Origin: a virus
Lineage: Duplodnaviria; Heunggongvirae; Uroviricota; Caudoviricetes
Reading direction: 5' to 3' (one strand)
DNA length: 64,000 nucleotides
Virus record (IMG/VR): IMGVR_UViG_3300005663_003096
Part shown: positions 1 to 64,000 of the stretch, one piece after another
How positions within the stretch are numbered: position 1 is the first letter of the stretch
Layout of the letters: every line of letters starts with the position of its first letter
The notes under the pieces: generated by a model
The model's input: the letters and a program-made list of their open reading frames with translations, nothing else
Databases searched by the model: none
What the model was told of the DNA's origin: nothing
Program-made: the position numbers and the translations under genes

Positions 1-1446
1 CATCCCGCGCCACCCGCTGCATCGTTTCAGACATGGAGGTCCCGAAGACCCCTTTGCCGAACTTCTGCAACTCCTTCAGGAAACGATGCTCCTTGCGACT
101 GGTTGGCAGTCTATCGTGAGGAAGCTTCAGGAGGGTCTTGATCTCTTTCATTGGATCGCGCGGGCTCGCGCCGGCACGCTGCCAAGTCAGACCTTGCAGG
201 CGCTTCACGTCCTTCACATCACAGCGCAGGAATTTTGCGATCACCGGTGCAAGGGGCACACGTGCGTCGATCGCATCCCGAAGCGCGGGCTCTTCATGCA
301 TGGATCTTGCGAGGATCGGATAGGCTTTTACGGCCTGCTGGCGGGCGATGGCTGCCTCGGTGTTGACCGTGTCTGGATCGAGCAGAGTGCTGCCATGTGT
401 CCCACAGAGCCACTGTGCATGACCCAGTTGGGTAAGACCGGTCCCACGCATGATGCGCAAGACTTCTGGATCCATAGCGTCTGCGATGGCCCAGCGCATC
501 AGATTGAGGCGGCTGTCGGCTTTGTTTTTCAGCATATGTTTGACTTGGTGCCGAAGCTTGTCATCAATCACGCGTCGGCTCGTTCTGTCGACGCCCATCA
601 TACTGTAAAGACCGCCGGATTTAAGGAATTCCAGCCCTTCAAGCGCCATAGCACGGGCGCTGTTCGAATGGCGGTTCAGCTCGATATCGCCCCGGCCGTG
701 GGAGATTTGCCAGTCTGGATGCCCCTTGTAAATTACCTCGAGCGCCTCGGCGACAGATTTGAGAGGGGCGACTTCCTGATTAACGGACTTCAACATCTTG
801 TTGATGAGCGCCCCGTCATCGTCTACCGCGATGACCGACAGCGCCTTGCTGTGGAGCGATAGGTTGTCTCCAGCGATGATCAAACGGCGGAAGCCGGGAA
901 ACTGATCTTTGTAGGAAACAAAGATACGCGCATCCTCAATGTACTCGGCGTATCCTTTTTCCCAATCCTCCATGAGCTCCTTGAGCTTTGGATTGTCCAG
1001 GTCGAGGCTGTGCTTCTGAGCCAAGGTTCTGAAGAGTGTATACTCCTCAGGGCGCTTCGCCTCAGGCTGCATTTTCAAGAACGGGTTGAGATCCTTCATC
1101 ATCGGGTCGTTCGCGATGAAATCGGAGACAGGGATCCGCTTGAAGCGCACGCCCTTCTCGCTTTCGACGATCTCGGGCTCTGGCTCAGCCTGAGGTGCCC
1201 TGCGGAATAGCGAAGCGGCCATGGATGGTACTGCTGCAGCAGACGGTACCGTTTCCTGCAGCGCGGTCTCATCTGCCTCAGGCATCCATGGGGCGCCCTC
1301 TTCTTCGGCAGGTTCAACTTCGTTCGAGCCCCCATAGCGATAAAACTCGAAGAGCTCGACCAATGTCTCACCGGCCGGATGCGCTTCTTCAACCTCTTTG
1401 ATAGGCGCCTTCGACGGGAAGAAGGACGATAGGAATCTGAACATCT
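1..1446 (-). CDS. hypothetical protein, partial (start codon at 1446; 3' end runs off the window start)
   Basis: Open reading frame on the minus strand from the ATG at 1446 to position 1 with protein-like composition (…KGYAEYIEDARIFVSYKDQFPGF…). It is absent from the ORF track only because it has no stop inside the window. The + strand ORF 86..862 is its antisense shadow. Confidence 0.5.
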
Positions 1447-1521
1447 TGATCTCGCATATTTGTTAGACGCCAGTGTCGTCGGGTCATGCGAAAAGACGAA
1501 AGCATTCCTATCGTCAGAGGA

Positions 1522-2376
1522 TCAGGCGGACCGTTTCATATGCTTGTACTTCCGATCAAAGCTCGCGAGCTTGGGCAGGTCCATGGCGGCCGGCGAGGCG
1601 CGCATCTTGCCATGATCCAGGAACAGGCTGACAGCGCGATCACGATCGATGATCTTCATCGATTTATCGTCCTGACGTGGGCCCCACCCCACCCGCAGGA
1701 GATAGTTCAACATGCCATCGGGATCGACGCCGTCATCGCGGTAGCCCAGAAGACTTGCCGCGGCGTCTCGCTTGGACATCTTTTTGCCGTCCATCGTGAT
1801 CAAGCCGACATGGGCGAAGTCCGGCATCGCGGCTCCGAGGGCCGTGTAGAGCCCAGCATGGCGGAAGGTATTGGTCAGATGATCCATGCCGCGGATAACG
1901 AGGTTCACACCAAGATCGATGTCATCGACCACGGAGGCGAAATGATAGACCGGCATGCCATCGGCTTTGATTAGCACCTGATCATGCGCCAGATCATGCG
2001 CCTTGGCGCTGGGCAGCTGGTCGCCGGAAATCAGATCATGCCAAGGGGCTGCCGCCCCACCCTTCATCAGTACAGCACCATTATCGGCACGGACCGCCAG
2101 CCCTGCATCTAGAAGCTTTGCAGCCGCGGCGTCATAGATGTCGCGCCGGTGCGACTGGCGGTAGACGGCATCGGGTGCAAGGCCCAGCCAATCGAGACAG
2201 TCGTGGATCACGTCGATCGAGGCGTGGTTGTTGCGCGCAAGATCCGTGTCATCGATGCGCAAGATGAAGCGACCGCCACTGGCGCGCGCTGCGAGCCAGT
2301 TGAAATATGCGGTGCGGGCGGTGCCGATGTGAAAGTCGCCGGTTGGAGATGGGGCGACGCGGGTCGTATAGGTCAT
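1522..2376 (-). CDS. gluQ: glutamyl-tRNA synthetase catalytic-domain paralog (GluQRS/YadB-like; no anticodon-binding domain), ~285 aa
   Basis: Protein from MTYTTRVAPSPTGDFHIGTARTAYFNWLAARASGGRFILRIDDTDLARN with HIGH-type motif (HIGT) and KMSKR. It aligns along the GluRS catalytic core (…VVDDIDLGVNLVIRGMDHLTNT…GKKMSKR…LLGYRDDG…NYLLRVGW) but stops after ~285 aa, as in GluQ-RS. Start set at the ATG at 2376, which has an AAGGA Shine-Dalgarno upstream; the track ORF start at 2538 is upstream read-through. Confidence 0.65.
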   Translation of the reverse strand: MTYTTRVAPSPTGDFHIGTARTAYFNWLAARASGGRFILRIDDTDLARNNHASIDVIHDCLDWLGLAPDAVYRQSHRRDIYDAAAAKLLDAGLAVRADNGAVLMKGGAAAPWHDLISGDQLPSAKAHDLAHDQVLIKADGMPVYHFASVVDDIDLGVNLVIRGMDHLTNTFRHAGLYTALGAAMPDFAHVGLITMDGKKMSKRDAAASLLGYRDDGVDPDGMLNYLLRVGWGPRQDDKSMKIIDRDRAVSLFLDHGKMRASPAAMDLPKLASFDRKYKHMKRSA

Positions 2377-2389
2377 TGCGAAAATCCTT

Positions 2390-2740
2390 TCAGACGCCAA
2401 TTCGATGTGCGTGAGCCTGCAGGTCTTCCGGGTCCGCGATGCGCGAGACGCAGAATGCCATTGGCTCATTGAGAGAAGCCGCAACCAGATCAGGAAACTC
2501 GGCTTTGAGGGTTCGGTATGAAGCCAGGGCTTCTTCATCGAAATACGATCCTATGTGGACCGATGTGGGTAGATAATCTCCGGATGTAGGATCAAAGAGG
2601 CGCTGTGCATCTTGATCTGATCTCTGGCGTGTCTGAAGAACCTTGCTGCGCATCCATGCAGCTGCTTCGCCCCGATCGGGGAAGCGGGGCAGCTCCGGAT
2701 CTGGGGAACGTCGTTTGAAACGGCTCAGCATGGACAGCAT
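2390..2740 (-). CDS. hypothetical protein (~116 aa) between the tRNA genes and the GluRS paralog
   Basis: Sub-ORF of track ORF 2390..2851 starting at MLSMLSRFKRR, just downstream of tRNA-like gene 1. Same strand as, and immediately upstream of, the GluRS paralog. Confidence 0.35.
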   Translation of the reverse strand: MLSMLSRFKRRSPDPELPRFPDRGEAAAWMRSKVLQTRQRSDQDAQRLFDPTSGDYLPTSVHIGSYFDEEALASYRTLKAEFPDLVAASLNEPMAFCVSRIADPEDLQAHAHRIGV

Positions 2741-2756
2741 CTTGGTCTCCTGAATT

Positions 2757-2832
2757 TGGCATCCGCAGCGAGGATCGAACTCGCGTCTTCGGGGTGAGGT
2801 CCCGGTATTCTGACCAATTGAACTATGCGGAC
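2757..2832 (-). tRNA. tRNA-like gene, probably tRNA-Glu(CUC), atypical anticodon arm (C33, 27:43 mismatch); possible pseudo-tRNA
   Basis: Reverse complement GTCCGCATAGTTCAATTGGTCAGAATACCGGGACCTCACCCCGAAGACGCGAGTTCGATCCTCGCTGCGGATGCCA folds as a cloverleaf. It has a 7-bp acceptor stem (G1:U72), D-arm GTTC/GAAT, T-arm GCGAG-TTCGATC-CTCGC, discriminator G and an encoded CCA. The anticodon loop ACCTCAC carries C33. Confidence 0.45.
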
Positions 2833-2845
2833 GTGGTTGTGATTT

Positions 2846-2921
2846 TGGCATCTCCTACGAGTCTCGAACTCGTTTCTGCTGCTTGAAAGGCGGCTGTTCT
2901 AACCGGGTGAACTAAGGAGAC
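2846..2921 (-). tRNA. tRNA-Glu(UUC)-like gene, one C·A mismatch in the anticodon stem
   Basis: Reverse complement GTCTCCTTAGTTCACCCGGTTAGAACAGCCGCCTTTCAAGCAGCAGAAACGAGTTCGAGACTCGTAGGAGATGCCA folds as a cloverleaf. It has a 7-bp acceptor stem, D-arm GTTC/GAAC, a canonical anticodon loop CTTTCAA (U33, anticodon TTC, A37), a perfect T-arm ACGAG/CTCGT, discriminator G and an encoded CCA. It lies 13 nt from tRNA-like gene 1. Confidence 0.55.
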
Positions 2922-2931
2922 GTAAGGGCAT

Positions 2932-2955
2932 AAAAAAACCCGCCTCAGGGGCGGG
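2932..2955 (-). terminator. intrinsic terminator-like hairpin (CCCGCC-N-GGCGGG followed by a U7 tract) on the minus strand, 10 nt upstream of tRNA-Glu-like gene 2
   Basis: Plus strand reads AAAAAAACCCGCCTCAGGGGCGGG. On the minus strand this is a GC hairpin followed by UUUUUUU. Confidence 0.5.
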
Positions 2956-3223
2956 TGCATGGGTATCGGGCGCGAAACTGAACTCTGGCGTCAGCGCGTC
3001 TCTCGATACCCGTATTGTTCTTCCTGAAAGCGGAACATGATTTTCTTCCTTTGATTTGGATATCTTTTTCGCACAACTCAAAGGGTCCGTCAAGAATAAT
3101 TTTCGCAAGCATCGCAGGGCCACTTATCGAGGCATATATGTGGAAAACCCCAGATCATCGTTTTTCTAAAAAGGGTCACAGACTACCCTGACGGCAACCA
3201 TACCTGATAAAAGAGACCTCCTC

Positions 3224-3733
3224 ATGCTTTTTCTTGAAGTGCTCCTGCTCGCTGGGCTTTGCGTTGCGATCCTGAGATATAGCAGCATCGCCCTCGGCCG
3301 GCCCGACGCCATGCGCATCGAGCAAGCCGTGCTGACCAAACTACGCGCCGGAGCAGAGCTGGGCTTGCGTGAGGTCGATCTTCACCAAGCTGATTGGATC
3401 AGCGGACCGATGGCCGCGACCCTCACAGGAGATGCCGTTCATGAATTCACTCTTGATGGTGCCTCTACAATCAAGGTGAGCGATGGCCACTCAGCACATC
3501 GTCTCGTTGTGATCTGCAGTGACTGCGCACCGAGGTTCTATGCGGTGACAACCCGGCAGAACGGCACGCCACGGCTTTTGCCGGTGCTTGACCGATTGGT
3601 GTGGCGCGCGCCTGAGCTAGGGCAGATGCGGGAACTGGCCAATGTGCGCCTGGCCAATATGGACCGGGGGCGGGATTGGCGTGCTTTCATTGAAAAGCGC
3701 ATTAAAACCCATCTTGCACGCCGGGCCCACTGA
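3224..3733 (+). CDS. hypothetical protein with N-terminal hydrophobic segment (signal or TM)
   Basis: ORF of 169 aa starting at ATG. N-terminus MLFLEVLLLAGLCVAILRY is hydrophobic. Confidence 0.45.
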   Translation: MLFLEVLLLAGLCVAILRYSSIALGRPDAMRIEQAVLTKLRAGAELGLREVDLHQADWISGPMAATLTGDAVHEFTLDGASTIKVSDGHSAHRLVVICSDCAPRFYAVTTRQNGTPRLLPVLDRLVWRAPELGQMRELANVRLANMDRGRDWRAFIEKRIKTHLARRAH

Positions 3734-3753
3734 AGGGCCCTGCCTGCTGAAGA

Positions 3754-4347
3754 TCAGCTCGGCGCATTCACCATGCGGTTCAGCTGCATCGAGAGTGCCT
3801 GTGCGGAGGTGGTGACCTCCTTTTCAATGCTCAGGGTGATCTTGCCTAGCGATGCATCCATGAGCGCGATGCCGGCGTTCAAACTGCTTTCGATTTCGGC
3901 GCGTGTGCCATCGCTCATCTGATCTGCGTGCTGCGCCGCTGTCTGCATAAGCTTCAAAACTGTGCGCTCCACATGGTCGATGCAGACCAGCTGGCTTGAG
4001 GGGATCTCTTCGCGGGCGGCATCAATCTGGCGGCAGCGATCAACGAAAGGATAAGCGGCCTCTTCCAAGCCAAGACTGCGGCCAATGACCCGCACGGCCG
4101 CAAGATCGTCTCGACGGTCTTTAAGGGCGTAATATTTGGCTTCCGTGGCGAGGTAGCGCGCCTTCATCTCTTTGCGCAGGCGTCTTTGGTTTAGAAACTT
4201 GTAGATTGCGGCGCCGATCACCGCAGCACCGGTCGGGATGATCACGGCGCCAAGAAGGAGCAGAGTCTCTGGCGAAAACGCAGTAACTGCAAAAAGAACG
4301 GCAAAGAAGCTGACAATGAAAACGACTAAAGCTTCAGTAAGACACAT
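3754..4347 (-). CDS. hypothetical membrane protein (two N-terminal TM helices plus a cytoplasmic domain)
   Basis: ORF of 197 aa. N-terminal VVFIVSFFAVLFAVTAF…LLLLGAVIIPTGAAVIGAAIY gives two TM helices. Its start overlaps the stop of the upstream gene (ATGA at 4347). Confidence 0.5.
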   Translation of the reverse strand: MCLTEALVVFIVSFFAVLFAVTAFSPETLLLLGAVIIPTGAAVIGAAIYKFLNQRRLRKEMKARYLATEAKYYALKDRRDDLAAVRVIGRSLGLEEAAYPFVDRCRQIDAAREEIPSSQLVCIDHVERTVLKLMQTAAQHADQMSDGTRAEIESSLNAGIALMDASLGKITLSIEKEVTTSAQALSMQLNRMVNAPS

Positions 4348-4769
4348 TATTCGCCCTCCGATTGCTTGCTGTCTTCCTGAGAGCGTTGATCTGCGATGGC
4401 GAATTCAGTCGGCGAGCCTGCCAATCCTTCAACCTCAAAGATCACCTTTTCACCTTCTTCGTAACAATACCCCACATCATCGCTGACGCGGCTGAAGGCA
4501 AAGCTACCGCCCCGCTCCATGCATGTCGCCTCAATATCAAGCAGGGCTGTCTCGCGCTCTGCAAAGCGCTCTTTCTGTGCATCGAGCTGGATGAAGTAAA
4601 AGGAGGCTACGAAAACGATAAGAGAGGCTGCCTGTAACACAAACCCAACCGGTCCACGAATGAGTTGATACTCGATTGCATCCCCTCTTTTCTTCCAACG
4701 CCGCGTGCGTTCCGCATCCTTTTCCCGCATCTGCGATGTGCCTTCGGCATACTCATGTTGTCTCGGCAT
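4347..4769 (-). CDS. hypothetical membrane protein
   Basis: ORF of 140 aa with an internal TM segment (VLQAASLIVFVASFYFIQL). It is translationally coupled to 3754..4347. The TTTTTCGCA motif abuts its ATG. Confidence 0.45.
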   Translation of the reverse strand: MPRQHEYAEGTSQMREKDAERTRRWKKRGDAIEYQLIRGPVGFVLQAASLIVFVASFYFIQLDAQKERFAERETALLDIEATCMERGGSFAFSRVSDDVGYCYEEGEKVIFEVEGLAGSPTEFAIADQRSQEDSKQSEGE

Positions 4770-4948
4770 TGCGAAAAACCCCTCTGTGTTAAAGTATATA
4801 TATTCGCACTTCTTGTTGGGGCAACCTGTCGCTGTAGGAGTAATTCTGCCCAGCGAGGCTTAAAACTTCTTTGAACCTCTGGATTATCGCAAGCCATCCC
4901 TATACTGGCGGCACCAATCGAGATGAGAAGAACGAGTCCACAGGCAGT

Positions 4949-5473
4949 ATGATCACAGCAACCCTCATCGGCTATCTCGCGATTGCCATCAGCATCACCA
5001 GTTACATGCTGCGTGATGACCACCGCCTGCGGGTTCTGAACGTCATCTCATGCCTGTTCTGGACCAGCTATTTTGTGATGCTCGGTGAGTGGACCTCGGT
5101 CGCCAGCCTTTCTCTTGCCTGCGTGATGATCTGGGGTGCGCTCTATAGGCACAAACGTACTGCAAATGTCGCCTGGTACCTTTGTATTGCGGCGATTCCG
5201 GCCTCCTTTATGGCTGTCGCCGCAGGGCAGATCACAATGATCGATACCCTCCCCTTCATCGGCGGTGCGGCCATCAATACCGGTGTCGCATTTCTAAGCC
5301 GCGGCAAGCTCACCCTCGCCTGCGCGGCCGGGGAATGTACCTGGGGCCTCTTTGCGGTGATGATTGGCGCCTGGCCAAGCGCCTTCATGGCCCTGTTCTC
5401 ACTGGGTGCTTTGGCCTATCGGGAGTTCTCGCGCTTCAGCTACGAACGCCAGGTCGGGAACGCGCCCGCCTGA
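4949..5473 (+). CDS. multi-pass inner membrane protein
   Basis: Several hydrophobic helices (ATLIGYLAIAISITSYML; VISCLFWTSYFVMLG; WYLCIAAIPASFMAVAAG). Start placed at the ATG at 4949 (MITATL…) inside track ORF 4871..5473. Confidence 0.5.
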   Translation: MITATLIGYLAIAISITSYMLRDDHRLRVLNVISCLFWTSYFVMLGEWTSVASLSLACVMIWGALYRHKRTANVAWYLCIAAIPASFMAVAAGQITMIDTLPFIGGAAINTGVAFLSRGKLTLACAAGECTWGLFAVMIGAWPSAFMALFSLGALAYREFSRFSYERQVGNAPA

Positions 5474-5486
5474 GGCAGGCGCCCTG

Positions 5487-6764
5487 TCAAGGACAGGGCT
5501 CCTCCACTCCCAGGGCTTTTCGCAGTGTGATCTCAACATTCTCACGGCAGGGCCCTTCTGATTTGAGCTTGAGATCATGCCCGCAAAGACCTCCGATAAC
5601 CTCGGCGAGGTTCTCAGTGTCAATCTCTGAAACAAAGGGCCCCTCTCCCATATCCATCACCGAGATCTCGATCTTATCGCCCAGCTGATCGAGGCAGGTG
5701 ACCCCCAGGCCATGATCAATGCCTACGCCCTGCCCTGTGCTGCGCGCGAGATCGGCCGAGATGATGCGGTCCAGCTCTCGGAGGTCCAGAGGTGCATAAC
5801 GGATGGCGTCCTGCCATTCGTTTGGCCTGTTGGTGCGGTCGATCACCTCAGTACCGGGCAAGGGCGTCGTTCCGCGGTCGAGCGGGAACGGCCCTGCCCC
5901 GTGTCGCGTTGCATAGGCCCGGGTCATATAGATGATCTCGAGATCGGTGATCTCGGCGTCTCGAGCGATGTCCACCATATTCTTGGCGCCAGTATGCGAC
6001 CGCGTCACGTGAGGGAATTCTCCGAGGTCCATATCGAGTTGCAACCCTTGGGCGCCCTCAAAGACAATGGCATCGCGATCGCCCAGGGCGCTATCCGACA
6101 TGATCGAGACATACTGCGTAAAGTGGCGCAGATCGTCATAAAATCGCTCAACGACTTCTGGGGCGTTGCCGAGAACAGGCTTTAAATGGTCTGGGATGCT
6201 ATCGAGACCAAGGGCTGCCAGGCGCTGCGGCACCCAAGAACTCGAAATCTCGTCGAGAAATCGTGCGAGGTCAGGCCGCCAAAGGTCATTCATGCAAAGC
6301 ATTGGCCCCTGCTCCTGCCGTTCCAAGGTCTCACCAAAGCCGAGACCACAAGATCCGTGCTTATCACCGCCGCGGAAAATCTCAGCTGCCTGATTGATGG
6401 CCATGTCCCAGGGTGTTGTCACCGCTGTGCGCGGATCGGCCGTGATCTGAATATCCTTTACGCCTTTGCGCGCGAGATCCTCGATCTCAGCAAAGAAGAC
6501 AATCGGATGAGATACAAAGAAGCGGGACAGATGGGTGGCGGCGCCTCGGAAGGATCCGGACCCGATGTGATGGAAGACATGGTGGCGGCCGTCAGCCATG
6601 GTGACGCCGTGGCCCGCCTGTGCGCCGCCATTGGAACGCACGACAGTGACCTGGCGCCCCTGCCCCTCAAGCTGCGCCGTGAGCGCATCTGTGGCCAGCC
6701 CCTTGCCTTCATCACCCCAGCCGGCGCCGATGATCCCACAGGCTTTGCGGATGTCATTTCCCAT
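5487..6764 (-). CDS. adenylosuccinate synthetase (PurA) family protein, divergent paralog
   Basis: Matches PurA signatures: GAGWGDEGKG (P-loop-like GDEGKGK), GGAQAGHGV, FEGAQGLQLDMDLGEFPHVTRSHT, RAYATRHGAGPFP and GVGIDHGLGV. It is 425 aa, clearly divergent from housekeeping PurA. Confidence 0.7.
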   Translation of the reverse strand: MGNDIRKACGIIGAGWGDEGKGLATDALTAQLEGQGRQVTVVRSNGGAQAGHGVTMADGRHHVFHHIGSGSFRGAATHLSRFFVSHPIVFFAEIEDLARKGVKDIQITADPRTAVTTPWDMAINQAAEIFRGGDKHGSCGLGFGETLERQEQGPMLCMNDLWRPDLARFLDEISSSWVPQRLAALGLDSIPDHLKPVLGNAPEVVERFYDDLRHFTQYVSIMSDSALGDRDAIVFEGAQGLQLDMDLGEFPHVTRSHTGAKNMVDIARDAEITDLEIIYMTRAYATRHGAGPFPLDRGTTPLPGTEVIDRTNRPNEWQDAIRYAPLDLRELDRIISADLARSTGQGVGIDHGLGVTCLDQLGDKIEISVMDMGEGPFVSEIDTENLAEVIGGLCGHDLKLKSEGPCRENVEITLRKALGVEEPCP

Positions 6765-6902
6765 TCAGGGCCTCACTCTCTTAGGTGTCATGATGAACCG
6801 CATTCTGCTCAGCGGGAGACAGCCGCGCGCAAAGATCCGCGATATAGTCGGTGAACCAGGCGGCGGCCTCTGGTGTCGCATGCTCAGCGACCGCCATGGG
6901 CT

Positions 6903-7289
6903 TCACACGACCATCGGGAAAAGTAAAATCGACATGGACAGCCACACGTTTCCACGCTCGGGAGATGCGAAGCGTTTGTCGTCCCCTTCAGTGATCCGAA
7001 CCGCAGCTGGGTATCCGGCCGTGACCCCATGCATCACCATGCCCAGAGCCCCATCGTCGAAATAGCGTAGCTTGTCGAAGTCCTTGTTAAAGAAAGCCCC
7101 ATAGGGTTTCAGCGTGTTGGCCAGCTCCCCCAGACCGTACATCCCAAGCTTCATTTCCATCTCGCGGAATGTCTTACGCATGAGGGGGAAGTGGCGCTCG
7201 GGGATGCGCAGGACGATTTCGGCCTCGCTGTTTTGCGGGGTTTGGTTCGCAGCTGGAGATGCAGCACCGCAGGTGGGGCATTTGGTCAT
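6903..7289 (-). CDS. hypothetical protein with N-terminal CPTC zinc-ribbon-like motif; probably continues to ~6780 through a frameshift
   Basis: ORF of 128 aa (MTKCPTCGAASPAANQ…). The 120 nt between its stop and the PurA-like start at 6764 are protein-coding in the -1 frame (…RVAVHVDFTFPDGRVKPMAVAEHATPEAAAWFTDYIADLCARLSPAEQNAVHHDT*). Confidence 0.45.
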   Translation of the reverse strand: MTKCPTCGAASPAANQTPQNSEAEIVLRIPERHFPLMRKTFREMEMKLGMYGLGELANTLKPYGAFFNKDFDKLRYFDDGALGMVMHGVTAGYPAAVRITEGDDKRFASPERGNVWLSMSILLFPMVV

Positions 7290-7343
7290 AGATGTTCGCT
7301 CCGGGGAGAATTGGGCCTGATCGGACTATTAAAGTCCTTCTGA

Positions 7344-8306
7344 TTATGGCGTGGGTGTCTCATCTTCTGTGGTTAGGTCGCTGTCGGGAGACGTAGGGAT
7401 GCCGAGGCGTATGTCTGTGGTTGAGATACGCCAATCCGCCTTACCCGCCGCAATCCGAACCAGATGATCCCCCTCAAAGCTTGCCGTGATGTCTTCAGGC
7501 GTTACACCGGTAAGCTCCTCCAATACCCTTGCTTCAATCCAGCTATCTTCCATTGAAGCGATGAAGGTATCCGTTGCTTTATTTTGGATTTTCTCATCTA
7601 CGAAGAGAGACCAGGCTTCTTGGCCCGCAAACTCGAGAATGAGATATTGGGTGCCGTCCTTCCGGACCTTCATTGAAGCTTCCTTGCAGAACAGACTATA
7701 TACGAGCGCCGCGTTAGCCCCCTGCCTTGCCTTCCTCGGGGAAAGATCGAGATCGAGGAAGGCATCGAAAGACTTCTGGTATTGCTGTGAAAATTTGGTT
7801 TCGAAATCTCGCAGGACGCGCGCAGCGGCCTCGATTTCGGGTGGGGTGATGTCACCGTTCTGGGCATCTTCCAGGCCGCGGTCGTAGAATGCCGCATAGC
7901 GCTCCATGGAGGACTGATTGCGCATTGTGAAGAGGTCATCCACAAGGGCCGAGCCCTCCGGTGGCATCTGGCTGCCCGCGGCAGCCCCCGTGAGATATTC
8001 GGCTTGGGCAGCTTGATATTCACCGAGGACCTGGCCCGGATCATCGAGATGATGAGGCATGATCGGAAGGACGCTCGTTGCATATTGCAGCCCTTGGACA
8101 ACGGCGATGCCACCGATACCCCAGATGGAATACATCCTGGACCATTTCGCTTTTGCGGTGTTCTTGGCGGTATCTAAGGCCAAGTTGCCGACCCTTTGAT
8201 AGAGCGGGGTATCAGCATTGGTCAGGCGGTCCTTGAGAGATTGAAGCTCTTCTTTCTTCTTCTCAATGCTGGCCCGCGTTGCCGTTCTGATGCGTTTCAT
8301 CTGCAT
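7344..8306 (-). CDS. hypothetical protein (one predicted TM segment)
   Basis: ORF of 320 aa. Hydrophobic stretch IWGIGGIAVVQGLQYATSVL. It is part of the minus-strand operon 10865→7344. Confidence 0.45.
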   Translation of the reverse strand: MQMKRIRTATRASIEKKKEELQSLKDRLTNADTPLYQRVGNLALDTAKNTAKAKWSRMYSIWGIGGIAVVQGLQYATSVLPIMPHHLDDPGQVLGEYQAAQAEYLTGAAAGSQMPPEGSALVDDLFTMRNQSSMERYAAFYDRGLEDAQNGDITPPEIEAAARVLRDFETKFSQQYQKSFDAFLDLDLSPRKARQGANAALVYSLFCKEASMKVRKDGTQYLILEFAGQEAWSLFVDEKIQNKATDTFIASMEDSWIEARVLEELTGVTPEDITASFEGDHLVRIAAGKADWRISTTDIRLGIPTSPDSDLTTEDETPTP

Positions 8307-8320
8307 CCCTTTCTGCCAGT

Positions 8321-8755
8321 TCAGTCGAGCTCGATCTCATCTTCAGGCTCGTCTTCGGGCTCATATCTCTGGATCCAATCCTCGATCGTCAGGACATGGG
8401 CCTCACTGGCAGCGGCGCCCAGGGGTCCGAAGGCGCCATGGCAGCCGCTCGAGCGCTGGGCCATTTTTTGGAACACGGCGGCTCCATAATTCTGAAGCTC
8501 TTCATCGGCCATCTCAGAAATTGCAGGATCGGGCTTGATGTCCTGTGCCTTGATATTTCCCATGACCACAGACCAGAGCGCCTCGGTCATCGAGGGTGCG
8601 ACCCATTCATCGGTCAGCTCCAGCGATCCGTCGAGAAGCCCGCCACCGCGCTTAGAAAGCTCCCGGAGAACCAGGGCTGGTACGGTGTTGAAATCCTCTT
8701 CTGAGAAGGCTTCGGGGTGTTTGGGATCAGGCATGATTGGCTCCGGTCTATGCAA
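8321..8755 (-). CDS. hypothetical acidic protein
   Basis: ORF of 144 aa with an acidic C-terminus (EPEDEPEDEIELD). Confidence 0.4.
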   Translation of the reverse strand: MHRPEPIMPDPKHPEAFSEEDFNTVPALVLRELSKRGGGLLDGSLELTDEWVAPSMTEALWSVVMGNIKAQDIKPDPAISEMADEELQNYGAAVFQKMAQRSSGCHGAFGPLGAAASEAHVLTIEDWIQRYEPEDEPEDEIELD

Positions 8756-8845
8756 GACACAACCCTACAAGAGGGCTGTGAAAAATCTTACAGTGATGCT
8801 CCTTCAAGGGCGTAATGCCCGGGCGTTTCCACCCGGACCACTGAC

Positions 8846-9769
8846 TCACAGCCGCTGGACGCCGCGACCCTGACCGGTCTTGGCCGGCACGCCCTTCAAG
8901 GCATTGGCCACGGTCAGTGCGGTCGAACCCGACCAGCTGGCGGCCACATCGGAGGCCATAGCGCCCTCGGTCACCTGGATCAGCGATACGACAGTCTCAA
9001 CCAGTGCGTTGACGTCCTCAAGCTGAATGGTGCGCTCAGGAAGGATCTGGCGCCAGGACGTGAGAACCTGATCGCGGCTCTGGCCCCAGTTGCAGTAGCC
9101 CTCGTTGACGAGAGCGATGTGGAAGACTTCCCAATCGCGCTGAACCATCCGGATGATGTCGGCCGCCGAGAGATCCGCTTCGACAGTGATGCCCAGAACC
9201 CGCTCGATCTCTGCTTTGGTCATGCCATCGTGGATCGGTTCATCGCCGATGGTGAAGAGATAGCCTTTGCGGCCGCGTTTCTCGATCGCATCGGCGCGGA
9301 CCTTGGTTGCGGCGAAAAGATGGGCCGATGAGTAGGATTCCCCGCCGTTGCCGCCCCCTGCCCCTTCAAGCCAGAGCTTGCGGGCCTGTTCAGCGACGCG
9401 AATATCGGCTTCGAACTGGGTTACCTGCAATGGCGCCCGGTCGGTTTTCGCATCCCCCACGCCCATGATCATGATATGCGGATCAGTGACCGGCTTGCGG
9501 TCATAGATCTGGGTCGCCAGGGTGTTGAGCCCGTCGCGCATCAGCTTCTCGGCAATCATACCCATGGAGCCGGTCACATCTGAGGCGAGGATGATCGGGG
9601 TCGACAGCGGGTTGTCCGCGGAATCCCGGCTTTCACGGAATTCAATTTTCGACGGGTCGAACTCGTCCTTCATGTTGCGCGATGTGAAAATCTGGCTTTG
9701 CGATTTACCCGCGGTGTTCTGTGCGGTGTAGCCGGCCCATGCCGAGCTGTCCCAGCGTCCATTTCCCAT
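8846..9769 (-). CDS. von Willebrand factor A (vWA) domain protein
   Basis: MIDAS-type motif ILASDVTGSMG (DxSxS) followed by a TxxxD-like segment. Start at the ATG at 9769, preceded by AAAGGAGATCTATC-ATG; the track ORF start at 9805 is upstream. Confidence 0.65.
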   Translation of the reverse strand: MGNGRWDSSAWAGYTAQNTAGKSQSQIFTSRNMKDEFDPSKIEFRESRDSADNPLSTPIILASDVTGSMGMIAEKLMRDGLNTLATQIYDRKPVTDPHIMIMGVGDAKTDRAPLQVTQFEADIRVAEQARKLWLEGAGGGNGGESYSSAHLFAATKVRADAIEKRGRKGYLFTIGDEPIHDGMTKAEIERVLGITVEADLSAADIIRMVQRDWEVFHIALVNEGYCNWGQSRDQVLTSWRQILPERTIQLEDVNALVETVVSLIQVTEGAMASDVAASWSGSTALTVANALKGVPAKTGQGRGVQRL

Positions 9770-9816
9770 GATAGATCTCCTTTTGTCTGGTCTTACATCC
9801 TGCATAGAATATTAAC

Positions 9817-9837
9817 TTGCACGTTGCAAGTTGTAAA
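9817..9837. promoter_or_regulatory. 21-bp perfect palindromic operator TAACTTGCA-cgt-TGCAAGTTA (plus an extra half-site TGCAAGTTAA at 9846-9856), upstream of the vWA gene
   Basis: Inverted repeat read directly from the sequence. A near-identical 21-mer recurs at 10899-10919. Confidence 0.6.
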
Positions 9838-9848
9838 ATGCAAGTTAA

Positions 9849-10865
9849 TTAGAGCGCGTAGACCCCCGCCCCATTTCCAGTGTATTTTGCAAAACGCCGG
9901 ACACCCCAGGCATCGGTCAGCGCCTTTTGCCATTTGCTGTAATCCGCGATCCCGTCTTTGCCGGGCGGCAGCATCAGCCAGTTGCGGATCGGCTCGGGCA
10001 GGCCCAGGCCGGAAAGCTGGCTCAAGGAGGCGGCCCCCATCGCCTCACATGTGGTGCGGCGGATCAACTCGAGATCAAGCGACGGATCCGCGGTCATGTC
10101 TTTAACGGCCATCTGGGGCGCGATCTGCAGGCTGCGGTTTGGCAACAACACCGGCCGCGTCCCGACATCTGTGGCAAAGCCCCAGCCCGCGACCAGGCGC
10201 ACCGCGTGAGTCTTGGGATCCACCATGACCGTATCGGGACCAATGGCGCCATGAACTTTACCAGCCCAGGTAAGCCAAGCAGCGATGTTCATCAGGCCCG
10301 AACAAAGCCAGGCGGCGTGTACAGGTTCCATTGGCCCGTCGCCTGACAGCAGATCGGCCAGTAGCACCTCCCCGTTCTGACGGCTGTGGGTGATCAATGT
10401 CTTGCCATCCACCAGATCGACGCGCGACTTGTTGCGTGGGAGGAACTTGCGCATCTGATCCTCCATCTTGGTATCGGCAAACTTGAAGCCCGAGAGATTG
10501 CGCAGCTCAGCTTCCGCGATATCCAAAAGATCGGCATCAAAAATCTGTGCAACACTGATGGGCCCTACCAGCAAAGTGCCGATGTCGGTCTCATGCTTTG
10601 ACAGGGTGCGCATGGCCTGTCGTCGGCCGTCGGCTTTGGTGAAGATGTATCGGGTCACCAGCATGGAGGGTTCGCCGCGGGCCGCATCGCGGAGCGTCAC
10701 CAGTTTGGCAAAAACATCGGCAGCCTTCGGATCCTGGCAATGATCCGGGTGCCAGCGGGCCGCGAGGGTGCGAAAAGACTTTTTGTCCGCCTTCTCATCC
10801 CCAGAGAAAATCTTGGACGCATCCCGCAATCCCATGTTTAGAATCTGCTCTGCATTGAGGTCCAT
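9849..10865 (-). CDS. J-domain (DnaJ-like, HPD motif) protein fused to an atypical kinase-like domain
   Basis: N-terminus FRTLAARWHPDHCQDPKAADVFAKL is a J domain with HPD. The C-terminal part carries HGAIGPDTVMVD … VRLVAGWGFA, resembling the catalytic loop and DFG-like region of RIO/APH-type kinases, with the catalytic Asp apparently replaced. Start at 10865 (TAAAGGAGATCAAA-ATG). Confidence 0.55.
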   Translation of the reverse strand: MDLNAEQILNMGLRDASKIFSGDEKADKKSFRTLAARWHPDHCQDPKAADVFAKLVTLRDAARGEPSMLVTRYIFTKADGRRQAMRTLSKHETDIGTLLVGPISVAQIFDADLLDIAEAELRNLSGFKFADTKMEDQMRKFLPRNKSRVDLVDGKTLITHSRQNGEVLLADLLSGDGPMEPVHAAWLCSGLMNIAAWLTWAGKVHGAIGPDTVMVDPKTHAVRLVAGWGFATDVGTRPVLLPNRSLQIAPQMAVKDMTADPSLDLELIRRTTCEAMGAASLSQLSGLGLPEPIRNWLMLPPGKDGIADYSKWQKALTDAWGVRRFAKYTGNGAGVYAL

Positions 10866-10898
10866 TTTGATCTCCTTTAGGCTGTTTGAGGATAACGT

Positions 10899-10919
10899 AG
10901 GCAATTAACTTGCATTATG
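10899..10919. promoter_or_regulatory. 21-bp palindromic operator TAACTTGCA-tta-TGCAAATTA in the divergent promoter region between the J-domain gene and the NrtR-like gene
   Basis: Near-perfect inverted repeat, same arms as the site at 9817-9837. Confidence 0.55.
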
Positions 10920-10998
10920 CAAATTATTATCCTATCTCTTGTATAACCCTGCGAAAATACTGATGCCCTGAACCAGAAAAGGTGTATCGAGAGGAGAT

Positions 10999-11697
10999 AT
11001 GATGACCGAGACCCCGCCCCGGAATGAGCGTGAGTACAACCCGATCTGCACTGTCGACGGGGTGCTTCTGACCATCGAGCAGGAATGCCTTAAGGTCTTG
11101 CTGCACCGCCGCCCCAAGGCGCCCTTTGAGGGGCGCTGGGCGCTCGTAGGCGGCTACATTCACCAGAATGAAGATGCGGGCGTGCTGGAGGCGGTCCAGC
11201 GCATCCTGCGTGACAAGGCGGGGCTACCGACGCTCTACCTTGAGCAGCTGCAGACCTACTCCGGCCCGGACCGTGACCCGCGGGGCTGGTCCGTGTCTGT
11301 GGCCCATCTGGGGCTTGTGCCGCGCGCGAAGCTAAAGCTGCCCGATGACCCGCATGTCATGCTGACAGATGTCGAAGGGCTGCCAGATCTCGCTTTCGAC
11401 CATAAGCAGATGATCGACGATGCCGTCGCGCGGCTGCGCGGTAAGGGCGCCTATTCCTCCCTGCCCGCTGCCCTGCTGGATGATCTCTTCACCCTGCCCG
11501 AGCTGCTGCGTACCTATGAGATCGTTCTGGGCACCAAGATCGATGAGAGCTCCTTCCGTCGCAAGATAAATGCCCTCGAGATGATCGAGGACAGCGGTGA
11601 GAAGCGCAAGACCGGCAGCAAGCGTCCGGCGGCGCTCTATCGCCTAACCGAGCCCGCGCAGACCTTTAATCGAACATTTGCGGCCGCGGCGGGCTGA
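10999..11697 (+). CDS. Nudix-domain transcriptional regulator, NrtR-like (degenerate Nudix box plus C-terminal winged-helix region)
   Basis: Nudix-like segment GRWALVGGYIHQNEDAGVLEAVQRILRDKAGL (Gx5Ex7R..L..D.AGL, degenerate). Total length ~230 aa with a C-terminal domain, as in NrtR. Strong Shine-Dalgarno GAGAGGAGAT before the ATG. Confidence 0.55.
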   Translation: MMTETPPRNEREYNPICTVDGVLLTIEQECLKVLLHRRPKAPFEGRWALVGGYIHQNEDAGVLEAVQRILRDKAGLPTLYLEQLQTYSGPDRDPRGWSVSVAHLGLVPRAKLKLPDDPHVMLTDVEGLPDLAFDHKQMIDDAVARLRGKGAYSSLPAALLDDLFTLPELLRTYEIVLGTKIDESSFRRKINALEMIEDSGEKRKTGSKRPAALYRLTEPAQTFNRTFAAAAG

Positions 11698-11700
11698 GGA

Positions 11701-13041
11701 ATGACAGGTTTGGAGGGCTATAGCATCTACCCTGGGCCGGGCGACCTGTCGCCGGTGCTGCAGCGCTATTGCATGGAGGCCGGCAACAGCGGCATCTACA
11801 TCTTCCACCATCAGTTCTGCGTCTGCCCCTTTCCTTTGGCGTTCCCCGTACCTCTCGAGAAACTGCTTCATGAGCGTGAAGAGGCTGCCATGGCAGCGCT
11901 CGCGGCCGGAGACACAGACTCCTTTCTGCTCCGGCACGAAAAGCCCTACCGGCCTGAAGCGCTGATGGATCTGGTTAACGAGGGTCATTTCGACAGCAAG
12001 CCCGAAGAATACTGGCGGCTCGTGCGCAAGGTCTGGGTCGACAGCGATCTGCCTGAAGATGATCCCTATTGGGCGGAAATGCTCGAGGCGGACATTGGCA
12101 GTGTTCAAGCCATGATGGGCGAAGGGGATCGCGCCCAGCTCGCGGCAATGCCTGAGGTCATTCAGGTCTGGCGCGGTGTCGAGGGCATGGATGAGACCTC
12201 AGCGCGCGAAGCTGTGACCGCAGGGCACAGCTGGAGCATCGATCCGAAGATTGCCGAACGTTTCGCGAAAAGTTTCGCGCGCAGCTCAGGCGAAGCATGG
12301 GTTGCTCGTGCTGACATCCCAAAAGCAAGGGTCGTCGCCTACCTGGCCGACCGCGGCGAAGCAGAGATCATTCTGCGGCCCTCCGATATTGCGGAGCTCG
12401 AATTTGACCTGATCTCTCTCGGTTCGAAGTCGCAGGGGTTTTCAGACCTTCAGGATAAACTGCTCGAGGAACAGCATAATGGAGAAACTATGACCTTCAC
12501 TGACAAGATCAAAGCGCACCTTGAGAGCTTTAAGAACGATGAAGAGGGCCACAAGCTCTTCCCTCATGCGGATTGGCGCTATGAGGTCGACAATGACGAC
12601 ACCAGCCTGGGTTATGACGATTGGCTTTCGGACAAGATCGATTTCGAAGTCGATGACGTTGCGGATAACGTCAACCGTTTCATCTACCGCGGCTGCAAGG
12701 CCACCGACGGCGAGATTTCCGAGATTGAGTTCAACCGCGATGTGGTCGACACCTTCTCGACCCTGCGGATCATCGATGATGAAGCCGTTGATCGCGCCAA
12801 TGGGTTTCTTGGCGAGGCGCCTGAAAAGCCGGTCTTCGGAGAAAGCTTTGGCTCTGTGCCCTCGGACGTAGCCGCAGATCTTTCGCGGATCGCACATCTC
12901 GGTATGGTCTTTTTCGAGGGGCGCTCCACGGCTGATAAAATCACCTCTGTCTTGGTTGAGGCAGCCGAGAAGCATGGGATCACCGGCTCTGGTGTTGATG
13001 CGGCACGCGCCCGAGCAGGTGGGGAAACTCCGGAGCCGTGA
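11701..13041 (+). CDS. hypothetical protein (446 aa; possibly two fused ORFs)
   Basis: Long ORF immediately after the NrtR-like gene. No recognisable motif. Confidence 0.4.
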   Translation: MTGLEGYSIYPGPGDLSPVLQRYCMEAGNSGIYIFHHQFCVCPFPLAFPVPLEKLLHEREEAAMAALAAGDTDSFLLRHEKPYRPEALMDLVNEGHFDSKPEEYWRLVRKVWVDSDLPEDDPYWAEMLEADIGSVQAMMGEGDRAQLAAMPEVIQVWRGVEGMDETSAREAVTAGHSWSIDPKIAERFAKSFARSSGEAWVARADIPKARVVAYLADRGEAEIILRPSDIAELEFDLISLGSKSQGFSDLQDKLLEEQHNGETMTFTDKIKAHLESFKNDEEGHKLFPHADWRYEVDNDDTSLGYDDWLSDKIDFEVDDVADNVNRFIYRGCKATDGEISEIEFNRDVVDTFSTLRIIDDEAVDRANGFLGEAPEKPVFGESFGSVPSDVAADLSRIAHLGMVFFEGRSTADKITSVLVEAAEKHGITGSGVDAARARAGGETPEP

Positions 13042-13067
13042 TTAACATTCTTACTTAAAGGATGAAA

Positions 13068-13115
13068 GAGAAAGACCCCTATAACAGATAGTTAGGGGCC
13101 TTTCTTTCCTAATTT
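13068..13115. terminator. hairpin-rich terminator region between convergent genes (CCCCTA…TAGGGG stem with flanking GAAAGAGAAAG / CTTTCTTTC)
   Basis: Inverted repeats read from the sequence between the stop at 13041 (+) and the stop at 13144 (-). Confidence 0.4.
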
Positions 13116-13143
13116 CTCTCGTACTTACTTAGAATTGCACTGA

Positions 13144-13776
13144 TTACGCAGGCTCTTCAGGTGCCTCGTAGTCGACATGTCCTGGTACAACACTAGGATC
13201 GATCACAGCTTTCCAGATGACGTCATCGATAACTTCTGATGCGCGCTCGGCAAGCATATACTCATCGCCGATCAGAGGTGCTGCGTGGAAGTGGAAGAAG
13301 AGGTCCCGCTGGGCATCATCCCAGGTATCAACCGGACCCCACTCATCTGCATCTTTCGAATATGCAGAGAAAGGAATGAACCCGGGTCGCTCGGTAAGTT
13401 CTGCTTCAACCAGCTCGCGCCAGGCCTGTATGCCGGCATCGTCCATGGCGTTGAAAGCCGCCTCAAGGTCGCGCAGAGGGAAAGTGACGATGATCTGGTC
13501 GTTACCCATGGAATAATCCCGCGGTGAGATGATCTTCTCGAATGCCATGTCGAGGCCAGATTCCTCTACTGCAGCCTTGGTATAGGCCTGCACATAGGAG
13601 AGATGAACTTCTGCCCAACGAACATTCGTCGTGCAGATCATATCAGGTTTATCATCTGCCTCATCGTCGTTGATCTGTTCCAGTGCGATATCCAGCATCT
13701 GGTCGTGGACGGTGTTGTAGAGGCCCGAAAAGGGCAATTTGACGGATACACGGCCATCGGGTGTTTTCTGTGACAT
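13144..13776 (-). CDS. hypothetical acidic protein
   Basis: ORF of 210 aa with a Shine-Dalgarno (CCAAGGAGATTGACCC-ATG). Confidence 0.45.
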   Translation of the reverse strand: MSQKTPDGRVSVKLPFSGLYNTVHDQMLDIALEQINDDEADDKPDMICTTNVRWAEVHLSYVQAYTKAAVEESGLDMAFEKIISPRDYSMGNDQIIVTFPLRDLEAAFNAMDDAGIQAWRELVEAELTERPGFIPFSAYSKDADEWGPVDTWDDAQRDLFFHFHAAPLIGDEYMLAERASEVIDDVIWKAVIDPSVVPGHVDYEAPEEPA

Positions 13777-13834
13777 GGGTCAATCTCCTTGGTTGACCCC
13801 AATATCACCGCAGGTTGCGAAAAGGCGTAATGCC

Positions 13835-13957
13835 TTAGACCGTCAGGAAGGTCGTCACGAAGGTCACAATCGTCGAGGCGGTGCCCATGTCAAAGAGATA
13901 TAAGCAAAGCAGCGTTACGAAGAGGGAGATAAAAAACTTATGTCCAAGCCGATTCAT
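13835..13957 (-). CDS. small hydrophobic peptide (40 aa, single TM)
   Basis: MNRLGHKFFISLFVTLLCLYLFDMGTASTIVTFVTTFLTV, with a consensus Shine-Dalgarno (AAGGAGATATTAAAC-ATG). Below the ORF-track size cut-off. Confidence 0.35.
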   Translation of the reverse strand: MNRLGHKFFISLFVTLLCLYLFDMGTASTIVTFVTTFLTV

Positions 13958-14052
13958 GTTTAATATCTCCTTTTTCGCAATATTACCTATTGCGATATTT
14001 TTCGCAACGCACTAGGTAGGCTGAACCGAACAGACATAGAGGGACGAGAGAG

Positions 14053-14625
14053 ATGGAAGTTAATCTGCGCAAAGCGAATGCAATCCAGCACGAGATCAAG
14101 AATGCGATCCGCGCTCTCGAAGCCCCTACCCGCGTCGATATCACCGAGTTTGAAGTCGGTGAAGATGCTATTGCGAAAACCAAAGAGAAGTCGCTTGAAG
14201 CGCGCCGCTCCTGGGACGATCTGACCAAGACCCTCTACGACATCCGTCGTAAGGTCGGCGTTGCGAACACAACTTCCGGGATCGATACGGCTCTGTCCGA
14301 GGTTGCCGAGATTGACGATCGCGTGGCAATGTTGCGCCATCTCGTGGCGCCCTCCGCTCAGCGTATGGAGCCTGAGGTCCTGGCCGGTCGTTTGAATAAG
14401 TTGAAAGACTCGCCGCGGGAAACGCACCACTATGCGATGCCCGACGAAAAGGTCACCACCGGCATCTACACGGCTGATGAAATCGAAGCCTTCAACGCGG
14501 AGATCGCGAACCTGCGTCGCCGCAAGCGCGCGCTGCAGGATGAGCTGCTCGCCATGAACGTCCAGAATACGATCGGGCTCACTGATGAGAGCATTGCCTG
14601 CCTCCAGGTTGCCGGTATCGTCTAA
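14053..14625 (+). CDS. hypothetical protein (coiled-coil-like)
   Basis: ORF of 190 aa. Upstream region carries tandem TTTTCGCAA motifs. Followed by the hairpin CGCCGCC-TTCG-GGCGGCG at 14641-14658. Confidence 0.45.
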   Translation: MEVNLRKANAIQHEIKNAIRALEAPTRVDITEFEVGEDAIAKTKEKSLEARRSWDDLTKTLYDIRRKVGVANTTSGIDTALSEVAEIDDRVAMLRHLVAPSAQRMEPEVLAGRLNKLKDSPRETHHYAMPDEKVTTGIYTADEIEAFNAEIANLRRRKRALQDELLAMNVQNTIGLTDESIACLQVAGIV

Positions 14626-14978
14626 GTTTGATGGCACGTCGCCGCCTTCGGGCGGCGATAACCATCCGGGAAGGGAGTTGAAAGACAGGTTCTTTGTGCG
14701 GTCTCTTACCGCATGATCCTCAAGCTTCACTGCTTGCTATGGCTCATAAAAAGGCGCGCTCCGGTGTCACCCAGGCCCTACCAGAAGCCAAGTGCATTTT
14801 GCTCACCGGTCTATGCCTATTTTGCACAGTTGCATATTGCATCTTGCCATCCTCGCGGAGTGCTTATTGCTTTACCTGGCTTTCGCCCCTTTCCGTCAAA
14901 TATCCCATACTAACAATAAATTGGAGGGAGCCCGCGAACGCGGGATCCTCTGTGGGCTGGCTCTGAACCAAATCGTGC

Positions 14979-15533
14979 TCAACCGGCGTCCGGCTCAGTC
15001 TTTCCAAAGATATTTGGCGATAAATACAGCCCGCGGCGCCAGAACCAGTGCGGGGGCTTATCATAGTTGAACGTGGGGATAGCTCTCCACGAGCCCCTGG
15101 CAACAACTTCCTCAATGACATTCCGTGCAGCCGTTTCGAAGTGTTGACAACGCGTAATCTCCTCATCGATCCTGAAGGTAACGTCATAGGCCCAGACCTG
15201 AGACGCATAGCGCAATGTCACAGCAGTTTCCGAGTGAGCTTCAATGGAGCCATCAGGGTAAAATTCGCATGAAACGTTCATGGGTCGGAACGTGTCATGC
15301 TGAGTATGCTCAACCCAGGCCACCACTTTAATGTCGCCAACAGCCCTTACCTTGATGCGCTCTTCTGCCAAGAGCTTTTCGCCGGGTGCGGTCGCTGCCA
15401 GGAAGACGTCGGCTGCCCTATTTTTGGGGGATCGTATCTCGACCCCAGCGAACCACATGATGCCATAGACGACTGCGATATAGGCCACTATACGCGCAAT
15501 CACCTCCCAAATTTCCATACGTTTTTCGCTCAT
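14979..15533 (-). CDS. membrane-anchored protein, paralog A of a tandem pair
   Basis: N-terminal TM (IVAYIAVVYGIMWFAGV). C-terminal region ITRCQHFETAARNVIEEVVARGSWRAIPTFNYD is homologous to the C-terminus of 15585..16151. Confidence 0.5.
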   Translation of the reverse strand: MSEKRMEIWEVIARIVAYIAVVYGIMWFAGVEIRSPKNRAADVFLAATAPGEKLLAEERIKVRAVGDIKVVAWVEHTQHDTFRPMNVSCEFYPDGSIEAHSETAVTLRYASQVWAYDVTFRIDEEITRCQHFETAARNVIEEVVARGSWRAIPTFNYDKPPHWFWRRGLYLSPNIFGKTEPDAG

Positions 15534-15584
15534 GAAGGTGGTCCTATGCTTCCTGGAGGCCGATGGCGTGTTGGCCCCACAATA

Positions 15585-16151
15585 TCAGTGGTATTTGAAT
15601 TCCGGGATGGATTTCCAAAAGCCATCCTTCACCGCATTCTCCATGCCGCGCGCGGCCGCGATCTCGAAATGCGCACAACGTGCGATCGCCTCGTCGATCT
15701 TGCCGGTCACTTTGTAGTTCGAGAGATTGGTGCTCCAACGCCCGCTCACAAGAACTTCTGCATAGGCATCGACGCCTCCATCCCGGCTGAAAACGCAGGT
15801 GACCTTGGTCCGACGTGTGTCGCGATATTTTCGACCGCTCACCATAGCCACGATGGTTTTATCCTCGCCGCGGCCGGTCAAGATCATCCCTTCCTCGAGC
15901 AAACCGCCGCTGTCTCGGGTCGCATTCAGGAAATTCTCAGCAGCTTTGGTCCGAGATGTGCGCACATCAGCCCCAATTGCCCAGGCGAATCCGAGGGTGA
16001 TCACAAAGACGGAACCCAGAACGAAGCAGGCGCCAATGATGCTGGTAATGAAGTCTTTCACAGGCGTGTTTTGCTCAGGAAGGCCCCGTTCGAAATCTGG
16101 TTTATCTGTCGATGGCATTGGCTTTCTCTTCTCATGGATATTCGACAGCAC
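15585..16151 (-). CDS. membrane-anchored protein, paralog B of a tandem pair
   Basis: N-terminal TM (IIGACFVLGSVFVITLGFAWAIG). C-terminus IARCAHFEIAAARGMENAVKDGFWKSIPEFKYH matches paralog A. Confidence 0.5.
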   Translation of the reverse strand: MLSNIHEKRKPMPSTDKPDFERGLPEQNTPVKDFITSIIGACFVLGSVFVITLGFAWAIGADVRTSRTKAAENFLNATRDSGGLLEEGMILTGRGEDKTIVAMVSGRKYRDTRRTKVTCVFSRDGGVDAYAEVLVSGRWSTNLSNYKVTGKIDEAIARCAHFEIAAARGMENAVKDGFWKSIPEFKYH

Positions 16152-16414
16152 CCTTTGGTGCGGTCTTCTTGGCGATCAGCTATGCCAGGAAATCAGGCGC
16201 GCAATCCTAAATGTGAAGGTTCTCGCAGGCTCTTGCACTCCCTTCGGAAATGCTGCCGCCTGTCATTCCCTGGCGGGAGTGACTTGCCTCTCACACCTCT
16301 TCAAAGGTGTTGCCGGCTGCACACCGGCTGTACCGGTGTGCATATATGCGAAAATAAAATATAATGACGTATTGCGCTTGCGAAAAACGCTGCCTATTTA
16401 GGTGGTATCAGAGA

Positions 16415-16488
16415 GGCCCCGGAGCTCGTAAGAAGAGTCCCGGTCTTTAAAACCGGTTGTCTGGGGGCGGAGCCCAGCGGGGTCACCA
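16415..16488 (+). tRNA. non-canonical tRNA-like element with anticodon UUA (would read the UAA stop codon); D- and T-loops lack the conserved GG and TΨC
   Basis: GGCCCCG-GA-GCTC-GTAAGAA-GAGT-C-CCGGT-CTTTAAA-ACCGG-TTGT-CTGGG-GGCGGAG-CCCAG-CGGGGTC-A-CCA. It has a 7-bp acceptor stem (one G·U), a 4-bp D stem (one G·U), a perfect 5-bp anticodon stem with loop C-U-UUA-A-A, a perfect 5-bp T stem, discriminator A and an encoded CCA. Two copies of the TGCGAAAA motif lie 25-70 nt upstream. Confidence 0.3.
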
Positions 16489-16575
16489 TCTGAATTGATG
16501 AGCTGCTAGTAAGACAAGCATCGTGATCGATCTCTCCTCTACACCCAGGTAACGCCCATAGAGGCTAGTAAGAGG

Positions 16576-17241
16576 TTGCGGGATGCGTGCTTTCGACGCG
16601 TCACTGTGAAGATGCTTGTTTACAGACTCTGGGACACAGCACCAGTGGGAGAGGTCCGTCAGGGACCGAGGATCAAGGAAGCCGAAGTGAATATCTACGA
16701 GATGTATATTCTTAATGGGGACGTCGACTTTTGGGTCATGCGTCAGACGTGGGGGAAAACCGTTGCTCGCGTAGTCCATGTCGATGAACTTACGACACCG
16801 GCGCCATACTACGGCACTCCCAAGGTTCTGGTCGACCTTTACGACATCGAAAGCGGCGCACTTCTAAAAAAGAATGAGCGGCTTAGCTGCCCTGGGACCT
16901 CGCAGTATTCGCAGGTGGATATTTCAACGTGGTCGCCTGCCGAAGCACTGAGAACCGTCACCAGCACCCCTCCTGATCCTGCCTTTCGTAAGCGCATGGA
17001 GGCGGCTGATAAGAGGGCGAAGCAAAACGCGGCTCGAAAGCAGAAAAGGAGGGAAGAAAGCGAAGCCAAGCCACGCTACTACTTCGCCTCAAACCCGAGG
17101 TTTCTCAACGAGAAGGATAAACTCTTCGGCGAAAACTTCTATGTCCGCTGGGACCCGGATAAGAAGCTTTGGTGGTGTCTGCAAGAGGACACAGCAACAC
17201 AGGCTTCACTGAAGGAAATGGGCTGCGAATTCCAGAGCTGA
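16576..17241 (+). CDS. hypothetical protein (start uncertain)
   Basis: ORF of 221 aa. The C-terminal region (YYFASNPRFLNEKDKLFGENFYVRWDPDKKLWWCLQED) looks protein-like. Confidence 0.4.
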   Translation: MRDACFRRVTVKMLVYRLWDTAPVGEVRQGPRIKEAEVNIYEMYILNGDVDFWVMRQTWGKTVARVVHVDELTTPAPYYGTPKVLVDLYDIESGALLKKNERLSCPGTSQYSQVDISTWSPAEALRTVTSTPPDPAFRKRMEAADKRAKQNAARKQKRREESEAKPRYYFASNPRFLNEKDKLFGENFYVRWDPDKKLWWCLQEDTATQASLKEMGCEFQS

Positions 17242-17437
17242 AAGGAAGAGTTCATGGCAGCCATATAGAGGCGCCTGCGAAAAATACGGATTGACCTCTT
17301 TACATAATTCAGGCCTTCCCTATATTCAGAACACGGCAAACAGAACCCCCTGCCCCAACGCAGGCCATTTGAAAGGACAGATCATGCGCAAGGATTAAAC
17401 CAGCGTCTCACTCCGCAGTAAGAACGACACGGCGCCT

Positions 17438-17905
17438 TTGGGCGACGATGTATATCGTGGGTTTGCCCACGACCTGAAGACCACCATCCCGGCACCGAGT
17501 TCTGCTCAGGTCGAAGGGCATATTGGTGACGATCTTCGTCTCTATTCCATTCTCAGAACAGATATCACCATGTCGCAAGGCAAGGCGAATGCCCAATGTG
17601 GTCACGCCTATGTCGCAGCTGCGATCGGTGCTTTGGGCACGCCTGAAGGCGATGCCTATGCCCGTCTGATCCCTGGAACCAAGATCTGCCTCGATGGCGG
17701 ATCGCTTCAGAAGATGCAGCTCCTGATCGAGCAGCTCTCCCTGCAGGGCATTCCCTGCTTTCCCATCATCGACCGCGACCATGTGGAGCTGCCTGACTTT
17801 GATGGCTCTCCGATCCTGACGGCCATTGGCCTCGGGCCCTTCACGCGTGCCGATACCCCCCGCGCCCTGCGCAAACTCAAGCTTTTCAAAGGACTTCAAG
17901 CATGA
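17438..17905 (+). CDS. peptidyl-tRNA hydrolase, PTH2 (archaeal/eukaryotic) family
   Basis: LYSILRTDITMSQGKANAQCGHAYVAAA matches the PTH2 signature (R.DL.MGKGK.AAQ..HA). The downstream part aligns with the rest of the Pth2 fold (…GIPCFPIIDRDHVELPDFDGSPILTAIGLGP…). The N-terminal boundary is uncertain. Confidence 0.7.
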   Translation: MGDDVYRGFAHDLKTTIPAPSSAQVEGHIGDDLRLYSILRTDITMSQGKANAQCGHAYVAAAIGALGTPEGDAYARLIPGTKICLDGGSLQKMQLLIEQLSLQGIPCFPIIDRDHVELPDFDGSPILTAIGLGPFTRADTPRALRKLKLFKGLQA

Positions 17906-18375
17906 CCGATTTTTCCAATTGCCCAGATTGTGGCGGCTACACCCCAGAGGGCACGCCTCTTTGCACGACCTGCAACAGCACCGGCCGGCGCCAGCTGACC
18001 CAAGAGCATATTGATCTGGCGATCAGTGCCAAGGAATGGGCCGACGAAGAGGTCGACCGCTTCTTCTCCGAATGGTGCCGCATCAACAACAAGCATCACG
18101 GTTACGGTGTGGCCAGCTGGGAGATCGGCTCGAAGCTCCACATCACCCAGGACACCTCCTGCATGGGCTGCGCCAGCAGTGAGGACCACAGCTTTCCTGC
18201 TGAGTGGTTCTATGCCACCGGCGAAGCGCGGACTGCGCTGATCGAAAAAGACCTCAAAGATAAACAAGCAGCCGAGCTCCAGCTTCGAAACTGCTCTCGC
18301 GTGGCCCGCCTCGCGCGCCTCAAGAAAGAAGCCGTGGAGCTGGAAGCTGACATCATGAAGGGGGCCTCGGCATGA
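17902..18375 (+). CDS. zinc-ribbon-containing hypothetical protein
   Basis: N-terminal CPDCGG…CTTCNSTG and a later CMGC; ATGA overlap with the PTH2 gene. Confidence 0.45.
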   Translation: MTDFSNCPDCGGYTPEGTPLCTTCNSTGRRQLTQEHIDLAISAKEWADEEVDRFFSEWCRINNKHHGYGVASWEIGSKLHITQDTSCMGCASSEDHSFPAEWFYATGEARTALIEKDLKDKQAAELQLRNCSRVARLARLKKEAVELEADIMKGASA

Positions 18376-18848
18376 GAAAAGCACCCTTCCAGAACAGCCA
18401 ACAGTGGAAGATCGAGCGCGAACATTCGCGGATGAAGAGCCACTACAAGCAGAAGATCATTCAGATGCGCATCGAGGGCGGCCACGGCCTGACCTGGCTG
18501 CCGCACCTCGACCCCAAGATGAGCGACAGCGATTTGTCGATCGCCTTTTACTGGCTCCTGCGCCCTTGGGATGACAGCCCGGCGGCGCGCCTTGGTCTGC
18601 TCACGCGCGCCTGCCCTCCTGGCGATAAGGATGCCTATCTCCTTCACCGCTTCCTTCTCAAGGGCTGGATCAAGGAGTTCGAACACCGCCAGCGCCGTCT
18701 CAAAGCGCGCTGGAGCGCCCCTGGCGGCGACCCGGACGCGCGCAGCCTTTGCCTGCGCAACCGGACCATTATTACCCGCCTGATTTCGATCCTGCGGGCC
18801 TCGCGGCGCTATGCCGGCCAGATGGCCGACCTGGCGCACACCCTGTGA
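18372..18848 (+). CDS. hypothetical basic protein
   Basis: ATGA-coupled to the upstream gene. 158 aa. Confidence 0.4.
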   Translation: MRKAPFQNSQQWKIEREHSRMKSHYKQKIIQMRIEGGHGLTWLPHLDPKMSDSDLSIAFYWLLRPWDDSPAARLGLLTRACPPGDKDAYLLHRFLLKGWIKEFEHRQRRLKARWSAPGGDPDARSLCLRNRTIITRLISILRASRRYAGQMADLAHTL

Positions 18849-18907
18849 CCCTAAGGCCGGGCCGCAATGGTGCGGTCCCGGCGTCCAACAAAAAAGGAAT
18901 TTGGACA

Positions 18908-19326
18908 TGACGACGACAACTACGAAAACAACATTCCCTGCAGTATCTGAAGAGATGAAGGCTGCGGCAGCACGCTACCCCGGTTGCCTCGCTGCCATGA
19001 TGGAGCTCCAGAAAGCGACCGCCTTCAAGGGCTGGTATACGGTCTCCAACGAGGCAGAACAGTCTGCCTACTTCGCTGATAAGCTCGAGTTGAAAACAAA
19101 GGAAGACTACATCGAGATGCGCGATGCTTTGAAAGCATGGCTGCGCCTCATGGAGACCACGCAGCGCAGCTTGAAAGAGATGACATCGCGTCCGGGGGAT
19201 CAGTCTGGGCCCCAGATGCACAAACACTTCGGGGCTGGTCTGGTGACCCAGCTCATTGAGATCCGCCGCGCCGGGAAAATCTGGTCGTCAAATCAGGCAA
19301 AGACAAAAGTCGAAGTAGCGGCATGA
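18908..19326 (+). CDS. hypothetical protein
   Basis: Start at the ATG preceded by AAAAAGGAATTTGGAC (Shine-Dalgarno). MTTTTTKTTFPAVSEEMKAAAARYPG…. Confidence 0.45.
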
Positions 19327-19556
19327 ATAAGCTGGCGGCGGGCTATACCCGCCGCCCTAGCTATTTATGGTTCGACCGGATCTTCGTTTTGACCGGGATG
19401 CGGCCTTCCATGCTCAACGTGATCCGTAGAGTACGGCGGGGTATCATGCACTTTGATCAGGCTGGGATCGTACCCGATATCTGCATTGTCATCGACCGAG
19501 GTGTCGGGCTGTTGGGGTTTAGACAATGTCGCTCTCCTTCGCAGTTACTGCTGAAA

Positions 19557-19784
19557 TCAGACAACAGCAGGTTTGATCTCGCGTGTCGCGTATTTATGCC
19601 CTGCCTTATCCCGGTTGCGGAAGAACTGGTCGATAGCCCAGTCCGGCCGATCCGTTGGAAAACAGGCCACAATCCTGTTCTTGCCGTCCAGGATCTCGAG
19701 CATCACTTTCGGTCCTTCAGCCTGCGCAGGGCCTCCTTCAGGCTCCTTGGTCATCACGTCTTTGCCACCTGTCTTCATAGTCAT
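19557..19784 (-). CDS. small hypothetical protein (75 aa)
   Basis: Protein-like composition (…NRIVACFPTDRPDWAIDQFFRNRDKAGHKYATREIKPAVV). The overlapping + ORF 19323..20036 looks like out-of-frame junk (R/C/S-rich). Confidence 0.4.
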   Translation of the reverse strand: MTMKTGGKDVMTKEPEGGPAQAEGPKVMLEILDGKNRIVACFPTDRPDWAIDQFFRNRDKAGHKYATREIKPAVV

Positions 19785-19921
19785 TTACTCCTCGTTTCAC
19801 AACTTCAGCCTATGCTGTACAACGTGCTGCGAAAAAACATTGTTGATAGTTATCCACATAAAGGCGCGATGCGCTGGCTGTGGGTTCTGGAATGCCACCT
19901 CTTTGCGGATAGTCTGGTGGC

Positions 19922-20239
19922 ATGGATGATAAACACTTTCTCAAGCACGATGACCCGAAGCCCCAAGACTGGGACCCAACGCCGCGCTGGCTGCGCCGGC
20001 TGTATCAAAGCATCGTTGGCCTCTTTGGCCTGTTGATGCTTTTGGCGGCCTGGCCGGTCTTCACACTGGAATCCGGCATTCGGTGCAAATACTTCGAGAT
20101 TTGCGAGACCCTCTCGCCCTTTGGGCCACATGCTTTTGGTACGCTATGGCCAATGGTTGCCATTGGCCTGTTTTGTATTTGGATGGCCTGGCGGATGCAG
20201 CCAGACCGCTTAAAGAACGGGAAGACCCAAAACCCGTAA
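19922..20239 (+). CDS. small membrane protein (2 TM)
   Basis: IVGLFGLLMLLAAWPVF and WPMVAIGLFCIWMAW. Confidence 0.45.
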   Translation: MDDKHFLKHDDPKPQDWDPTPRWLRRLYQSIVGLFGLLMLLAAWPVFTLESGIRCKYFEICETLSPFGPHAFGTLWPMVAIGLFCIWMAWRMQPDRLKNGKTQNP

Positions 20240-20509
20240 CGGCTTTTCTTCATTTGTCCTTCGATCCGCCTCATCAAAGAGCCTGTCGGTGTTCGAGGGC
20301 ACTGTTGGGAAAGCATAGGAACGATAAAGAGGCTCAACCTCCTCCGCCGGGCGCATCTGTACCCCCCTATTGCCGCTCAAGAGCGATATGAAGGATGCAA
20401 GAATGGATCTGGTCATAAGGGTTCTCCGACAGGTTAGAACAACCATATGTCGCCGTTTTTCGCAACCAACCCCCAGAGGGGATCTTATAACCACCAAGCA
20501 TCGAAGCTT

Positions 20510-20956
20510 TTATAGATCAGGCTCCTCCGATGGTGCCCTAAGGCGAAACCGGTCTAGGTCTGCCTCACGGATCATGGCCATGAAATCCGTAGCGCGGCGC
20601 GCAGCGTCGCTGGGCAGTACATCTGCAAGATCGCCTCCCTCTTCTGCTTCGACCATGGCCGAGAGGGCCTGGATATCGAAATCGAATGGGTCAGCCGAGA
20701 CCAGGCAAAGGCGCTCACCCGCGCCGGACGCCGGAAAGTCGCAATCACCGCGCACAAATCCTTTATCGATCGTCCGCCCCGTCTCCGCATCTAGCAAGAG
20801 CCAGAGGGCCCCACGGCGAAAGGCTTCATCGAGCTCGATCATATCTGCACCAAGCTCTTCGCCCGGCGGTCCCATAACGATCACGCCCTGGCGATCTGGA
20901 TCTCGCAGAACGTAGAAGTTCTCATCGAACTGTTTTTCGTCGAACATCGGCGCCAC
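20510..20956 (-). CDS. hypothetical acidic protein
   Basis: ORF of 148 aa. Its start abuts the stop of 20957..21880. Confidence 0.4.
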   Translation of the reverse strand: MAPMFDEKQFDENFYVLRDPDRQGVIVMGPPGEELGADMIELDEAFRRGALWLLLDAETGRTIDKGFVRGDCDFPASGAGERLCLVSADPFDFDIQALSAMVEAEEGGDLADVLPSDAARRATDFMAMIREADLDRFRLRAPSEEPDL

Positions 20957-21880
20957 TTAGTCTGGCTCGTGATCGTCGAGATTCAACTCGAACTTCACCG
21001 GTTCAGCAAAGGGGTTCTTGGGTCTGGGAAGTACCTCAGCTTTGCCGTTGGTGCGCATCATGACGGCGTCGTCGATGTCCGGGGCAGGCTCTGAGAGGTC
21101 AACGGTCACAGGCTCTCCCCGCCGGGGGAGATTGCGGCCCATCGACTGCTGGATGTCGTTTTCTGAGACTGGCTCGTACTTGGTGCGGTCTTTCTTGGCC
21201 GCGTAAGCTGGGAGTTCCTTTTCATAGAGCGCAGGACCTTGTGGTCTGCGGGGCACGCGGCCCAAGTCCTGTAGCGGTGCGCGCTCCCCAGAGTGAGACA
21301 GCTGACGGCGAGACCTGAACATTGGGGCCTCATTCATAGGAAGGGGCTCGACACCTTTTACAGTCTTTCCAACCTGACCCTGCGCTTTCAGCGCGTGATA
21401 CTTGTCGAAATCATGGGCCTCACCAAGCACGACCACATCCACCGGCTTCTGCCCTTTGCGGTGGAGGCGGCCTCTCGACTGCTCGATCTCAATCTCAGGC
21501 ATCGGATGCATGCGTCGGTCGCCATGTCCCGCCAGGCGCTTGCTGAGCTCTTCAGGGTCCATTTCCCGAACCGCTTTGATCATCTCTTCTTGGTGCGGGC
21601 GAAGTTTCACCATTCCCAGCTTGCTCCGATCGCGGGCTTCGGCCTGAAGCCTCGCTTTTGTGCCCTGCTCGCAGTTCCCTGTGAATTCGATGGTGGCACC
21701 CTCAGGCAGGCTGAAGCCCATGTTGAACTTGTGCATGGAGGCGACAGCCGTGCCGCCGTCCCGAATATGCGCGAGCATATCTTTGATGTCCTGGGGCCGG
21801 GCGAAACCGCGGGCTTCGCGGCGCGAGGCCTCAAGCATCATTTCTTGATCATCTGCTGTAAATACGAGTTTGCCGGACAT
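20957..21880 (-). CDS. hypothetical protein
   Basis: ORF of 307 aa. The upstream divergent region carries the TTGCGAAAA motif. Confidence 0.4.
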   Translation of the reverse strand: MSGKLVFTADDQEMMLEASRREARGFARPQDIKDMLAHIRDGGTAVASMHKFNMGFSLPEGATIEFTGNCEQGTKARLQAEARDRSKLGMVKLRPHQEEMIKAVREMDPEELSKRLAGHGDRRMHPMPEIEIEQSRGRLHRKGQKPVDVVVLGEAHDFDKYHALKAQGQVGKTVKGVEPLPMNEAPMFRSRRQLSHSGERAPLQDLGRVPRRPQGPALYEKELPAYAAKKDRTKYEPVSENDIQQSMGRNLPRRGEPVTVDLSEPAPDIDDAVMMRTNGKAEVLPRPKNPFAEPVKFELNLDDHEPD

Positions 21881-22020
21881 GGTATCGGAACTCCATAGGT
21901 TTGGATTCTGCTGTTCCCTATATGATACTGTTCAATTGCGAAAATTGATATTGATCTTCTAATACCTTCCTCTTTTCGGGCTTCAAGCATAGATTGAGGA
22001 CAACATCAGAGGAGAAGTTC

Positions 22021-22983
22021 ATGTCCGGAAAACTGACCGCGGAAGAGGCGTCAAGGCGTCTATTGGGTCTGGCGCGCGGGATTGCGCATCAGGCCGAGAC
22101 CGAGCCGGGTCTCACCCGATCCCAGCGGTGCGAGAAGACAGCCTACGGGCTGCTGGCCTTGCTCGACGGTAAGACGCCTAAATTCCCGCGCTGCATGCTT
22201 GCGCCGCAACAGCATGAGGAAGACATCGCGGAAGCAAAGGCCGAGGGCATGCCTTGGTACAATGAAGACATCTTCTGCAGCCCCGGCCTCTCCGACCACT
22301 TTCTGTCGCGTCTGAAGGACCCGTCCTGGCTGCCGGAGCGAACCGATGCTGCGCCCTACACCGCTGATGAAATTCGCGATCAGATCGTGCGTTCCTTCAT
22401 GGGTAGTGCTGAATATTGGGCAAAGAACAACAAAACGGATGAGTTGAAAAATTGTGATGGTGTGGCCTTCAGCTGCTTTGGCGCGCTCGACGGTGTCAGT
22501 TTGAGCGGGCAGATGATGTCGATCATTCTCGATGCTGAAGACATTGCGCAGCGCCATGAGCTTCGTGAATTCCAGCCCGAGGTTCTGCAGCCCTACCTGC
22601 ACGAACTCTATCACAGCACCGACCCCATCGAGATTGAGATCCCCACGCCCGGCGCGCTGAACCTCTATTCTGTGAGCGTCCCCAATTCCATGGAGAGCAG
22701 CGATTGGTATGTGGTAGCGCGAGACGCAACTCATGCCGCTGAAATCTATACTCAAGGTGTCATTGACGAAAAAATCTCTGTAGATGCATGGGAGATGGAC
22801 GGCGCGCGCTCTCTGACTGTCCAATGGGTCGGCAAGAACGCCACAGGCGAACCGCGTTGGATTGATTGGGGGTCTACGAATACGATCACGATGCGTCTTA
22901 CCCCCTATGAGGTGGATCTCGTCGCCCTTGCGGACCTCGCGAACTGGAATGACTTCCAAAAGGAACAGGGCCTCGAGCCATGA
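22021..22983 (+). CDS. hypothetical protein
   Basis: Start at the ATG with Shine-Dalgarno AGAGGAGAAGTTC-ATG (MSGKLTAEEASRR…). Confidence 0.45.
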   Translation: MSGKLTAEEASRRLLGLARGIAHQAETEPGLTRSQRCEKTAYGLLALLDGKTPKFPRCMLAPQQHEEDIAEAKAEGMPWYNEDIFCSPGLSDHFLSRLKDPSWLPERTDAAPYTADEIRDQIVRSFMGSAEYWAKNNKTDELKNCDGVAFSCFGALDGVSLSGQMMSIILDAEDIAQRHELREFQPEVLQPYLHELYHSTDPIEIEIPTPGALNLYSVSVPNSMESSDWYVVARDATHAAEIYTQGVIDEKISVDAWEMDGARSLTVQWVGKNATGEPRWIDWGSTNTITMRLTPYEVDLVALADLANWNDFQKEQGLEP

Positions 22984-23582
22984 GCTCAGCTCCGATCGAG
23001 ATCATCGCGCATAAATCCTCGGGTTACGGCCCGCGGACCTATGCCAACGCCCATGAGGGTGATCTGACGATCGCTGTGGCCGCCAACTACAAGACCGGCG
23101 GGGAGCGTCTGACCCATAAGGCCGCCGGGGACAAGTTCCTCGCCCTGCCCTTGGCGATGGATGCAATCGAGGCCGCGCGGCTCCTCTACCGCACGCTGCG
23201 GGATCGGGACCTAAAGAACCCGGTCATCAATGTCGCGGGCAATGGCATGCAGACGATGAGCCGCAATGGCTTCACCCAGGAGTTCGTGAATATCCGGCTG
23301 CTGGAGATCTTGAGCCCGGTCCATAAGCACTGGCCGATCGCCAAGGTGATCTCCGGCGGCCAGACCGGCGCCGATATGGCCGGCGGCATTGCGGCGCATG
23401 CATTGGGTATTCCGGTGAAACTGCATTTCCCCGCCGGGTTCAAGCAGCGCTATGCTGATGGGGTGGATCAAACCTTCTCCAAGGAAGATATCCTTCAGCA
23501 GGTGAAGGATGGTGTGGCTGCGCTGAAGCAGGAAGCTCAGAAGAGGCGTGACCAAGATCAGGAAGATGCGCCCGCGCCGTGA
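22980..23582 (+). CDS. SLOG/DprA-LOG-like Rossmann-fold protein
   Basis: VISGGQTGADMAGGIAAHALGIPV resembles the DprA/LOG/YpsA (SLOG superfamily) glycine-rich nucleotide-binding loop; ATGA overlap with the upstream gene. Confidence 0.4.
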   Translation: MSSAPIEIIAHKSSGYGPRTYANAHEGDLTIAVAANYKTGGERLTHKAAGDKFLALPLAMDAIEAARLLYRTLRDRDLKNPVINVAGNGMQTMSRNGFTQEFVNIRLLEILSPVHKHWPIAKVISGGQTGADMAGGIAAHALGIPVKLHFPAGFKQRYADGVDQTFSKEDILQQVKDGVAALKQEAQKRRDQDQEDAPAP

Positions 23583-23636
23583 TTAAAACGCTTAAACTGA
23601 GTAGCGATATAACTTTTGAAACTTACGGACGAATTT

Positions 23637-25340
23637 ATGCTGAAATCGAAAGATGCGTGGCAAGAATATTTCAATGAAGTCAGCTTCCCCCTAAGGGATG
23701 TGAGCAAACATGTCAGCACAGCGGTGTTTGCAGTGTACGATGGAGTGTGCATTTTTTGTAAAGAGCGAAAGGCTGAACACGTAGACCACATCGTTCCGCA
23801 CTCCCTGGGTGGGCCTGATAGATCCGATAATTTCGCTGCATCCTGCACGCGGTGTAATTTGCGAAAACACGATAAATTACTGCCTCTACCGGTTCTCGGA
23901 ATCGCGCTCCTGGAGGCGCGCAGGAAAGCTGAAGATGTAGAGCAAATGATTGCGGAGCTCGAAAATGGGGTTCAATCGACATACAAAGCATATCGATCTA
24001 AAGGGGAACGTGCCGTTCTATTGCACGAAAGCTATATTCTTCATAGATGTGAAGACGGGGGGGGCGTGAGGCCTGTCGCTCGGATCTATTACAAGAATGA
24101 TCCTCGATCTCGGCTAGGTCATCACCATCAGAATGGCGATTTCCCGGATATTCGCTTCTCATACGGCCGCAAATTTCTGAAGTCCAAGATGGCTCACGCC
24201 CTTTCTCCGGGGCTCCCTCTGGAGCCCGAAGAATACAAGAACCCTGAGGACTTCGAGACGCTAAACCTGCTTAGGGATATGGAGCCCGACCATTGGGGGC
24301 GAAGTATCGTGGACTACGCGGTACACCTAACCACCAATCGACATCCCAAGATGAGCGACTACCTCCTCTTCAACGAGACACGGTTCCGCCCTGGAGGTCT
24401 ATTCCTCGCCAAGACGCCCGGAGGTGAGGGAATTGGATACGATATCAGCTTGGCTGATCGTGAGGTGACATTCGATGACGCAGTCCGCTTTCAGACATTC
24501 ATGGATGCACAGGAAGATTTCTGGGCGGAACTTCCCGCTGAACTTCATCATTGCCTTCCAGCCGCTGCTGCTTTGGGGGGCGCTCAGCCGAAGATATGCA
24601 TCGACTGGATGGATGAGCTATGGGTGCTAAAATTGCCAAACGAGCGTCACGTTATCAACATGGCCGCGGCCGAGGCGGGCTGTCTTGACCTTTGCGAAAT
24701 GGCAGGCATTGCCGTACCTGATCGAGAGGTAAGATCCTTTGGACCCCGCTCGAGTGTGTTATTGGTCAAGCGCTTTGACAGAGTTTCCGCGCCTGGAGGC
24801 CGCATTCGCCGCCATATGATATCCTCACTCACACTGCTTGAGCGTCATGAGATGGACCGAGGGGTATCTGGTTATGCTGATATCTACCTAGCACTTCGGG
24901 CTTCCGGAGCGCCCAGTGTCGTCGGTGAGGATCTTTACCGTCGAATGCTGATGAATGTTCTTTGCGGCAATACCGACGATCATTATAGGAACCACGCTTT
25001 TTTCCAGAAAGATGACGGATCATTCACACCAACGCCCGTTTACGATGTCACTCCGACTATTCAAGTATCCCCATCTCGCAGGTTGTTCCTGCATCTCGGG
25101 AGGGCCGGGTGTGGCCGGGATGCGACAGTTGAAAATGCAGTGTCAGCGGCAAGCTCTCTGGATGTCGAACGAGATAGGGCCATTGAGATTGCCAATGAGC
25201 TTAGCTTGATGGTCGCTAGAAGCTGGAAAGATGCGATGAGACGGCATGGCGCGAGTGATGTCTGTATCGAAAGGATGGCGACGAGCTTCTCTGAGGCTGG
25301 CAATACAATCGCCTGCAATGACCCGGGTTTGAACATGTGA
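23637..25340 (+). CDS. HNH endonuclease domain fused to a HipA-like Ser/Thr kinase
   Basis: N-terminal CIFCKERKAEHVDHIVPHSLGGPDRSDNFAASCTRCNLRKHDK is a canonical HNH. The C-terminal part carries the HipA catalytic motifs GAQPKICIDW and CGNTDDHYRNHAFF. Local GC is lower than the flanks. The track ORF starts at TTG 23616; the first ATG is at 23637. Confidence 0.65.
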   Translation: MLKSKDAWQEYFNEVSFPLRDVSKHVSTAVFAVYDGVCIFCKERKAEHVDHIVPHSLGGPDRSDNFAASCTRCNLRKHDKLLPLPVLGIALLEARRKAEDVEQMIAELENGVQSTYKAYRSKGERAVLLHESYILHRCEDGGGVRPVARIYYKNDPRSRLGHHHQNGDFPDIRFSYGRKFLKSKMAHALSPGLPLEPEEYKNPEDFETLNLLRDMEPDHWGRSIVDYAVHLTTNRHPKMSDYLLFNETRFRPGGLFLAKTPGGEGIGYDISLADREVTFDDAVRFQTFMDAQEDFWAELPAELHHCLPAAAALGGAQPKICIDWMDELWVLKLPNERHVINMAAAEAGCLDLCEMAGIAVPDREVRSFGPRSSVLLVKRFDRVSAPGGRIRRHMISSLTLLERHEMDRGVSGYADIYLALRASGAPSVVGEDLYRRMLMNVLCGNTDDHYRNHAFFQKDDGSFTPTPVYDVTPTIQVSPSRRLFLHLGRAGCGRDATVENAVSAASSLDVERDRAIEIANELSLMVARSWKDAMRRHGASDVCIERMATSFSEAGNTIACNDPGLNM

Positions 25341-25350
25341 GCACGATTTA

Positions 25351-26475
25351 TCAGTCCTCGATGAGATTATCTTCCCTCGGGTCATCCCGGTCTGAAGGCT
25401 GGTCGGCCGCGCGGTTTTGCCGGGCTTGTAGAAGCTCATCATAGGTCTGTACCGGAGAATACTCCAAACAGTTCGTGGCCTTGTTGATCCCCGTCGGTAA
25501 GATCTTTCCGCGTTGTTTGAAGCAGACCATGGGCTGACGTGTTGAATTGCTGATGGCGCCGTAGCGACACTGCAAACAGGTCCGGGCGTTGACCCCACCC
25601 TCGTAATGCGCGGCTTTTAAAAAGGCATCGATCCGCTCGACGGGTCTGAGGCCCCGCAGCTTATCCGTGACCACCTCCCAATGTACGATGCTGCTGCGCG
25701 CGAGGATTTTCTTGAACCGCTGGCGGCTCTGGGAGGTCATCTGCACCTTGCCGCTGCGGTAGATGATGAAGACCGTCTCCTCCTTTGGGCAAGCGGAGCA
25801 CCGGTCGACAAAGCGTTCGGACAGCGGAGACAGATTGAAGCCGCGGCCGCGGTCGCTGTCGATCGTGATCCCGGTCCTGAGCCGAGCGATGTCCTTCTCC
25901 GAAGAGACCTTCGTTTCCAGTATGGGTAGGCCGCTGGCCAGCTTCTCCGGCGCGCAGGGGTGAGAGACTTCGATCTCGATGAGCAAGCGTGCGCCCTCTC
26001 CTCCTTTCGTCAGCAGCACATCTGCGATGAACCCCCCGACGCCGACCTCTTCTGCAGCGGTGTCCAGCCACTGCGTCAGGTCAAAGACCTCTGGTGCTTC
26101 GGGCTTGCTACAGCCATCCGGGAAGAGATCTGCGGCCGACATGCACCGAACCTTGCGGTTGCGGGTGAGCTTGTATTGCCTTCCCTCCCGGCACGCCGCG
26201 GTAAAACCTGCCACCACAGCCATCTTGGCGGCGCGGTGCAGATAGGTCTCATGCGAACAGTCGATTTCAGCATCGGAGGTATGTCGGAAGTGGTGAACGC
26301 GGATCTTGCCGAGCACGGGCAGCATGCCATTGCCGCAGCCCAGACAGGTATAGGGTCCGCGGGCGTTGCGATCCTCAGCCCTCAGTTCTTTGACGTCGAC
26401 CAGATCGCCATGCGTATTGGTACAGAACCGCGCCTTCATTTGTGCTGAGGCCTCCCCTGCCCTTGCCAAAACCAT
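25351..26475 (-). CDS. CoiA-like family nuclease (competence protein CoiA-like)
   Basis: YTCLGCGNGMLPVLGKIRVHHFRHTSD matches the CoiA N-terminal Zn-finger/HFAH-type motif. LIEIEVSH is a PD-(D/E)xK-like E-x-E/S motif. 374 aa, typical CoiA size. Confidence 0.55.
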   Translation of the reverse strand: MVLARAGEASAQMKARFCTNTHGDLVDVKELRAEDRNARGPYTCLGCGNGMLPVLGKIRVHHFRHTSDAEIDCSHETYLHRAAKMAVVAGFTAACREGRQYKLTRNRKVRCMSAADLFPDGCSKPEAPEVFDLTQWLDTAAEEVGVGGFIADVLLTKGGEGARLLIEIEVSHPCAPEKLASGLPILETKVSSEKDIARLRTGITIDSDRGRGFNLSPLSERFVDRCSACPKEETVFIIYRSGKVQMTSQSRQRFKKILARSSIVHWEVVTDKLRGLRPVERIDAFLKAAHYEGGVNARTCLQCRYGAISNSTRQPMVCFKQRGKILPTGINKATNCLEYSPVQTYDELLQARQNRAADQPSDRDDPREDNLIED

Positions 26476-26523
26476 GGCAGATTACCAATCTGGCGGCAAA
26501 TGCAACGGGATGGGAACTAAAGA

Positions 26524-27438
26524 ATGGTTGGTGACGCGGACCTGAATCGAGAGGCACCCTTCGATAACAATATCACCGACGCGCTGGGCCTATATGTCTA
26601 TGCCCTCTTCGATCCGCGAGACGGCTCCCCTTTCTATGTGGGCAAAGGTGGCGGCCGGCACGGCAACGATCGCGTTCTGCACCATTTCTTCGAAGCCAGG
26701 GAAGACATGAAGCGTGAATCTGGTCCCAATGACAAGGAACGCGCCAAGCTCAAAAGGATTCAAGAAATATGGGGCGCCGGTCTCGAGGTTGAATGGAAGA
26801 TCATGCGCCGCAAACTGCGGGATGAGGCGGAAGCACTGAATGTAGAAGCCGCCTTGATGGATGCATTCGCCGCCTGTGGCCACATCCTCACCAACATCCA
26901 AGGCGGCCACAGGAGTGGCCATCAAGGGCTGATTGCGGGGAGTGCGCTAAGGGAATTCGCAGCACCTCCAATCACCGGACAAGATTTCCCGGCCGAGCTG
27001 CGCAACCGACCGATCTTTATCTTCAACATCGGCACCAAGGTCAGCAGGATGTGGAAGAAGATCGACCGGATCAAAAACCCTAAAGAAAGACCTGACTACG
27101 TCAAAGCAACACAATGTTGCTGGAAACTGGGGCCCTATTGGCCAAATCAGCGTGATGCCATCGCCATGGGGGTCGTGGCGGGCATCAGCCGCTCCGCAAT
27201 AGGCATTGCTGATTGGACGCCCTGTACAGATGACCCGGAGCGGTGGCAGATCACGCCGACGGAATTAGATCCTGAAATCCACCAAGTGGTGGTGAACAGA
27301 AAATTCAGCGCGCTTCTTGAGCCAGTCAAAGGGTATCTGCAGCTCGGCGGATTTACCGTCATAGAAATCTCAGACGAGGGCGAATGTACTTTCCTTCGTG
27401 GTTCTAAATCGTCACAGAAGGCTGGTTCCAGCGGCTGA
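26524..27438 (+). CDS. GIY-YIG nuclease domain protein
   Basis: GLYVYALFDPRDGSPFYVGKGGGRHGNDRV contains the GIY…YIG-type pair (LYVY … FYVGKG), with a conserved Arg and downstream Glu/Asn. Confidence 0.55.
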   Translation: MVGDADLNREAPFDNNITDALGLYVYALFDPRDGSPFYVGKGGGRHGNDRVLHHFFEAREDMKRESGPNDKERAKLKRIQEIWGAGLEVEWKIMRRKLRDEAEALNVEAALMDAFAACGHILTNIQGGHRSGHQGLIAGSALREFAAPPITGQDFPAELRNRPIFIFNIGTKVSRMWKKIDRIKNPKERPDYVKATQCCWKLGPYWPNQRDAIAMGVVAGISRSAIGIADWTPCTDDPERWQITPTELDPEIHQVVVNRKFSALLEPVKGYLQLGGFTVIEISDEGECTFLRGSKSSQKAGSSG

Positions 27439-27565
27439 AATTGACGGATCAGGAATACCTGCACAACAGGATATCTGAACCGAGACACCATCCGCGTCAG
27501 TGGGTTTGCGAAAAACCGCGCAGTAATAGTATTTCACAAACCCAAAATTATGTGTCTTTATCGCT

Positions 27566-28306
27566 ATGAGCGATATTGGAGAGACCATGCAGTACAGTGA
27601 CAAACAAATGAAAGACGGACGGGCCCGCCTCAAGCGCCTGCTGCCAGAGGCTCGGGCCTATGCGCGTAAGGCGATGCGCAATCCAGATATTCAGATGCAG
27701 ATTAATACGGCAAAGGGAATGGCCACGCAGCGGTTTATCCGGGCCGACAACTTCCGTGCATTGGTGGTCTACCGAACACCCAGAGGTTGGTACGCAGACC
27801 TCTTGCTGAAACAGGTTCCCCCTGGCGTTTCTGATGTCATGGGCACTCCTATGAGTATGCCCCACGAAACCCGAGAGGAAGCCGAAGAGGCCGCGGTCCA
27901 CATCCTGCAGTCCATGTGCTTGCAATCGATCATGAACGAGGGCCTCGTGAGTGACGGGTCAAAAGCCGATGTGCGACCCTTCAAGCTCTTCAACATCTCG
28001 ATGCCATTGCCCGGCGATGCCGTTGATCTATGCGTCCCAGTGATGGCGATCACGGGCCAGACGGTAATGGAAGCGCGGACCTATGCATTGAGCCGTCTTG
28101 AAGAAGCCTGCGCGCGCATCGGCATCGATGAGACCACAACTATTGAGGACATGGCAGATAAGCCGGATGCAGATCATGAAGAGATTTTTCGCCTTTGTTG
28201 CATGACGGCCGCGACCAACTGCATCGAATTTCCGGTGTCGGAATGGGCCGCCGAGGAGGTGCTCGATGATCCGAAGGATGGTTCCGCCCCATCCGCTGAA
28301 CTTTGA
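27566..28306 (+). CDS. hypothetical protein
   Basis: ORF of 246 aa with a Shine-Dalgarno (GGAGAGACC-ATG). TTGCGAAAAA motif 50 nt upstream. Confidence 0.45.
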   Translation: MSDIGETMQYSDKQMKDGRARLKRLLPEARAYARKAMRNPDIQMQINTAKGMATQRFIRADNFRALVVYRTPRGWYADLLLKQVPPGVSDVMGTPMSMPHETREEAEEAAVHILQSMCLQSIMNEGLVSDGSKADVRPFKLFNISMPLPGDAVDLCVPVMAITGQTVMEARTYALSRLEEACARIGIDETTTIEDMADKPDADHEEIFRLCCMTAATNCIEFPVSEWAAEEVLDDPKDGSAPSAEL

Positions 28307-28357
28307 AGGCGCTCCACTTTTCGCAAAATCACTTCTTAATCTTGCAGGATATATTTG

Positions 28358-28723
28358 ATGAAGCAGACGATTACAGCCCGCATTACCTTCGATCCAAGCC
28401 ACCGGCTGGACTCCGAGAATGAATATGACCCCGAAGTCGATCTGACCAGCATCATGGATTACGGCCGCGATCGCTTCAACGTCGACAGCTATTCCATCAT
28501 CTCTGTCGCTCCCGCCGTAGAGGCGGAGGCCAAGCAGGAGGATGCCGATCGGGGAGATCAGCAGTTCACCGTGGTAATCAGCACCCAAACCCGTGCGGCG
28601 AATGCCCAAGAAGCGCTGACCATTGCGCTGGCGCAAATCTCCGATGGATCGGCCTACGCCGAGGTTAAATCAGATGATGGCGGAGCTGAGGAAGGCACAC
28701 TCTCTGAGCTCTTAGAGCAATAG
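28358..28723 (+). CDS. hypothetical acidic protein
   Basis: ATG at 28358 (the track ORF starts at TTG 28355). TTTTCGCAAAA motif ~30 nt upstream. Confidence 0.4.
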   Translation: MKQTITARITFDPSHRLDSENEYDPEVDLTSIMDYGRDRFNVDSYSIISVAPAVEAEAKQEDADRGDQQFTVVISTQTRAANAQEALTIALAQISDGSAYAEVKSDDGGAEEGTLSELLEQ

Positions 28724-28755
28724 GCGCCCTCCTCACGTCGCAACCCTGCAGCTAT

Positions 28756-29892
28756 TCAGGCAGAGAAGCGCGCGCGCGACGCTGACAGGGCGTCCACGAG
28801 CCCTTCATGGACCTGTCCCGCCTCGCAGTCCTCTCCCAAGCTCACGAGCTCTGAGAGCGCCGCAGAGCGCCCAGGACGACCCTCTAAGCCAAAGGCGCGG
28901 CGCACGTCCGCCAAAGTCTCCATGGTGAGCACATGGGCGCGCTTGCGGCCTTCTTCGAGGATATGGTCTACCAACTCGATATCAGCTGCGGCTTCGGCGC
29001 GCCGCGCCCGCATGGGCGCCAGCATCTCTTGCAAGATCCCGTCCAGACGCCGCTTCAATACCATGTCGCCGAGCCCACCGGCGCGGTACTGATCCTTGAG
29101 GTCCGCTACAGCACCGCTGTCTGGATCAAAAGCATCGAGCATGGCAAAGACCACATTGCCCTCGACCTTGCCGGGGTCCGAGACCTTCAGATGGCCTGGA
29201 TCGGTGAACATGCGCATGACAGCCGCGCGGATCTCTTCCGGGCTGTCGCGCAGCGCGATGGCATTGCCGGCGGATTTGGACATCTTGCCTGCCCCGTCGA
29301 TGCCCGGCAGCCGCGGCGCGTTGCTCTGCATCAAGGTTGGAGAGACCAGGACCTTGCGCCCAGCCATGCGGTTCACCTTCCCCGTGATCTCACCGGTGAT
29401 CTCGACAAGCGGCGCTTGGTCGGCGCCTGCGGGCACGATGTCTGCGCCAAAGGCGGTGATGTCGGCCGCCTGGCTGACCGGGTAGCAAAGAAAGCCCGCC
29501 GGGGTGCCATCGCCGAAGCCGCGCTGGGTGATCTCTTCACGGATCGTGGGAATGCGCATCAGACGCGGCACGGTGACCAGGTTCATATAGAGCATGGTCA
29601 GCTCGTTGAGTGCGGGCAGATCGGACTGGCGCACGATGGTCACCCGCTCAGGGTCGATGCCGGCCGCGATGTAATCAAGCACCACCTCGCGCACATTGGC
29701 CGCCACATCTGCGGCGCGCCCGGCGTTGTCCGTCAGCGCCTGCATGTCGGCGACCAGGATGGTCACGTCGTTCTTGTCCTGCAGGGCGACGCGCGCCTGA
29801 AGGGTCCCGGCGAGATGGCCGAGATGCAGCGCACCGGTGGGCCGGTCGCCGGTGAGGATGGTTCTGCCTTCGAGGGTAGAGAGATCTTGCAT
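28756..29892 (-). CDS. trpS: tryptophanyl-tRNA synthetase
   Basis: Class I motifs TGDRPTGALHLGH (HIGH-type) and KMSKS. TrpRS-specific segments LVADMQALTD (D-x-Q/H-A-x-T) and YPVSQAADITAFGADIVPAGADQ (compare E. coli YPVLMAADILLY…VPVGEDQ). Start at the ATG at 29892 (MQDLSTLEGRTILTG). Confidence 0.8.
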   Translation of the reverse strand: MQDLSTLEGRTILTGDRPTGALHLGHLAGTLQARVALQDKNDVTILVADMQALTDNAGRAADVAANVREVVLDYIAAGIDPERVTIVRQSDLPALNELTMLYMNLVTVPRLMRIPTIREEITQRGFGDGTPAGFLCYPVSQAADITAFGADIVPAGADQAPLVEITGEITGKVNRMAGRKVLVSPTLMQSNAPRLPGIDGAGKMSKSAGNAIALRDSPEEIRAAVMRMFTDPGHLKVSDPGKVEGNVVFAMLDAFDPDSGAVADLKDQYRAGGLGDMVLKRRLDGILQEMLAPMRARRAEAAADIELVDHILEEGRKRAHVLTMETLADVRRAFGLEGRPGRSAALSELVSLGEDCEAGQVHEGLVDALSASRARFSA

Positions 29893-30004
29893 GGTCTTGT
29901 CCTTTATGGAGAGAGGACAGCCGCATGATGGGAAGGGTCTTTCAGGACATCTCAAGCCGCATCACGCGGCCGATCCTGGGGTTGGTCACAGGAATTGGGC
30001 CGCC

Positions 30005-30055
30005 TCAGAGAGGCAGCCACCAATTGATCGCGCAGATGGGTTTATCCTGTGTCAT
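30005..30055 (-). promoter_or_regulatory. candidate Trp attenuator leader peptide MTQDKPICAINWWLPL (tandem TGG TGG codons) ~110 nt upstream of trpS
   Basis: Minus-strand 16-codon ORF ATGACACAGGATAAACCCATCTGCGCGATCAATTGGTGGCTGCCTCTCTGA. Downstream are mutually exclusive pairings GCGGCC…GGCCGC versus GCCGC-gtgat-GCGGC, the latter followed by UU. Confidence 0.45.
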
Positions 30056-30165
30056 GGCGAGACCATAGAAAGCACGGCTCGAAAAGGCAATGCGAAAAGT
30101 GAGAAGTGATCCTTTCGAAAACGGATATGTTTAGCAAGATTCGAAGTAAGCCACGGGACCGGAAA

Positions 30166-30197
30166 CGAAAAACGCCCGGTGGATGTCCGCCGGGCGG
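30166..30197 (-). terminator. intrinsic terminator on the minus strand (CGCCCGGTGG-loop-CCGCCGGGCG followed by a U5 tract) after the membrane-protein gene
   Basis: Plus strand reads AAAAACGCCCGGTGGATGTCCGCCGGGCGG. Confidence 0.55.
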
Positions 30198-30229
30198 AGC
30201 TTTCTGAGCCAGCGCAGGGCTTCGATCGA

Positions 30230-30706
30230 TTACTGCGCGTCGTCGATCGCCTGGGCGTCGGGGGAGATAAACTCCACGGGCTCTTGCCCCTTCAATTCCA
30301 TGATGGCTGCAATGAGCGTCACGCCCGCGCCAATGAAATAGACCGGCATGCCAAGGCTCGCGAGTTCGAGAAGCTCTCCAACGCTGCCAATCGGAAGATT
30401 GGCGCCAGCGCTATTGGCGGCGGAGCTGATGCGGACCATGGCGATCAGGGCGATGACGAATGGAAGGGCCCCGGTCGCCACGGCAAGGCGCGGGTTCAGG
30501 CGACCTGTCGCTGCCATGGCGCATGTCAGTGCTGCGAGGGCAAAGCTGCCAATGAATACGAATGTCCCGAAAGACATCATGTCAGCGCCGGCTTTCAGCA
30601 GGTAGCTCGGGGAAAAGCTTCCCAGCCAGGTGCTAATCCATGGCAGAAAGAAGCTGAGGGCGGTGGCGGCCGAGCCGCCGATGATGACTTTGGTGTTCTT
30701 ATCCAT
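30230..30706 (-). CDS. multi-pass membrane protein
   Basis: Start at MDKNTKVIIGG. Several TM helices (ALSFFLPWISTWLG; GTFVFIGSFALAALTCAMAA; LPFVIALIAMV; VYFIGAGVTLIAAIM). Confidence 0.5.
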   Translation of the reverse strand: MDKNTKVIIGGSAATALSFFLPWISTWLGSFSPSYLLKAGADMMSFGTFVFIGSFALAALTCAMAATGRLNPRLAVATGALPFVIALIAMVRISSAANSAGANLPIGSVGELLELASLGMPVYFIGAGVTLIAAIMELKGQEPVEFISPDAQAIDDAQ

Positions 30707-30780
30707 TTTTCTCGTATTCCTTGTGCGTAATGGAAATTGAAGCGGAAAGCCGGGGCAGCGACACCACCCCAGCAATGAGG

Positions 30781-31116
30781 TCAGCAGCTTTGATAGCTGC
30801 GCGCAGTCCCGCGGCTATAGATCATCAGCCCCTTGTAATCGGTCCCGATGAAAACCCGTTCCGACCAGGTGGAGCCCTCCCCGCTGCAGACCATGTCGTA
30901 GAGCTTCGCTTCTGGCATGTTGCGCAAGGCCGTGGGGTTGGTCAGCTTGCAAGCGGACTCGATGAATTTGATCTCGTTCCCCGAGATCCGAACCTGGGTT
31001 TCCGGGTAGACGCCGCTACAATGCTGCGGATCACTTGCCCAGGTGCCTTGGATGGAGCCAGCTACGGCTGGCAGGGCGAGGAGACCAAATACGGTCGAGA
31101 GAATGAGGTTGCGCAT
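30781..31116 (-). CDS. secreted small protein (signal peptide)
   Basis: MRNLILSTVFGLLALPAVAGS is a signal peptide. The mature part contains 4 Cys. Confidence 0.5.
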   Translation of the reverse strand: MRNLILSTVFGLLALPAVAGSIQGTWASDPQHCSGVYPETQVRISGNEIKFIESACKLTNPTALRNMPEAKLYDMVCSGEGSTWSERVFIGTDYKGLMIYSRGTARSYQSC

Positions 31117-31284
31117 AAATACTCCTTTGTTGCGTACTACCGATATCGCGGCAGCCGAACCTGCATGACAGGTTCGGCGATAATAATCTCAGGCACCTTA
31201 CTCAGAAAACCCCGGATTCGGGTAATTCGCAGGTCATTTCAAGGTCAATGCGGTTCATCCTGCCACATTTGGCTGGCCACACAG

Positions 31285-31641
31285 TCAATGCCCACTTTCA
31301 GGTCGAACGATCTCGAGGGAGGCTTGAACAGCAAAAAGACGGTCAGATTGTTTTCTGAGTTCCTGCGCGATTTCGCCAATGAGCTCATGGTGGTGCTGAT
31401 CGATGGTTTTGCCGTTGTGCCAATATTGCGCCGGCTCTGTGCAGAGCCGCTCGAGGCTGAATGTATCGCTGCCAAACTCCTCCTCATCAATGAACACGGT
31501 AATGCTAGGATCTTTGCCATGCCAACCGGTTAGAAAGTCGATCATGTACCCCTCCGAGCGCATTTCAAGCACCTCTTTCTTGTAGGATTCCGCGATCCGG
31601 TCGAGCATCCATTCGGGGATATCAAATTTCTCTTCAGCCAT
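31285..31641 (-). CDS. hypothetical protein
   Basis: Start at MAEEKFDIPEW inside track ORF 31285..31728. Confidence 0.4.
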   Translation of the reverse strand: MAEEKFDIPEWMLDRIAESYKKEVLEMRSEGYMIDFLTGWHGKDPSITVFIDEEEFGSDTFSLERLCTEPAQYWHNGKTIDQHHHELIGEIAQELRKQSDRLFAVQASLEIVRPESGH

Positions 31642-31868
31642 TGTTTCAGTCCATTTTTCTTTACACTGATGCCATGTCATGCCGGGTTTTTTAGTGATGC
31701 AAGCGGCAATTTTGCCGTGCGACAGCATGGGTCAGCATGCGACAGAAAAAACTTCGAGGGTGCCGCTAGAACTGTACCCGGAGTCCTTCCAGAAGCGTGA
31801 CAGACCTTGCGAAAACACATACCGTATAACGAATCGTCTTGAGGTTTGTGACGCTAGGTTGGGGGATC

Positions 31869-32753
31869 ATGGCAAATCTGGAACATCTTGCAGACGGCGA
31901 TCGGGCCCGGGTCATCTTTAATCCACCTCGGCATGAAGACGGTACCGAGATCAGCTCTGCTGAAGGGCCGGTACTTGCAGTCGCAGGCATGCGCTACATT
32001 CAAGATGAAACCCACCGGCGCGCCTGGGGCATGCCAACCATCCTCGATCTGGCAAATTCGGATGTAGAGAGCGTCGAAGTGCTGGAAGCTTCCGAAGAGA
32101 TCGCGCGCCGCAAGGCGCGTGAAGCGCGGGGTGATCTTGTCTTCCCCGACCTTCCAGATGATCCGGTCGAGATCGAGGACGCCCTCGATCACCTCGCGGC
32201 CCTGATCGCGCGCGAAACGGACACCCGGGTCATCCGCGGCCGGCAGAGCCAGTTACTGGCCCAGTTCAACGACATTGCCGAACACATTTCGCTCGCGGCC
32301 ACGAAACGAAAATATGTTCTCACCCGCGCCCTGACCGGGGGAGACTTCCATCCGTGGGAAACCCGGGACCCCCATGTCTTCCGCAACGGGACAGTGCGTC
32401 CCCTCCCGGCTGATTTCGAGTTGGAACCGGCGGCCCGTCGCGATCGGCCGCGGCGATTGGAGGAAGCGGTGCGTATTTTCGGTGAGGCGGAGCGTGAAGT
32501 GCGCAACCTATTGTCTGCACTCCGCGCCCAGGGGTTCGATGTGCGGCGCCCCCACCCCAATGCACAGGAGATCAGATCGCGGTACCGTCAAGGCCGCGGC
32601 TTTGTCGATCTGGGACTGGCACCGAATGCCAATGGGCTGTGGCAGGTCATTCAGATCGCCCCGGAGAACAAGACCAAGGCAAAGCTGCTGAGAAAAGTGT
32701 TGGCCCGCGGTGAAAAAGAGCGCCTGCAGGCAGCCCTTATGGCGCTGGTGTAG
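31869..32753 (+). CDS. hypothetical protein
   Basis: Start at MANLEHLADGD. TTGCGAAAAC motif ~55 nt upstream. Confidence 0.45.
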   Translation: MANLEHLADGDRARVIFNPPRHEDGTEISSAEGPVLAVAGMRYIQDETHRRAWGMPTILDLANSDVESVEVLEASEEIARRKAREARGDLVFPDLPDDPVEIEDALDHLAALIARETDTRVIRGRQSQLLAQFNDIAEHISLAATKRKYVLTRALTGGDFHPWETRDPHVFRNGTVRPLPADFELEPAARRDRPRRLEEAVRIFGEAEREVRNLLSALRAQGFDVRRPHPNAQEIRSRYRQGRGFVDLGLAPNANGLWQVIQIAPENKTKAKLLRKVLARGEKERLQAALMALV

Positions 32754-33219
32754 GCGTCTCTTCTGGCCCTGCATGTGGCGATCGGCTCATCACGGGGCCT
32801 TCATCCATGAAAGAAGCTTCCGCGGGGATGAAGCCCCGCCTGCTGTACCAGTCGGTGAGGTTCACATCGTTAAGCGGGCCGGTAGGCACCACTTCCATGC
32901 GTAGGGCGACTTCGTGTTTGTCGGCCAGAGCACAGAGGGCCTCAAGCATACGCGTGCCATGGCCCTGCCCCAGCATCGGGCGCCGGACCTTGATCAGGCT
33001 GACGCTGACCTCCTGGTCTTCGTGGATGTCCTCGAGACAGAAAGCCCCGATCTCCACGCCTTCATGGGCAAAACGGTAAAAGCCGTTCACATCCGGCCAA
33101 AGCGCATCTGCTTCAGCCAGGAAGGCTGCGGCCGGTGAGAGGTCATCATCAGCGGGCGCCGCGTCTTGCTGGTCGTAATGGATCATAAGAACTCCGTAAT
33201 CTGACGTTTCACCCAGCAT
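32737..33219 (-). CDS. GNAT family N-acetyltransferase
   Basis: Motif A VRRPMLGQGHGTRMLEAL (R/Q-x-x-G-x-G/A). Confidence 0.6.
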   Translation of the reverse strand: MLGETSDYGVLMIHYDQQDAAPADDDLSPAAAFLAEADALWPDVNGFYRFAHEGVEIGAFCLEDIHEDQEVSVSLIKVRRPMLGQGHGTRMLEALCALADKHEVALRMEVVPTGPLNDVNLTDWYSRRGFIPAEASFMDEGPVMSRSPHAGPEETPTPAP

Positions 33220-33403
33220 AGCCCCTGCCCCTGAAAACCGGGCATCCTGCCCGGGGGAGGGTAATTTCAGTTATTCTTGGTCTTTTCATACAGTCTGTCC
33301 AAACTCCCGATTAAGAAGTCCCGCTTTAAAATTCGCATATCTTGTCTTGAAGTAGATAGGGGCCCACATAATATTGATAGAAGGATCACAGGGGGCATGA
33401 ACG

Positions 33404-33631
33404 ATGAGCTTTTCCAAAACCAAAGAGTTTCAGGAGATGAAGCGCAGCCTGCAAGAACGCAGCCAGGCGAGCCGCGAGGAGCATGCACAAGCCATGGCGG
33501 CCGCCGAGATCGAACAGGAAGCAGACCTCTCGGGCAGCACACTTCTGTCGCCGGCGGAGTTCAAGTTCGCGATGGCCACCGGTGTGGATCCGCATGGGGC
33601 CTATACCGATGAGCGCGAGGAAGATCACTAA
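33404..33631 (+). CDS. small hypothetical protein (75 aa) overlapping the start of the next gene
   Basis: Track ORF only; charged/helical composition. Confidence 0.3.
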   Translation: MSFSKTKEFQEMKRSLQERSQASREEHAQAMAAAEIEQEADLSGSTLLSPAEFKFAMATGVDPHGAYTDEREEDH

Positions 33632-34283
33632 AGTCGAGATCTCCAAGCTATTTTGGAAGGACCTCGCGAAAGCGCGGAACAACCCGGATTACTGGACGAT
33701 CCGCAAACAGATCGGTGAGATGGTCAGCAAGGCCGCCGCGGGTGAGCCCGGCGGTGACAACCCCTTCTCCGGCAAGCGCTTTGCTGGCATCAGGCATATG
33801 CATGTGGCCGCCAAGCTCATCGTCTTCACCACCTACCCTGACGATGACACGATGCGGATCTGCGCGCTGAAGAAGCATGACTTCTATGGCTTCAAACGTG
33901 AACGCAAAGGCATGGCCGAGAAGGCCGCGCAAAAGATTTGGAACGCCTCAAACAGCCCGGCCGTACGCTCACCAGGATGGGGCTCGATCAAATGGTCTGA
34001 CCCTGGCGAGATCCCGGGGCATCCGGAGCTGCCGGAATGCTCCTCCGAGACGCTCAACGCGCTTTATCAGGAGGTTCTTGATGAGATCGACAGTCTGGAG
34101 AAGCTCGACGCGCAAATCTCAGGCATGTCGAACCGGACCGGTCAGCGTGTCGCGGAATCCTGGATCGAAAGCCTGATCGAGGCACAGGAGGCTGTGGAGA
34201 TGCAGATCCTGAAGCAGGCGCGCCGCAAGCCTGATGCATTGCCTGTGGCGGAGTTTGAAAGATGGGCAATATCACCCAACTGA
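33609..34283 (+). CDS. hypothetical protein
   Basis: Start at MSARKITKVEISKLFWKDLAKARNNPDYW, overlapping the stop of the small upstream ORF. Confidence 0.4.
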   Translation: MSARKITKVEISKLFWKDLAKARNNPDYWTIRKQIGEMVSKAAAGEPGGDNPFSGKRFAGIRHMHVAAKLIVFTTYPDDDTMRICALKKHDFYGFKRERKGMAEKAAQKIWNASNSPAVRSPGWGSIKWSDPGEIPGHPELPECSSETLNALYQEVLDEIDSLEKLDAQISGMSNRTGQRVAESWIESLIEAQEAVEMQILKQARRKPDALPVAEFERWAISPN

Positions 34284-34344
34284 ATGACAAAGGGCACCCC
34301 CAACCATATGGATCGAGGGTGCCCTTTGTTTTCTTTCGCTGCCT

Positions 34345-35161
34345 TTAACTGGCCACGTCTTCAACCTTACCGTTGAACAGTTCGTGCTCGTTCCAACCAT
34401 GGAACTCGAGATTGCGTTCCTTCTTGGTCTTAATAACCTTGGTTTCGCGGTGGGTGCGTTTTGCCTCCCAAGCGGCCGCCATGGTTTCCATCAGAAGGCC
34501 GCGCTGGATTGAACGCGAAGCGGTGTGCGCGCGGATCAGCCGCTCACGCAAGGCAATAGCGGGGTCATTGTTCTGCGCGGGAATGCCGGAGATCATCGTT
34601 TCAACAAAGGCATCAGCTTCTTCTTTGTAGCCCGTGTAGCAGCCAATATAATGGAGCGCCGACAAGAAGCTGGCGGGCATGACTGCGCTTTTTACCGAAA
34701 TGCGAACAGACTCAACGATGCCAGGATGCGCGGAATATACCGAAAACAATTCATTGGATGTCAGGCCCCCGCGCGGCGTATTTTTCGCAACACAGCACAT
34801 AACGTTGAGGGCGGCGCTGACAGAATTCGCGTATTTCACACCCTCCATCGTCAACCGCTGCCCGTTTGTGCGCTTCATGCCAGAGTCGATTGTTTTGATC
34901 GATTCACGCGGAAGGCCGCGCACCAATAGCATGTTGTGATATGTCCCGGATGCGACAATAGCTGAAAGGCGATGCTGGCCGTCCAGAAGGGTCCCGTCAG
35001 TGTCGAAACGGATCGGGTCCCCATTCATCTGGTACCTGCCTGCCTTCATGTCACGCGCGATGGTGTCCACATGGCTACGGTTGATAGGTCGGTTAATCGT
35101 GTTGCCAACGAGCATTGCTTGGGCGATTTCAGGGGTGATGATCTTGAATTCTGCAGTCGAC
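34345..35161 (-). CDS. ParB/Srx-like N-terminal (DGQHR-type) nuclease domain protein
   Basis: NRSHVDTIARDMKAGRY…IRFDTDGTLLDGQHRLSAI matches the ParB-N / DGQHR-domain motif. Start probably at MSTAEFKII (35161). Confidence 0.5.
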
Positions 35162-35416
35162 ATGTATCTCTCCATCGGATGACTATACAGCCTAGTTATC
35201 CGCTTTTTCGCAATGCGCAACTCCGTTGAGAATAATTAATGTAAATTTTCGCTAGAAGGCTTGAGGGCTTCGGCTTCCATCAAAGGTCAGGGCCCTTTGA
35301 ATTGGGAATTTGACCATAGTCCTCCCCCTATCGTAGCGTTCCATCAACACGGCGGTTGATTATGACAAGCCTCGACCGGCCAACATGCTGATCAACATAG
35401 ATTGAATGGATTACCT

Positions 35417-36409
35417 ATGCCCAAATTCCTTGATGGAGCCAAATTGCGCCAGCGCCTACGAACTGAACTAAGACACTCAAAAAGCGCCGATATCGCAGTC
35501 GCCTTCTGGGGTGACGGCGCCGCAGATGCGCTTGGCATCCAAGACGGAACCAAGTTACGGATCGTCTGCAACCTTATGAGCGGCGGCACGAACCCCAAAG
35601 AGATCAGCAAGCTTCAGAAACGTGGGGCTGAGGTTCATCAGCTGAATGATCTGCACGCAAAGATCGGCGTGATCGGAGACATGTCCTTCGTCGGTTCATC
35701 CAATATGTCTGCCAATGGCCTCGGCGCGGAAGGCAGCGCGGCACATTGGCAAGAGGCCAATGCCGTCTACAGCAAAGCCCGGCCCGAAATTGCAAAGATG
35801 TTCAACGCTTATTGGGAAGCTTCGAAGCCCATCACAAAAGAAGACCTCAGCGCAGCCACAGCGATTTGGGCAAACCGACAGCGCGGTAATGCCATGGTTG
35901 CGGCCAGGAAGGGCGATCGCGGCTTAATTGATGTTCTGCGCGCCGCGCCGGCCGAGCTTGATGCGCTCAATGTCCGGATGGTGGTATTCGATACGATGAC
36001 TGATCCGGATGAGTTGGAAGTGCTCGATACGGCCGACCGACAAGCGCAGGAAATGTATGGACCCACTTTCTTAGTGTATTGGGACTGGGAGAGCATGGCG
36101 AAAGAGGCCCGGTCAGCATACCTCCTCTCCTTTGACTGGCCGGCACGCCGCGGGATCGCGCGGGGCACGCTTCTGCGCCGCAACACCGAGGAGTTTCCCG
36201 ACTTTGAGCAAAACGGTAGCGTCTTCCATCCAGCCTACGCAGTCGACAGCATTGAAGGCATCACCGTCGATGCGAGCGACAAAGCCCTTCTACGCAAGGC
36301 ATTCTCAGCCTATGTGAAAGACGGTGCGACAGGAGAAGAAGGTGAAGATCGTGCCTACAACTTTCCCATGTCGGAGTTGGCGCCCTATCTTCCACCGGCC
36401 AACAGCTGA
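35417..36409 (+). CDS. phospholipase D/nuclease (HKD)-like family protein
   Basis: LHAKIGVIGDMSFVGSSNMSANG resembles the H-x-K-x4-D-x6-GSxN HKD motif (loose spacing). The track ORF starts at TTG 35402; the first ATG is at 35417. Confidence 0.4.
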   Translation: MPKFLDGAKLRQRLRTELRHSKSADIAVAFWGDGAADALGIQDGTKLRIVCNLMSGGTNPKEISKLQKRGAEVHQLNDLHAKIGVIGDMSFVGSSNMSANGLGAEGSAAHWQEANAVYSKARPEIAKMFNAYWEASKPITKEDLSAATAIWANRQRGNAMVAARKGDRGLIDVLRAAPAELDALNVRMVVFDTMTDPDELEVLDTADRQAQEMYGPTFLVYWDWESMAKEARSAYLLSFDWPARRGIARGTLLRRNTEEFPDFEQNGSVFHPAYAVDSIEGITVDASDKALLRKAFSAYVKDGATGEEGEDRAYNFPMSELAPYLPPANS

Positions 36410-36596
36410 GTCAGATACAGTTGCGCCAGGCGAGAGCAATGGATTGGCGCGCTGTTTCATCCAAGGCGCTCTCCTCACGGAAATTCCCCATTGAGCGCGG
36501 GGCATCCAAAGAAAACTCAACCTGAGTGGCAGATGAAAACCTGTCACTCAGACCGGTCATCGAGGCCCGGATCAGGATCATATCACCTTCAGGGAG

Positions 36597-37274
36597 CTAT
36601 GGCCCCGCCATCTCGATGTCGTCGCTATCCTCAATAGATACGTCGGGCCCATCGAAGATCTCATGCAAGCGTTCCAGCACGATGTCGCGAAGTTCGGTCT
36701 CGCTCCGCGGCCGCGGGATATTCGGATGATGGATCGACTGACCGATCTGCGGGAATTCATCGGCAAGCTCCACCATGATCGCATCAATGGCGCTCAACCG
36801 ATCATATACCCCATCTTCGATGCCCTTCTGACCGGTGGCCACCAGCAATTTAAAGAAGAACTCCGCGTGGCGTGCGCCCTTCACGTTCTGGAGCCAACTG
36901 GCCCCGAGGGGCCATTGTCCGAAACTGTCGTTGCAGTCCTTCATGACCTCGTTGGGATCCAGGCCCAGCTCGACGAATTTCTCTTTGCGGTCCCAGTGGT
37001 ACATCAGGCGATACTGCAGGGTATATCCGTGCAGGCAGTCATACCGCTTTCCATCCTGGGCAGCTTCACGGATCCGCGCGCCGCAGTTCTTAGCGGCCGT
37101 GTCGAAACTATCGCCATAGCCGCTTGGCGCAAAGTCCGGATCAGAGACCGAGTCATAAAACCCGGTATCCAGCACCGCCCTGCCACTCGATGTGGACCTG
37201 CAGATGATCGTATCTGCGAAGTCATCCAGCGTACGCTTGCCGGGCGAATAGTGTTTTTTGGAAAGCTGCATCAT
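36597..37274 (-). CDS. hypothetical protein
   Basis: Start at MMQLSKKHY. Start/stop overlap with the upstream gene. Confidence 0.4.
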   Translation of the reverse strand: MMQLSKKHYSPGKRTLDDFADTIICRSTSSGRAVLDTGFYDSVSDPDFAPSGYGDSFDTAAKNCGARIREAAQDGKRYDCLHGYTLQYRLMYHWDRKEKFVELGLDPNEVMKDCNDSFGQWPLGASWLQNVKGARHAEFFFKLLVATGQKGIEDGVYDRLSAIDAIMVELADEFPQIGQSIHHPNIPRPRSETELRDIVLERLHEIFDGPDVSIEDSDDIEMAGP

Positions 37275-37275
37275 C

Positions 37276-37884
37276 TTAGGGTTCCATATCGTCGTCTGCA
37301 TCGCATGTTTCTTCGGCCGGAGTTTCGACAGGACGCCAGTCTTCGCGCAGACCCTTCTCCATCAGTCCAATGCTGTCCCAGCCGTTGAGCCGAACCAGGT
37401 AGCTGATCTCCCGATCATCGAAGTCGCCAAAGCTCGTGCCCCGGGGCAGCATATGGTCTTTTTGGAACTGCTTTGGATGTTCCAGCCATTTCTCAACTTT
37501 GAGGGCAACGGCCGCGAGGGACTTGTGGAAGCCTTCTTTGTCCTGGATCTCTTCGCCGTTCCGATTGGAGAACTTGCTGCAGGCCTCGCCGACGATCGTG
37601 TCGATCTTCTCCAGCAGAATGGCGGATGTCAGATACATCTCGATCTTGCCTTTAGGCTCATGCCCTTCTGCCAGAGCGTTCCAGGCCTCTGCCTCATCGA
37701 AGCGGCGCCCTTCGAGACCCTCAAATGTTCCGAGTTTCCCGGCATCCCGGGCGCGCTGCATCGCTTTCACGACGAGCTCTTCACGCGCGCAGCGGTGCAG
37801 GTAAACGCCGAAGGTCCGATCATAGGCATGCTCATGATCGAAGATCGGGTCGAAGAAGGCTTTGGTGATCAGTCTGCTTGTCAT
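37276..37884 (-). CDS. hypothetical protein
   Basis: Start at MTSRLITKAF (37884). Confidence 0.4.
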   Translation of the reverse strand: MTSRLITKAFFDPIFDHEHAYDRTFGVYLHRCAREELVVKAMQRARDAGKLGTFEGLEGRRFDEAEAWNALAEGHEPKGKIEMYLTSAILLEKIDTIVGEACSKFSNRNGEEIQDKEGFHKSLAAVALKVEKWLEHPKQFQKDHMLPRGTSFGDFDDREISYLVRLNGWDSIGLMEKGLREDWRPVETPAEETCDADDDMEP

Positions 37885-37984
37885 GAATGGGCTCCTGTGT
37901 TCCAGAACCATATTTCATCTATGCGAAAAAGCGTCTTAGCTTTCCTGTTGACGCGGCATGAGTATTGCGTTTATCACTTACAAC

Positions 37985-38053
37985 ATGATGAACATGATCG
38001 CCTCCACCACGACGACAACAACCACCCATCCCGGGCGGAGCGTTGTCGTGTGA
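37985..38053 (+). promoter_or_regulatory. Thr attenuator leader peptide MMNMIASTTTTTTTHPGRSVVV (seven consecutive Thr codons)
   Basis: 22-codon ORF ATGATGAACATGATCGCCTCC-ACCACGACGACAACAACCACC-CATCCCGGGCGGAGCGTTGTCGTGTGA. The Thr-codon block CGACGACAAC is complementary to the downstream GTTGTCGTG. It is followed by hairpins and an intrinsic terminator, directly upstream of the ThrRS paralog. Confidence 0.65.
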
Positions 38054-38082
38054 GTTGATCTGATCAACACCCAGACTTTGAA

Positions 38083-38107
38083 CCCCGCCGATGACGCGGG
38101 GTTTTTT
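38083..38107 (+). terminator. intrinsic terminator/attenuator hairpin CCCCGC-cgatgac-GCGGGG followed by a T6 tract, between the Thr leader and the ThrRS paralog start
   Basis: Read directly from the sequence: AACCCCGCCGATGACGCGGGGTTTTTTATT. Confidence 0.65.
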
Positions 38108-38151
38108 ATTGTCTCGCGTCCAATCTGATACCCCTCAAAAGGACCAAGACA

Positions 38152-39402
38152 ATGAATAAGAACAACCACAAAGACCTCGATATCCCTCAAGAACAAGGCA
38201 TGGATCCTCTGGACCACCGCGTGCTCGCGCGCCGCCTCGATCTCTATCACATCGAAGAAGATGCGCCGGGCATGATCTATTGGCACGCCGCCGGTTGGCA
38301 GATCTACCGCGAGCTCGAAGATTATATCCGCGGCCGCATGCGGGGCTTAGGTTATGGTGAGGTGCGCTCGCCGCAGCTGTTGCCCCAGTCCCTCTGGGAA
38401 GCCTCCGGTCACTGGGAGAAGTTCGGCGAGAACATGTTCGCCGTGCCGGCGCGCGAGGAAGGCGGCCGCGATATGGCCCTGAAGCCGATGAGCTGCCCGT
38501 GTCATTTGCAGATATTTAACTCGGATCTGCGCTCTTGGCGTGATCTGCCGATGCGCATTGCCGAGTTCGGCCAGTGCCACCGCGATGAGGCTTCGGGCTC
38601 GATGCATGGGCTCATGCGCACCAAGGCTTTCGAGCAGGACGATGCTCATGTGATCTGCGATCCCGGTCAGGTACGCGGCGAGGTTGCGCGTTTCGTTGAG
38701 CTGCTGAAGGAAGTCTATGCCGCTCTGGGCTTTGCTGATTTCGAGGTGGCGCTGTCGCTGCGCCCCGAAAAGCGCGCCGGCAATGATGCGGATTGGGATC
38801 ACGCGGAGCAGGAACTGCTGGGAGCGGCCCTCTCCTGCGGGCTCGACCCGAAGCTGCAGCTCGGCGAAGGTGCCTTCTACGGGCCCAAGCTGGAGTTCGC
38901 GCTGCGCGACAAGAAAGGCCGCTCCTGGCAGTGCGGCACCATCCAGCTCGATATGGTCCTGCCAGGCCGACTGGGCGCATCCTATGTTGGCAAGGACGGT
39001 GCCAAACATGAGCCGGTGATGCTGCACCACGCTGTGTTGGGGTCCTTGGGACGCTTCATTGGTATTCTGCTGGAGCATTGCGAAGGCCGCCTGCCCCTCT
39101 GGCTGGCGCCGGTACAGGTGGCGGTCCTGCCCATTGGGGATGATCAGCGCGACGCTGCTGTGGATGTCATGGACCAGCTGCGCGCCGCGGGGCTGCGCCC
39201 TGCCCTTTTTGATCAATCCGAAGGGCTCGGCCGCCGGATCGTCATGGTCCGCGATCAGTTGATCCCGGTTCAGATCGTGATTGGGAAACTGGAGGTGGAG
39301 CGTGGCGAAGTGATGCTGCAGATCGGCGGGGGCAAAGAGGCGCTGTCGCCAGCCGCGGCCATTGCGCGGATGGGTGAGCTTGTCGGGGTGCCGAAGGGGT
39401 GA
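38152..39402 (+). CDS. threonyl-tRNA synthetase paralog, catalytic plus anticodon-binding domains only (N-terminal TGS/editing domains absent)
   Basis: Aligns with E. coli ThrRS from about residue 225 onward: LDLYHIEEDAPGMIYWHAAGWQIYRELE…KPMSCPCHLQIFNSDLRSWRDLPMRIAEFGQCHRDEASGSMHGLMRTKAFEQDDAHV…QCGTIQLDMVLPGRLGASYVG. 416 aa versus ~640 for full-length ThrRS. Confidence 0.75.
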   Translation: MNKNNHKDLDIPQEQGMDPLDHRVLARRLDLYHIEEDAPGMIYWHAAGWQIYRELEDYIRGRMRGLGYGEVRSPQLLPQSLWEASGHWEKFGENMFAVPAREEGGRDMALKPMSCPCHLQIFNSDLRSWRDLPMRIAEFGQCHRDEASGSMHGLMRTKAFEQDDAHVICDPGQVRGEVARFVELLKEVYAALGFADFEVALSLRPEKRAGNDADWDHAEQELLGAALSCGLDPKLQLGEGAFYGPKLEFALRDKKGRSWQCGTIQLDMVLPGRLGASYVGKDGAKHEPVMLHHAVLGSLGRFIGILLEHCEGRLPLWLAPVQVAVLPIGDDQRDAAVDVMDQLRAAGLRPALFDQSEGLGRRIVMVRDQLIPVQIVIGKLEVERGEVMLQIGGGKEALSPAAAIARMGELVGVPKG

Positions 39403-39609
39403 TGCATAGCAGGCCGCTGAGAGGCGGCCTGCCCTCTTTGATCAATCCGATAAATTTGCCTGTCGGAGTGTTGGGTGAGGTTTCGGTGGCGAGACATGGT
39501 CAACCATTAGTGTGGATAACCTATCGTATCTGCGAAAACCGAGATTGTAGGGTCTTATTTTGCTCATAGCTGAACCGCGAGTTAAACGCCCAACGCAAAG
39601 GTTCAACTA

Positions 39610-40563
39610 ATGCTTATTTCCGCAACGGCGATCTATGTCGCCATCTTCACCGTCGTGTTTCTTCTGATGGCCTCATCGACCGTGGTTATCACGCAGCAAC
39701 AACACGTTAAGATCATCTCGACCTTCGGCAGGTTCTCCTCCGTGAGAAAATCCGGCTTGTCGTTCAAAGCACCTTGGCCGTTCCAGGCGGCGTCGGAAAA
39801 CTTCTCCCTGAAAATCCGCGAGATTTCCGAGGATGTGAACGTGAAATCCTCGGACAATGCCTTCGTGCTGGTGCCGATCCGGGTTCAATTCTGCGTCGAC
39901 GAAAACACGGCCCAGGACGCCTTCTACAAGCTGAACAACCCTGAGGGCCAGATCCGGTCCTACGTCGTCAACCAGGTGCGCTCCACGGCCTCAAGCCTGT
40001 CGTTCAATCAGCTCTTTCAGGCGCGGGATACCTTCGAAGATGGTGTCGAAGGCACTCTGACTGAAAAGATGTCCGGTTTTGGCTTCCGGATCGAGAACGT
40101 GCTCGTCGATGATCCACAGCCCTCGGAGGACCTCCGCCAGGCATTCGACCGCGTCATCGCATCTGAGCGCCTGAAAGAAGCGGCGATCAATGAAGGTGAA
40201 GCTGCGAAAACCCTTTCGATTGCCAAATCGAAAGCAGAAGGTGAGGCGATGAACATCAAGGCCGAGGCCTATGCGTCCTTCCGTAAAAAGGTGGCCGAAG
40301 GCAACGCAGAAGCGCTGCAGGCCTTTGTGGGCAGCACCGGTCTTTCGGCCAGCGCCGGCCTCGACTTCTTTACCTCGATCAATGAGATGGAAGCCCTGCG
40401 CGACGCAGCATCTGCAGGTGGCAGTGTGGTCTTCGTGACAGCGGCCGCCAAAGAGACAAAGGACGCCTCTACCATGGGTATGATTGCCGCAGGACAGCAA
40501 GAGTCTGCTCCAGCTAAAAAAAGGATGCCCCGAAAGTCTGTTTCATCTCTGCAAAAGCCTTGA
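39610..40563 (+). CDS. SPFH/Band-7 (stomatin/prohibitin-like) family protein
   Basis: N-terminal TM, then VVITQQQHVKIISTFGRFSSVRKSGLSFKAPWPF, typical of the start of the SPFH domain. Ala/Glu-rich coiled C-terminus. Confidence 0.6.
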   Translation: MLISATAIYVAIFTVVFLLMASSTVVITQQQHVKIISTFGRFSSVRKSGLSFKAPWPFQAASENFSLKIREISEDVNVKSSDNAFVLVPIRVQFCVDENTAQDAFYKLNNPEGQIRSYVVNQVRSTASSLSFNQLFQARDTFEDGVEGTLTEKMSGFGFRIENVLVDDPQPSEDLRQAFDRVIASERLKEAAINEGEAAKTLSIAKSKAEGEAMNIKAEAYASFRKKVAEGNAEALQAFVGSTGLSASAGLDFFTSINEMEALRDAASAGGSVVFVTAAAKETKDASTMGMIAAGQQESAPAKKRMPRKSVSSLQKP

Positions 40564-40678
40564 TTGGATCAATATGATGATAAGGGCGCCAGGCAACTGG
40601 CGTCCTTTCTATTTCTGATATGCGTGTTTTTCGCAATGTGTTAGGGTAGTCAAAACCTCAGCCTCTAAGGATACCTTA

Positions 40679-41323
40679 ATGACAGTACAGTCTTCCGGCC
40701 GCATGGCCTTTCCTGCCTACACCGGCGCGCGCTGCTACATGATGCCCTTCATTCAAGGCCGCCCGGAAAGCCTGCCGAAAGCCTATGCGGGTTACGGTGA
40801 AGTGGCGGAACGCTTCGCCCTGCCCGGCCAGGAAGGCGAGCTGGGTCTCATCACGATCGACGAAAGCATGGTCGCGGCTGGCGCCTCGCAGCGGGGCTAT
40901 GGCGCCGGCGATCGTACGATCCATACCGAGGCCTGCCTTCGCGAAAGCCTGCTGACATGGGGACCAAGCTCGCCCACCTGGGGCGATGGGCCTGGATTTG
41001 TCGAGCTGGAGCGCGACACACGTGTGCTGATCGCCAACTCGATCCCGGACACCTGCATGATCTGGGACCTCGATGTCGAAGACACCACCCCGGACGGCGA
41101 CCTGTCGTCGCGCGCCGCCGAGTTCCCGCGGACAACCGGGCGCATGATGGAAGCCGGTGAAGTGGTCGAGATCGGGATCTTTACGCCCCATGAGCCCATT
41201 GCACAGCCTGAGGCCGGGCCGCGGCAGTTCTTCCGCATCGTCGGCAAGGGCGTGCATGGTCGCGAAGAATATTTCACACGCAATCCAGTTCTGGAGAAAC
41301 GTGTGGGTCTGTCACATCTTTAA
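40679..41323 (+). CDS. hypothetical protein
   Basis: ORF of 214 aa with Shine-Dalgarno TAAGGATACC. TTTTTCGCAATG motif upstream. Confidence 0.4.
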   Translation: MTVQSSGRMAFPAYTGARCYMMPFIQGRPESLPKAYAGYGEVAERFALPGQEGELGLITIDESMVAAGASQRGYGAGDRTIHTEACLRESLLTWGPSSPTWGDGPGFVELERDTRVLIANSIPDTCMIWDLDVEDTTPDGDLSSRAAEFPRTTGRMMEAGEVVEIGIFTPHEPIAQPEAGPRQFFRIVGKGVHGREEYFTRNPVLEKRVGLSHL

Positions 41324-41408
41324 GACATACCATTAAAAATAAAGCAGGGCTGCGTTCTTTCGCGCCCTGCCCCCATAGTCATTCCTGATTGAGTGCAGGA
41401 GTTGCAGC

Positions 41409-41897
41409 ATGGCCCATAAGGTAAACATCTATGAAAATGGCTTCGACGAGGATGGCGTTTTGCGTCCATCGCGCATCATCGAGACCGACGATGCTGCAGA
41501 GGCGGAGCGCCTGGTGCGCGAAGAGATGAGCCGAACCAACTCCATGATGGCCGCCGACGTCCATGTCGATTGGCGCCTGTGCAGTTCCATCGAAGAATAT
41601 GTCCGCCTGGGCAACGCCCCGGCGCGCTGGCTCGCAGAGAACCCGATAGACGGCTGCTTCATGTCCCTTCTCGTCGAAGACCCTGAGCATTGGGCCCAAT
41701 ATGGTGTCACCACCCCGGAAGAGCTTGAAAAGCACCGGCTACTGCAGTCCTATTCTGATCACTACAAGGAGACCTACGGCGTCCGGCCGCGGCACCATGG
41801 AATGACGATGGAGACGCCGATCGAAGAGGTCGAGGCAGCCTATGATCGTCTGGCCGATATGGCCCCCAGAGAGGATGACCAGTCACCTGGGTTGTAA
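41409..41897 (+). CDS. hypothetical protein
   Basis: ORF of 162 aa. Confidence 0.4.
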   Translation: MAHKVNIYENGFDEDGVLRPSRIIETDDAAEAERLVREEMSRTNSMMAADVHVDWRLCSSIEEYVRLGNAPARWLAENPIDGCFMSLLVEDPEHWAQYGVTTPEELEKHRLLQSYSDHYKETYGVRPRHHGMTMETPIEEVEAAYDRLADMAPREDDQSPGL

Positions 41898-42071
41898 CTT
41901 GCGAAAACCTTTACGAAGCATAAATGCGCACTTAGGTAAGTTTCAGGGTCGGAGCGAACCCGGCGGCCCCAAGATGCCAAACCGCTCCTCGAAACATTCC
42001 ACGATGATCATCCAGCGATCGGAGCGGGTAACGGGGTCAACTCGATATGACGGTCGCTTAGGAGCATCATT

Positions 42072-42587
42072 TTGGATTTCGATATCAAGCGTTCGCACAT
42101 CTCAGCCCTGTCCAAACTCATGGGCAACCCCGACAACGCCAGGCTTTCCCATCTTCAGCGCATCGACCTGATCGCAGAGGTCCTCGGCTTCGAGAACCAA
42201 GCCGCTCTCATGGCCACGCTGAAGGCGGCCGAGGGCGCCCCCAAGTCTGCGCAAGTGGCCGCAAAGAAACACCAGATCGTTATGGTCTTTGGCGGTGAGT
42301 TCACCTCGGCGATCGACAGCAACGAGCCCATCGGGGACGACGCCTTTGGCGAGGTGCGGGTTATCGATTTCAATACGCAGGAGGAAGCCGATTGCTACCT
42401 GCGGGGGATCTACGACGGCGATGGCTGGGAGCGTTCGATGGTCATGGAGCGCAGCGGGCCCGATATGACACCTCAGGAAGGATCGTATCTCGCAGGACTT
42501 GCGCAGGATTCGAACCTCGCCTTGGTCGAATGGCACAATGCGCAGGCCGATCTCGAGGACGACGATCTCGACGACGAGCCTTCGTAA
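42072..42587 (+). CDS. hypothetical acidic protein
   Basis: ORF of 171 aa. Confidence 0.4.
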   Translation: MDFDIKRSHISALSKLMGNPDNARLSHLQRIDLIAEVLGFENQAALMATLKAAEGAPKSAQVAAKKHQIVMVFGGEFTSAIDSNEPIGDDAFGEVRVIDFNTQEEADCYLRGIYDGDGWERSMVMERSGPDMTPQEGSYLAGLAQDSNLALVEWHNAQADLEDDDLDDEPS

Positions 42588-42780
42588 GCGAGAAAGGCCT
42601 CGGCAGAAATGCCGAGGCCTCCCGCTGCATTGGGACAGGTATTGCGATCCGCATCGCGGCTGATCCTGTTTTTATTGCGAAGCAATGTTAATTGTGTCCG
42701 ACCTCATATATGCTTGGTTTGGCTTAGTTATTTTCACGAGCCCCGCATAATGTCTCCTTAAAAAGAGAAAGGGACGGCAG

Positions 42781-43275
42781 ATGAAGGTCGAGTTACGCTT
42801 CAGAAATACAGATCAGGGAGATACGATCGCTTACCTCCGCACGGCTGGTGCTGCACCAGACGGCGGTCAGGTGGTGCGCTCGGAAGATGAATATGATGGC
42901 CTCGTGCGCGGCATCATGGGCGCCCGGAACCGGCGACGCGAGATCCTGGTCACCTCCAGCATGGAGAATGCCCGCACGGTGGCGCTCCTGCGCCGCGGCG
43001 ACAGTCTCGGTGAGGCTCTGATCACCCAGCTTGACGAGGACATCTATGCCGTGGGCCTCACTACGCGCGATGGCGCTTATGACGATGGCATGCCGCTGAT
43101 CTATGACTTGCGAGAAGTGGGCAAGCCCCTCGAACTCGTTGGGGACTTCCTTCCGATGAATGACATTCATGTTGAGGTTGCAAATGGGCCTCTGGAATTG
43201 ATCACGGCTGACCCTTGTGAGCCGGGCATCGAAGTCACGCAGATCGAAGAAGACGAGCTCGACATGGTCATGTGA
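42781..43275 (+). CDS. hypothetical protein
   Basis: ORF of 164 aa with Shine-Dalgarno (AGAAAGGGACGGCAG-ATG). Confidence 0.4.
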   Translation: MKVELRFRNTDQGDTIAYLRTAGAAPDGGQVVRSEDEYDGLVRGIMGARNRRREILVTSSMENARTVALLRRGDSLGEALITQLDEDIYAVGLTTRDGAYDDGMPLIYDLREVGKPLELVGDFLPMNDIHVEVANGPLELITADPCEPGIEVTQIEEDELDMVM

Positions 43276-43303
43276 TCTATTGGCCGGGCCCTGCCCGGCC
43301 GTT

Positions 43304-44023
43304 CTATTTATCCTCGGCGGTATCTGCAGCGTTTCTTGTGGCCTCGAGAAGCTGCTCGTACAGGTCTTCTGAAGATGAATATAGGGCCTCCGAGGCCTCC
43401 CATTCGAGCCTCTGGGCCTCAAGCCAGATTTCGACGTAATAATCCGCGGCATCCATGAAGGATGGATCGCGAAGGACCTTGTCGAACGCCAGGGCCGCCA
43501 GCGCGTAACCTTTGCCTGCTCCATAATGGCTATATGTGCCACTGGCTTGATCGGCAAAATTCATCATTTGCTCGATCTCAAGGATCGTAAGAGGCAAAAT
43601 GAAGCCGCTTGGTCTGTCCGGCATCTCACTGATCTCGGCAAAGATATTGATCGCCTCACGCGCGCCCTGGGTGAAAAGAGCTTTGATAGAAGCGTCGCTG
43701 AGACTTCCTACATTCCGGCCCTGATCGTCTTCGCAGAGCTCCAGATCGCCGCGGCCAATGATGGGCTCAAGACAGTCATCGCAAATGGTGCATTTTGCGG
43801 GGATATCCTGCGGCGCCAAGGACCAGACATAACGGCGTCTCTGTCCCTCGGTGCCATAGAGCTGCGTGCCGTCGTGCTCCCAGTACCCCACTTTGCGGCG
43901 ACAGAGCGCACAGCCGGTGTCTTCGACCTGGCTGCTGCTGTAGTTTCGGCCCGGGATGTAAATATTATCCACCTCGGGCTCACCCGGTCCGGTGTCTTTT
44001 GAAAAATCTGGCTTCTCGGTCAT
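43304..44023 (-). CDS. hypothetical protein (Cys-rich N-terminal half)
   Basis: ORF of 239 aa. CALCRRK…CTICDDCLEP suggests zinc binding. Confidence 0.4.
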   Translation of the reverse strand: MTEKPDFSKDTGPGEPEVDNIYIPGRNYSSSQVEDTGCALCRRKVGYWEHDGTQLYGTEGQRRRYVWSLAPQDIPAKCTICDDCLEPIIGRGDLELCEDDQGRNVGSLSDASIKALFTQGAREAINIFAEISEMPDRPSGFILPLTILEIEQMMNFADQASGTYSHYGAGKGYALAALAFDKVLRDPSFMDAADYYVEIWLEAQRLEWEASEALYSSSEDLYEQLLEATRNAADTAEDK

Positions 44024-44129
44024 CGTCTACCCTCTTCGATCTGACTTGCTATGGATGTCGCAAGACGGAGACATCTATGACAGGCAGGCATCGAAAAGAT
44101 GGAAGGTGGCACCGTTTTCCTAACTTGGC

Positions 44130-44468
44130 TTGCAGACTTCGATATGCCAGCCTCAACAGCATCCCAATAAGAGGTGCTCTCTAATGCTTGATTACCCAAA
44201 AGTCTGCCGCGAGGCTTTTGCACTTGTCGACGACATCGGCAAAGGCGCGTTCAACACGGAGTTCAGCGAGCGCGGGACCCTCGCAACCACCGTCGAAGTG
44301 GCGATGCCCGTCTTGGCAGTATTCCGGGAGTTGGATCCGAGAGACCGCAGCTCCATCTTGGCCTGCCGCACCCGACTGGCCAAGATCGCCTCCAAAGAGC
44401 AAGGCGTGTTCTCGCGCTACCCCGCTCTGACAGGCTTTGCGCTCGGTAAGGCCATAACGGTCCAATAG
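44130..44468 (+). CDS. hypothetical protein
   Basis: Track ORF. The start may be the internal MLDYPKVCREAF. Confidence 0.3.
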   Translation: MQTSICQPQQHPNKRCSLMLDYPKVCREAFALVDDIGKGAFNTEFSERGTLATTVEVAMPVLAVFRELDPRDRSSILACRTRLAKIASKEQGVFSRYPALTGFALGKAITVQ

Positions 44469-44469
44469 A

Positions 44470-45126
44470 TCAAGGCGACGGGCTCGCCTCTTCTTCGAGG
44501 GCCTTTCTGGCTACCTCACGTGCAACCTTTGCCTGGGCAAACATCAAGTCGACTTCGGCTTCCGTCATCGCCCGCATGCCGGCGGGGAGTGAAGGCGACG
44601 TGCCTTCAGGCAGCCAGGTCAGACTCTCGGGATCTAGACCGATTTTCTCGACAGCATCATGCGCATCCGGTGCGATCAGGATGACGTCACTGAGACGACC
44701 ACCTGGGTATGCTGTCCAGCAGACGGAGAAGGGCTGGATCGTTCCGCGGCTTAGCACGTGGCTCGCACGCCTCCAAGACTCTGCCTCCCCGTTCACGGAA
44801 TGCGGCAGGCCGATCTCATTGCACACGACGTTCCTCAGGGATTTGCACCACTCCAAATCCTTAAGCTTTTCAATTGCTTCACGGTTGCTTTTCTTGGGAC
44901 GCGACGCCCCATTCCGGGTGGGTTTGGTCCAGCCATCCGGCGCCTCGTTGCGGGGGAACTTGAAGGCAGATGGTTTTTCAAAAGGCAGGCGGAATGCGCC
45001 TACCGCACCGATTTCGTCCATATAGGCCTTCAGTCGTGCCTCGGCATCGAACAGGTCTTCGCGCCATTGCTCAAGAGCCTGCTTGGGGCGTCCGGCTTCG
45101 GCGATGAGGTAGATCTCTTTGGCCAT
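44470..45126 (-). CDS. hypothetical protein, paralog of 49078..49989
   Basis: LEQWREDLFDAEARLKAYMDEIGAVGAFRLPFEKPSAFKFPRNEAPDGWTKPTRNGASRPKKSNREAIEKLKDLEWC is about 60% identical to the corresponding segment of 49078..49989. Confidence 0.5.
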   Translation of the reverse strand: MAKEIYLIAEAGRPKQALEQWREDLFDAEARLKAYMDEIGAVGAFRLPFEKPSAFKFPRNEAPDGWTKPTRNGASRPKKSNREAIEKLKDLEWCKSLRNVVCNEIGLPHSVNGEAESWRRASHVLSRGTIQPFSVCWTAYPGGRLSDVILIAPDAHDAVEKIGLDPESLTWLPEGTSPSLPAGMRAMTEAEVDLMFAQAKVAREVARKALEEEASPSP

Positions 45127-45161
45127 GGGGATGGTCCTTATCTTGAATTTCGGGAATGACC

Positions 45162-45965
45162 TCAGGCCATCTCAGGTGTTTCATCGGGCTCACGCTCAAG
45201 GGAGTGCTTGCGCAGGACCTCTCCAGAGGCATCCTGGATCTCGATCGAAGCCAGGCGCTCTCGACCGTTCTTGCCGTCCTGTTTCAACATCGGATACCAG
45301 GAGAGGCGTTCTTTTACCCAGGCATCCTCATCGCGGAGCTCTTCACCCGCGGTGACCCGCACCAGCGTATCAAAGACCTTGTCGATCTCTGCTGCGTCTT
45401 CGCTGTATTGCATCACCCGCTCGTAGCCGCTCTTGTGGCAGCACAGAACATATTGGCCAGGCAGCGGATCACGGGTGTCGAGATCTTCCCGCTCCGGTGC
45501 GCAACCCGGAAAGACAGTATCCGCGGCAACCGAGAAGTAGCAGGTGTTGTACCCGAATGTCGCGTCCGCCAGATCGTTCATTTCATCGCTGCTGTCCCGG
45601 ATACGCGAGAAAGAGGCATTTGCCATGATTGATTTCGCGGCGCTCTCGAGGCGCTCCGCCGGCGCACCGCGCAGCCAGGTAACCTGATCTACGCGCTCTT
45701 CCTCATCCGGGTTCTCGACATCCTGCAGTTCAATGCTGGGGTCCAGCCTCATCGCCAGCTCCGGCACGACCCGGTAGAGGGCCCACTCGTCGTAGCTGTA
45801 GCGCTGATCCTTTGAGAAGGCACCGCTTTCGCGCAGTGTGCGGGCTGCATGCAGCAGTGTTGCCGCCTGCCCTTCAGGTGTATCGTTCTGAAAGGCCATG
45901 ACGGCTGCACGCCGGCGCGCGGAGGCCGCCTGAGATTTGGGTGAGATGACTTTGCGAAAATCCAT
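45162..45965 (-). CDS. hypothetical protein
   Basis: ORF of 267 aa. The GATTTTCGCAAAG motif overlaps codons 2-5, so the true start may be internal. Confidence 0.4.
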   Translation of the reverse strand: MDFRKVISPKSQAASARRRAAVMAFQNDTPEGQAATLLHAARTLRESGAFSKDQRYSYDEWALYRVVPELAMRLDPSIELQDVENPDEEERVDQVTWLRGAPAERLESAAKSIMANASFSRIRDSSDEMNDLADATFGYNTCYFSVAADTVFPGCAPEREDLDTRDPLPGQYVLCCHKSGYERVMQYSEDAAEIDKVFDTLVRVTAGEELRDEDAWVKERLSWYPMLKQDGKNGRERLASIEIQDASGEVLRKHSLEREPDETPEMA

Positions 45966-46024
45966 AAAGGTTCTCCTTTAGGTGAGCGTTCGCGTCGGGC
46001 GTCCGCATAATCTGACTGAGGGGC

Positions 46025-46474
46025 TTATTCCGGGACGAGCAATGGCTCGGAACCGTCCTTCGGCTCGGGAAATTCCATGTCGGCCAATGTCTCGAGGTCG
46101 ATATAGCGCTGGTAGTCCCAGTCCCCGTCGATGTCCTCGCAGTCAAGGAAAACACCGTCGCTGCGTCCGATCATCAACCGACCGCAAGTCTGCTTCTGAT
46201 CATGCCAGTCTTCAATCTCACAGCCAAGCAGCGGCGAGGTGATCTTGTAGAGCGCGTCAAACAAAGGCCGCGGCAGATCCCCGGCCTCTCCTTGGAACGT
46301 CGCGCGGATTCCCACGCCATGGTATCCAGTATCGAAGTTGATGAGCACATCCCGCCCCAGGGCGGTCAGACAGGCATGGATCTGCGTGAAGAGTGTCTGA
46401 GGTGTGTCGCCATCGAGAGCATGGGCGTCAACAATCTCAGCTACGGCCGTTGGCTTGAGGGTCTGTCCGGTCAT
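46025..46474 (-). CDS. hypothetical acidic protein
   Basis: ORF of 149 aa. Confidence 0.4.
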   Translation of the reverse strand: MTGQTLKPTAVAEIVDAHALDGDTPQTLFTQIHACLTALGRDVLINFDTGYHGVGIRATFQGEAGDLPRPLFDALYKITSPLLGCEIEDWHDQKQTCGRLMIGRSDGVFLDCEDIDGDWDYQRYIDLETLADMEFPEPKDGSEPLLVPE

Positions 46475-46612
46475 TCCACTGTCACTCTTTATCGTTGCGA
46501 ATTTTGCACTTCCCTATACTTGTGTCAGGATGCCGAAAAAGAAAAGCTTTGCAGCTCTTATTGAATGAAAGAAGATCAGTAAGTGCCAATCATGATCAAC
46601 GAGGAGACCTCA

Positions 46613-46959
46613 TGTCGGACGCATCAAACAAAACCCAGGAGGCCTCAATCTGGGTGGTGGCCTATAACCACGACTACAACGAATACTCCCGGGCGTTTAA
46701 TGATCCCCGTCTGGCGGCGATCGACATCGCGCGTGAGTTCAACATCACCGCCGTGATCTCCAGAGCCGGGGCAACGGAGGCCTTTTGGGACCGGATCAAC
46801 GAAGAATATGAGGCGAACAGTTGGAAAGGCTTGACGGTCCACAGTCTAAATCCGGAGAGCTTAGAGATGGTGAAATCTGCGCCAGAGGAAATGCAGTTCT
46901 CCCTCGAAGAGCTTTCCGAGGCGGATCCTGACTTCGCCATCACGCCGCCTGCCCCATAG
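46613..46959 (+). CDS. hypothetical protein
   Basis: Start at the ATG with Shine-Dalgarno (CGAGGAGACCTC-ATG). MSDASNKTQEASIWVVAYNHDY…. Confidence 0.45.
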
Positions 46960-47080
46960 CGCCCTCTTTGCGACGAATGATATTCACCGAGTGCTCGTTT
47001 AACGAGTAGATATCTTGGCAAGCGGGGTCGCTGCGCCTCATGGGCATTTCAAAGCAGTAATTTCCCCTGCTGTCTATGAT

Positions 47081-47995
47081 ATGGAGATAAATTTGCTCAA
47101 ACCGATTTTTTACAGCGCCGCCGTGGTTGCACTGCTTGCAAGCGCCACTTCAATATTCGCTCAAGGCAATCTCAAATCTCAACCCGTCGCATGCCTGTCG
47201 GTGGGCGATCAGTTTTCACTCTCCGAGGAAGAAGAGCTTTTCAATGCTCCCGTGACATACGGCCTCAACAGGTTCAATAATGCCTGGTTGTTGCTCACCT
47301 ACAGTCCTGACGGAGGTCCAAAAGCGAGATCGATGCTTCTCATGGAGAGTGGGAATTACATAATTCATCGTCATATTGATAATGGGAACCCCTGCGATAA
47401 AGATGCGGGAAATATGAACGACCAGTGCTCCCAAAACTACCACTGTGACGATCCCGCGGGGGTCAACGTATCTTTCGTTAGAACCATTCTTCCAAGCGGC
47501 AAAGCGGATGAAAATTACGGCGAACAAGGCTCTCTATCGAGTGCCAATTCACCCTTCAAAAAAGTCGTTTCATCACAAAGGGAAGCGGTGCAATGGTTTA
47601 ATGATCTCCTTTCCCAAATCGATGGAAAGGATCCGATCAAGAACATTGCGGACGTCATGTTGCTGGATGCCCATCGGGCCACTTCGATGCTCGCTGATGG
47701 GGCTCAAGTCTCAATGACCATGGGTGACTTGGGGTTTGAGAAAGGCAACATCATCTTGAGCAATGCCGTCTTACCAACCGAGATCGACCGCGGATCAGCA
47801 CCTAATCTCGTCTGGAAAGGTTTTGAGTGGGAGCCGTCGGCACTTTGGTCTGGTACTGCAACGGTGCGCTGTCACATTGATCCGGATGACATGCCGGAAG
47901 TTGATCACGGTGAGACCTACGACTTTGAGGCAAAACTCATTGAAATTTCCAATCAGGGCACCGGTGGTGCCCGTGTCGAGCTGGCCTGCTCTTGA
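47081..47995 (+). CDS. secreted hypothetical protein (signal peptide)
   Basis: MEINLLKPIFYSAAVVALLASATSIFAQG is a signal peptide. The mature protein has several Cys and Asp/Asn-rich stretches. Confidence 0.45.
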   Translation: MEINLLKPIFYSAAVVALLASATSIFAQGNLKSQPVACLSVGDQFSLSEEEELFNAPVTYGLNRFNNAWLLLTYSPDGGPKARSMLLMESGNYIIHRHIDNGNPCDKDAGNMNDQCSQNYHCDDPAGVNVSFVRTILPSGKADENYGEQGSLSSANSPFKKVVSSQREAVQWFNDLLSQIDGKDPIKNIADVMLLDAHRATSMLADGAQVSMTMGDLGFEKGNIILSNAVLPTEIDRGSAPNLVWKGFEWEPSALWSGTATVRCHIDPDDMPEVDHGETYDFEAKLIEISNQGTGGARVELACS

Positions 47996-48069
47996 GGCGT
48001 GAAAGTTCTCTGAAATGACCGTCTGAGAATGCCGCTCGGGTTCTTGTCCGAGCGGCATTCTCATTAGGA

Positions 48070-48627
48070 TCAGCTGAGGTAATGCTCTTCCCTCTCCGGC
48101 CGCGGCGAACGTTCAATCGTCGCGGGATTAATCTCGCACATCGTCAGCTGTGCATTCACCTTGCGTGCGGCCATTCCAGCCCGGAACCACTTCGACGCTG
48201 CATCAATGTTCATGCGCGGGCGCCTCTGGCCTTTTTGCGGCTTCGAGGCCTCCATCACGGCGGCGACCATCTCATCGATACGGTAGAGCCCACCAGAAAC
48301 CGGCAGTGGCATCTTGCGCTGTTGAAGAGCCTGACGTTTAACCTCCAGCTTCTCTGCCACGTCGGCCAAGCTGACCAGGTCAGGGCGCACCTCGCGCAGG
48401 ATAGTGCCTTGCGGGAGCGCCTTGATCAGTGCCCGCGCAGCATCGAGGATCACGACTTCTGCGTCGTCCCCTTCTACCTCCAGCTCCACGCCGATCAGGC
48501 CAGCCTGGCCCGTGCCCACAAGGGCATCTTCAAACCCGGCCTCAAAGACGGCGTCAGACAGGGCAAATGCCTCGTGCTCTCCTTCGGGGAGCGCGAAGAC
48601 CAGTTCGAATTCGAATTCTTCAGCCAT
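48070..48627 (-). CDS. hypothetical protein
   Basis: ORF of 185 aa overlapping the upstream gene by ATGGCTGA. Confidence 0.4.
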   Translation of the reverse strand: MAEEFEFELVFALPEGEHEAFALSDAVFEAGFEDALVGTGQAGLIGVELEVEGDDAEVVILDAARALIKALPQGTILREVRPDLVSLADVAEKLEVKRQALQQRKMPLPVSGGLYRIDEMVAAVMEASKPQKGQRRPRMNIDAASKWFRAGMAARKVNAQLTMCEINPATIERSPRPEREEHYLS

Positions 48628-48889
48628 CGGCTTTTCCTTCGCATTTCTTCTCGAGCCTCACGCAAGACAGGGCCTTCTGCCTAACCTTCTTCGCGTGCTG
48701 CTGCGGGTTCTTGGGTGTGGACCACACCGACATGTTGCAGAACGTGCCGCAGCGGCACTCCTTATCGTTGGCTGGACAGCGGAGAATCCCCCAAACATGC
48801 CCCTTGCCTTCAATCAGGTCCCATCCGAGAGCTTCCAGCTCTTGGATGACAGCCTCGATTTCCTTTGACGTGTGCTTCTTCCTTGGCAC
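48620..48889 (-). CDS. small Cys-containing hypothetical protein
   Basis: ORF of 89 aa (CPANDKECRCGTFC…). Confidence 0.35.
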   Translation of the reverse strand: MPRKKHTSKEIEAVIQELEALGWDLIEGKGHVWGILRCPANDKECRCGTFCNMSVWSTPKNPQQHAKKVRQKALSCVRLEKKCEGKADG

Positions 48890-49077
48890 TGAAGATACCT
48901 CATCTTCTTAAATTGTCAAACGACAAGTTAGCAGGTCGACAAAAACGTCGCTCCAAATCGTAGCCGGGCTTCAGCACGTCCCACAGCGGGTTAACGGACA
49001 GAGAATTGCGCTATCTTCAATCCTCAAAGCTGCCGTCTGCCATGCCAGCGCCGCATCCTTCGATACGAGCCGCCCTG

Positions 49078-49989
49078 TCACAGTTCGGGCGCAGCTTCTT
49101 CCGGGGCCGCTGGCGGATCAAAGTAAACCTGAGCATGAGCCTCGAACTGCTTGCGCAAATCCTCTTCGCTTTCCCCGGTGAGCAGGAACCCTTCCGCATC
49201 GTCATTCGGATCCCAGATAACAAAACCATGCCCGGCAACGAAGAGCGGAGCCGCACGCTCTTTCAGGTCCGCCGGTGCTTCAAGCTCAAAGGTACCCTTA
49301 TCATCGACCCGAAAATCATAGATCTCTACCAGATCAGTCCGACGGTATGGATCCGTCTCAACATCATCCCGCGCGGCTTTGGCACGAGAGAACATCAGGT
49401 CGACCTCGGCCTTTGACAGACGTTCAAAGCCCACGTCGACATCCGGGTCTGCACCTTCAGGGCGCCAAGAGACCTGCACGTCACTCTGGTTCTGGAATTC
49501 AGCCTTCCGACGCTGGTAATCGGGTGTCACCAGGATCACATCCCCCAGCGATCCATCAGCATGCTCGGTCCAGAGCGCCGTGAAGGCAGCCGCATTCGTC
49601 CCGCGCAGCAATAGGTAATTCTCGCCACGCCCGCTCCCGCCGCCGCGGTTGATGTTGATGAGGTCAGGCAAGCCCAACTCTCGTGTCGCAACAATCTCGA
49701 GCGGCACACACCAATTGAGGTCATCCAAGCGCTTGGCGGCCTCTTTGTTGGTTTTCTTAGGTCGGCTGGCACCCTGAGCACCAGGCTTGGTCCACCCCTC
49801 AGGGACGGTGTCGTTCTGGAATTTGAATGCGTAGGGCTTCTCGAATTTCTCAAGAAAGCAGCCAATGGCGCCAATCTCATCCATATAAGCCACCAGGCGC
49901 TTGTGCGATGCGAGGTAATCCTGTCGCCAGTTCTCCAGAACCTCTTTCGCGCGCCCGCCGCGTGCCACCAAATACTGCTCGTTTGCCAT
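49078..49989 (-). CDS. hypothetical protein, paralog of 44470..45126 with a C-terminal extension
   Basis: Start at MANEQYLVARGG (CAT at 49987-49989). Shares a conserved ~150 aa N-terminal region with 44470..45126. Confidence 0.5.
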   Translation of the reverse strand: MANEQYLVARGGRAKEVLENWRQDYLASHKRLVAYMDEIGAIGCFLEKFEKPYAFKFQNDTVPEGWTKPGAQGASRPKKTNKEAAKRLDDLNWCVPLEIVATRELGLPDLININRGGGSGRGENYLLLRGTNAAAFTALWTEHADGSLGDVILVTPDYQRRKAEFQNQSDVQVSWRPEGADPDVDVGFERLSKAEVDLMFSRAKAARDDVETDPYRRTDLVEIYDFRVDDKGTFELEAPADLKERAAPLFVAGHGFVIWDPNDDAEGFLLTGESEEDLRKQFEAHAQVYFDPPAAPEEAAPEL

Positions 49990-50123
49990 GCTGTTTTCCT
50001 GCTGCCTGTCCAGCGGAGTCGCTGGCGCTTCTTGTCTCTGCTCAGAAGATAGGGGCTTTAGGGCTTTGCGAAAAGCATTGTTGCGCATAATTAACACATA
50101 TACCCAAACTCACAGGTTTCAGA

Positions 50124-50348
50124 ATGCCATTATCATACCCCGATGGACGAATGGTCACAGAGCGCTGCGGCGCCTGCCACGGGTCCGGCTTTCATTTGAA
50201 GTCCGGCGCGCCGCTCAGCTTTGCCAAATGCTGGATGTGCAATGGATGGCGTGGGAAGTATGATCATCGGCGGTGCGATCTCGCCCAGCCTTCAGAGACC
50301 TCGGACCCGTCCGACAGGCCTGCGGGAGCACCACGTGACGCAAGCTGA
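50124..50348 (+). CDS. small Cys-rich (zinc-ribbon-like) protein
   Basis: CGACHGSGFH…CWMCNGWRG. Partly overlaps the next ORF in another frame. Confidence 0.3.
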   Translation: MPLSYPDGRMVTERCGACHGSGFHLKSGAPLSFAKCWMCNGWRGKYDHRRCDLAQPSETSDPSDRPAGAPRDAS

Positions 50349-50355
50349 ACCAATG

Positions 50356-50709
50356 GTGCTTTATCATGGGACATCAGAAGCTTCCGCTCGAGAGCTCATG
50401 CTGTACGGCTGGGCGCCCGAGCGCGGCCGCAGTGGCGGCCAGTGCGGCCAGGCGCGGTATCTCTACCTTACGACCACATCAGATAATGCTCAGTGGTATG
50501 CCACCGAGAAAATGGTTGATGTTGTACTGAAAGTCGAAGTTGACCGGTCTCAGCTCCGGGTAGATCCCGAAGACGGTGTGGGGGAAACGATCGAGGAGGA
50601 GATGAACTGCCCAAACGGTTTTCCAGGGAATCTTGTCTGTGTCTCTGCACTTTCACCGGAAAGCTTTAGTTTTCTCGCAACAGCTGACCCTACGCCGGAG
50701 ATGACATGA
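50356..50709 (+). CDS. hypothetical protein
   Basis: Start at MVLYHGTSEASAREL inside track ORF 50221..50709. Confidence 0.35.
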   Translation: MLYHGTSEASARELMLYGWAPERGRSGGQCGQARYLYLTTTSDNAQWYATEKMVDVVLKVEVDRSQLRVDPEDGVGETIEEEMNCPNGFPGNLVCVSALSPESFSFLATADPTPEMT

Positions 50710-51899
50710 CCCCCAACGCCGCTGATATCGAGGAGAAGCTTCTGCAGATCCTCAAGGACAACCGACCCGGGAAAGAGGTTCGAGGCTGCAACACCCATCT
50801 CGATATCTATGAACGCGCAGTTCAGAAGGAGATCATTGAGCCTCTTTTCAAAGACCTTGGAGAGCAGGGTCGGATTCAGGACATCGATGATCTGGGACAT
50901 GACACGGAGTTCAAATTGGTTTGGAACCGCGCGCTGCGGGGCCAGTGCGAAGATTGGGATTGTCGAACTCTGGCAAACCTCTTCATCACAAATGCGGTCC
51001 GGGACGTGCCGGATTTCTTCCGAGTTGTCTTCAAAGACGACTACGACGCGATCGACGCAGCCATCCTCAAGAACCTTCCGGATCTTCTGTCAGGGGGCGG
51101 CATGGGTCCCTACACTGGGTGGGGCTTGAAGTCATGGATGACGGGTGCGCACGTCGACATCAAAATGGATGGCCTCCAGGCAAGCTTCTGTGCGCGCGAT
51201 GGGAGCACCCTCGAGCCACCCCCAAGGTATATCGCCTATAAAGACAGCGACCCCAGCCAAGAGCCGGTCGAGGTCTACGGCCTGATGAGCTTCCACTGCG
51301 AAGAGATCGACTATGACACCTCCATCAAAGCCTGGCAGGCTTGGTCAAATGCCCTGAGGAGTAAAGAGCTGAACCGGCGCGATCAATATGACAGCGTCGT
51401 GGGTCGCATGCTCATGAATCTCCTTCCACTGAACGAGATTGGCATCTCCCAGATGGTGTTGCGCCAGGATGAATCCGTATCTGTCGAAGCGGGCCCGGAT
51501 GGGGTCATCGCCTACCGCGGTGAAGTCCGTGGATTGAAGCGCCTTGTCGATGAGGGGCAATTCCTCTGCGGCCCGCGCGCAAGGTTCGCGGAGATCCTGG
51601 AAACGGGTGGCTTCTCGAAAGCAGGCGCGGGTGCGTTTCTCGATACCTTGGCGCAAAGCAGCTCCGCCTTCTGCGCGCTGGCGCCGGCCGGGTCGAACTT
51701 TCGCTATATGCTGGACCCTGAAACTCTCATGGCCTTCGAGGAAGATGGCGATGACATGCTCTATGATCTCGATAAAGCAGATGCGCTGCCGATCATGGCT
51801 GCTGGCACCTTCGAGATGCCTGAGATGATCACCCACCGTGACCGCGAGGCCCGTAAACTCGCGGCAAATCTCTCATCCGAGCTTGGAGAGCCCACATGA
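50706..51899 (+). CDS. hypothetical protein
   Basis: ORF of 397 aa, ATGA-coupled to both neighbours. Confidence 0.45.
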   Translation: MTPNAADIEEKLLQILKDNRPGKEVRGCNTHLDIYERAVQKEIIEPLFKDLGEQGRIQDIDDLGHDTEFKLVWNRALRGQCEDWDCRTLANLFITNAVRDVPDFFRVVFKDDYDAIDAAILKNLPDLLSGGGMGPYTGWGLKSWMTGAHVDIKMDGLQASFCARDGSTLEPPPRYIAYKDSDPSQEPVEVYGLMSFHCEEIDYDTSIKAWQAWSNALRSKELNRRDQYDSVVGRMLMNLLPLNEIGISQMVLRQDESVSVEAGPDGVIAYRGEVRGLKRLVDEGQFLCGPRARFAEILETGGFSKAGAGAFLDTLAQSSSAFCALAPAGSNFRYMLDPETLMAFEEDGDDMLYDLDKADALPIMAAGTFEMPEMITHRDREARKLAANLSSELGEPT

Positions 51900-52369
51900 A
51901 GATGCAATCCCTCTACATCAAACGCCCCCTCGCCCCGTCCGATAACGATATGATCGTCGACATGATGGCGCGTTTTGACTTTGAGTGTGAGGTCGATCTG
52001 CACCTGACGCTGATCTATTCAAAGCGCGAGGTCGACTGGAGCTTGCCTGTCTTCCAAGCGATGGAAGCCCCCCTGGAGATCGTGCCACAGGATCTTGCCT
52101 TTGACCGGTTCGGCCCTCACCTGGTGCTGACCATGCGTTGCCCTGAGATCGAGGCGCGGCACCGCGCGCTGGTCGCGGCCGGCGCGCATTTCGCCTTCCC
52201 GGAGTTCAATGCGCATATCTCGCTGGGGCTCGACCCTGAGGGAGCTGTGCAGGACTATCCTGATCTCTCGGGGATTACCGGGCTCCAGTTTGAAGGCGAG
52301 GTCCGCGGGCTTGCCAATAAAGCAGAGTCCAAGGTGAAGCCGCCCGAAGATGAGCCTGAAATGACCTGA
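51896..52369 (+). CDS. 2H phosphoesterase superfamily protein (LigT/2'-5' RNA ligase/CPDase-like)
   Basis: Two H-x-T/S-x motifs at the expected spacing: HLTLIYS and HISLGLD. ~157 aa. Confidence 0.55.
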   Translation: MKMQSLYIKRPLAPSDNDMIVDMMARFDFECEVDLHLTLIYSKREVDWSLPVFQAMEAPLEIVPQDLAFDRFGPHLVLTMRCPEIEARHRALVAAGAHFAFPEFNAHISLGLDPEGAVQDYPDLSGITGLQFEGEVRGLANKAESKVKPPEDEPEMT

Positions 52370-52386
52370 AGGGCGCGCGCGTGGTG

Positions 52387-52578
52387 TTAGTCAGCGTTTC
52401 CGAGTGCCAGCAACAGCAGGCACGCCAAGATCGGCGAACCGACAAGGCTGATCAGTACCCAGATGATTTGGCTGCGGTTGCGCCGCTCGGCCATGCCCGC
52501 CGGAAGCAGGATATAAAGCCAGATCACGAATGCGATCGCGATCAAGAAGATGATGAAAGATAGGACGCCTTCCATCAA
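52387..52578 (-). CDS. small two-TM membrane protein (PLDc_N-like)
   Basis: MMEGVLSFIIFLIAIAFVIWLYILLP … IIWVLISLVGSPILACLLLLALG. Confidence 0.35.
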   Translation of the reverse strand: MMEGVLSFIIFLIAIAFVIWLYILLPAGMAERRNRSQIIWVLISLVGSPILACLLLLALGNAD

Positions 52579-52580
52579 TC

Positions 52581-53048
52581 TTAACCGTCAGTGTCTAACG
52601 AGACGACCCGGTCATTGACGAATTCGATGGTGCTGCGATCATTGCCGTAGTCATCATATTGATAGACCCACCGCGTGTATTTACGCCCGTCGGCGAGGTA
52701 ATATTCCTCTTCGCTGTAGGGTAGGCCCCAAGCGCAGGTCACGGCCATATCGGTCATCCCAAGCTCAGCATCGCCGGTCAAAGCGCTGTTGTAATCCTTG
52801 CGAGAGATATGGCCGCGGTTATGGACTTCCGCCAAGAGCCGCCGGGCTTTCGTCCGTTCGGACGGGTCGTCATCATAGGTAAAATAGGACGCCGCATCGC
52901 AAAGATCAGTGGAAGAGATGCCGGACAGATCCTTGCTGGCCCCAATGTTCTCGAGGTCCTGGCTGAAATAGGGATCTGTGCAGGCCGTAGTGGTCAGCGC
53001 CACGATCAGAGCCAATCCTGATGTTCGTAAACCTGTCATTCGCTTCAT
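52581..53048 (-). CDS. secreted protein or putative lipoprotein
   Basis: MKRMTGLRTSGLALIVALTTTAC is a signal peptide with a Cys after TTA (weak lipobox). Confidence 0.4.
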   Translation of the reverse strand: MKRMTGLRTSGLALIVALTTTACTDPYFSQDLENIGASKDLSGISSTDLCDAASYFTYDDDPSERTKARRLLAEVHNRGHISRKDYNSALTGDAELGMTDMAVTCAWGLPYSEEEYYLADGRKYTRWVYQYDDYGNDRSTIEFVNDRVVSLDTDG

Positions 53049-53096
53049 TGTAAGCCTCCAACAATGCCTTGCATACAACCTAAGCAGTCGCGCGCG

Positions 53097-54167
53097 TCAT
53101 TTCACGACCCGAAAATTACCATTTCCTTCCCAGATGACCAGCTCTTGGTCTGAGGGCGCATCCATTGTGTAATAGCTGTACTCTGAGGCCTGCTTGAACC
53201 ACTTGTACTGCGCCCGGGTAAAGCGCAGCCGCACCAACATATCTCTGATCTCAGTATGGGTCTCTTTGATGTTTGCGTTGCGCGCGAAGCTCGCGGCCAC
53301 GAACTCCACGGTTTTATAGCCCGCCCCGATCGTCCGCGCAGATCCATCCGCCTCCCACAGCAGCTTGCGCATGGCGGGGCCGTAGGCATCACGCAGAACC
53401 GGCAGCATGCGCTTTTGTGTCGAAACGATCTGGCGCCGGTAGGCATCATGCTTTGTCTTCACGGCCGGATCGTCTCGGTATTGCTTCCCTTCCTCGTAAA
53501 GCATTACCCAGATATTTTGCAGTAGGACAGCGCTGTTGATGGTATCAACATCTGACGTGTATTGCGACACATTGAACTTCTTCAGATCCGCCATCTCACG
53601 GTCCATCATATCCAGGTAGCTTTTGATGTCTGCGGCACGCGTCTCTGCCCGTTTGGCGGCCTCTTTTTCTTCGGCAATCCGTACGATCTCGGCCTGCTTG
53701 GCGTCATCGATCACCTTTTGAGCAGCCCGCTCTGCCTCCTCTTCAGAGCGGCGGGCTTCTTGCGCGGCGAGGCGTACCCGCTCCTCTTCTATGGCCACGG
53801 CATGTCGCTCCGGATCGATCTCCTCCAGCTCTGTCAGCCAGATGTCACGATCTTTCTTTTCTAGTTCTGCAAGATAAGCCTCCGGGTCTGCGGCCTTGAG
53901 TGCTGACATAGCTTCCAGGTCTACCGACTGCATTGTGCTGTAGCCAATCATCGTGGCCATAATGCCTACGAAGAATGCCACCGAAAAGCTGAACCCTCTA
54001 TGCCCCAATCCGATCTGTGGGAGGGGCTTTATAAGTGCGATGAGCGGTACGATCAGCAGGGCAAGACCCAGGTAGAACCCCAGATGTGGCGAGATCACCG
54101 AAACGATTACAGAGCCAAACACCAACCCGAGAATAATGAGAACCGACTTAATGAACTTGAGAACCAT
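53097..54167 (-). CDS. membrane protein with N-terminal TM helices and a long coiled-coil region
   Basis: VLIILGLVFGSVIVSVISPHLGFYLGLALLIVPLIAL…, then an Ala/Glu/Arg-rich heptad-like region. Confidence 0.45.
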   Translation of the reverse strand: MVLKFIKSVLIILGLVFGSVIVSVISPHLGFYLGLALLIVPLIALIKPLPQIGLGHRGFSFSVAFFVGIMATMIGYSTMQSVDLEAMSALKAADPEAYLAELEKKDRDIWLTELEEIDPERHAVAIEEERVRLAAQEARRSEEEAERAAQKVIDDAKQAEIVRIAEEKEAAKRAETRAADIKSYLDMMDREMADLKKFNVSQYTSDVDTINSAVLLQNIWVMLYEEGKQYRDDPAVKTKHDAYRRQIVSTQKRMLPVLRDAYGPAMRKLLWEADGSARTIGAGYKTVEFVAASFARNANIKETHTEIRDMLVRLRFTRAQYKWFKQASEYSYYTMDAPSDQELVIWEGNGNFRVVK

Positions 54168-54421
54168 GAATCACCTGAGAATTGCAAAATCTCAGCTAAA
54201 TATGCAGGCAGGCTATGGCTGCGGTATGGCCTGCACCAGCCAAAAGTGAGGCTCATGCGAATTTAGTAGATATCTGTGTCCCAAAAAAACATCGAGCGAT
54301 TTTAGGCCGCGCGGGTGGCAACCGTTTAATTTTGGGTCTCGTGGCCTATATATAAATCAATGGTCGCCGCTTCGCACCGAAGCCGCGCAGGGCGGAGGCT
54401 CCGCCATATGAAAGAGATTAC

Positions 54422-54649
54422 ATGACCTCGAAAAATTCTGTCTACACCCCCTCCAAAATGGAGACAAAGGCTGAGCGCACTACAGCCGCAGCAACCGAAA
54501 TCATCGAGGCAGAAAACGGCCTTCGCGAAGCAAAGACGGAACGGCTGCGTGCGGCCCGCTTGAAATATGAACGGGATCAGAAGGCCGGACCCGAAGCGAC
54601 ACCAAAGCAGGCCACCAAGAAGACGCGCGCCAAGACCAAGGCAGCTTGA
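54422..54649 (+). CDS. small basic hypothetical protein
   Basis: Track ORF. Lys/Ala/Thr-rich. Confidence 0.3.
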   Translation: MTSKNSVYTPSKMETKAERTTAAATEIIEAENGLREAKTERLRAARLKYERDQKAGPEATPKQATKKTRAKTKAA

Positions 54650-54792
54650 GCGGCCTTCGAATTAACGGTGGGGCCGAACGGCGCCGCCTGCTCCCCTCTG
54701 TATGTCTGCTGACCAACGAACCTGTGGATTAAGGTTTGTATCCCCATTCTCCTGGCATAGCTGCGAAAAAGAAGCTGTGGCAGGAGTCCTCG

Positions 54793-55668
54793 ATGACATT
54801 AGAGTGGAATAGGCGCGCATCGGAGATCGATGCCTCGGTAAACTTCATTGCGAAAACGAAAGACGGTGGCGCACTTGAGGCCCGTTTCGTTCAGCGCAGG
54901 TCCGAGTATTTTATCGCCTATCTCTCCTCCCAAACCGGCTGCAACCAATCCTGCAGGTTCTGCCACCTCACCCAGCTCCGGGAAGTATCAATGGGCCAGG
55001 CCCGTATCGCAGACTATCACGCGCAGTTTGCACAGGTCCTTGACCATTACGACAGCCTCAAAGCGCCGGTTGAGCGGATGAACGTCAATATGATGGCCCG
55101 CGGTGAGCCCTTGCTGAACCCGAACTTTTGCAATGAGTTCGACCGGTTCATCGCGCCGATTCGCGCGGCCGCAGAGCAACGCGGCATCAACTACCGCGTC
55201 AATGTCTCATCGATCTTCCCGGTGGGGGCGCGTGAGGTGGATCTGATTAAATCCTTTGCCGGCCATCCGGTGACATTCTACTGGTCGCTCTACTCCCTGC
55301 GGCAGAGCTTCCGCAGGCGCTGGTTGCCGAAGGCAGATGCCCCGGCCACCACCCTGCCCCGTCTGCGCGCCTGGCAAGAGGCCACCGGACGCGACGTGGT
55401 CATTCACCACGCGCTGATCTCGGGCGAGAACGATCGTCTTTGCGATCATATCGCTTTGCGGAACTTCCTCAGGAATTCTTCCTTGAAGACGCGATTAAAT
55501 CTCGTTCGCTACAACAGCTTCGGGCCGCGGACCGGGCGCGAAGCGAGTGATGCCGCCTATGCGCAGGCACTGGAGGTCCTGGGAGAAGATATGCCCCTCT
55601 CAGGCTCGAAGATCGTCCCGCGCGTCGGCCGCGACGTTGCAGCCTCTTGTGGGATGTTTCTGACCTAA
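54793..55668 (+). CDS. radical SAM protein, RlmN/Cfr-like (compact)
   Basis: CNQSCRFC (CxxxCxxC). MMARGEPLLN resembles the RlmN GMGEPL motif. C-terminal …RVGRDVAASCGMF ends with the conserved Cys. TGCGAAAAAG motif upstream of this start, within the longer track ORF. Confidence 0.5.
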   Translation: MTLEWNRRASEIDASVNFIAKTKDGGALEARFVQRRSEYFIAYLSSQTGCNQSCRFCHLTQLREVSMGQARIADYHAQFAQVLDHYDSLKAPVERMNVNMMARGEPLLNPNFCNEFDRFIAPIRAAAEQRGINYRVNVSSIFPVGAREVDLIKSFAGHPVTFYWSLYSLRQSFRRRWLPKADAPATTLPRLRAWQEATGRDVVIHHALISGENDRLCDHIALRNFLRNSSLKTRLNLVRYNSFGPRTGREASDAAYAQALEVLGEDMPLSGSKIVPRVGRDVAASCGMFLT

Positions 55669-56199
55669 GTTTGGGTCATTACAGGCCTCAAGACCAAGGA
55701 TTCCGGCAATCTGGTTCCCGAAGTCACGAACTGCCAATGCGCTTGTGATGCCATGGAGCTTCACATAGCGGCGCCCCCATTGATCTTCGTCCATATCAGA
55801 TGCATCGATCGCGATGACGGAAGCAACGGCTGAGATCAGCCTTTCCGTATCCGGGTAGACTTTGGCGCTCATTTGTTGGGCTGCGCCAGACCGTTTCGAT
55901 CTATCCAAGCTCGATGCCCTATCCGCCTTAGCAAAGATTTCCAGTTTCGGGCGCGGTTTACGGATCAGTTGATGGGTATCACTCTCAGACGCCGTTACCG
56001 TCATAACCGAAAAGCTGTCGCTCCCCGCCATGCGAGTGATGCATAAAAGGGCATAACCTCCAGCTCGGAAGTAGAACTGCTCATCGCTGCCTCTCATCTT
56101 GGTTGATGTGGACATATGCGCCACCAGAGGCCTCCTGTTGTATCGCAAGAACTGCGAAAATTCATTCACGTCAGTATCTGACACATCGCAAATGGCCAC
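55600..56199 (-). CDS. hypothetical protein (start uncertain)
   Basis: Track ORF of 199 aa. An internal ATG (MSTSTKMRG) is a possible start. Confidence 0.35.
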   Translation of the reverse strand: MAICDVSDTDVNEFSQFLRYNRRPLVAHMSTSTKMRGSDEQFYFRAGGYALLCITRMAGSDSFSVMTVTASESDTHQLIRKPRPKLEIFAKADRASSLDRSKRSGAAQQMSAKVYPDTERLISAVASVIAIDASDMDEDQWGRRYVKLHGITSALAVRDFGNQIAGILGLEACNDPNLGQKHPTRGCNVAADARDDLRA

Positions 56200-56294
56200 A
56201 AGCCTTAGTAGATTGCCAGCGGGGAATTGCCGGCGGCAAATGAAAAGAGGCAGCCCGAAGGCTGCCTCAAGTTGCGGTAAACCGCGATAGACCG

Positions 56295-56807
56295 TTATTT
56301 GTCTTCGGTCTTGCCTTTATGGTCGCGCTTGCCTGCGCTCAGCTCATCTTTGCTCAAGACACCATCTGCGTCGGTATCAAGCTTCTCAAAGCGCTCTGCG
56401 GGGCTGTGCTTCGGCTTTCCTTCGGGTTTGCCGTCCTTCCCACCATCACGCATTTTGGCGCGGTGCTCTGCCATACGCTCTGAGGCCACGGTGAACTCTT
56501 CTACAGTAACATCGCCTGAGCTATCGGTGTCGATTTTGGAGAACATATTGCCGCGTTTGTGACCGTCTTTCTTGCCATGGCGCTTCTCGCCGCGCTGTTT
56601 TCCGCTATGGGCGGCTTTGCGCTCCTCCGCGGTCAAAACACCATCACCATCGGTATCCACCTTGTCGAAGCGTTTGCCGGCCATTTCCAAAGCATCAGCG
56701 CGTGTGATGTCTGCCTTGTCCTGCGAAGCGAATACGGGTGCGCCCATGAGGGCCACGGCTGTTGCCATGATAGAGATGGTGCTAACTGCGGTCTTGCTGG
56801 TCTTCAT
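56295..56807 (-). CDS. secreted EF-hand calcium-binding protein
   Basis: Signal peptide MKTSKTAVSTISIMATAVALMGAPVFA. Three EF-hand loops: DTDGDGVLTAEE, DTDSSGDVTVEE, DTDADGVLSKDE. Confidence 0.65.
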   Translation of the reverse strand: MKTSKTAVSTISIMATAVALMGAPVFASQDKADITRADALEMAGKRFDKVDTDGDGVLTAEERKAAHSGKQRGEKRHGKKDGHKRGNMFSKIDTDSSGDVTVEEFTVASERMAEHRAKMRDGGKDGKPEGKPKHSPAERFEKLDTDADGVLSKDELSAGKRDHKGKTEDK

Positions 56808-56942
56808 GAATGAAGCCTCCTATTGGAATATTGCGTCTGATGTTCTTTGCCGAACACATGCCGTTGCGAAAAAGGAACTCATATAAAACGCTTACGTTCC
56901 TCATTTCCGTCTTTTTTGTTGCATCTTTATTATTCGCACCAC

Positions 56943-57701
56943 ATGTTTAGCACATATAGTTTTTCAATGGAGGTCGATGTGAAGCACGCGATCAAAGGAA
57001 TGCAGACCCTTGCTGAGCATAAGAAAGCCTTTTTATCCCTTTTCAGCGAGACCGCCCGGTACCACCACCGTTTTAAGGTCTTCTGCGATTTCGTAACCGT
57101 CAGTGCAATCGCCTTGCGAAATACTCAGTATCGCTCAGACCCACTCGAGGCAGAATACCACCTGATTATGAAGGCCTATGAGCCGGATGATCGGATCCGC
57201 CTCTGCGAGTTGTATGCAATCACCGTGATGGCCCTCGAGTTGGGCCCGGAGGACTTCCTCGGGGACATCTTCATGGATCTCGAGTTGGGCGATGCGCGCC
57301 GTGGGCAGTTTTACACCCCCAAGAACGTCTCCAAGATGATGGCCGAAATGTCTTTTGCGAATTTGGATGAACGCCTCAAAGAGAAGCCTTTCATCACCAT
57401 CTCCGAACCGGCTTGTGGCGCGGGCGGTATGATCCTGCCGATCGTAGATATCCTGATGCGGTCTGGGCACCGCCCTGAGCAGACGATCTGGGTTCAGGCC
57501 GTGGACGTCGACCGGACGGCGGCGCTGATGTGCTATATCCAGTTTTCCCTCTGGGCCATCCCGGCCGAGGTCATTGTCGGCAATTGCCTGACCCTTGAGA
57601 TCCGTGAGGTTTGGCACACCCCGATGCACCACATGATGGGGTGGCGGGCGCGCCTGAAGGAGGCCCCCCTGCCCGAGGGATTTCTTGAAGCGGCCGAGTA
57701 G
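56943..57701 (+). CDS. N6-adenine DNA methyltransferase (HsdM-like) N-terminal/SAM-binding domain only
   Basis: GQFYTPKNVSKMMAEM … ISEPACGAGGMILPI matches the N6_Mtase motifs (FYTP and motif I). The ORF ends before any NPPY/F catalytic motif. Confidence 0.45.
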   Translation: MFSTYSFSMEVDVKHAIKGMQTLAEHKKAFLSLFSETARYHHRFKVFCDFVTVSAIALRNTQYRSDPLEAEYHLIMKAYEPDDRIRLCELYAITVMALELGPEDFLGDIFMDLELGDARRGQFYTPKNVSKMMAEMSFANLDERLKEKPFITISEPACGAGGMILPIVDILMRSGHRPEQTIWVQAVDVDRTAALMCYIQFSLWAIPAEVIVGNCLTLEIREVWHTPMHHMMGWRARLKEAPLPEGFLEAAE

Positions 57702-57759
57702 CTGCTCATCGTCATTTACGACACCCTGCCTTATCCTGAAGGCAAAGAAGGAGCTCTCA

Positions 57760-58533
57760 ATGAACAAAGACCGCCTAAAAGAACACCTCCATGCGATCGT
57801 AAAGGCAGCCGCCAAAGCCAACAACGCCTATCGCAATGCCCATCCCAATGCGCCCTTGTCGCGCAAGGCGCGGCTTCACGAGGTGGATGGGGCGGCCTGC
57901 TGGTCTGGCTTCATGGAATTCCCCGAGTCCTCCGATCTGCCCAAAGGCTATGCCGAGTTTGGCGGGGGTGCAGTCGCCGCTTTTCAGAGCTTCATCGAGA
58001 AGCTGCCCCAGTCGGCACGGCCTGTAAAAATCGAACTCGATCTCGATCACTATGATGGTGATCATGGGGCAAAGACGAAGATGGATATGAGCTTGAATCT
58101 TGCCGGCATGCAGATCGATCGATCCGGTTATGGTTTCTCTGATTATCAGGACTATGGCGCTCATCATTTCGAGACATGGCTCGACCTCCATCGCATGTTC
58201 GATGAAAAACGCGACGGGTCTGAACCTGAGGCGGATTGGCTCGTCGTGAGAGGTGGCCGCGGAGAGGCGCTGGGCCACCAGGCGGGTCGCTTTGAAGTGA
58301 CACGTCTGAAAGCCTGCGGTGAGCAGGAGGCGGCTTTGAAGGCTCTCGCTATCTCTCGTGGCCCCCGGTACATCCTTGAGAACGTGCAGAGCGGCAATTA
58401 CGGAGCCCTGTCGGCCGAGGTCCGTGGCGAGATCATCTCGCGCATTCCCGAGCGGTCTACCGCGGAGATCTTGGATCCGGAATACGGGCAGCACCGCGCT
58501 GTGGAGGATGAGATGGAGATGCAGGGGCCCTGA
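57760..58533 (+). CDS. hypothetical protein
   Basis: Start at MNKDRLKEHLHAIVKAA. Confidence 0.4.
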   Translation: MNKDRLKEHLHAIVKAAAKANNAYRNAHPNAPLSRKARLHEVDGAACWSGFMEFPESSDLPKGYAEFGGGAVAAFQSFIEKLPQSARPVKIELDLDHYDGDHGAKTKMDMSLNLAGMQIDRSGYGFSDYQDYGAHHFETWLDLHRMFDEKRDGSEPEADWLVVRGGRGEALGHQAGRFEVTRLKACGEQEAALKALAISRGPRYILENVQSGNYGALSAEVRGEIISRIPERSTAEILDPEYGQHRAVEDEMEMQGP

Positions 58534-58549
58534 GGCCCCTGCTCTGATC

Positions 58550-59326
58550 TCAGTCGCGCTGCTCGCGCCGTGAGCCCGGCGGACGGGTCTGTGCCGTGCG
58601 CAACGTTTTCTTCCGAGTCCGGTTGCCCCGCTGGATAACCTTGCCTTTGGCATCTTTGGTGACGACGCTGGTCGGGATCACGTTGCGGTACCCTTCTTCG
58701 GTCACGATGTAATCGAAACTGGCTTCATCCGATTTGAAAATCCACTTCTTGCTGCCGCGGGCAAAGAAGGAATACTGTTTCCCCTCCAGCGTGAAGCGGT
58801 GAATGTGAAGAGCCGTCGTATTGCCGCCTTTGGACGGGGGGCGGTAGGGCTCATAGAGGTATGCCTTGTAGTCCTCAACCGTCACGCCCTCATGGCGGCG
58901 AACATCCTTGCCAGCCCAGCTGGTGACCGGGATTCCATCGACCACGGTCAGGCTGTCTTCATCGGTCCGGGTGATCTCGGCAATCGCATGCTTCCAGACA
59001 TTGAGCTCGGCCACCATGGCCATAACCTCATCACTGCTGTGATGGGCGCCCTCTGGCAGCCTCTCGCGGATCTGCGCGCGCTCCTCGGGCGTCGTCCAGG
59101 CCAGTGCCACGGCCGCCGGCACATGGGCCCTGTAAAGCCCGTCATCACCGGGAATGATCATATGGGGGAACTTGTCGTAGTCCTCGACGTATTCGCCTGC
59201 CATCCGCATTTTGCCACCACGCGCTACCTCAATGCCGATGTCCTGAGGGTCACGATACTCCCGTTCATCTTTCTTCTTTGCGTCTCGGACGCCGTCAAAT
59301 GTCTGCTGTTGAACGTCTTCCTTCAT
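58550..59326 (-). CDS. hypothetical protein
   Basis: ORF of 258 aa. Confidence 0.4.
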   Translation of the reverse strand: MKEDVQQQTFDGVRDAKKKDEREYRDPQDIGIEVARGGKMRMAGEYVEDYDKFPHMIIPGDDGLYRAHVPAAVALAWTTPEERAQIRERLPEGAHHSSDEVMAMVAELNVWKHAIAEITRTDEDSLTVVDGIPVTSWAGKDVRRHEGVTVEDYKAYLYEPYRPPSKGGNTTALHIHRFTLEGKQYSFFARGSKKWIFKSDEASFDYIVTEEGYRNVIPTSVVTKDAKGKVIQRGNRTRKKTLRTAQTRPPGSRREQRD

Positions 59327-59420
59327 GAAATCTCCTTTTTAGAAACGTGAATACCTAAAATGGGTATCTGAACCGATTTTCGCAACAGGCCTCGCAGGGA
59401 ATACTTTCCACACATCAACG

Positions 59421-60008
59421 ATGCAAATTGACACTGCTTCACCGCAGGCTCAATCTCCACGGGAAATGACTGGGAGATTTGGCCAAATGAATGCCCTGAA
59501 GAATATCAGCCTGACAATGGGTTTTGTCTTAGCGGCGGGTTCTGTGCTCGCCCAATCCACGTCCGAGCGCCATGTTTGGCAGGATACCCGGTACTTTGGA
59601 CCTTACAGCCGCACAGCCACCGCCATCACCGGCCCGATAAAGCTATCCGGCAACCCCGAGTTTGCCACAGCGGGCAGCCGAATGTTCCTGCAGTTTGCAA
59701 ATGGCACATCTGTCGAGCTGATATCGGAAGGAGCATTCAGTCGCAGCTGGGACTATGCCAGCGATGGCAAGCAAACAGCAGAAGTGTTCCGCGCCGCGTC
59801 ACCTCCGGCCGAGCTGCTCAATGGGAACAGGATCTGCGGTGGGCCGCCATCGGACCTCCCGATCTACTTTGTCTTCCATGAGAGCAGGTCATACAGCAAT
59901 TCTCTGCTTTTGAACCTCGCGGTCTTTCAGTCAGACTCTGTTCCAGTCGACATCAACAGCGAGGGTCTCTGCGGAACCTTCTCATATGATGTCGAGACCC
60001 CGACCTAA
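59421..60008 (+). CDS. secreted hypothetical protein
   Basis: Internal MNALKNISLTMGFVLAAGSVLAQS is a signal peptide. Confidence 0.4.
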   Translation: MQIDTASPQAQSPREMTGRFGQMNALKNISLTMGFVLAAGSVLAQSTSERHVWQDTRYFGPYSRTATAITGPIKLSGNPEFATAGSRMFLQFANGTSVELISEGAFSRSWDYASDGKQTAEVFRAASPPAELLNGNRICGGPPSDLPIYFVFHESRSYSNSLLLNLAVFQSDSVPVDINSEGLCGTFSYDVETPT

Positions 60009-60020
60009 CGCTATGCGGCA

Positions 60021-60446
60021 TCAAATATCGTATGTTCGATTGTCCGGATCACGCAGCTGATCGCGGTTCTCCATGTACTCTTCGATGTTCTGAAGCGCCT
60101 TTTGGTATGCCATCTGGGACTGATACTCAGACCATAAGAGGTATACGGGGAGAAAAGCGACGACCACGGAGACCACGACCATGGACGCATCGGAGGCATA
60201 TCCTGCGGCACCTTTTGATTTACCTTTGCGCAGCCTTTGGTATGCCACATATCCCGCGACCGCTGTCACGTAGAATGGGTTCAACAGCATGATTGGGAGG
60301 CACACCAGAGTGGCAAGGGGGCCGAGACGCATGCGCTTTCCCGATCCTTCCTCCAGCTTTGCGTAGAGGTCGAACTCAGAAAGCCGCCGGTCGGCCGCCG
60401 CATCTCTGCTCTCTACTCTATCTCTCTCTGCAGACTTACCCCTCAT
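60021..60446 (-). CDS. membrane protein
   Basis: LVCLPIMLLNPFYVTAVAGYVAY and VVVSVVVAFLPVYLLW. Confidence 0.4.
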   Translation of the reverse strand: MRGKSAERDRVESRDAAADRRLSEFDLYAKLEEGSGKRMRLGPLATLVCLPIMLLNPFYVTAVAGYVAYQRLRKGKSKGAAGYASDASMVVVSVVVAFLPVYLLWSEYQSQMAYQKALQNIEEYMENRDQLRDPDNRTYDI

Positions 60447-61165
60447 GCATAGGCCACAAGGGGATCAACTGGTGCGTTGAAGTCCGGGAACTTCTCGTTG
60501 AAGCTCATCACCTCCCCTTCTTCGTCCTCCACTTCAAAAAGGTGCAGGCGCTCCGGAAAGAGGATACCTGAAGGTGCGCAGCCGGCCTCGACATTGTCGG
60601 GCTCAGACCACCAGATCCCGACCACATAGGGCCGCTTGGGCACCACAACCTTGCGGATGTAGAGGGAGATGGCAGCCTGCTCCCATTGGACCATATTTCC
60701 GGGCCAGCGCTCGAGCTGCTTCATGCCGCGTGGGGTGATCTTGAAGGTCGGGTCAGCCCAGGTGCCGCCATGGCCGTTCGAGATTGCCAAGATCTCCTCA
60801 TCGAGGGTCCGGCCGATCGCGCGCGCCGCCTCTTCTTGGGTCGCGAAGATCTTCACCTCGGCTTCATGGTCGCTGGCCACGACAGCAAACCAAGCCGTGG
60901 TCTCGCGCAGGTAGCCTTCCTTGACGGCCCAATTTTTGATGTCCTCGATGTCATCATCGCCGAAGGTCATGGCGTCGACCCACTGCGCGGTCGGGAAGAT
61001 CAGGGTGAATTCAGGCCCGTTGAGACCTTTGATCGATCGCCAGCTCTCCGGCTTGGTGGTGACAGAGATACCACCCCCATCCAGGCTGGGCTTACGGTTC
61101 TCGACCCCATCCAGAAACCCGATATGTGTCACTTCCTTGATATAGGTATTCTCGATATAGGGCAT
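60443..61165 (-). CDS. hypothetical protein
   Basis: ORF of 240 aa, ATGA-coupled to the downstream gene. Confidence 0.4.
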   Translation of the reverse strand: MPYIENTYIKEVTHIGFLDGVENRKPSLDGGGISVTTKPESWRSIKGLNGPEFTLIFPTAQWVDAMTFGDDDIEDIKNWAVKEGYLRETTAWFAVVASDHEAEVKIFATQEEAARAIGRTLDEEILAISNGHGGTWADPTFKITPRGMKQLERWPGNMVQWEQAAISLYIRKVVVPKRPYVVGIWWSEPDNVEAGCAPSGILFPERLHLFEVEDEEGEVMSFNEKFPDFNAPVDPLVAYA

Positions 61166-61213
61166 TCAGGTCGTCTCTTTCTAACTTTGGATTTCGCAAG
61201 TCTTTTGTTCAGG

Positions 61214-61756
61214 TCACCAGATCAGGAATTCGAGACCCAGAAGCAGCACGATGTAGAGGAACATCGGCCAGATGCAGAAAATGGATCGGAACATGTCGAT
61301 GATGTCGTCATTGCCAAGATCAGTACGCACACCGCGTTCCCAGATCATCAGATAGGCTGCCCCGTAGAACATCGCGGCATCGATGATGTCGGGTCGGCGC
61401 AACCGGGTAAGCTGGGCATTCTCGGGCAGGATCTGCTCCCCGCCATATTCGATAAGGGCGGCAAATCCCGCGGCCACTGCCAGCAAGATGATCAGGCTGA
61501 GCGGGTTTGAATCCTTGAACGCATGGCGCACGATCAACAGCGCGCCGAAGAAGCCGGTCACACCAACAAAGCCAGCAGAGATCTGCTCGGGCAGATAGCC
61601 GTCGATCCCGCCGAGAACGGCATAGGCCGCCCCGCCTGCGAAGGTCGCCGCAACCGCAGTCGAGAAAAGCACATTGAGCACGCGGAGCGCCATTGAGGGT
61701 CCGCGGGGTTTCTTTCGGATGGGCTGCTTGCGCATGCCGTCTCTGATCACTGCCAT
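61214..61756 (-). CDS. multi-pass membrane protein
   Basis: Several TM helices (LNVLFSTAVAATFAGGAAYAVLG; FVGVTGFFGALLIV; LIILLAVAAGFAALI; IFCIWPMFLYIVLLLGL). Confidence 0.45.
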   Translation of the reverse strand: MAVIRDGMRKQPIRKKPRGPSMALRVLNVLFSTAVAATFAGGAAYAVLGGIDGYLPEQISAGFVGVTGFFGALLIVRHAFKDSNPLSLIILLAVAAGFAALIEYGGEQILPENAQLTRLRRPDIIDAAMFYGAAYLMIWERGVRTDLGNDDIIDMFRSIFCIWPMFLYIVLLLGLEFLIW

Positions 61757-61789
61757 GGTCTGGCTCCTAGTGGGGTGTCCACGGGTTGT

Positions 61790-62200
61790 ATCTATGAGTG
61801 CGTTTTTCGCATGTCAAAGATTTCGACCTTTTTCGCATTGATCCTAGCACGATCAGTCCTCAGATGCTCTTATTTTGTAACGCTGTGGCCCCTGTTACGG
61901 CACCCTGTTACAAGACAATCCAGCAAAAACAACAACTTAATCAATGTAACGCATTACGCCGCCGAATGTATTGCGTGTGTGCGTGTGTGCGCCTGGGTGT
62001 GCGTGCATGTGTATACTCTTGCAGGGATTCCGTTATATAACTATCTACATCTAAGAAATATATATAAATATCATAGAGATAGAGTGTTACAAAAAGCGTT
62101 ACAAAGCCATTACAGGGGCGTTACAGACCCCTGTTTTTGTAACAAAACGCTTCCAGTGCGCATTTTTCACAAGTCTGACCTATTCTGATCCCAGAGATAT
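61790..62200. repeat. AT-rich non-coding region with iteron-like direct and inverted repeats of GTTACA / CGTTACA, a (TGTGCG)n tract and a CAGGGG…CCCCTG hairpin
   Basis: CCCTGTTAC twice; TGTAACGC three times (inverted); GCGTTACA two to three times; TGCGTGTGTGCGTGTGTGCGCC…TGTGCGTGCATGTGTAT; AAATATATATAAATA. Two TTTTTCGCAT motifs 26 nt apart sit at its left edge. Confidence 0.55.
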
Positions 62201-62211
62201 GGAGATGTGAC

Positions 62212-62706
62212 ATGAGCGATATTGATCTACACACGCAGCGTTTCATTGGATGGGTTCGGAGCAATATCGAGGCCATGGGGCGCGAAGCGGCGGCCGGCGG
62301 TCTGGACCTCTCGACCATCTGGGCGTTTCGGCGCGTGGTGACCGAAGCCTCCGAGAATGTCAGCGCCTATTTGCGCGAGATGGCCCCTGCCCTGCACCTC
62401 GCCTTCGACGATGCCGGTGGCACCGCATCCTATATCGTGACCCCTGGGGTGAACATCCGGATCGGCGATGAAGTTCAGAAGATCACCTGGCTCACCAAAG
62501 ACGATCTGGAGATCCCCGAAATCCGGCGCGGTCTCGGTCGCCCGCTTGCCACGCTCCTCGATTGTTCCTTTGAGATGTCTCGTTTGGTTCAGGACGCCGG
62601 ACAGAAAGGGGTCACCTTCATATGCGAGCTCGAAGACGACGACATCCACATGCTTGCTGCGCCCTATGATGCGAAGCCTCAGGCCGAGGAGCTGATGTCG
62701 CTTTAG
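62212..62706 (+). CDS. hypothetical protein
   Basis: ORF of 164 aa following the repeat region. Confidence 0.4.
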   Translation: MSDIDLHTQRFIGWVRSNIEAMGREAAAGGLDLSTIWAFRRVVTEASENVSAYLREMAPALHLAFDDAGGTASYIVTPGVNIRIGDEVQKITWLTKDDLEIPEIRRGLGRPLATLLDCSFEMSRLVQDAGQKGVTFICELEDDDIHMLAAPYDAKPQAEELMSL

Positions 62707-62875
62707 ATGTGAAAATCTTTTGTGATATTACTGCTATTGTTTTCCCGACACCCCCGGGTTTTGCGTCAAAAGGCAGATCAAAGCCCTTGGATCCACAAGC
62801 CAAAGCTACCTGATCCGTATTTATGCGAAAACAGAAGGTAGCATCAGGAGATATTAACCTGAACTGGACTACCCT

Positions 62876-64000
62876 ATGAAACATGTCAGACCTATCGGGG
62901 AGCTTTTGCGCAAGCGGGCGATCTCTCTCATTGAAGGCGTGCTTTATCTTGTGGTCGCATTGGCGATCATCGTTGGTGGCATCGTCTTCTTTCAACAAGC
63001 CAACTTCAACCGGCAGGTCAACTCCGTCGCTGGCATGATGACCAGCGTGTCATCGTACCTGCTCGCGCAAACGAAGGAGGTGTCCAACACCTCGGCAGAC
63101 AGTGAATTTGTGACAGGCGACGCGACGACCTATGCGATCCGGTCCGGCGCCATTCAGTCTGACATGGTCGATCGCGCTCAGGGCGCGCCGGACACAGAGG
63201 TCATCAGGATGCCATGGGGTGGCATTGTCACCCTTCAGGAAGCAGCTGCGCGCCATAACGGCCGTCGCATGCCGGTAATCGCCATGCGCATGAATGACCT
63301 TCCGACGGGCGCCTGTATGCGTCTGGGCCATAAGAACGCAAATGGCACTTCCATGATTGGTGGTAGGGTCTTTGCGCTTGGTGTCGAGGAAAACAACATC
63401 CACGACGACAACCTGGATTGGGTATCGGGTGATCTGCGCTATATCGCCCGTGCCGGCGAAGACACGGACATGGCTGCTCTGGCTGAGGCCTGCAAAGGCG
63501 GTAAGCGCGACCTGATCGCCTTCTATGATGTATCAGGCGTCCCAGACGATCTTCCAGCAGTCTATGACGTCAGCGACCCTGATGGCGACGGTGAAAGCCC
63601 CAATAACAACCCCGACTCTGATAGCAACACCGGCGGTGACGAAGGTGGATCTGATGGTGGTGGAGACGGTTCTGGTGACGGCAGCGGTGGGGATGGAGAC
63701 AGCTCTGGCGGTGGCACAGGTGGCGATGGGGACGCATTCTGCCCGCCGTCAAACTGGTCTTGGAACGCAGCCCGCAGCGAATACACTGTCCCGGGCATCC
63801 AACTGTTCCATAAGGACAGCCGTCATGGCAATACGGTCGTGTCTCTTAACGATCCTGGGACCACGACAAAATTACGCGTTCCTGCAGTCTCGACATCAGA
63901 TCTGTTCGAGTTTTCGCGTAGCCGCGGCAGTAGGACCTACTGGAATTTCGTGCGCCACATCGAGCGTGGTGATTTGGTGCCTCCCGGCGATAACTGCTGA
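62876..64000 (+). CDS. pilin-like (TadE/pseudopilin-type N-terminal hydrophobic segment) protein with a Gly/Asp-rich low-complexity region; partial, 3' end beyond the window
   Basis: N-terminus RAISLIEGVLYLVVALAIIVGGIVFF resembles a prepilin/TadE-type helix. GGDEGGSDGGGDGSGDGSGGDGDSSGGGTGGDGD repeats. No stop codon before position 64000. Confidence 0.4.
   Translation: MKHVRPIGELLRKRAISLIEGVLYLVVALAIIVGGIVFFQQANFNRQVNSVAGMMTSVSSYLLAQTKEVSNTSADSEFVTGDATTYAIRSGAIQSDMVDRAQGAPDTEVIRMPWGGIVTLQEAAARHNGRRMPVIAMRMNDLPTGACMRLGHKNANGTSMIGGRVFALGVEENNIHDDNLDWVSGDLRYIARAGEDTDMAALAEACKGGKRDLIAFYDVSGVPDDLPAVYDVSDPDGDGESPNNNPDSDSNTGGDEGGSDGGGDGSGDGSGGDGDSSGGGTGGDGDAFCPPSNWSWNAARSEYTVPGIQLFHKDSRHGNTVVSLNDPGTTTKLRVPAVSTSDLFEFSRSRGSRTYWNFVRHIERGDLVPPGDNC

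What the first reader, a model, noticed from the sequence alone, without database searches (positions are those of the whole stretch)
16415..16488. Non-canonical tRNA-like element with a UUA (ochre-reading) anticodon
A 74-nt sequence folds into a complete cloverleaf with an encoded CCA and a perfect 5-bp anticodon stem with loop C-U-U-U-A-A-A (anticodon UUA). The D-loop (GTAAGAA) lacks G18G19 and the T-loop (GGCGGAG) lacks TΨC, a combination reminiscent of tRNA-Pyl or mitochondrial tRNAs. Two copies of the island-wide TGCGAAAA motif lie just upstream, like the protein-gene promoters. It could be a suppressor or recoding tRNA, a tRNA-derived regulatory RNA, or a decoy for an anticodon nuclease.
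Basis: seen in the sequence. Interest (0 to 1): 0.6.

Follow-up and report, generated by a model that had tools for sequence, protein, structure and literature searches.

The report
Ochre suppressor tRNA gating a phage PTH2 gene
The odd cloverleaf is a real, strictly conserved phage tRNA that reads the stop codon UAA, and its evident job is to read through a UAA placed five codons into the nearby peptidyl-tRNA hydrolase gene, which gives this kind of phage suppressor tRNA a concrete target gene.

Summary
Window 16415-16488 (+) is a 74-nt cloverleaf with 21/21 stem pairs, anticodon UUA and an encoded ACCA end. No such fold appeared in 300 shuffles of the window. Standard detectors miss it because the elbow is non-canonical (G8, G14, A18, G54, G55, G58).

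It is identical in seven other metagenomic genomes whose flanking genes are only 73-99% identical. Relatives found through synteny carry the same tRNA architecture with anticodon CUA, and 13 of 21 pairs show compensatory changes.

The target is the PTH2 peptidyl-tRNA hydrolase gene downstream. It begins ATG CGC AAG GAT TAA (TAA at 17396-17398) and continues in frame into the enzyme. The stop codon tracks the anticodon:
- UUA with TAA, seen with two unrelated tRNAs.
- CUA with TAG, in at least five lineages.
- UCA with TGA, in the cultured Agrobacterium phage Atu_ph07.

In 7 of 11 loci checked, no start codon lies between the stop and the enzyme's first conserved strand. PTH2 synthesis therefore appears to depend on this suppressor.

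The window is not recoded genome-wide: TAA ends 25 of 91 greedily chosen ORFs. The element is not tRNA-Pyl or tRNA-Sec. The purpose of the gating and the amino acid inserted remain inferred. I found no paper that links phage suppressor tRNAs to PTH2.

The parts
16347..16386 (+). Two TGCGAAAA motif copies (16347-16354 and 16379-16386) upstream of the tRNA, forming a promoter-associated block.
   Evidence: The motif is enriched window-wide, 41 copies against 2.8 expected. This block is conserved in all relatives of the window clade.
16370..16400 (+). Inferred promoter of the tRNA: -35-like TTGCGC at 16370-16375, a 17-nt spacer, and -10-like TATTTA at 16395-16400. The predicted transcription start is near 16407.
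   Evidence: Inferred by analogy with the motif-plus-sigma70-like arrangement upstream of PTH2. TAT(C/T)TA is conserved in the alignment. Not tested.
16408..16414 (+). 5' leader TCAGAGA, complementary to the 3' trailer.
   Evidence: Conserved in all clade members. It pairs with the trailer (C/T)TCTGA.
16415..16488 (+). tRNA with anticodon UUA (anticodon at 16447-16449), encoded A73-CCA, and a non-canonical elbow.
   Evidence: See for the fold and its statistics. It is identical in L006, L007, L009, L010, L011, L013 and L014. Covariation with the CUA relatives is shown.
16489..16494 (+). 3' trailer TCTGAA, complementary to the leader. Insertions occur immediately after it.
16495..17275 (+). Strain-variable insertion carrying an accessory gene of unknown function (16679-17241, GTG start, RBS AAGGAAG). 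It separates the tRNA from PTH2 in this genome.
   Evidence: Absent from L009, L011 and L014, where the tRNA directly abuts the PTH2 promoter. Homologues of the gene occur in unrelated contexts.
17276..17326 (+). PTH2 promoter region: TGCGAAAA at 17276-17283, then TTTACA, a 16-nt spacer and TATATT at 17299-17326.
17372..17398 (+). PTH2 translation start: RBS AAAGGA at 17372-17377, then ATG 17384-17386, CGC, AAG, GAT, and the in-frame TAA at 17396-17398.
   Evidence: The M-x-K-D-TAA leader is conserved in L009, L010, L011 and L014.
17399..17905 (+). Remainder of the PTH2 reading frame: an N-terminal extension, then the PTH2 domain from LRLY (17531) to the TGA stop at 17903-17905.
   Evidence: Pfam PTH2 E = 4.8e-13, above the curated cut-off. 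Residue 2 of PDB 2zv3 aligns at the LRLY strand. In the domain, synonymous changes outnumber non-synonymous ones, 17 to 5 against L011.
28879..29895 (-). Phage-encoded tryptophanyl-tRNA synthetase, a candidate charging enzyme for the suppressor. This role is speculative.
   Evidence: TIGR00233 trpS scores 227.5 bits against a cut-off of 176.75. It is 70% identical to the enzyme encoded near the CUA tRNA in L017.

Best explanation
The element is a functional ochre suppressor tRNA gene of a large phage-like genome. It is transcribed from its own promoter and matured to about 74 nt.

It decodes the UAA at codon 5 of the PTH2 peptidyl-tRNA hydrolase mRNA (ATG CGC AAG GAT TAA ...). Full-length PTH2 is therefore made only when the charged suppressor beats release factor at that codon.

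What is shown:
- The fold and its extreme conservation.
- Stem covariation with relatives.
- The in-frame stop in PTH2.
- The matching of anticodon and stop codon across lineages.

What is inferred:
- That PTH2 output is coupled to suppressor activity relative to termination activity. This could serve as a safety valve that scales hydrolase supply with read-through stress. It could instead act as a sensor of poor termination, in the way the in-frame UGA of prfB senses RF2.
- That the tRNA descends from tRNA-Trp (CCA to CUA to UUA) and may be charged by the phage TrpRS.
For: - **Not a chance fold.** No 21-pair cloverleaf appeared in 300 shuffles, and the only other hits in the window are real tRNAs.
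- **Purifying selection.** The 74 nt are identical in seven other genomes. Their flanking genes are 73-84% (L009, L011, L013), 83-93% (L014), 93-97% (L010) and about 99% (L006, L007) identical.
- **A homologous tRNA family found through PTH2 synteny, independently of tRNA sequence.** L015, L016, L017, L020, L022, L024 and L031 carry the same architecture with anticodon CUA. In the alignment, 98.2% of cells are paired, 13 of 21 pairs have compensatory changes, 0 of 500 shuffles reach this, and slid controls give 36-48% paired. The more canonical members pass ARAGORN at default settings and the Rfam tRNA gathering score, up to 54 bits.
- **An in-frame TAA in the target gene.** TAA lies at codon 5 of PTH2 in the window and in L009, L010, L011 and L014.
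- **The stop codon tracks the anticodon.** CUA pairs with TAG in L017, L020, L022, L024 and L031. An unrelated canonical tRNA(UUA) pairs with TAA in L030. UCA pairs with TGA in Atu_ph07.
- **No alternative start.** In 7 of 11 loci no ATG, GTG or TTG lies between the stop and the LRLY strand. LRLY aligns to residue 2 of a solved 115-residue Pth2.
- **Context favours suppression.** The base after the stop is A in all 11 loci examined, and G in L030, L031 and Phosso. From my recollection of classic E. coli context studies, a 3' purine favours nonsense suppression.
- **The enzyme is maintained.** The PTH2 domain is under purifying selection.
- **Precedent.** Natural phage TrpRS:suppressor-tRNA pairs have been described (bioRxiv 10.1101/2025.10.30.685624), and the window encodes a TrpRS.
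Against: - There are no expression, aminoacylation or proteomic data.
- The elbow lacks U8, A14, G18, T54, Psi55 and A58. Covariance scores are at background: below 18 bits, with E = 0.74 even for a 500-nt search. Efficient use by RNase P, EF-Tu and the ribosome is therefore unproven.
- L015 and L016 keep a CUA tRNA although their PTH2 has an ordinary start, so PTH2 need not be the only target.
- In the window clade a TTG lies 14 codons after the TAA in four of five genomes, which could allow some independent initiation.
- The N-terminal extension after the TAA shows no clear amino-acid-level constraint.
- PTH2 genes of XacN1, RsoM2USA and phiM12 have no gating stop. The cognate tRNAs of Phosso and L029 were not located.
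Confidence: 0.8

Rival explanations
1. The short M-x-x-x-stop is a separate regulatory leader ORF, and PTH2 is initiated independently downstream. The tRNA would then serve another purpose, such as general read-through of host or phage stop codons.
For: L015 and L016 have the tRNA but no gating stop. A TTG follows the TAA by 14 codons in four of five window-clade genomes. L029 has ATG immediately after its TGA. TAA ends 25 of 91 greedily chosen ORFs in the window, so many other sites are exposed to the suppressor.
Against: The leader is in frame with PTH2 in every lineage examined. Seven of 11 loci have no canonical start before the first conserved strand. The stop identity follows the anticodon through all three stop codons, which independent initiation would not require.
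Confidence: 0.1
2. The element is a tRNA-like decoy or regulatory RNA, for example bait for an anticodon nuclease or a processing signal, and does not decode.
For: The elbow is non-canonical and tRNA model scores are sub-threshold. The leader and trailer are complementary, which suggests a processing structure.
Against: No host tRNA has a UUA anticodon to mimic. Relatives grade into canonical tRNAs. U33, A37 and an encoded CCA are retained. The anticodon co-varies with a stop codon in the neighbouring gene.
Confidence: 0.05
3. The element is a decaying tRNA pseudogene sitting next to a PTH2 pseudogene that carries a nonsense mutation.
For: This is the most degenerate member of its tRNA family. 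A stop codon early in a gene is the usual mark of a pseudogene.
Against: There are zero substitutions in 74 nt across genomes whose flanks differ by up to about 27%. All stems are intact. The PTH2 domain is under purifying selection and its frame is open in all five clade genomes. The stop recurs at the same place in many lineages with different codons.
Confidence: 0.03
4. The cloverleaf is a fortuitous fold in an intergenic region.
For: The folding z-score is only -1.02, and covariance scores are at background level.
Against: The shuffle test, the conservation and the covariation all argue against chance.
Confidence: 0.01

Closest known systems
Orphan suppressor tRNAs of jumbo phages: Atu_ph07 tRNA(UCA) and XacN1 tRNA(CUA)
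   Same: These are phage-encoded tRNAs reading a stop codon in genomes that otherwise use the standard code. They sit in large phages that also encode PTH2 and other translation genes (PMC6102473 and PMC5852040; PMC7824862).
   Different: Those papers reported no target gene. Here a target is identified, including for Atu_ph07 itself, where gp256 has a TGA at codon 7. The window tRNA reads UAA, has a degenerate elbow, and lies next to its target. XacN1's PTH2 is not gated.
Stop-codon-recoded phages (TAG to Gln, TGA to Trp) with suppressor tRNAs and 'code change' TrpRS:tRNA pairs
   Same: Both have a phage-borne suppressor tRNA, sometimes with a cognate phage aaRS. In-frame stops are used to make translation of particular genes depend on the phage's own tRNA (bioRxiv 10.1101/2021.08.26.457843, listed; 10.1101/2025.10.30.685624).
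   Different: There is no genome-wide or block-wide recoding here. Coding density is 90% under the standard code and TAA ends 25 of 91 greedily chosen ORFs. A single early stop in one gene is the evident target in this window. UAA is the codon involved; I know of no phage in which it is reassigned (from memory).
prfB (RF2) autoregulation through an early in-frame UGA
   Same: An in-frame stop a few codons into a translation-factor gene makes synthesis depend on the outcome of a competition with release factor at that codon (PMC12421855, listed).
   Different: prfB escapes by a +1 frameshift and senses its own product. Here escape is by a dedicated suppressor tRNA, and the product is a hydrolase rather than the release factor. 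This is a functional analogy only.
tRNA-Pyl and tRNA-Sec recoding tRNAs
   Same: All are tRNAs that read a stop codon and depart from the canonical elbow.
   Different: The defining architectures and partner genes of both are absent here (see the membership test).
Lambda bar minigenes and Pth
   Same: A 2-6-codon ORF ending in a stop, linked functionally to peptidyl-tRNA hydrolase capacity. This parallel is from my own knowledge and was not tested.
   Different: Bar minigenes are free-standing and toxic when Pth is limiting. Here the mini-ORF is fused in frame to a hydrolase gene.

Membership tests
tRNA (Rfam RF00005, canonical elongator tRNA) | Cloverleaf with 7/4/5/5-bp stems, a 7-nt anticodon loop with U33 and a purine at 37, and a discriminator plus CCA end. 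| tested here: met
   21 of 21 pairs, U33, A37 and an encoded ACCA. Covariation supports all four stems.
tRNA (Rfam RF00005, canonical elongator tRNA) | Covariance-model score at or above the gathering threshold of 29 bits. | tested here: not met
   No hit at gathering score. The best clan hit is 17.9 bits. Homologues L016, L031 and L015 score 54.1, 53.5 and 39.5 bits.
tRNA (Rfam RF00005, canonical elongator tRNA) | Conserved tertiary nucleotides U8, A14, G18G19, T54-Psi55-C56 and A58. | tested here: not met
   The window has G8, G14, A18 G19, and G54 G55 C56 G58. Relatives keep G18G19, and some keep TTCGAA.
tRNA (Rfam RF00005, canonical elongator tRNA) | Aminoacylation and use in decoding. 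| not testable with these tools
   The support is indirect only: anticodon and stop codon change together.
Nonsense suppressor tRNA | Anticodon complementary to a stop codon. | tested here: met
   UUA at 16447-16449.
Nonsense suppressor tRNA | A gene whose expression requires reading an in-frame stop of the matching type. | tested here: met
   PTH2 has TAA at 17396-17398 in frame. It is matched in relatives, with no alternative start in 7 of 11 loci.
tRNA-Pyl | CUA anticodon, 6-bp anticodon stem, 3-nt variable loop, one nucleotide between the acceptor and D stems, and a PylRS/pylBCD neighbourhood. This feature list is recalled from my own knowledge. | tested here: not met
   The window has UUA, a 5-bp stem, a 4-nt variable loop and two nucleotides (GA) at positions 8-9. 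The only class II aaRS found is a ThrRS core, and its PylS_Cterm hit of 32.9 bits is far below the 178-bit cut-off. ARAGORN's 'tRNA-Pyl' label for relatives only reflects their CUA anticodon.
tRNA-Sec | UCA anticodon, 8/5 or 9/4 acceptor/T stems, and a long variable arm. This feature list is recalled from my own knowledge. | tested here: not met
   The window has 7/5 stems, a 4-nt variable loop and UUA. The Rfam tRNA-Sec score is 17.9 bits against a gathering score of 47.
Genome-wide stop-codon reassignment | The stop codon is frequent inside genes, and coding density is low under the standard code. | tested here: not met
   Coding density is 90%. Stop usage across greedily chosen ORFs is TGA 49, TAA 25, TAG 17. 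Only PTH2 shows a convincing early TAA in the window. The rest of the source genome was not available.
PTH2 peptidyl-tRNA hydrolase (PF01981), for the target gene | A profile match above the curated cut-off covering the whole domain. | tested here: met
   49.8 bits against a cut-off of 23, covering profile positions 2-115 of 115. PDB 2zv3 aligns with E = 4.8e-5.

The most novel reading that the evidence does not exclude
A previously undescribed translational circuit may exist in alphaproteobacterial jumbo phages and related mobile elements. A dedicated suppressor tRNA and an early in-frame stop codon together gate synthesis of a PTH2 peptidyl-tRNA hydrolase. The stop and the anticodon have co-evolved through all three stop codons (TAG/CUA, TAA/UUA, TGA/UCA). 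The circuit would set hydrolase output by the balance between suppression and release-factor activity, working as a homeostat or sensor for termination failure during infection. The window's tRNA would also be a natural ochre suppressor that works despite having lost most elbow tertiary contacts, possibly as an orthogonal pair with the phage TrpRS.
Probability: 0.55. Interest if true: 0.88.

Novelty: new variant of a known kind. Interest (0 to 1): 0.8.

Why it matters
Suppressor tRNAs have been noted in several standard-code jumbo phages, and the papers I read reported no target gene (PMC5852040, PMC6102473). This finding supplies a specific and testable target: the phage's own PTH2, gated by a stop codon that matches the suppressor's anticodon.

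One instance is in a cultured and tractable system, Atu_ph07 on Agrobacterium tumefaciens C58, so the idea can be tested directly.

The finding also matters in three other ways:
- Automated annotation truncates these PTH2 genes. The Atu_ph07 CDS starts 36 nt inside the region that aligns to PTH2.
- It offers a natural UAA-reading tRNA with a stripped-down elbow that is nonetheless under absolute sequence conservation. That is relevant to what a bacterial ribosome will tolerate.
- It is relevant to the search for orthogonal tRNA/synthetase pairs for genetic-code expansion.

Tried and rejected
- **Synteny through the gene immediately downstream (16679-17241).** Its homologues sit in unrelated contexts with no tRNA upstream. 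One search showed that the gene is a strain-variable insertion, so PTH2 is the real syntenic anchor.
- **TnpB/omega-RNA idea.** This was raised by the IS605 gene in L006. In L006 the TnpB segment (1-1539) has no counterpart in the window, and homology resumes at window 16005. It is an IS insertion or a contig junction, about 410 nt upstream of the tRNA.
- **Exact and loop-pattern scans of IMG/VR.** Three scans found nothing, and a protein scan of IMG/VR also found nothing.
- **Family pattern in genome contigs.** No hits.
- **Megablast of the region against phages.** No hits.
- **Blast of the element against E. coli genomes.** No hits, so isotype assignment by similarity failed. The only lead is weak similarity of the canonical relative L016 to phage tRNA-Trp and to amber suppressor tRNAs (E about 1e-2).
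- **tRNA-Pyl, tRNA-Sec and genome-wide TAA recoding.** All tested and rejected.
- **Cognate suppressor of Sinorhizobium phage Phosso.** Not found in the first 50 kb or by blast. The remaining 420 kb were not scanned.
- **L021 and L023.** The tRNA-like sequences carry CUA in irregular 6- or 8-nt loops by manual inspection of the sequence. I could not fold them convincingly.

Full report
**1. The observation**

Window 16415-16488 (+) reads GGCCCCG GA GCTC GTAAGAA GAGT C CCGGT CTTTAAA ACCGG TTGT CTGGG GGCGGAG CCCAG CGGGGTC A CCA. All 21 stem positions pair, two of them as G-U. The anticodon loop is C-U-UUA-A-A, with U33 and A37. The discriminator A and the CCA end are encoded.

The cloverleaf energy of -31.1 kcal/mol equals the unconstrained minimum free energy. 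ARAGORN at its default threshold and Rfam at gathering score report only two tRNA-Glu genes, at 2757-2832 and 2846-2921 on the minus strand. The best sub-threshold Rfam match for the element is tRNA-Sec at 17.9 bits.

I wrote a geometric cloverleaf scan. In the whole window, on both strands, it found three hits with at least 19 of 21 pairs: this element at 21/21 and the two real tRNA-Glu genes at 20/21. In 300 dinucleotide-preserving shuffles, none reached 21 pairs and 0.043 per shuffle reached 20. ARAGORN at a 90% threshold calls tRNA-Stop(tta) at exactly these coordinates. The fold is real and is not a chance event.

**2. Genomic setting**

The window has 57% G+C and is 90% coding under the standard code. 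It is full of small genes without known function. It has PHROG matches and distant protein similarity to jumbo phages of Caulobacter, Brevundimonas and Pseudomonas.

It encodes several translation-related genes:
- a ThrRS catalytic core without the N-terminal domains, at 38152-39402;
- a TrpRS at 28879-29895 on the minus strand;
- a PTH2 peptidyl-tRNA hydrolase.

It also encodes a PurA-like enzyme and an HNH-HipA fusion.

An identical PTH2 protein is on record from a marine sediment metagenome, with a longest contig of 375,787 bp. TGCGAAAA occurs 41 times across the window against 2.8 expected. It lies just upstream of a sigma70-like promoter at the PTH2 gene, so it is a genome-wide promoter-associated motif.

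**3. Conservation**

Two ENA contigs, found through the downstream protein, and five contigs from the metagenome collection, found with a loop-only pattern, carry the element. In all seven the 74 nt are identical to the window. Their flanking genes are 73-84% identical (L009, L011, L013), 83-93% (L014), 93-97% (L010) or about 99% (L006, L007).

The search pattern fixed only 21 loop bases. The other 53 bases were free to vary and did not. Differences cluster immediately outside the element: 16391-16399 upstream, a one-base indel right after CCA, and a 59-nt indel at 16506-16564.

The leader TCAGAGA and the trailer (C/T)TCTGA are conserved and complementary to each other.

**4. The real syntenic partner**

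Window 16495-17275, which includes the gene at 16679-17241, is missing from L009, L011 and L014. In those genomes the tRNA is followed within about 12 nt by the TGCGAAAA motif and then the PTH2 gene. The interposed gene is therefore an accessory insertion, and its homologues lie in unrelated places. In L030 an IS605/TnpB element occupies the same position.

**5. A tRNA family found through PTH2, independently of tRNA sequence**

I fetched contigs for PTH2 homologues of 51-71% identity. I also ran a protein scan of bacterial genomes. About 90-250 nt upstream of the PTH2 start (170-320 nt upstream of the conserved domain), the following loci carry a tRNA of the same build:
- L015, from a 729-kb contig;
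- L016, from a 260-kb contig;
- L017-19 and L020;
- L022, Loktanella sp. DJP18;
- L024, a Thalassovita MAG;
- L031-33.

The shared build is GA at positions 8-9 (GAA in L024), D stem GCTC/GAGC, a short D loop of 7-9 nt, a 4-nt variable loop, A73 and an encoded CCA. The anticodon in all of these is CUA.

On the eight-sequence alignment:
- 98.2% of cells are paired;
- 13 of 21 pairs carry compensatory changes, including six of seven acceptor pairs and all five anticodon-stem pairs;
- no shuffle out of 500 reaches this;
- slid controls give 36-48% paired.

The family grades from canonical to degenerate. T loops run from TTCGAAC/TTCGAAG (L016, L022) through TTCGGAT (L031) and GTCGGAG (L015, L017, L020, L024) to GGCGGAG in the window. 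D loops keep GG in every relative but read AG in the window.

Detection follows the same gradient. ARAGORN at default settings calls L016, L017, L020, L022, L024 and L031, but not L015 or the window. Rfam tRNA scores are 54.1, 53.5 and 39.5 bits for L016, L031 and L015. The window element is thus the most derived member of a genuine tRNA family.

**6. The target**

The PTH2 reading frame does not begin at the TTG listed by the ORF finder (17438). Upstream and in frame lie an RBS (AAAGGA, 17372-17377) and ATG 17384 CGC AAG GAT TAA (17396-17398). The frame then stays open through the PTH2 domain to 17905. The same M-x-K-D-TAA leader is present in L009, L010, L011 and L014.

In the CUA-bearing relatives the same position holds TAG. 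The leaders are MTNM-TAG (L020), MS-TAG (L017), ML-TAG (L022), MTM-TAG (L024) and MM-TAG (L031). L021 (Roseivivax halodurans) has MTRFQ-TAG. L023 (a Paracoccus sp. ME4 plasmid) has MTRMQ-TAG. The tRNA-like sequences in those two loci carry CUA in irregular loops.

L030 has a PTH2 59% identical to the window's. It carries a different, canonical tRNA(UUA) scoring 37.3 bits in Rfam, and its leader stop is TAA.

Two cultured jumbo phages show the same design:
- Agrobacterium phage Atu_ph07 PTH2 (gp256) reads MIGEHF-TGA-INYEE...KLRIYSIVRDD.
- Sinorhizobium phage Phosso reads MKY-TAG-VEEK...

Atu_ph07's only suppressor tRNA has anticodon UCA. This is stated in PMC6102473 and its supplement, and I located the gene at record positions 430713-430787. 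The RefSeq CDS for gp256 starts 36 nt inside the region that aligns to PTH2, so the early stop has truncated the annotation.

**7. Why read-through rather than a separate uORF**

- The solved 115-residue M. jannaschii Pth2 (2zv3) aligns from its residue 2 to the LRLY strand, so translation must begin upstream of LRLY.
- In 7 of 11 loci no ATG, GTG or TTG lies between the stop and LRLY. In L017, L020 and L024 only five codons separate them.
- The leader is in frame in every lineage examined.
- The base after the stop is A in all 11 loci examined, and G in L030, L031 and Phosso. From my recollection of classic E. coli context studies, a 3' purine favours nonsense suppression.
- The PTH2 domain is under purifying selection: 17 synonymous against 5 non-synonymous codon changes versus L011.
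- The stop identity follows the anticodon through TAG/CUA, TAA/UUA (twice, with unrelated tRNAs) and TGA/UCA.

Within the window's own tRNA family the path is simple. C34 to U gives UUA, which by wobble should still read UAG. The codon can then drift from TAG to TAA.

**8. Limits and exceptions**

- L015 and L016 keep a CUA tRNA although their PTH2 starts normally, so other targets may exist.
- L029 has MKY-TGA followed by ATG, with no tRNA within 5 kb.
- Phosso's cognate tRNA was not located.
- PTH2 genes of XacN1, RsoM2USA and phiM12 have ordinary starts. The gating is therefore restricted to the Atu_ph07/Phosso clade and the marine Rhodobacteraceae-type elements.
- In the window, TAA ends 25 of 91 greedily chosen ORFs, and only PTH2 shows a convincing RBS, ATG and early TAA. 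There is no genome-wide recoding in the part available.

**9. Mechanism**

Shown:
- a conserved, structurally supported tRNA with a UUA anticodon;
- a conserved in-frame UAA at codon 5 of the neighbouring PTH2 gene;
- co-variation of anticodon and stop codon.

Inferred:
- The tRNA has its own promoter (-35 TTGCGC at 16370, -10 TATTTA at 16395, start near 16407).
- It is processed and charged, and it competes with release factors at the leader UAA.
- PTH2 output therefore reflects the ratio of suppressor activity to termination activity.

Two rationales fit, and neither is tested:
- Hydrolase supply may be coupled to read-through stress, since read-through should raise stalling and peptidyl-tRNA drop-off.
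- Termination efficiency may be sensed, by analogy with the in-frame UGA of prfB.

The amino acid inserted is unknown. A tRNA-Trp origin, and charging by the phage TrpRS, is a lead only. It rests on four points:
- the nearest annotated canonical tRNAs are tRNA-Trp, with weak similarity;
- CCA to CUA to UUA is a series of single-step changes;
- a TrpRS is present here and in L017;
- phage TrpRS:suppressor pairs, one with A73, have been described.

**10. Comparison with known systems and novelty**

Phage suppressor tRNAs, PTH2 in jumbo phages and stop-codon-gated phage genes are each known. I found no paper in the searchable library that links a suppressor tRNA to an early stop in PTH2. The XacN1 and Atu_ph07 papers reported no target.

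The element fails the defining features of tRNA-Pyl and tRNA-Sec. It also fails the covariance threshold and the tertiary-nucleotide criteria of canonical tRNA, although its family members pass. I file it as a new variant of a known kind, a phage nonsense-suppressor tRNA. It has three unusual properties: ochre specificity, an eroded but absolutely conserved elbow, and a dedicated target gene.

Noticed in passing
window 2757-3107 (minus strand): The two tRNA-Glu genes (UUC, CUC) are preceded by two TGCGAAAA motifs. Between the motifs and the tRNAs lie a 15-codon mini-ORF, MFRFQEEQYGYRETR, with three Glu codons (about 3038-2991), and a terminator-like hairpin with a T run. The layout resembles a leader-peptide attenuator in front of tRNA-Glu genes.
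   Followed up: no
window 23616-25340 (+): A 574-aa protein fuses an HNH endonuclease domain to a HipA-like C-terminal kinase domain. From my own knowledge, HipA kinases target aminoacyl-tRNA synthetases, which may be relevant in a genome rich in translation genes.
   Followed up: no
window 38152-39402 (+) and 28879-29895 (-): The phage encodes a ThrRS consisting only of the catalytic and anticodon-binding domains, with no TGS or editing domain. It also encodes a full TrpRS. No tRNA-Thr or tRNA-Trp gene is present in the window.
   Followed up: partly
window 5487-6764 (-): A divergent adenylosuccinate synthetase homologue with a weak partial match to PurZ, 39 bits against a cut-off of 300. It does not qualify as PurZ on this evidence.
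   Followed up: no
window, whole length (41 sites): TGCGAAAA is strongly enriched, 41 copies against 2.8 expected, and often occurs as pairs 26-34 nt apart upstream of genes. It also occurs in the related contigs L001 and L029. It is probably a phage- or host-specific promoter or activator site.
   Followed up: partly
window 16495-17275, and 16506-16564: The 3' flank of the tRNA is an insertion hot spot. An accessory gene cassette is present in some strains only. A 59-nt indel lies between GCTAGTAAGA repeats. IS605/TnpB elements are present in L006 (upstream) and in L030 (between the tRNA and PTH2).
   Followed up: partly
L021 3665-3788 (Roseivivax halodurans JCM 10272 contig29): A SAM-I/IV riboswitch, 47.3 bits against a gathering score of 41.1, lies directly upstream of the tRNA-like sequence and the TAG-gated PTH2 gene in this bacterial genome.
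   Followed up: no
window 14979-15533 and 15585-16151 (both minus strand): Two adjacent paralogous genes encode small proteins with an N-terminal membrane helix and a shared ...RC(Q/A)HFE(T/I)AA... motif. Gene callers on related contigs chose the overlapping plus-strand ORF instead.
   Followed up: no
L037 19109-19415 and 24024-24670 (Sinorhizobium phage Phosso): Intergenic stretches contain tRNA-like 3' halves (GGTTCGAATCC...CCACCA) that ARAGORN does not call. They may be unusual or split tRNA genes.
   Followed up: no
L015 446-1975 and 8521-10422: The relative on a 729-kb contig encodes an RtcB RNA ligase and a full-length RpoD-like sigma factor near the tRNA-PTH2 pair. The nature of these very large contigs (260-729 kb), whether huge phage, megaplasmid or chromosome, is unresolved. 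None of them is in IMG/VR.
   Followed up: no

Follow-up and report, generated by a model that had tools for sequence, protein, structure and literature searches.

Organisation of the HNH-HipA gene

The window analysed here, a stretch of 64,000 nucleotides, carries an open reading frame of 567 codons in which an HNH nuclease module is followed by a complete HipA-type kinase. The frame runs from an ATG at 23637 to a stop codon at 25338-25340, with an alternative TTG start at 23616, and is preceded by a spacer of 54 nt. Its features are as follows.

23637-25340, + strand: HNH-HipA fusion gene (567 aa)
23637-24017, + strand: HNH module, residues 1-127
23748-23879: HNH core, residues 38-81, matched by Pfam HNH and HNH_5
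23859-23867, + strand: copy of the 9-mer TTGCGAAAA, encoding L75-R76-K77 in the HNH core
23946-23948, + strand: M104, the first in-frame ATG 3′ of the TTGCGAAAA copy, a putative start codon
24018-25337, + strand: complete HipA kinase, residues 128-567
24057-24064, + strand: G8 homopolymer, codons 140-143
24576-24593: Gly-rich loop of the kinase, G314-K319, placed by the clade alignment
24966-24995: catalytic motif of the kinase, G444-H453, placed by the clade alignment
25044-25046: Mg-binding D470 of the kinase, placed by alignment to E. coli and Shewanella HipA

An earlier reading made from the letters alone (the sequence-only reading) had described a 567-aa protein of this architecture, and the continuous frame and domain matches bear it out. 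Pfam HNH (PF01844; 38.3 bits, cut-off 21.4) and HNH_5 (PF14279; 38.4 bits, cut-off 27.5) both cover residues 38-81, and HipA_C (PF07804; 129.4 bits, cut-off 30.5) covers residues 312-530. The G8 homopolymer near the junction, which is the only run of at least eight in the window and is statistically ordinary for the base composition, could raise the suspicion that an assembly or annotation artefact has joined two genes. However, the frame stays open between the HNH core and this run, which is reached after 12 HipA-homologous codons, and also beyond it, codons 82-127 contain no stop, and three other assemblies carry the same fusion gene, with a single nucleotide difference among the four copies. 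An artefact is hardly credible: one genuine gene encodes both modules of the protein.

The GC content at third codon positions is 0.48 and 0.55 in the two halves of the gene, compared with 0.62-0.77 in neighbouring genes, which would fit a recent import. When positions 21800-26600 were scanned for sigma-70 promoters and terminators, no promoter was found and the terminator predictions were uninformative. An AlphaFold2 model of the fusion, built with a HipA-only alignment, has a mean pLDDT of 65 and is of no use for contacts between the HNH and kinase parts because the HNH part (residues 1-88) falls below 40.

In the HNH core, C38, C41, C70 and C73, as well as D50-H51, N65 and N74, all align to solved HNH domains of the Cas9d/IscB type. 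The zinc and active-site residues are intact, and nuclease activity is predicted. A long helix is predicted at residues 84-121, with low confidence in the structure model. A weak PtuB-like match (E between 1e-5 and 3e-3) spans residues 32-127, and the small CCCC-zinc HNH core with its H-N-N residues is shared with free-standing phage HNH proteins and with PtuB of Septu. However, the module here is covalently tied to a kinase. Septu combines a PtuB HNH protein with an adjacent PtuA ATPase, and no PtuA was matched among the genes neighbouring the fusion gene, which places the fusion outside that system. Used alone as the query in a word-index search, the HNH module returned no usable homologue, and neither the window nor any of the relative loci retrieved contains a paralogue of it.

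Residue 128 is where Met1 of the HipA homologues aligns, and the alignment is colinear over approximately 440 residues. A first N-terminal subdomain (N-subdomain-1) precedes the core kinase, as in long HipA proteins and in contrast to the short HipT/HipG type. The score with the NCBIfam YjjJ model is only 31.4 bits (cut-off 401), which sets the protein outside the YjjJ clade. The GAQPK and NTDDHYRNH motifs picked out by the sequence-only reading are present as GGAQPK (314-319) and GNTDDHYRNH (444-453, with TDDHYRN at 446-452), and both are invariant in the clade alignment, as are K332 and D470. In E. coli HipA the counterparts of the kinase motifs are the segments GATDGHAKN and YDI, and the catalytic and Mg-binding segments of Shewanella HipA align as well. 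Both kinase activity and growth arrest by the fusion protein are predicted.

Within its clade the kinase part diverges most, with a mean identity of 43% (42-48% to members in ordinary hipBA operons of elements of this kind), and the nearest relative, P0054, is 47% identical to it. Of 104 clade-conserved positions 27 are changed, mostly in the N-terminal subdomain, and the catalytic motifs are kept, a pattern that would fit a constraint that has changed and not disappeared. Around the start of the Gly-rich loop, relatives mostly read GSDLGGARPK and the fusion AAALGGAQPK, without the preceding Ser/Asp pair. A Ser/Thr beside this loop, the site of regulatory autophosphorylation, is absent from the fusion, but the Ser also varies within the clade, which makes the meaning of its loss uncertain. 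The kinase part further contains an 11-residue His-rich insertion near residues 156-166.

Absence of HipB and relationship to known Hip systems

Type II hipBA modules are recognised by an adjacent HTH antitoxin gene, normally directly upstream of the toxin gene, and the fusion gene has no such neighbour. In all 11 clade relatives for which the upstream region was examined, a conserved HipB ending in ...LDF is encoded immediately upstream of hipA, and because they all keep HipB, these examined relatives are ordinary toxin-antitoxin modules. The lack of a HipB-like HTH antitoxin next to the fusion gene, noted in the sequence-only reading, holds for the whole window. Searches of the 64 kb by tblastn with three HipB proteins found none, and a profile HMM made from seven HipB proteins reached a best E of only 0.54 against the six-frame translation. 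Likewise, no HipB remnant was detected in the N-terminal 200 residues of the fusion by blastp, tblastn or profile HMM, and the junction is clean at Met1 of the homologues. P0054 is also without a HipB of its own; its gene comes third, behind a different hipBA pair. Beyond the 64 kb window, on the element of about 0.4 Mb or in the host, there could be a gene for a HipB acting in trans or for another antitoxin.

When 1.84 billion representative proteins were scanned exhaustively, the fusion was the sole protein among the best 150 matches to span residues 1-567, and no other HNH-HipA fusion was present among 84 word-index matches. Several longer relatives of HipA (P0089, P0163, P0194, P0196 and others) were checked for a fused nuclease, and none has one. 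A genome scan with the single fusion protein returned no locus, and a scan with the HipA alignment returned nine loci, none of which covers the HNH part. The literature searched yielded no description of an HNH-HipA fusion, nor of a phage or giant-element HipA linked with synthetases. The catalogue of Gerdes et al. 2021 (PMC8262856) lists ten Hip gene organisations, and HNH-HipA is not one of these. The earlier statement that no such fusion had been described therefore stands for the inspected matches and this catalogue. All known copies of the fusion belong to a single, near-identical lineage, which offers no comparative sign that selection keeps the fused state.

Compared with canonical hipBA (E. 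coli K-12, HipBA1/2 of Caulobacter crescentus and the Rhodobacterales clade), the fusion has a full-length HipA with all core motifs but differs in having no hipB gene, an HNH module at the kinase N-terminus, and no Ser/Asp pair ahead of the Gly-rich loop. HipH and HipL are monocistronic Hip kinases fused to DNA-binding domains (PMC8262856). HipH/YjjJ resembles the fusion in having no antitoxin gene linked to it and an N-terminal nucleic-acid-binding extension of about 100-130 aa, for which a cis-acting role has been proposed. However, the extension of the fusion has an HNH nuclease fold rather than an HTH, and its kinase is of the long HipA type. HipL (kinase, HipS-like and HIRAN domains) likewise combines a Hip kinase and a DNA-binding domain in one polypeptide, but its HIRAN domain is C-terminal and non-catalytic and its kinase is the short core form of clade XI. 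A role in phage defence has been validated for HipA-like kinases with partners other than HipB (PMC13092281). Anti-phage systems of this kind, for example DS-6/HipAD, share with the fusion a HipA-family kinase without HipB, and the fusion also sits among defence-like genes. However, they consist of two genes with a DUF3037 or DUF1829 partner, whereas the fusion lacks a partner gene and carries a nuclease module in the same chain.

A variable slot in a giant Rhodobacterales element

The window is part of a giant plasmid-like element of marine Sulfitobacter and belongs to a Rhodobacterales family of translation-gene-rich elements of 0.3-0.6 Mb, one relative of which has been deposited as a 535-kb plasmid. 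Members of this family carry synthetases, tRNAs, PTH2, SmpB and SecY alongside hipBA modules. The following genes of the window are relevant here.

1522-2538, - strand: GluRS-like protein, catalytic domain only, KMSKR motif intact
2757-2921: tRNA-Glu(CUC) and tRNA-Glu(UUC), beside the GluRS-like gene
17438-17905: PTH2
22980-23582, + strand: cpYpsA/SLOG-like backbone gene, forming a conserved pair with its neighbour at 21994-22983, in synteny with the relative locus L006
25351-26475, - strand: putative CoiA-N-like nuclease (weak match, below the Pfam cut-off), slot cargo, convergent with the fusion gene
26524-27438, + strand: GIY-YIG protein (LEM-3 GIY-YIG; PADLOC defence gene PD-T4-3, 1.2e-24), slot cargo
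28756-29955, - strand: TrpRS of the auxiliary TrpRS II type, element backbone, KMSKS motif intact; public gene calls take a later start, ending at 29892 (378 aa)
38152-39402, + strand: ThrRS (catalytic and anticodon-binding domains), the third synthetase of the window

The fusion gene lies in a variable slot between backbone genes, with the cpYpsA pair on one side and TrpRS and a gene for a 246-aa protein on the other. The flanks are syntenic with L006; the two differ in slot cargo and in the direction of hipA, which is inverted against the backbone. In a relative, the slot is occupied by hipBA and an ApaLI-like restriction enzyme. The window matches 44 PHROG families and encodes an Acb1-like protein, and no capsid, terminase, replication or partition gene was found in the 64 kb at E≤1e-5. 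Near-identical DNA was not found in phage and plasmid collections (INPHARED, PLSDB), nor was the backbone protein encoded at 21994-22980 found by tblastn against phages and plasmids. In IMG/VR, neither the HipA alignment nor TrpRS or this backbone protein found a match.

The motif family to which the sequence-only reading had drawn attention is real, and one copy does lie inside the fusion gene, but the conserved unit is the 9-mer TTGCGAAAA and not the 13-mer that had been proposed. The 9-mer occurs 23 times in the window where 0.63 copies are expected, a 36-fold enrichment, and half of the copies are 20-200 nt upstream of genes. The 13-mer has a single exact copy, at 23858-23870 rather than 23860-23872, encoding N74-L75-R76-K77-H78. 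It had been placed at the HNH/HipA junction, and it is instead in the HNH catalytic core, 150 nt upstream of the junction at codon 128. Because about five of the 23 copies of the 9-mer are clearly gene-internal, the copy in the fusion gene is not special.

Origin and possible role of the fusion

With moderate confidence we read the gene as encoding a single-chain Hip kinase effector that lacks HipB, is fused to an HNH module, derives from hipBA and occupies a variable slot for conflict genes. The starting point would have been one of the hipBA modules that are recurrent cargo of giant Rhodobacterales elements, in which the HipB of the clade was lost and an HNH module came to precede the kinase. 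The product may be a self-contained conflict or addiction effector. Its kinase would arrest translation by phosphorylating an aminoacyl-tRNA synthetase, in the manner of HipA, HipT and Caulobacter HipA1/2, which phosphorylate GltX, TrpS and LysS (PMC8262856). The HNH module may supply the DNA contact that is made by the HTH of HipB in canonical modules, as a sensor, a cis-regulator or a second effector, a role that would be analogous to that of the HTH in HipH/YjjJ and HIRAN in HipL. If active, the protein would extend the catalogue of ten Hip kinase organisations by an eleventh, namely a long HipA minus HipB and plus a covalent nuclease module. It would also offer a test case for how a HipA toxin is restrained without an antitoxin gene and for the gating of a translation-blocking kinase by a DNA-recognising domain.

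The fusion could instead be an evolutionary accident, in which a mobile, free-standing HNH endonuclease gene inserted into hipB or took its place and was joined in frame to hipA. The recent chimera, neutral or mildly deleterious, would then be tolerated through poor expression or because the kinase is crippled outside its catalytic motifs. This type of HNH gene is typical of phage homing endonucleases, and the best phage matches are annotated as HNH endonuclease. The restriction to one near-identical lineage, the low GC3 of both halves, the changes at clade-conserved positions including the loss of the Ser/Asp pair, and the upstream spacer without a sigma-70-like promoter are all consistent with such an origin. 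However, at 47% identity to its nearest relative the kinase retains an open frame of 440 codons and every catalytic motif, which is unexpected for a sequence that has long been neutral. Every zinc and catalytic residue of the HNH is likewise intact, and the clean junction at Met1 without a HipB remnant also argues against an accident, which we regard as rather unlikely. Separate products, made instead of or besides the fusion, are improbable. A kinase-only protein of 464 aa could hypothetically be made from a TTGCGAAAA promoter and M104, which lies 78 nt downstream of the motif, and the enrichment of the 9-mer and its frequent position upstream of genes favour this. An HNH-only protein could arise by slippage at G8, where, as computed from the sequence, a shift of +1 or -1 would shorten the product to 143 or 154 aa. 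Set against these possibilities, no second promoter element was found at a fixed distance downstream of TTGCGAAAA, M104 is without a clear Shine-Dalgarno sequence, and the G8 run, itself ordinary for the base composition, is in frame in all four sequenced copies.

The sequence-only reading had further proposed that the GluRS and TrpRS copies of the window are backups insensitive to the kinase, or immunity factors. On this model the kinase would attack the GluRS and/or TrpRS of the host, and the GluRS-like protein and TrpRS of the element would be insensitive replacements, providing immunity in place of an antitoxin. Both genes are indeed present, but they are not a selective pair because the window also encodes ThrRS, PTH2 and two tRNA-Glu genes. 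In favour of the proposal, GltX, TrpS and LysS are phosphorylated by characterised Hip kinases (PMC8262856), and it is the fusion version that is without HipB. The TrpRS of the element belongs to a divergent auxiliary type, TrpRS II, matching 2A4M at 4e-111 compared with 8.5e-23 for 5V0I, which we take to be E. coli TrpRS. Moreover, hipA and TrpRS are about 1.0-3.4 kb apart in the window, L006 and L008, and hipBA is 1.1 kb from ThrRS in L004. However, the three TrpRS adjacencies represent one syntenic backbone context and are not independent, ThrRS is not known to be phosphorylated by any Hip kinase, and with three synthetases in 64 kb a distance of a few kb to one of them is expected by chance. 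Adjacency to HipA is not conserved across the family: within 8-10 kb, no synthetase is encoded around five element-borne hipBA loci (L011, L013, L014, L015 and L016) or around the chromosomal clade members. The synthetases, ThrRS among them, are instead backbone genes of this translation-gene-rich family, in which TrpRS II is conserved with or without hipBA nearby. The comparison of target serines that had been suggested also speaks against insensitive copies, since the serine of the KMSK(S/R) loop is kept in both paralogues (GKKMSKRD in the GluRS-like protein, GKMSKS in TrpRS). Paralogues with the same phosphorylatable motif and no protective effect had been named as the outcome that would count against the proposal, and the first half of that outcome is what was found. 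In relatives, the synthetases are not the neutraliser of the toxin, because elements of the same kind keep HipB there. Immunity through the synthetases is therefore distinctly improbable.

We place equally little weight on a broader scheme in which giant elements run a strategy of toxin and bypass enzymes. Hip kinases would disable class I synthetases of the host, a type II TrpRS and a truncated GluRS with dedicated tRNA-Glu genes would keep translation running for the element, and HNH-HipA would be the antitoxin-free form, its HNH coupling the kinase to DNA recognition or cleavage. The poorly described marine Rhodobacterales elements of 0.3-0.6 Mb are a setting in which element synthetases can be tested against synthetase-targeting kinases.

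The HNH-HipA gene and its rarity

The gene at 23637-25340 (+) is an uninterrupted ORF from an ATG at 23637 to the stop codon at 25338-25340, predicting a 567 aa protein, and a TTG at 23616 is a possible upstream start. Neither a stop codon nor a frameshift lies between the HNH and HipA parts in the ORF of the window. Pfam domains were found above curated cut-offs in both parts: residues 38-81 match HNH and HNH_5, and residues 312-530 match HipA_C. The HNH core includes both CxxC pairs (C38/C41 and C70/C73), D50-H51, N65 and N74, and aligns residue by residue with solved Cas9d/IscB-type HNH domains. When 14 relatives are aligned to it, their first methionine falls on residue 128, so that the protein consists of an HNH module (1-127) and, head-to-tail with it, a complete HipA of the long type. 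Invariant across this alignment are the Gly-rich loop (G314-K319), K332, the catalytic motif T446-D447-D448-H449-Y450-R451-N452 and the Mg-binding D470, and the last two match the corresponding segments of the E. coli and Shewanella HipA structures. With both domains above cut-offs and the motifs intact, the sequence-only reading of an HNH domain and a complete HipA kinase in one protein is confirmed.

The same gene is present in GCA_043557255.1 (Sulfitobacter sp. 1A13353, 426-kb contig) and in two read-archive assemblies, making an assembly artefact unlikely, and the sole nucleotide difference among the copies is in codon 92. Third-position GC is 0.48 and 0.55 in the two halves of the gene versus 0.62-0.77 in neighbouring genes, which suggests a separate origin for the fusion gene as a unit. 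The window's only homopolymer of at least 8 bases, a G8 run at 24057-24064, lies 12 codons past the HNH/HipA junction, where a +/-1 slip would leave only the HNH part, as a protein of 143 or 154 aa; given the base composition, the run is not statistically unusual.

Among 5.8 billion protein clusters, a word-index search found 84 matches. Just one of these clusters has both HNH and HipA_C, and it differs from the protein of the window by a single residue (99.8% identity). An exhaustive HMMER scan against 1.84 billion representatives yielded 5191 matches. Among the best 150 of these, residues 1-567 were covered by that same protein only, the remaining matches begin at query residue 149 or later, mostly at about 160-175, and in most full-length matches the alignment starts no more than about 50 residues into the matching protein. 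No nuclease domain was found in longer HipA relatives, and HNH domains joined to more distant Hip kinases, ranking below the best 150 of the 5191, are possible. The fusion is also not among the ten Hip gene organisations catalogued by Gerdes et al. 2021 (PMC8262856). The claim that the architecture is new stands within the limits of these searches.

Absence of HipB and divergence of the kinase

Upstream regions were examined in 11 HipA relatives of the same clade (loci L004, L006, L008, L010, L011, L013, L014, L015, L016, L017, which is the same place as L012, and L018). A conserved HTH protein of 112-165 aa, HipB, is encoded directly upstream of hipA in all 11. In these loci HipB ends in LDF right before the hipA start codon, suggesting a conserved C-terminal contact with the kinase. 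The spacer between the fusion gene and the preceding gene is only 54 nt, and the first 200 residues of the fusion have no similarity to HipB proteins of the clade. A profile HMM built from seven HipB proteins found none in the six-frame translation of the window (best E 0.54), in agreement with the earlier statement that no HipB is adjacent. A HipB could be located beyond the 64 kb.

No member of the clade diverges further than the HipA part, whose mean identity to the others is 43% versus 47-64% for the rest. Of 104 strongly conserved positions, 27 differ from the clade consensus, mostly in residues 135-280, and the Ser/Asp pair found before the Gly-rich loop of most relatives is missing. The changes in the N-terminal subdomain would fit a lost partnership with HipB. 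A neighbour-joining tree places the fused kinase at the base of the clade beside its closest relative, P0054 (about 47-48% identity). P0054 comes third in a hipB-hipA-hipA' gene order (L023, 1377-4379) in which the preceding HipA is different and classical, and, like the fusion, it is without a HipB of its own.

The variable slot, the element and its motif

The fusion gene lies between conserved backbone genes in a segment, 23583-27565, that corresponds to 3337-7051 of L006, a related element locus. One common flank includes a 307-aa gene, a 320-aa gene and a cpYpsA gene (81% nucleotide identity), and the other a 246-aa gene and TrpRS (70-81%). In this position, the hipB-hipA pair of L006 is accompanied by two small genes and a gene for an ApaLI-like restriction enzyme. 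The window has HNH-hipA here, reversed with respect to the backbone, and genes for a CoiA-N-like protein (25351-26475, -) and a GIY-YIG protein (26524-27438) that matches the defence gene PD-T4-3 (1.2e-24). On predicted gene content, the segment is a variable slot for conflict-type cargo.

The window shares 97.9% identity with the public Sulfitobacter contig over 16.4 kb, with an indel after TrpRS, and is therefore from a sister strain. Three public copies of the region (L001-L003) carry an extra 613-aa gene just after TrpRS that is absent from the window (about 30100-30315). Mismatches among the copies are unevenly spread, at 0 in some blocks and 15-20% in others, suggesting mosaic recombination. 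The window matches 44 PHROG families and includes many short genes without a Pfam match and many translation-related genes.

Selected features of the window. Entries marked Pfam are from a census of 79 predicted proteins.
1522-2921 (-), with adjoining tRNA genes: GluRS-like protein, 338 aa, catalytic domain only, no anticodon-binding domain; scores nearer gltX than GluQRS, below both cut-offs
Within 1522-2921, directly beside the GluRS-like gene: tRNA-Glu(CUC) and tRNA-Glu(UUC)
5487-6764 (-): adenylosuccinate-synthetase-like protein, 127 bits versus the PurA cut-off of 402 bits, weak PurZ and strong phrog_1211 match; may be a divergent PurA/PurZ-type enzyme
28756-29955 (-): TrpRS, auxiliary 'TrpRS II' type
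38152-39402 (+): ThrRS, 416 aa, catalytic and anticodon-binding domains only (thrS model positions 169-540; N-terminal TGS and editing region missing)
39610-40563: SPFH protein (Pfam)
54736-55668: radical SAM protein (Pfam)
56847-57701: N6 DNA methylase (Pfam)
In the window: PTH2
In the window: anti-CBASS Acb1-like protein, NUDIX-NrtR-type regulator and EF-hand protein (Pfam)

Kinase relatives at 42-48% identity are found on 0.3-0.5 Mb contigs of Leisingera, Pseudosulfitobacter, Gemmobacter and one metagenome, others on shorter contigs of Cereibacter and Roseivivax, and one, from Paracoccus sp. ME4, on a replicon deposited as a complete 535-kb plasmid ('plasmid unnamed1'). Other genes of the window, synthetases, SmpB or SecY also occur on several of the contigs. 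Some HipA members of the clade are in ordinary chromosomal settings. The window belongs to a family of 0.3-0.64 Mb Rhodobacterales elements (L004, L006, L008, L011 and L013-L016, in the genera named and Sulfitobacter) that carry synthetases, tRNAs, PTH2, SmpB, SecY and RNase H amid many uncharacterised genes. Nothing similar was found in the phage, plasmid and IMG/VR collections searched. On the contig, plasmid and database evidence it is provisionally called a giant plasmid-like element.

A 13-mer had been taken to suggest an internal promoter at the HNH/HipA junction. It occurs once in the window, inside the gene at 23858-23870, within the HNH core and not at the junction. The conserved unit is the 9-mer TTGCGAAAA, with 23 copies on both strands versus 0.63 expected (for example 4769, 21936, 27506 and 31807 on the + strand and 59377-59385 on the - strand). 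Twelve copies fall in the intergenic 12% of the window (own gene calls), as a rule 20-200 nt ahead of a gene, and about 5 of the 23 are clearly inside genes. It is also found in related element loci and is absent from three chromosomal hipBA loci (L010, L012, L017). No second element was found at a fixed distance after it. Its probable role is that of a promoter or regulator site specific to the element. The copy in the fusion gene codes for L75-R76-K77, residues in the C-x-x-C-N-x-x-K stretch of the HNH core. From this copy the junction is 150 nt downstream, and M104, the first ATG in frame, is 78 nt downstream. Initiation at M104, giving a 464-aa protein with the kinase only, is possible but unsupported.

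Possible function and the element synthetases

At the level of predicted sequence, a single gene combines two intact catalytic modules, is without HipB in the window and sits on a giant element, in a variable slot for conflict genes. By likeness to characterised relatives, the kinase would phosphorylate a synthetase and so block translation, and the HNH module would supply the DNA contact otherwise given by the HTH of HipB in canonical modules. Such contact might serve to sense foreign or damaged DNA, to control the kinase in cis, or as a second, DNA-cutting effector. Parallels are HipH/YjjJ, which is monocistronic with an N-terminal HTH proposed as a cis-antitoxin, HipL, in which a HIRAN domain is fused to a Hip kinase (PMC8262856), and anti-phage HipA-like kinases with non-HipB partners (PMC13092281). 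The main rival, in which the mobility of HNH genes produced the fusion recently and by accident, without selected function, is considered less likely: the 440-codon frame is intact and every catalytic motif is kept at 47% identity to the nearest relative, which argues for continued selection on the kinase part.

It had further been proposed, as one hypothesis, that the extra GluRS and TrpRS are kinase-insensitive backups or immunity factors. Both are present; ThrRS had been overlooked, and apart from this and the motif placement the original observation is essentially right on the ORF, Pfam and HipB profile evidence. The target serine of Hip kinases lies within a KMSKS-type loop, and a serine of this type is kept in the GluRS-like protein (GKKMSKRD) and in TrpRS (GKMSKS). 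One outcome that was to count against the proposal combined a retained target motif with a lack of protection, and the first half of it was found; a retained serine is no proof of kinase sensitivity because it is almost universal. In favour of the proposal, characterised Hip kinases do phosphorylate synthetases, namely GltX (Ser239), TrpS and, in Caulobacter, LysS (PMC8262856). Against it, TrpRS beside hipA in the window, L006 and L008 is a single syntenic context. The hipBA of L004 adjoins ThrRS, and no synthetase was found within 8-10 kb of hipBA in L011, L013, L014, L015, L016 or the chromosomal loci. With three synthetases in 64 kb, nearness of the kinase to one of them is expected by chance, and since the relatives keep HipB, synthetases are not the neutralising factor there. 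No result here favours synthetase-based immunity, which is weakly founded and seems highly improbable.

TrpRS II is a conserved gene of the element family. The Paracoccus plasmid has it as well, away from hipBA. Among solved structures the element TrpRS best matches D. radiodurans TrpRS II (4e-111), and proteins of unrelated bacteria that bear the name 'tryptophan--tRNA ligase 2' share about 60% identity with the element TrpRS.

Follow-up and report, generated by a model that had tools for sequence, protein, structure and literature searches.

Leaders with Trp codons in front of trpS, the gene for tryptophanyl-tRNA synthetase (TrpRS), are already described in Streptomyces and Caulobacter. The trpRS1 gene of Streptomyces coelicolor is reportedly under ribosome-mediated attenuation, according to Vecchione and Sello in 2010, and the TrpRS encoded behind that leader is auxiliary and inducible. 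A related arrangement is the pheST leader of Escherichia coli, a Phe-sensing attenuator of an aminoacyl-tRNA synthetase (aaRS) operon with a cognate-codon peptide, alternative hairpins and a canonical terminator. Trp-codon leaders were predicted for Streptomyces trpS genes, including trpS2 in S. avermitilis, and pheST was cited in the same work as an analog of the trpS leader (PMC1262725). In S. lividans, the leader trpL2 is annotated before trpS and contains no uridine-rich stretch (PMC8079986). For Caulobacter crescentus, Fig. 2B of a ribosome profiling study shows that the trpS mRNA carries a short CDS in its leader (PMC4117421).

Here, we describe a leader located in front of a trpS gene in a 64-kb stretch of DNA, which was analyzed as a whole and is called the window below. 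All evidence on this leader is computational. We consider it somewhat probable that it constitutes a ribosome-mediated leader-peptide attenuator, which couples an accessory trpS on a mobile-element-like region to the supply of charged tRNA-Trp.

The trpS gene and its leader ORF

The window contains a trpS gene on the minus strand (29892-28756), which encodes a tryptophan–tRNA ligase of 378 residues with an intact KMSKS motif. The protein matches TIGR00233 with 226.9 bits (cutoff 176.75), and Pfam tRNA-synt_1b also matches. The upstream gene ends at its own canonical intrinsic terminator, read from the sequence at 30196-30161 on the minus strand and composed of a GCCCGG...CCGGGC stem followed by GUUUUUCGUUU (tail score 2.52). 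The leader and trpS therefore form a separate unit.

The leader ORF, MTQDKPICAINWWLPL*, is located on the minus strand at 30055-30005 and is composed of 16 codons plus stop (ATG ACA CAG GAT AAA CCC ATC TGC GCG ATC AAT TGG TGG CTG CCT CTC TGA). Its ATG occupies 30055-30053 and its TGA 30007-30005, and the tandem Trp codons UGG UGG are codons 12-13 of 16 (30022-30017, minus strand). The stop is separated from the trpS ATG by 112 nt, in agreement with the original prediction of a 16-codon minus-strand ORF with tandem TGG codons about 110 nt before trpS. The locus thus possesses the short ORF in the 5′ leader and the clustered, conserved cognate codons (UGG UGG) of a trp-type attenuator, and translation of the ORF is predicted. 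In this sequence alone, 40 copies of TGGTGG are found across the window where 28 would be expected, and the fold z-score of the leader region is only −3.5. The single-sequence case for the leader is weak; its relatives lift the case far above chance.

Conservation of the leader among trpS relatives

Homologous loci were fetched by TrpRS protein identity, in a search that was blind to the presence of a leader. The comparison set contains 12 divergent loci, whose TrpRS are 62-91% identical to that of the window, and three plasmid outgroups with 55-58% identity; several of the homologs are close relatives of one another. Nearly all of the closest TrpRS proteins are metagenomic; among the 12 loci are those on a 535-kb Paracoccus sp. 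ME4 replicon, in an assembly of Cereibacter sphaeroides and on contig AXBI01000020.

A leader ORF of 15-16 codons (22 in locus L014) is present in all 12 divergent loci and in all three outgroups. At least one in-frame UGG is found in 15 of 15 loci and an adjacent tandem UGG in 12 of them, the Trp position being 2-4 codons before the stop, or 11 codons before it in the longer ORF of L014. The ORF keeps its start, its frame, its length and the place of its stop, while other codons vary, including synonymous third-position changes, and the N-terminus of the leader peptide is divergent. Homologous leader peptides include MKQDKPICSINWWLPL, MTQNKPICSINWRLPL, MKQTCISISALWWLP, MTQNKTHFSQAWWLP and MEHIHISSTFWRWPL, as well as MDKIATLLTRASWLPL, MENASISLVHLWWPAL, MEKMNLIHTHLWWLP and MEKMSAYSPAFWWLPL; L014 encodes the 22-codon MNMTCHTTTWWAPFPAPRIVMS. 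On the plasmids of Methylocystis rosea, Roseibium aggregatum and Agrobacterium rubi, the trpS leaders read MTSAPTTSLKWWRSF, MENTNVIANLWWLVS and MIDLANINHIIWWRSF*, respectively. Sequence upstream of about −200 is unalignable in the 12 divergent loci, yet the leader is retained, and its helices are kept in all 12. Absence of the ORF from relatives had been named at the outset as evidence against a leader; the ORF is kept in 15 of 15 leader-bearing loci. Moreover, the conservation of the first UGG is not explained by RNA pairing, because this codon lies outside every helix. The comparison thus confirms, from sequence, that the conserved leader ORF upstream of trpS is genuine, and it is predicted to be translated.

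A covariance model of the leader, built from eight sequences, recovers 14 homologous leaders and matches exactly one site in the 64-kb window. It finds no match before the trpS genes in L001, L002 and L095, which are more distant, and misses the true Paracoccus site in L018, which was recognized only by eye and folding. IMG/VR and JGI metagenomes were also scanned with a DNA pattern of the structure alone, which returned 73 stretches, six of which are real, the rest being GC-rich chance matches. The six are all close relatives and all lie upstream of trpS, so the scan added no diversity and revealed no use of the leader before other genes. Rfam at gathering thresholds gave no match across the whole region, including Trp_leader (RF00513), T-box and other leaders and riboswitches, and at E ≤ 10 only chance-level matches appeared.

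With the TrpRS as query, the GTDB species genomes yielded only two gammaproteobacterial MAGs (42% identity, no leader), IMG/VR yielded no match, and every match among GenBank phages was at or below 55% identity; megablast of the locus against plasmids gave no match. Two other relatives were rejected. The Cupriavidus gene annotated as TrpRS 2 (61% identical) belongs to a surA-pdxA-rsmA operon and has no leader, and trpS on the Rhizobium leguminosarum plasmid pRL23b4 is operonic and likewise has none. In these chromosomal or operonic relatives, the leader is absent.

Predicted promoter and leaderless start

Upstream of the leader ORF, two promoter-like hexamers are found on the minus strand. The −35-like hexamer TTGCCT (30085-30090) is kept in homologs, each of 13 loci having TTGC or TTGA at −35 to −30 from the leader ATG, and is abutted by the over-represented 8-mer TTTTCGCA (30091-30098). 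The −10-like hexamer TATGGT (30062-30067) ends 6 nt 5′ of the leader ATG. In the window, the two hexamers are separated by a 17-nt spacer. The spacing to the ORF is conserved, and a TAnnnT-type hexamer is located at −12 to −7 from the A of the leader ATG, at the same distance in all homologs. A consensus promoter scan of the region found nothing and left this predicted promoter unflagged.

Since the sigma70-like promoter lies at fixed spacing, the start is expected at the A of the leader AUG, which would give a leaderless transcript. No Shine-Dalgarno (SD) sequence precedes the leader ATG in any homologous locus. The promoter register thus suggests that transcription begins at or beside the leader AUG, and not downstream of the leader, where a start would contradict the original prediction. 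A leaderless start is also known for rnTrpL, the trp attenuator RNA of Sinorhizobium meliloti (PMC6614838).

RNA helices of the leader

The RNA is numbered here from the A of the leader AUG (nt 1), and all helices lie on the minus strand. Helix P1 (29998-30018), identified by folding and covariation, pairs strand s1, GGCUGCCUC (30018-30010, nt 38-46), with strand s2, GAGGCGGCC (30006-29998, nt 50-58). Strand s1 carries the GG of the second UGG, and the UGA stop (nt 49-51) is situated in and beside the P1 loop. P1 has a folding energy of −16.9 kcal/mol, 92.8% of its alignment cells are paired and three pairs show double changes; RNAalifold finds it independently.

The antiterminator helix AT (29966-30003) is formed between GCGGCC (30003-29998, nt 53-58) and GGCCGC (29971-29966, nt 85-90), and encloses a nested CCUG/CAGG hairpin (29992-29975) that covaries. 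The same GGCCGC can instead join with GCGGCU in a small hairpin t (29947-29971), GGCCGC-GUGAU-GCGGCU (nt 85-90 with nt 96-101) followed by UGAGAUGU, which is a candidate early terminator. AT appears in the sub-folds of 12 of 12 homologs with 94% of cells paired and an invariant sequence, and t, with 97% of cells paired, is nearly invariant. Both helices are therefore without covariation support. In L014, all four G/C segments (s1, s2, s3 and s4) are changed coordinately. The three segments GCGGCC, GGCCGC and GCGGC-UU (29960-29954) are those of the original prediction, the first starting 1 nt after the stop.

The long-range helix T (29918-29972) connects CGGCCGCGUGAUG (29972-29960, nt 84-96) with CAUCAUGCGGCUG (29930-29918, nt 126-138) through 13 bp and is capped by a structured apical region. 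T dominates the minimum-free-energy fold, has 93% of cells paired and eight pairs with double changes, and is predicted by RNAalifold. Downstream of T, a hairpin occluding the ribosome-binding site (29898-29919) pairs UGUCCU (29919-29914, nt 137-142) with the SD sequence AGGACA (29903-29898, nt 153-158). This SD hairpin is worth −6.1 kcal/mol, with 89% of cells paired and double changes in three of its four pairs. The tail and the SD co-evolve: own partners pair with a mean of −7.49 kcal/mol and swapped partners with −5.46 kcal/mol (permutation p = 0.0004).

In sub-folds of the 12 homologs, P1 ranges from −10 to −17, AT from −16 to −23 and T from −30 to −44 kcal/mol, and the final SD-pairing hairpin is found in most of them at −2.5 to −7 kcal/mol. 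Taken together, P1, the nested hairpin, T and the SD hairpin reach 91.7% paired cells, and 17 of their pairs are changed on both strands, as counted from alignment A5, which was fitted to the T-state model. This pairing is matched by 0 of 500 shuffles, and slid controls reach 32-51%. RNAalifold alone yields the same helices. An extension of T, in which an SD mimic pairs with the anti-SD, was rejected: it is 73.6% paired, a level that 313 of 500 shuffles also reach.

P1, with the second UGG inside and the stop in its loop, as well as T and the SD-occluding hairpin, were absent from the original prediction. The classical attenuation model has no place for an SD-occluding hairpin that co-evolves.

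Ribosome position and modeled helix switching

The position of the ribosome on the leader ORF was modeled by masked folds, in which the footprints are approximations. The second Trp codon occupies nt 37-39. Since s2 begins at nt 50, some 12-13 nt beyond the A site, this strand stays free when the ribosome stalls at Trp. With UGG in its A site, the ribosome protects the RNA to about nt 46-49, covering s1 and the loop, whereas a ribosome at the stop protects to about nt 61-63 and covers all of s2 (nt 50-58).

In masked folds limited to nascent-length RNA, with the polymerase just past t, the stall mask leads to AT in 11 of 12 homologs and the stop-codon mask to t in 12 of 12. On such RNA, t forms with the ribosome at the stop or absent, and AT replaces t upon stalling at the Trp codons. 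P1, AT, t and T share segments and are mutually exclusive in the manner of a trp-type attenuator, and the switch between GCGGCC:GGCCGC and GGCCGC:GCGGCU under the two masks agrees with the overlapping, exclusive stems originally proposed. In equilibrium folds, T wins whatever the ribosome position, even with a stalled ribosome, and it has a toehold of 6-7 bp from which, in the model, AT could be displaced. The switch can therefore act only kinetically, and only at t. For its part, T is unlikely to be a regulated terminator, since it would fire regardless of the stall.

Genomic context of the trpS gene

Most genes neighboring trpS have no Pfam match, and those that match are typical of mobile elements, defense and anti-defense. 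They include an HNH-HipA_C fusion (23616-25340), a GIY-YIG protein matching the defense model PD-T4-3, a PLD-like nuclease, a cpYpsA SLOG protein, a Band-7 protein, a match to the anti-CBASS protein Acb1 and a PurA/PurZ-like enzyme. In four homologous loci (L003, L007, L010 and L013), trpS is flanked by hipB-hipA pairs. Gene content and three isolate assemblies point to the likely host and type of element, and the region looks like a large mobile element.

Two further synthetase-type genes lie in the window. A truncated ThrRS gene (38152-39402) is located behind the leader MMNMIASTTTTTTTHPGRSVVV*, which contains seven Thr codons, and a canonical terminator. Two tRNA-Glu genes and a small ORF, MFRFQEEQYGYRETR*, with its own terminator precede a GluRS/GluQRS-like gene. 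The suggestion that two aaRS genes with cognate leaders reflect a deliberate regulatory design is thus supported by the ThrRS leader, and it gains from the third, GluRS-like gene with its Glu-containing leader.

Output step and proposed mechanism

The ORF, Trp codons, helices, mutual exclusivity, geometry and conservation are shown by sequence comparison and folding, and the geometry fits the classical model. To judge the output step, the tails of the hairpins were scored. A terminator scan of the region found none. The tail after t (UUGAGAUGU) contains only two U residues and scores 1.87, with values of about 2.4 in L003, L007, L010 and L011. Behind T, the tail UCCUCUCUCC offers no U-tract, and its score is 1.45. 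Three bona fide canonical terminators in the same window have tail scores of 2.5-5.0. The trp-operon-like attenuation originally proposed therefore stands for the ORF, the codons and the exclusive helices, but not for termination at GCGGC-UU. In some relatives, an intrinsic terminator with a GC-rich stem and a U-tract is present, which the window leader lacks: the t-equivalent in the Roseibium plasmid (L101) is a canonical terminator with the tail UUUUCGUUUU (score 3.83). T is followed by CUUUUUG in L011, and its tail scores 2.40 in L011, 2.81 in L013 and 2.29 in L014. We infer that t or T serves as the actual terminator and that starvation leads to more TrpRS.

We favor, with modest confidence, a mechanism in which t acts as a weak early terminator that is blocked by AT on stalling, T represents the resting fold of the read-through mRNA, and the SD hairpin tunes translation. 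Transcription would begin at or beside the leader AUG, giving a leaderless mRNA. When Trp-tRNA is plentiful, the ribosome would reach the UGA in the P1 loop and cover s2, and GGCCGC and GCGGCU would form t; in the absence of a ribosome, P1 and t would form. After t, transcription would be prematurely ended or otherwise disabled. When Trp-tRNA is scarce, the ribosome would stall with UGG in the A site, covering s1 and leaving s2 free to capture GGCCGC. The resulting AT would block t, and RNA polymerase would read into trpS. Once the distal strand is made, the much more stable T would displace AT in the full-length mRNA, and the short co-evolving hairpin would then tune access to the SD.

The same sensor might instead regulate translation initiation, the choice between AT and T freeing or hiding the UGUCCU tail for pairing with the SD and start codon of trpS, which we regard as unlikely. 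The tail:SD hairpin is present in all homologs and in outgroups L100 and L102 and co-evolves (p = 0.0004, three of four pairs with double changes), T lacks a U-tract in the window, and the tail of the thrS leader likewise pairs with its own start region. Translational attenuation of the erm/cat type would need a stalled leader ribosome to open the SD hairpin, but in the equilibrium model the ribosome masks open it inconsistently: modeled SD accessibility shows no consistent change with ribosome position across 12 homologs. We therefore treat a purely translational switch as an alternative and not as the lead. T is also thermodynamically dominant in every state, so that the OFF state would be only transient, and the SD-mimic extension of T performs no better than shuffles. 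In the simplest form of this reading, moreover, stalling would free s4 and the tail, occlude the SD and switch trpS off, a reversed logic unlike all characterized aaRS control.

There is likewise only a small chance that classical attenuation with 1:2, 2:3 and 3:4 helices operates, with T as the terminator through its weak C/U tail, help from NusA/NusG, or Rho. T has the strongest covariation of all helices, its tail is U-rich in L011, L013 and L014, and the S. lividans trpL2 before trpS also reportedly has no U-rich stretch (PMC8079986). In the window, however, the tail UCCUCUCUCC scores only 1.45, and rC:dG hybrids disfavor RNA release. The folds further suggest that nucleation at GUGAUG:CAUCAU followed by branch migration would displace AT, so that the stall would offer no protection, and T ends only about 25 nt from the trpS AUG.

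It is very unlikely that the leader senses no Trp at all, being a structured 5′ UTR, an sRNA, a stability element or a trans-acting peptide or RNA in which UGG is a by-product of pairing. Consistent with such a role, the second UGG overlaps s1, TGGTGG is frequent in the window, the apical sequence CUUGUGAUGUCCUGAAAGACCC is kept although no clear role is apparent for it, and the attenuator RNA and peptide of S. meliloti act in trans (PMC6614838, PMC7298713). A pairing by-product would not account for the first UGG, which is conserved though outside all helices, nor for an ORF whose start, frame, length and stop are kept while its codons change; the match of Trp codons to TrpRS is, furthermore, repeated as Thr and ThrRS in the same window. 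An arrest peptide like TnaC, sensing free tryptophan at the stop through a W...P-stop arrangement, is extremely improbable. A W-W-L-P-(L)-stop C-terminus does recur in many homologs, but only W(W) is conserved among C-termini that read LPL, LP, RSF, LVS and PAL, and the Pro-stop order is missing from variants such as WWRSF*, WWLVS* and WWPAL*. The peptide also diverges ahead of the Trp residues, its Pro codon CCU/CCG belongs to P1, and the stop is not followed by a long, unstructured, C-rich rut region.

Implications of the attenuator reading

With the ribosome-mediated attenuator as the preferred reading, the window leader belongs to an uncatalogued family of conserved Trp-sensing leaders, with no Rfam entry and an atypical output, in front of accessory trpS genes on alphaproteobacterial plasmids and large mobile elements. 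Its carriers are Paracoccus, Cereibacter, Roseibium, Methylocystis and Agrobacterium rubi. The family offers a natural series, in which one sensor is joined either to a canonical terminator or to a hairpin without U-tract plus an SD hairpin, and in which the evolution of attenuator output can be followed.

The kinases HipT and HipA2 inactivate TrpS, and HipA inactivates GltX (PMC6581861, PMC7029023). A speculative and rather improbable extension is that the element carries a back-up synthetase circuit, whose synthetases would induce themselves when a HipA-type toxin disables the host enzyme and the charging of its tRNA collapses. The toxin could belong to a host abortive-infection or persistence system, or be the element's own kinase. 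If true, the circuit would be a counter-defense or addiction module rather than simple nutritional control. The presence of three synthetase-type genes with cognate-codon leaders, together with HipA-type kinases, makes the idea of self-inducing back-up synthetases testable.

Comparison with known systems

The window leader resembles E. coli trpL of the trpEDCBA operon in its short ORF, its tandem Trp codons near the stop and its helices of the 1:2, 2:3 and 3:4 type set by the ribosome (PMC6614838). Unlike trpL, it controls an aaRS gene and not biosynthesis, is predicted to be leaderless, and lacks a canonical U-tract while possessing the extra helix T and the SD-occluding hairpin. It shares neither sequence nor Rfam similarity with the Trp_leader family or with any other family. 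Closer in several respects is trpL/rnTrpL of S. meliloti, which is alphaproteobacterial and leaderless and encodes a short peptide with C-terminal Trp codons; its SL1, SL2 (antiterminator) and SL3 (terminator) are like the helices of the window (PMC6614838). In contrast to the window leader, SL3 of S. meliloti has a U-stretch at its end, and the attenuator lies upstream of trpE(G), for anthranilate synthase (PMC6614838).

Among aaRS genes, E. coli pheST has in common with the window trpS a cognate leader and alternative hairpins, whereas the amino acid sensed is Phe and the terminator is canonical. The attenuators of Streptomyces trpS share a Trp-codon leader peptide before the TrpRS gene, and that of S. 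lividans is also without a U-rich stretch. These systems belong to another phylum and their sequences are unrelated; the S. lividans leader carries a single W (MMTRTCTQLWRAA*), and its gene, which is linked to antibiotic resistance, is on the chromosome, in contrast to the mobile-element-like context of the window trpS. The trpS of C. crescentus, as far as the description of its profiled mRNA goes, provides an alphaproteobacterial likeness, a trpS gene located behind a translated small ORF that is read as a leader peptide.

A Thr and a possible Glu leader-synthetase unit

The Thr leader region (37985-38110, plus strand) lies upstream of a ThrRS gene and is composed of the ORF MMNMIASTTTTTTTHPGRSVVV, closed by a stop codon, and a canonical terminator. 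The ORF carries seven Thr codons in an unbroken run and is a second cognate-codon leader of the window besides that of trpS. Downstream of it and before the ThrRS gene, the terminator is formed by AACCCCGCC and GGCGGGGUU followed by U6. In the minimum-free-energy fold, the thrS start region pairs with the terminator U-tract. The Thr leader likewise appears leaderless, with a candidate promoter reading TTGACG, 17 nt, TTATCA. The synthetase gene (38152-39402, plus strand) encodes a truncated ThrRS of 416 aa (TIGR00418, 424.9 bits), which is devoid of the N-terminal and editing domains.

The Glu region (1522-3110, minus strand) is a possible third leader-synthetase unit. Its small ORF MFRFQEEQYGYRETR, ending in a stop codon (3038-2991), is preceded by a Shine-Dalgarno sequence and followed by a canonical terminator (2956-2932), after which come tRNA-Glu(UUC) and tRNA-Glu(CUC) (2921-2757) and a gene for a GluRS/GluQRS-like catalytic domain (2538-1522), all on the minus strand. 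A 116-codon ORF in a different frame (2740-2390) runs over the start of this gene, an overlap that may reflect a frameshift or an assembly error.

An over-represented 8-mer upstream of the leaders

The 8-mer TGCGAAAA occurs 41 times in the window, compared with 2.8 copies expected, and this count was reached in none of 100 shuffles. Its copies (for example 30091-30098, 37922-37929, 3066-3073, and 3100-3107) are biased in strand, 29 being on the plus and 12 on the minus strand, and those in the window share no flanking consensus save a T at position -1. At the promoter of the trpS leader, copies directly adjoin the -35 region, and the promoters of the thrS and Glu leaders also have copies upstream. 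The enrichment extends to five related elements (L011, L013, L017, L019, and L098). TGCGAAAA might act as a signal specific to the element, for regulation, uptake or packaging.

Leader family and nature of the element

Trp-Trp leader ORFs with the same layout as in the window precede the plasmid-borne trpS genes of Methylocystis rosea (locus L100, 1313-1473), Roseibium aggregatum (L101, 1332-1488), and Agrobacterium rubi (L102, 1330-1494). In Roseibium, the small hairpin GGCCGCC/GGCGGCC together with UUUUCGUUUU constitutes a textbook terminator. The leader family therefore reaches well beyond the element of the window.

The majority of the window ORFs have no family match. An adenylosuccinate-synthetase-like protein (5487-6764, minus strand, 425 aa) falls well short of the PurA cutoffs, and it weakly matches the model of phage PurZ, an enzyme of the aminoadenine (Z-genome) pathway. 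A GIY-YIG protein (26524-27438, plus strand) has a match to PD-T4-3, a model for anti-phage defence (E = 1e-24), and one of the 44 window ORFs scanned contains an anti-CBASS Acb1 domain (Pfam, E = 2e-16). The genes present point to a large element resembling a plasmid or a phage, and related contigs extend to 0.5-1.1 Mb.

TrpRS and neighbouring HipA-family kinases

The window TrpRS has 378 aa, compared with about 340 in most homologues, the extra 40 or so residues forming a C-terminal extension (28756-28880, minus strand). In relatives, a called convergent gene overlaps the trpS 3' end by about 55 nt (5083-5137 in related locus L003).

An HNH endonuclease-HipA_C kinase fusion (23616-25340, plus strand) lies 3.4 kb from trpS in the window. 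Classical HTH-HipA pairs directly adjoin trpS in four related loci (L003, 6091-7799; L007, 6126-7834; L010, 5337-8913; L013, 2095-3779), three downstream and one upstream of the gene. TrpS and GltX are known inactivation targets of HipA-family kinases (PMC6581861, PMC7029023). The element itself encodes a TrpRS and has a GluRS-like gene as well.
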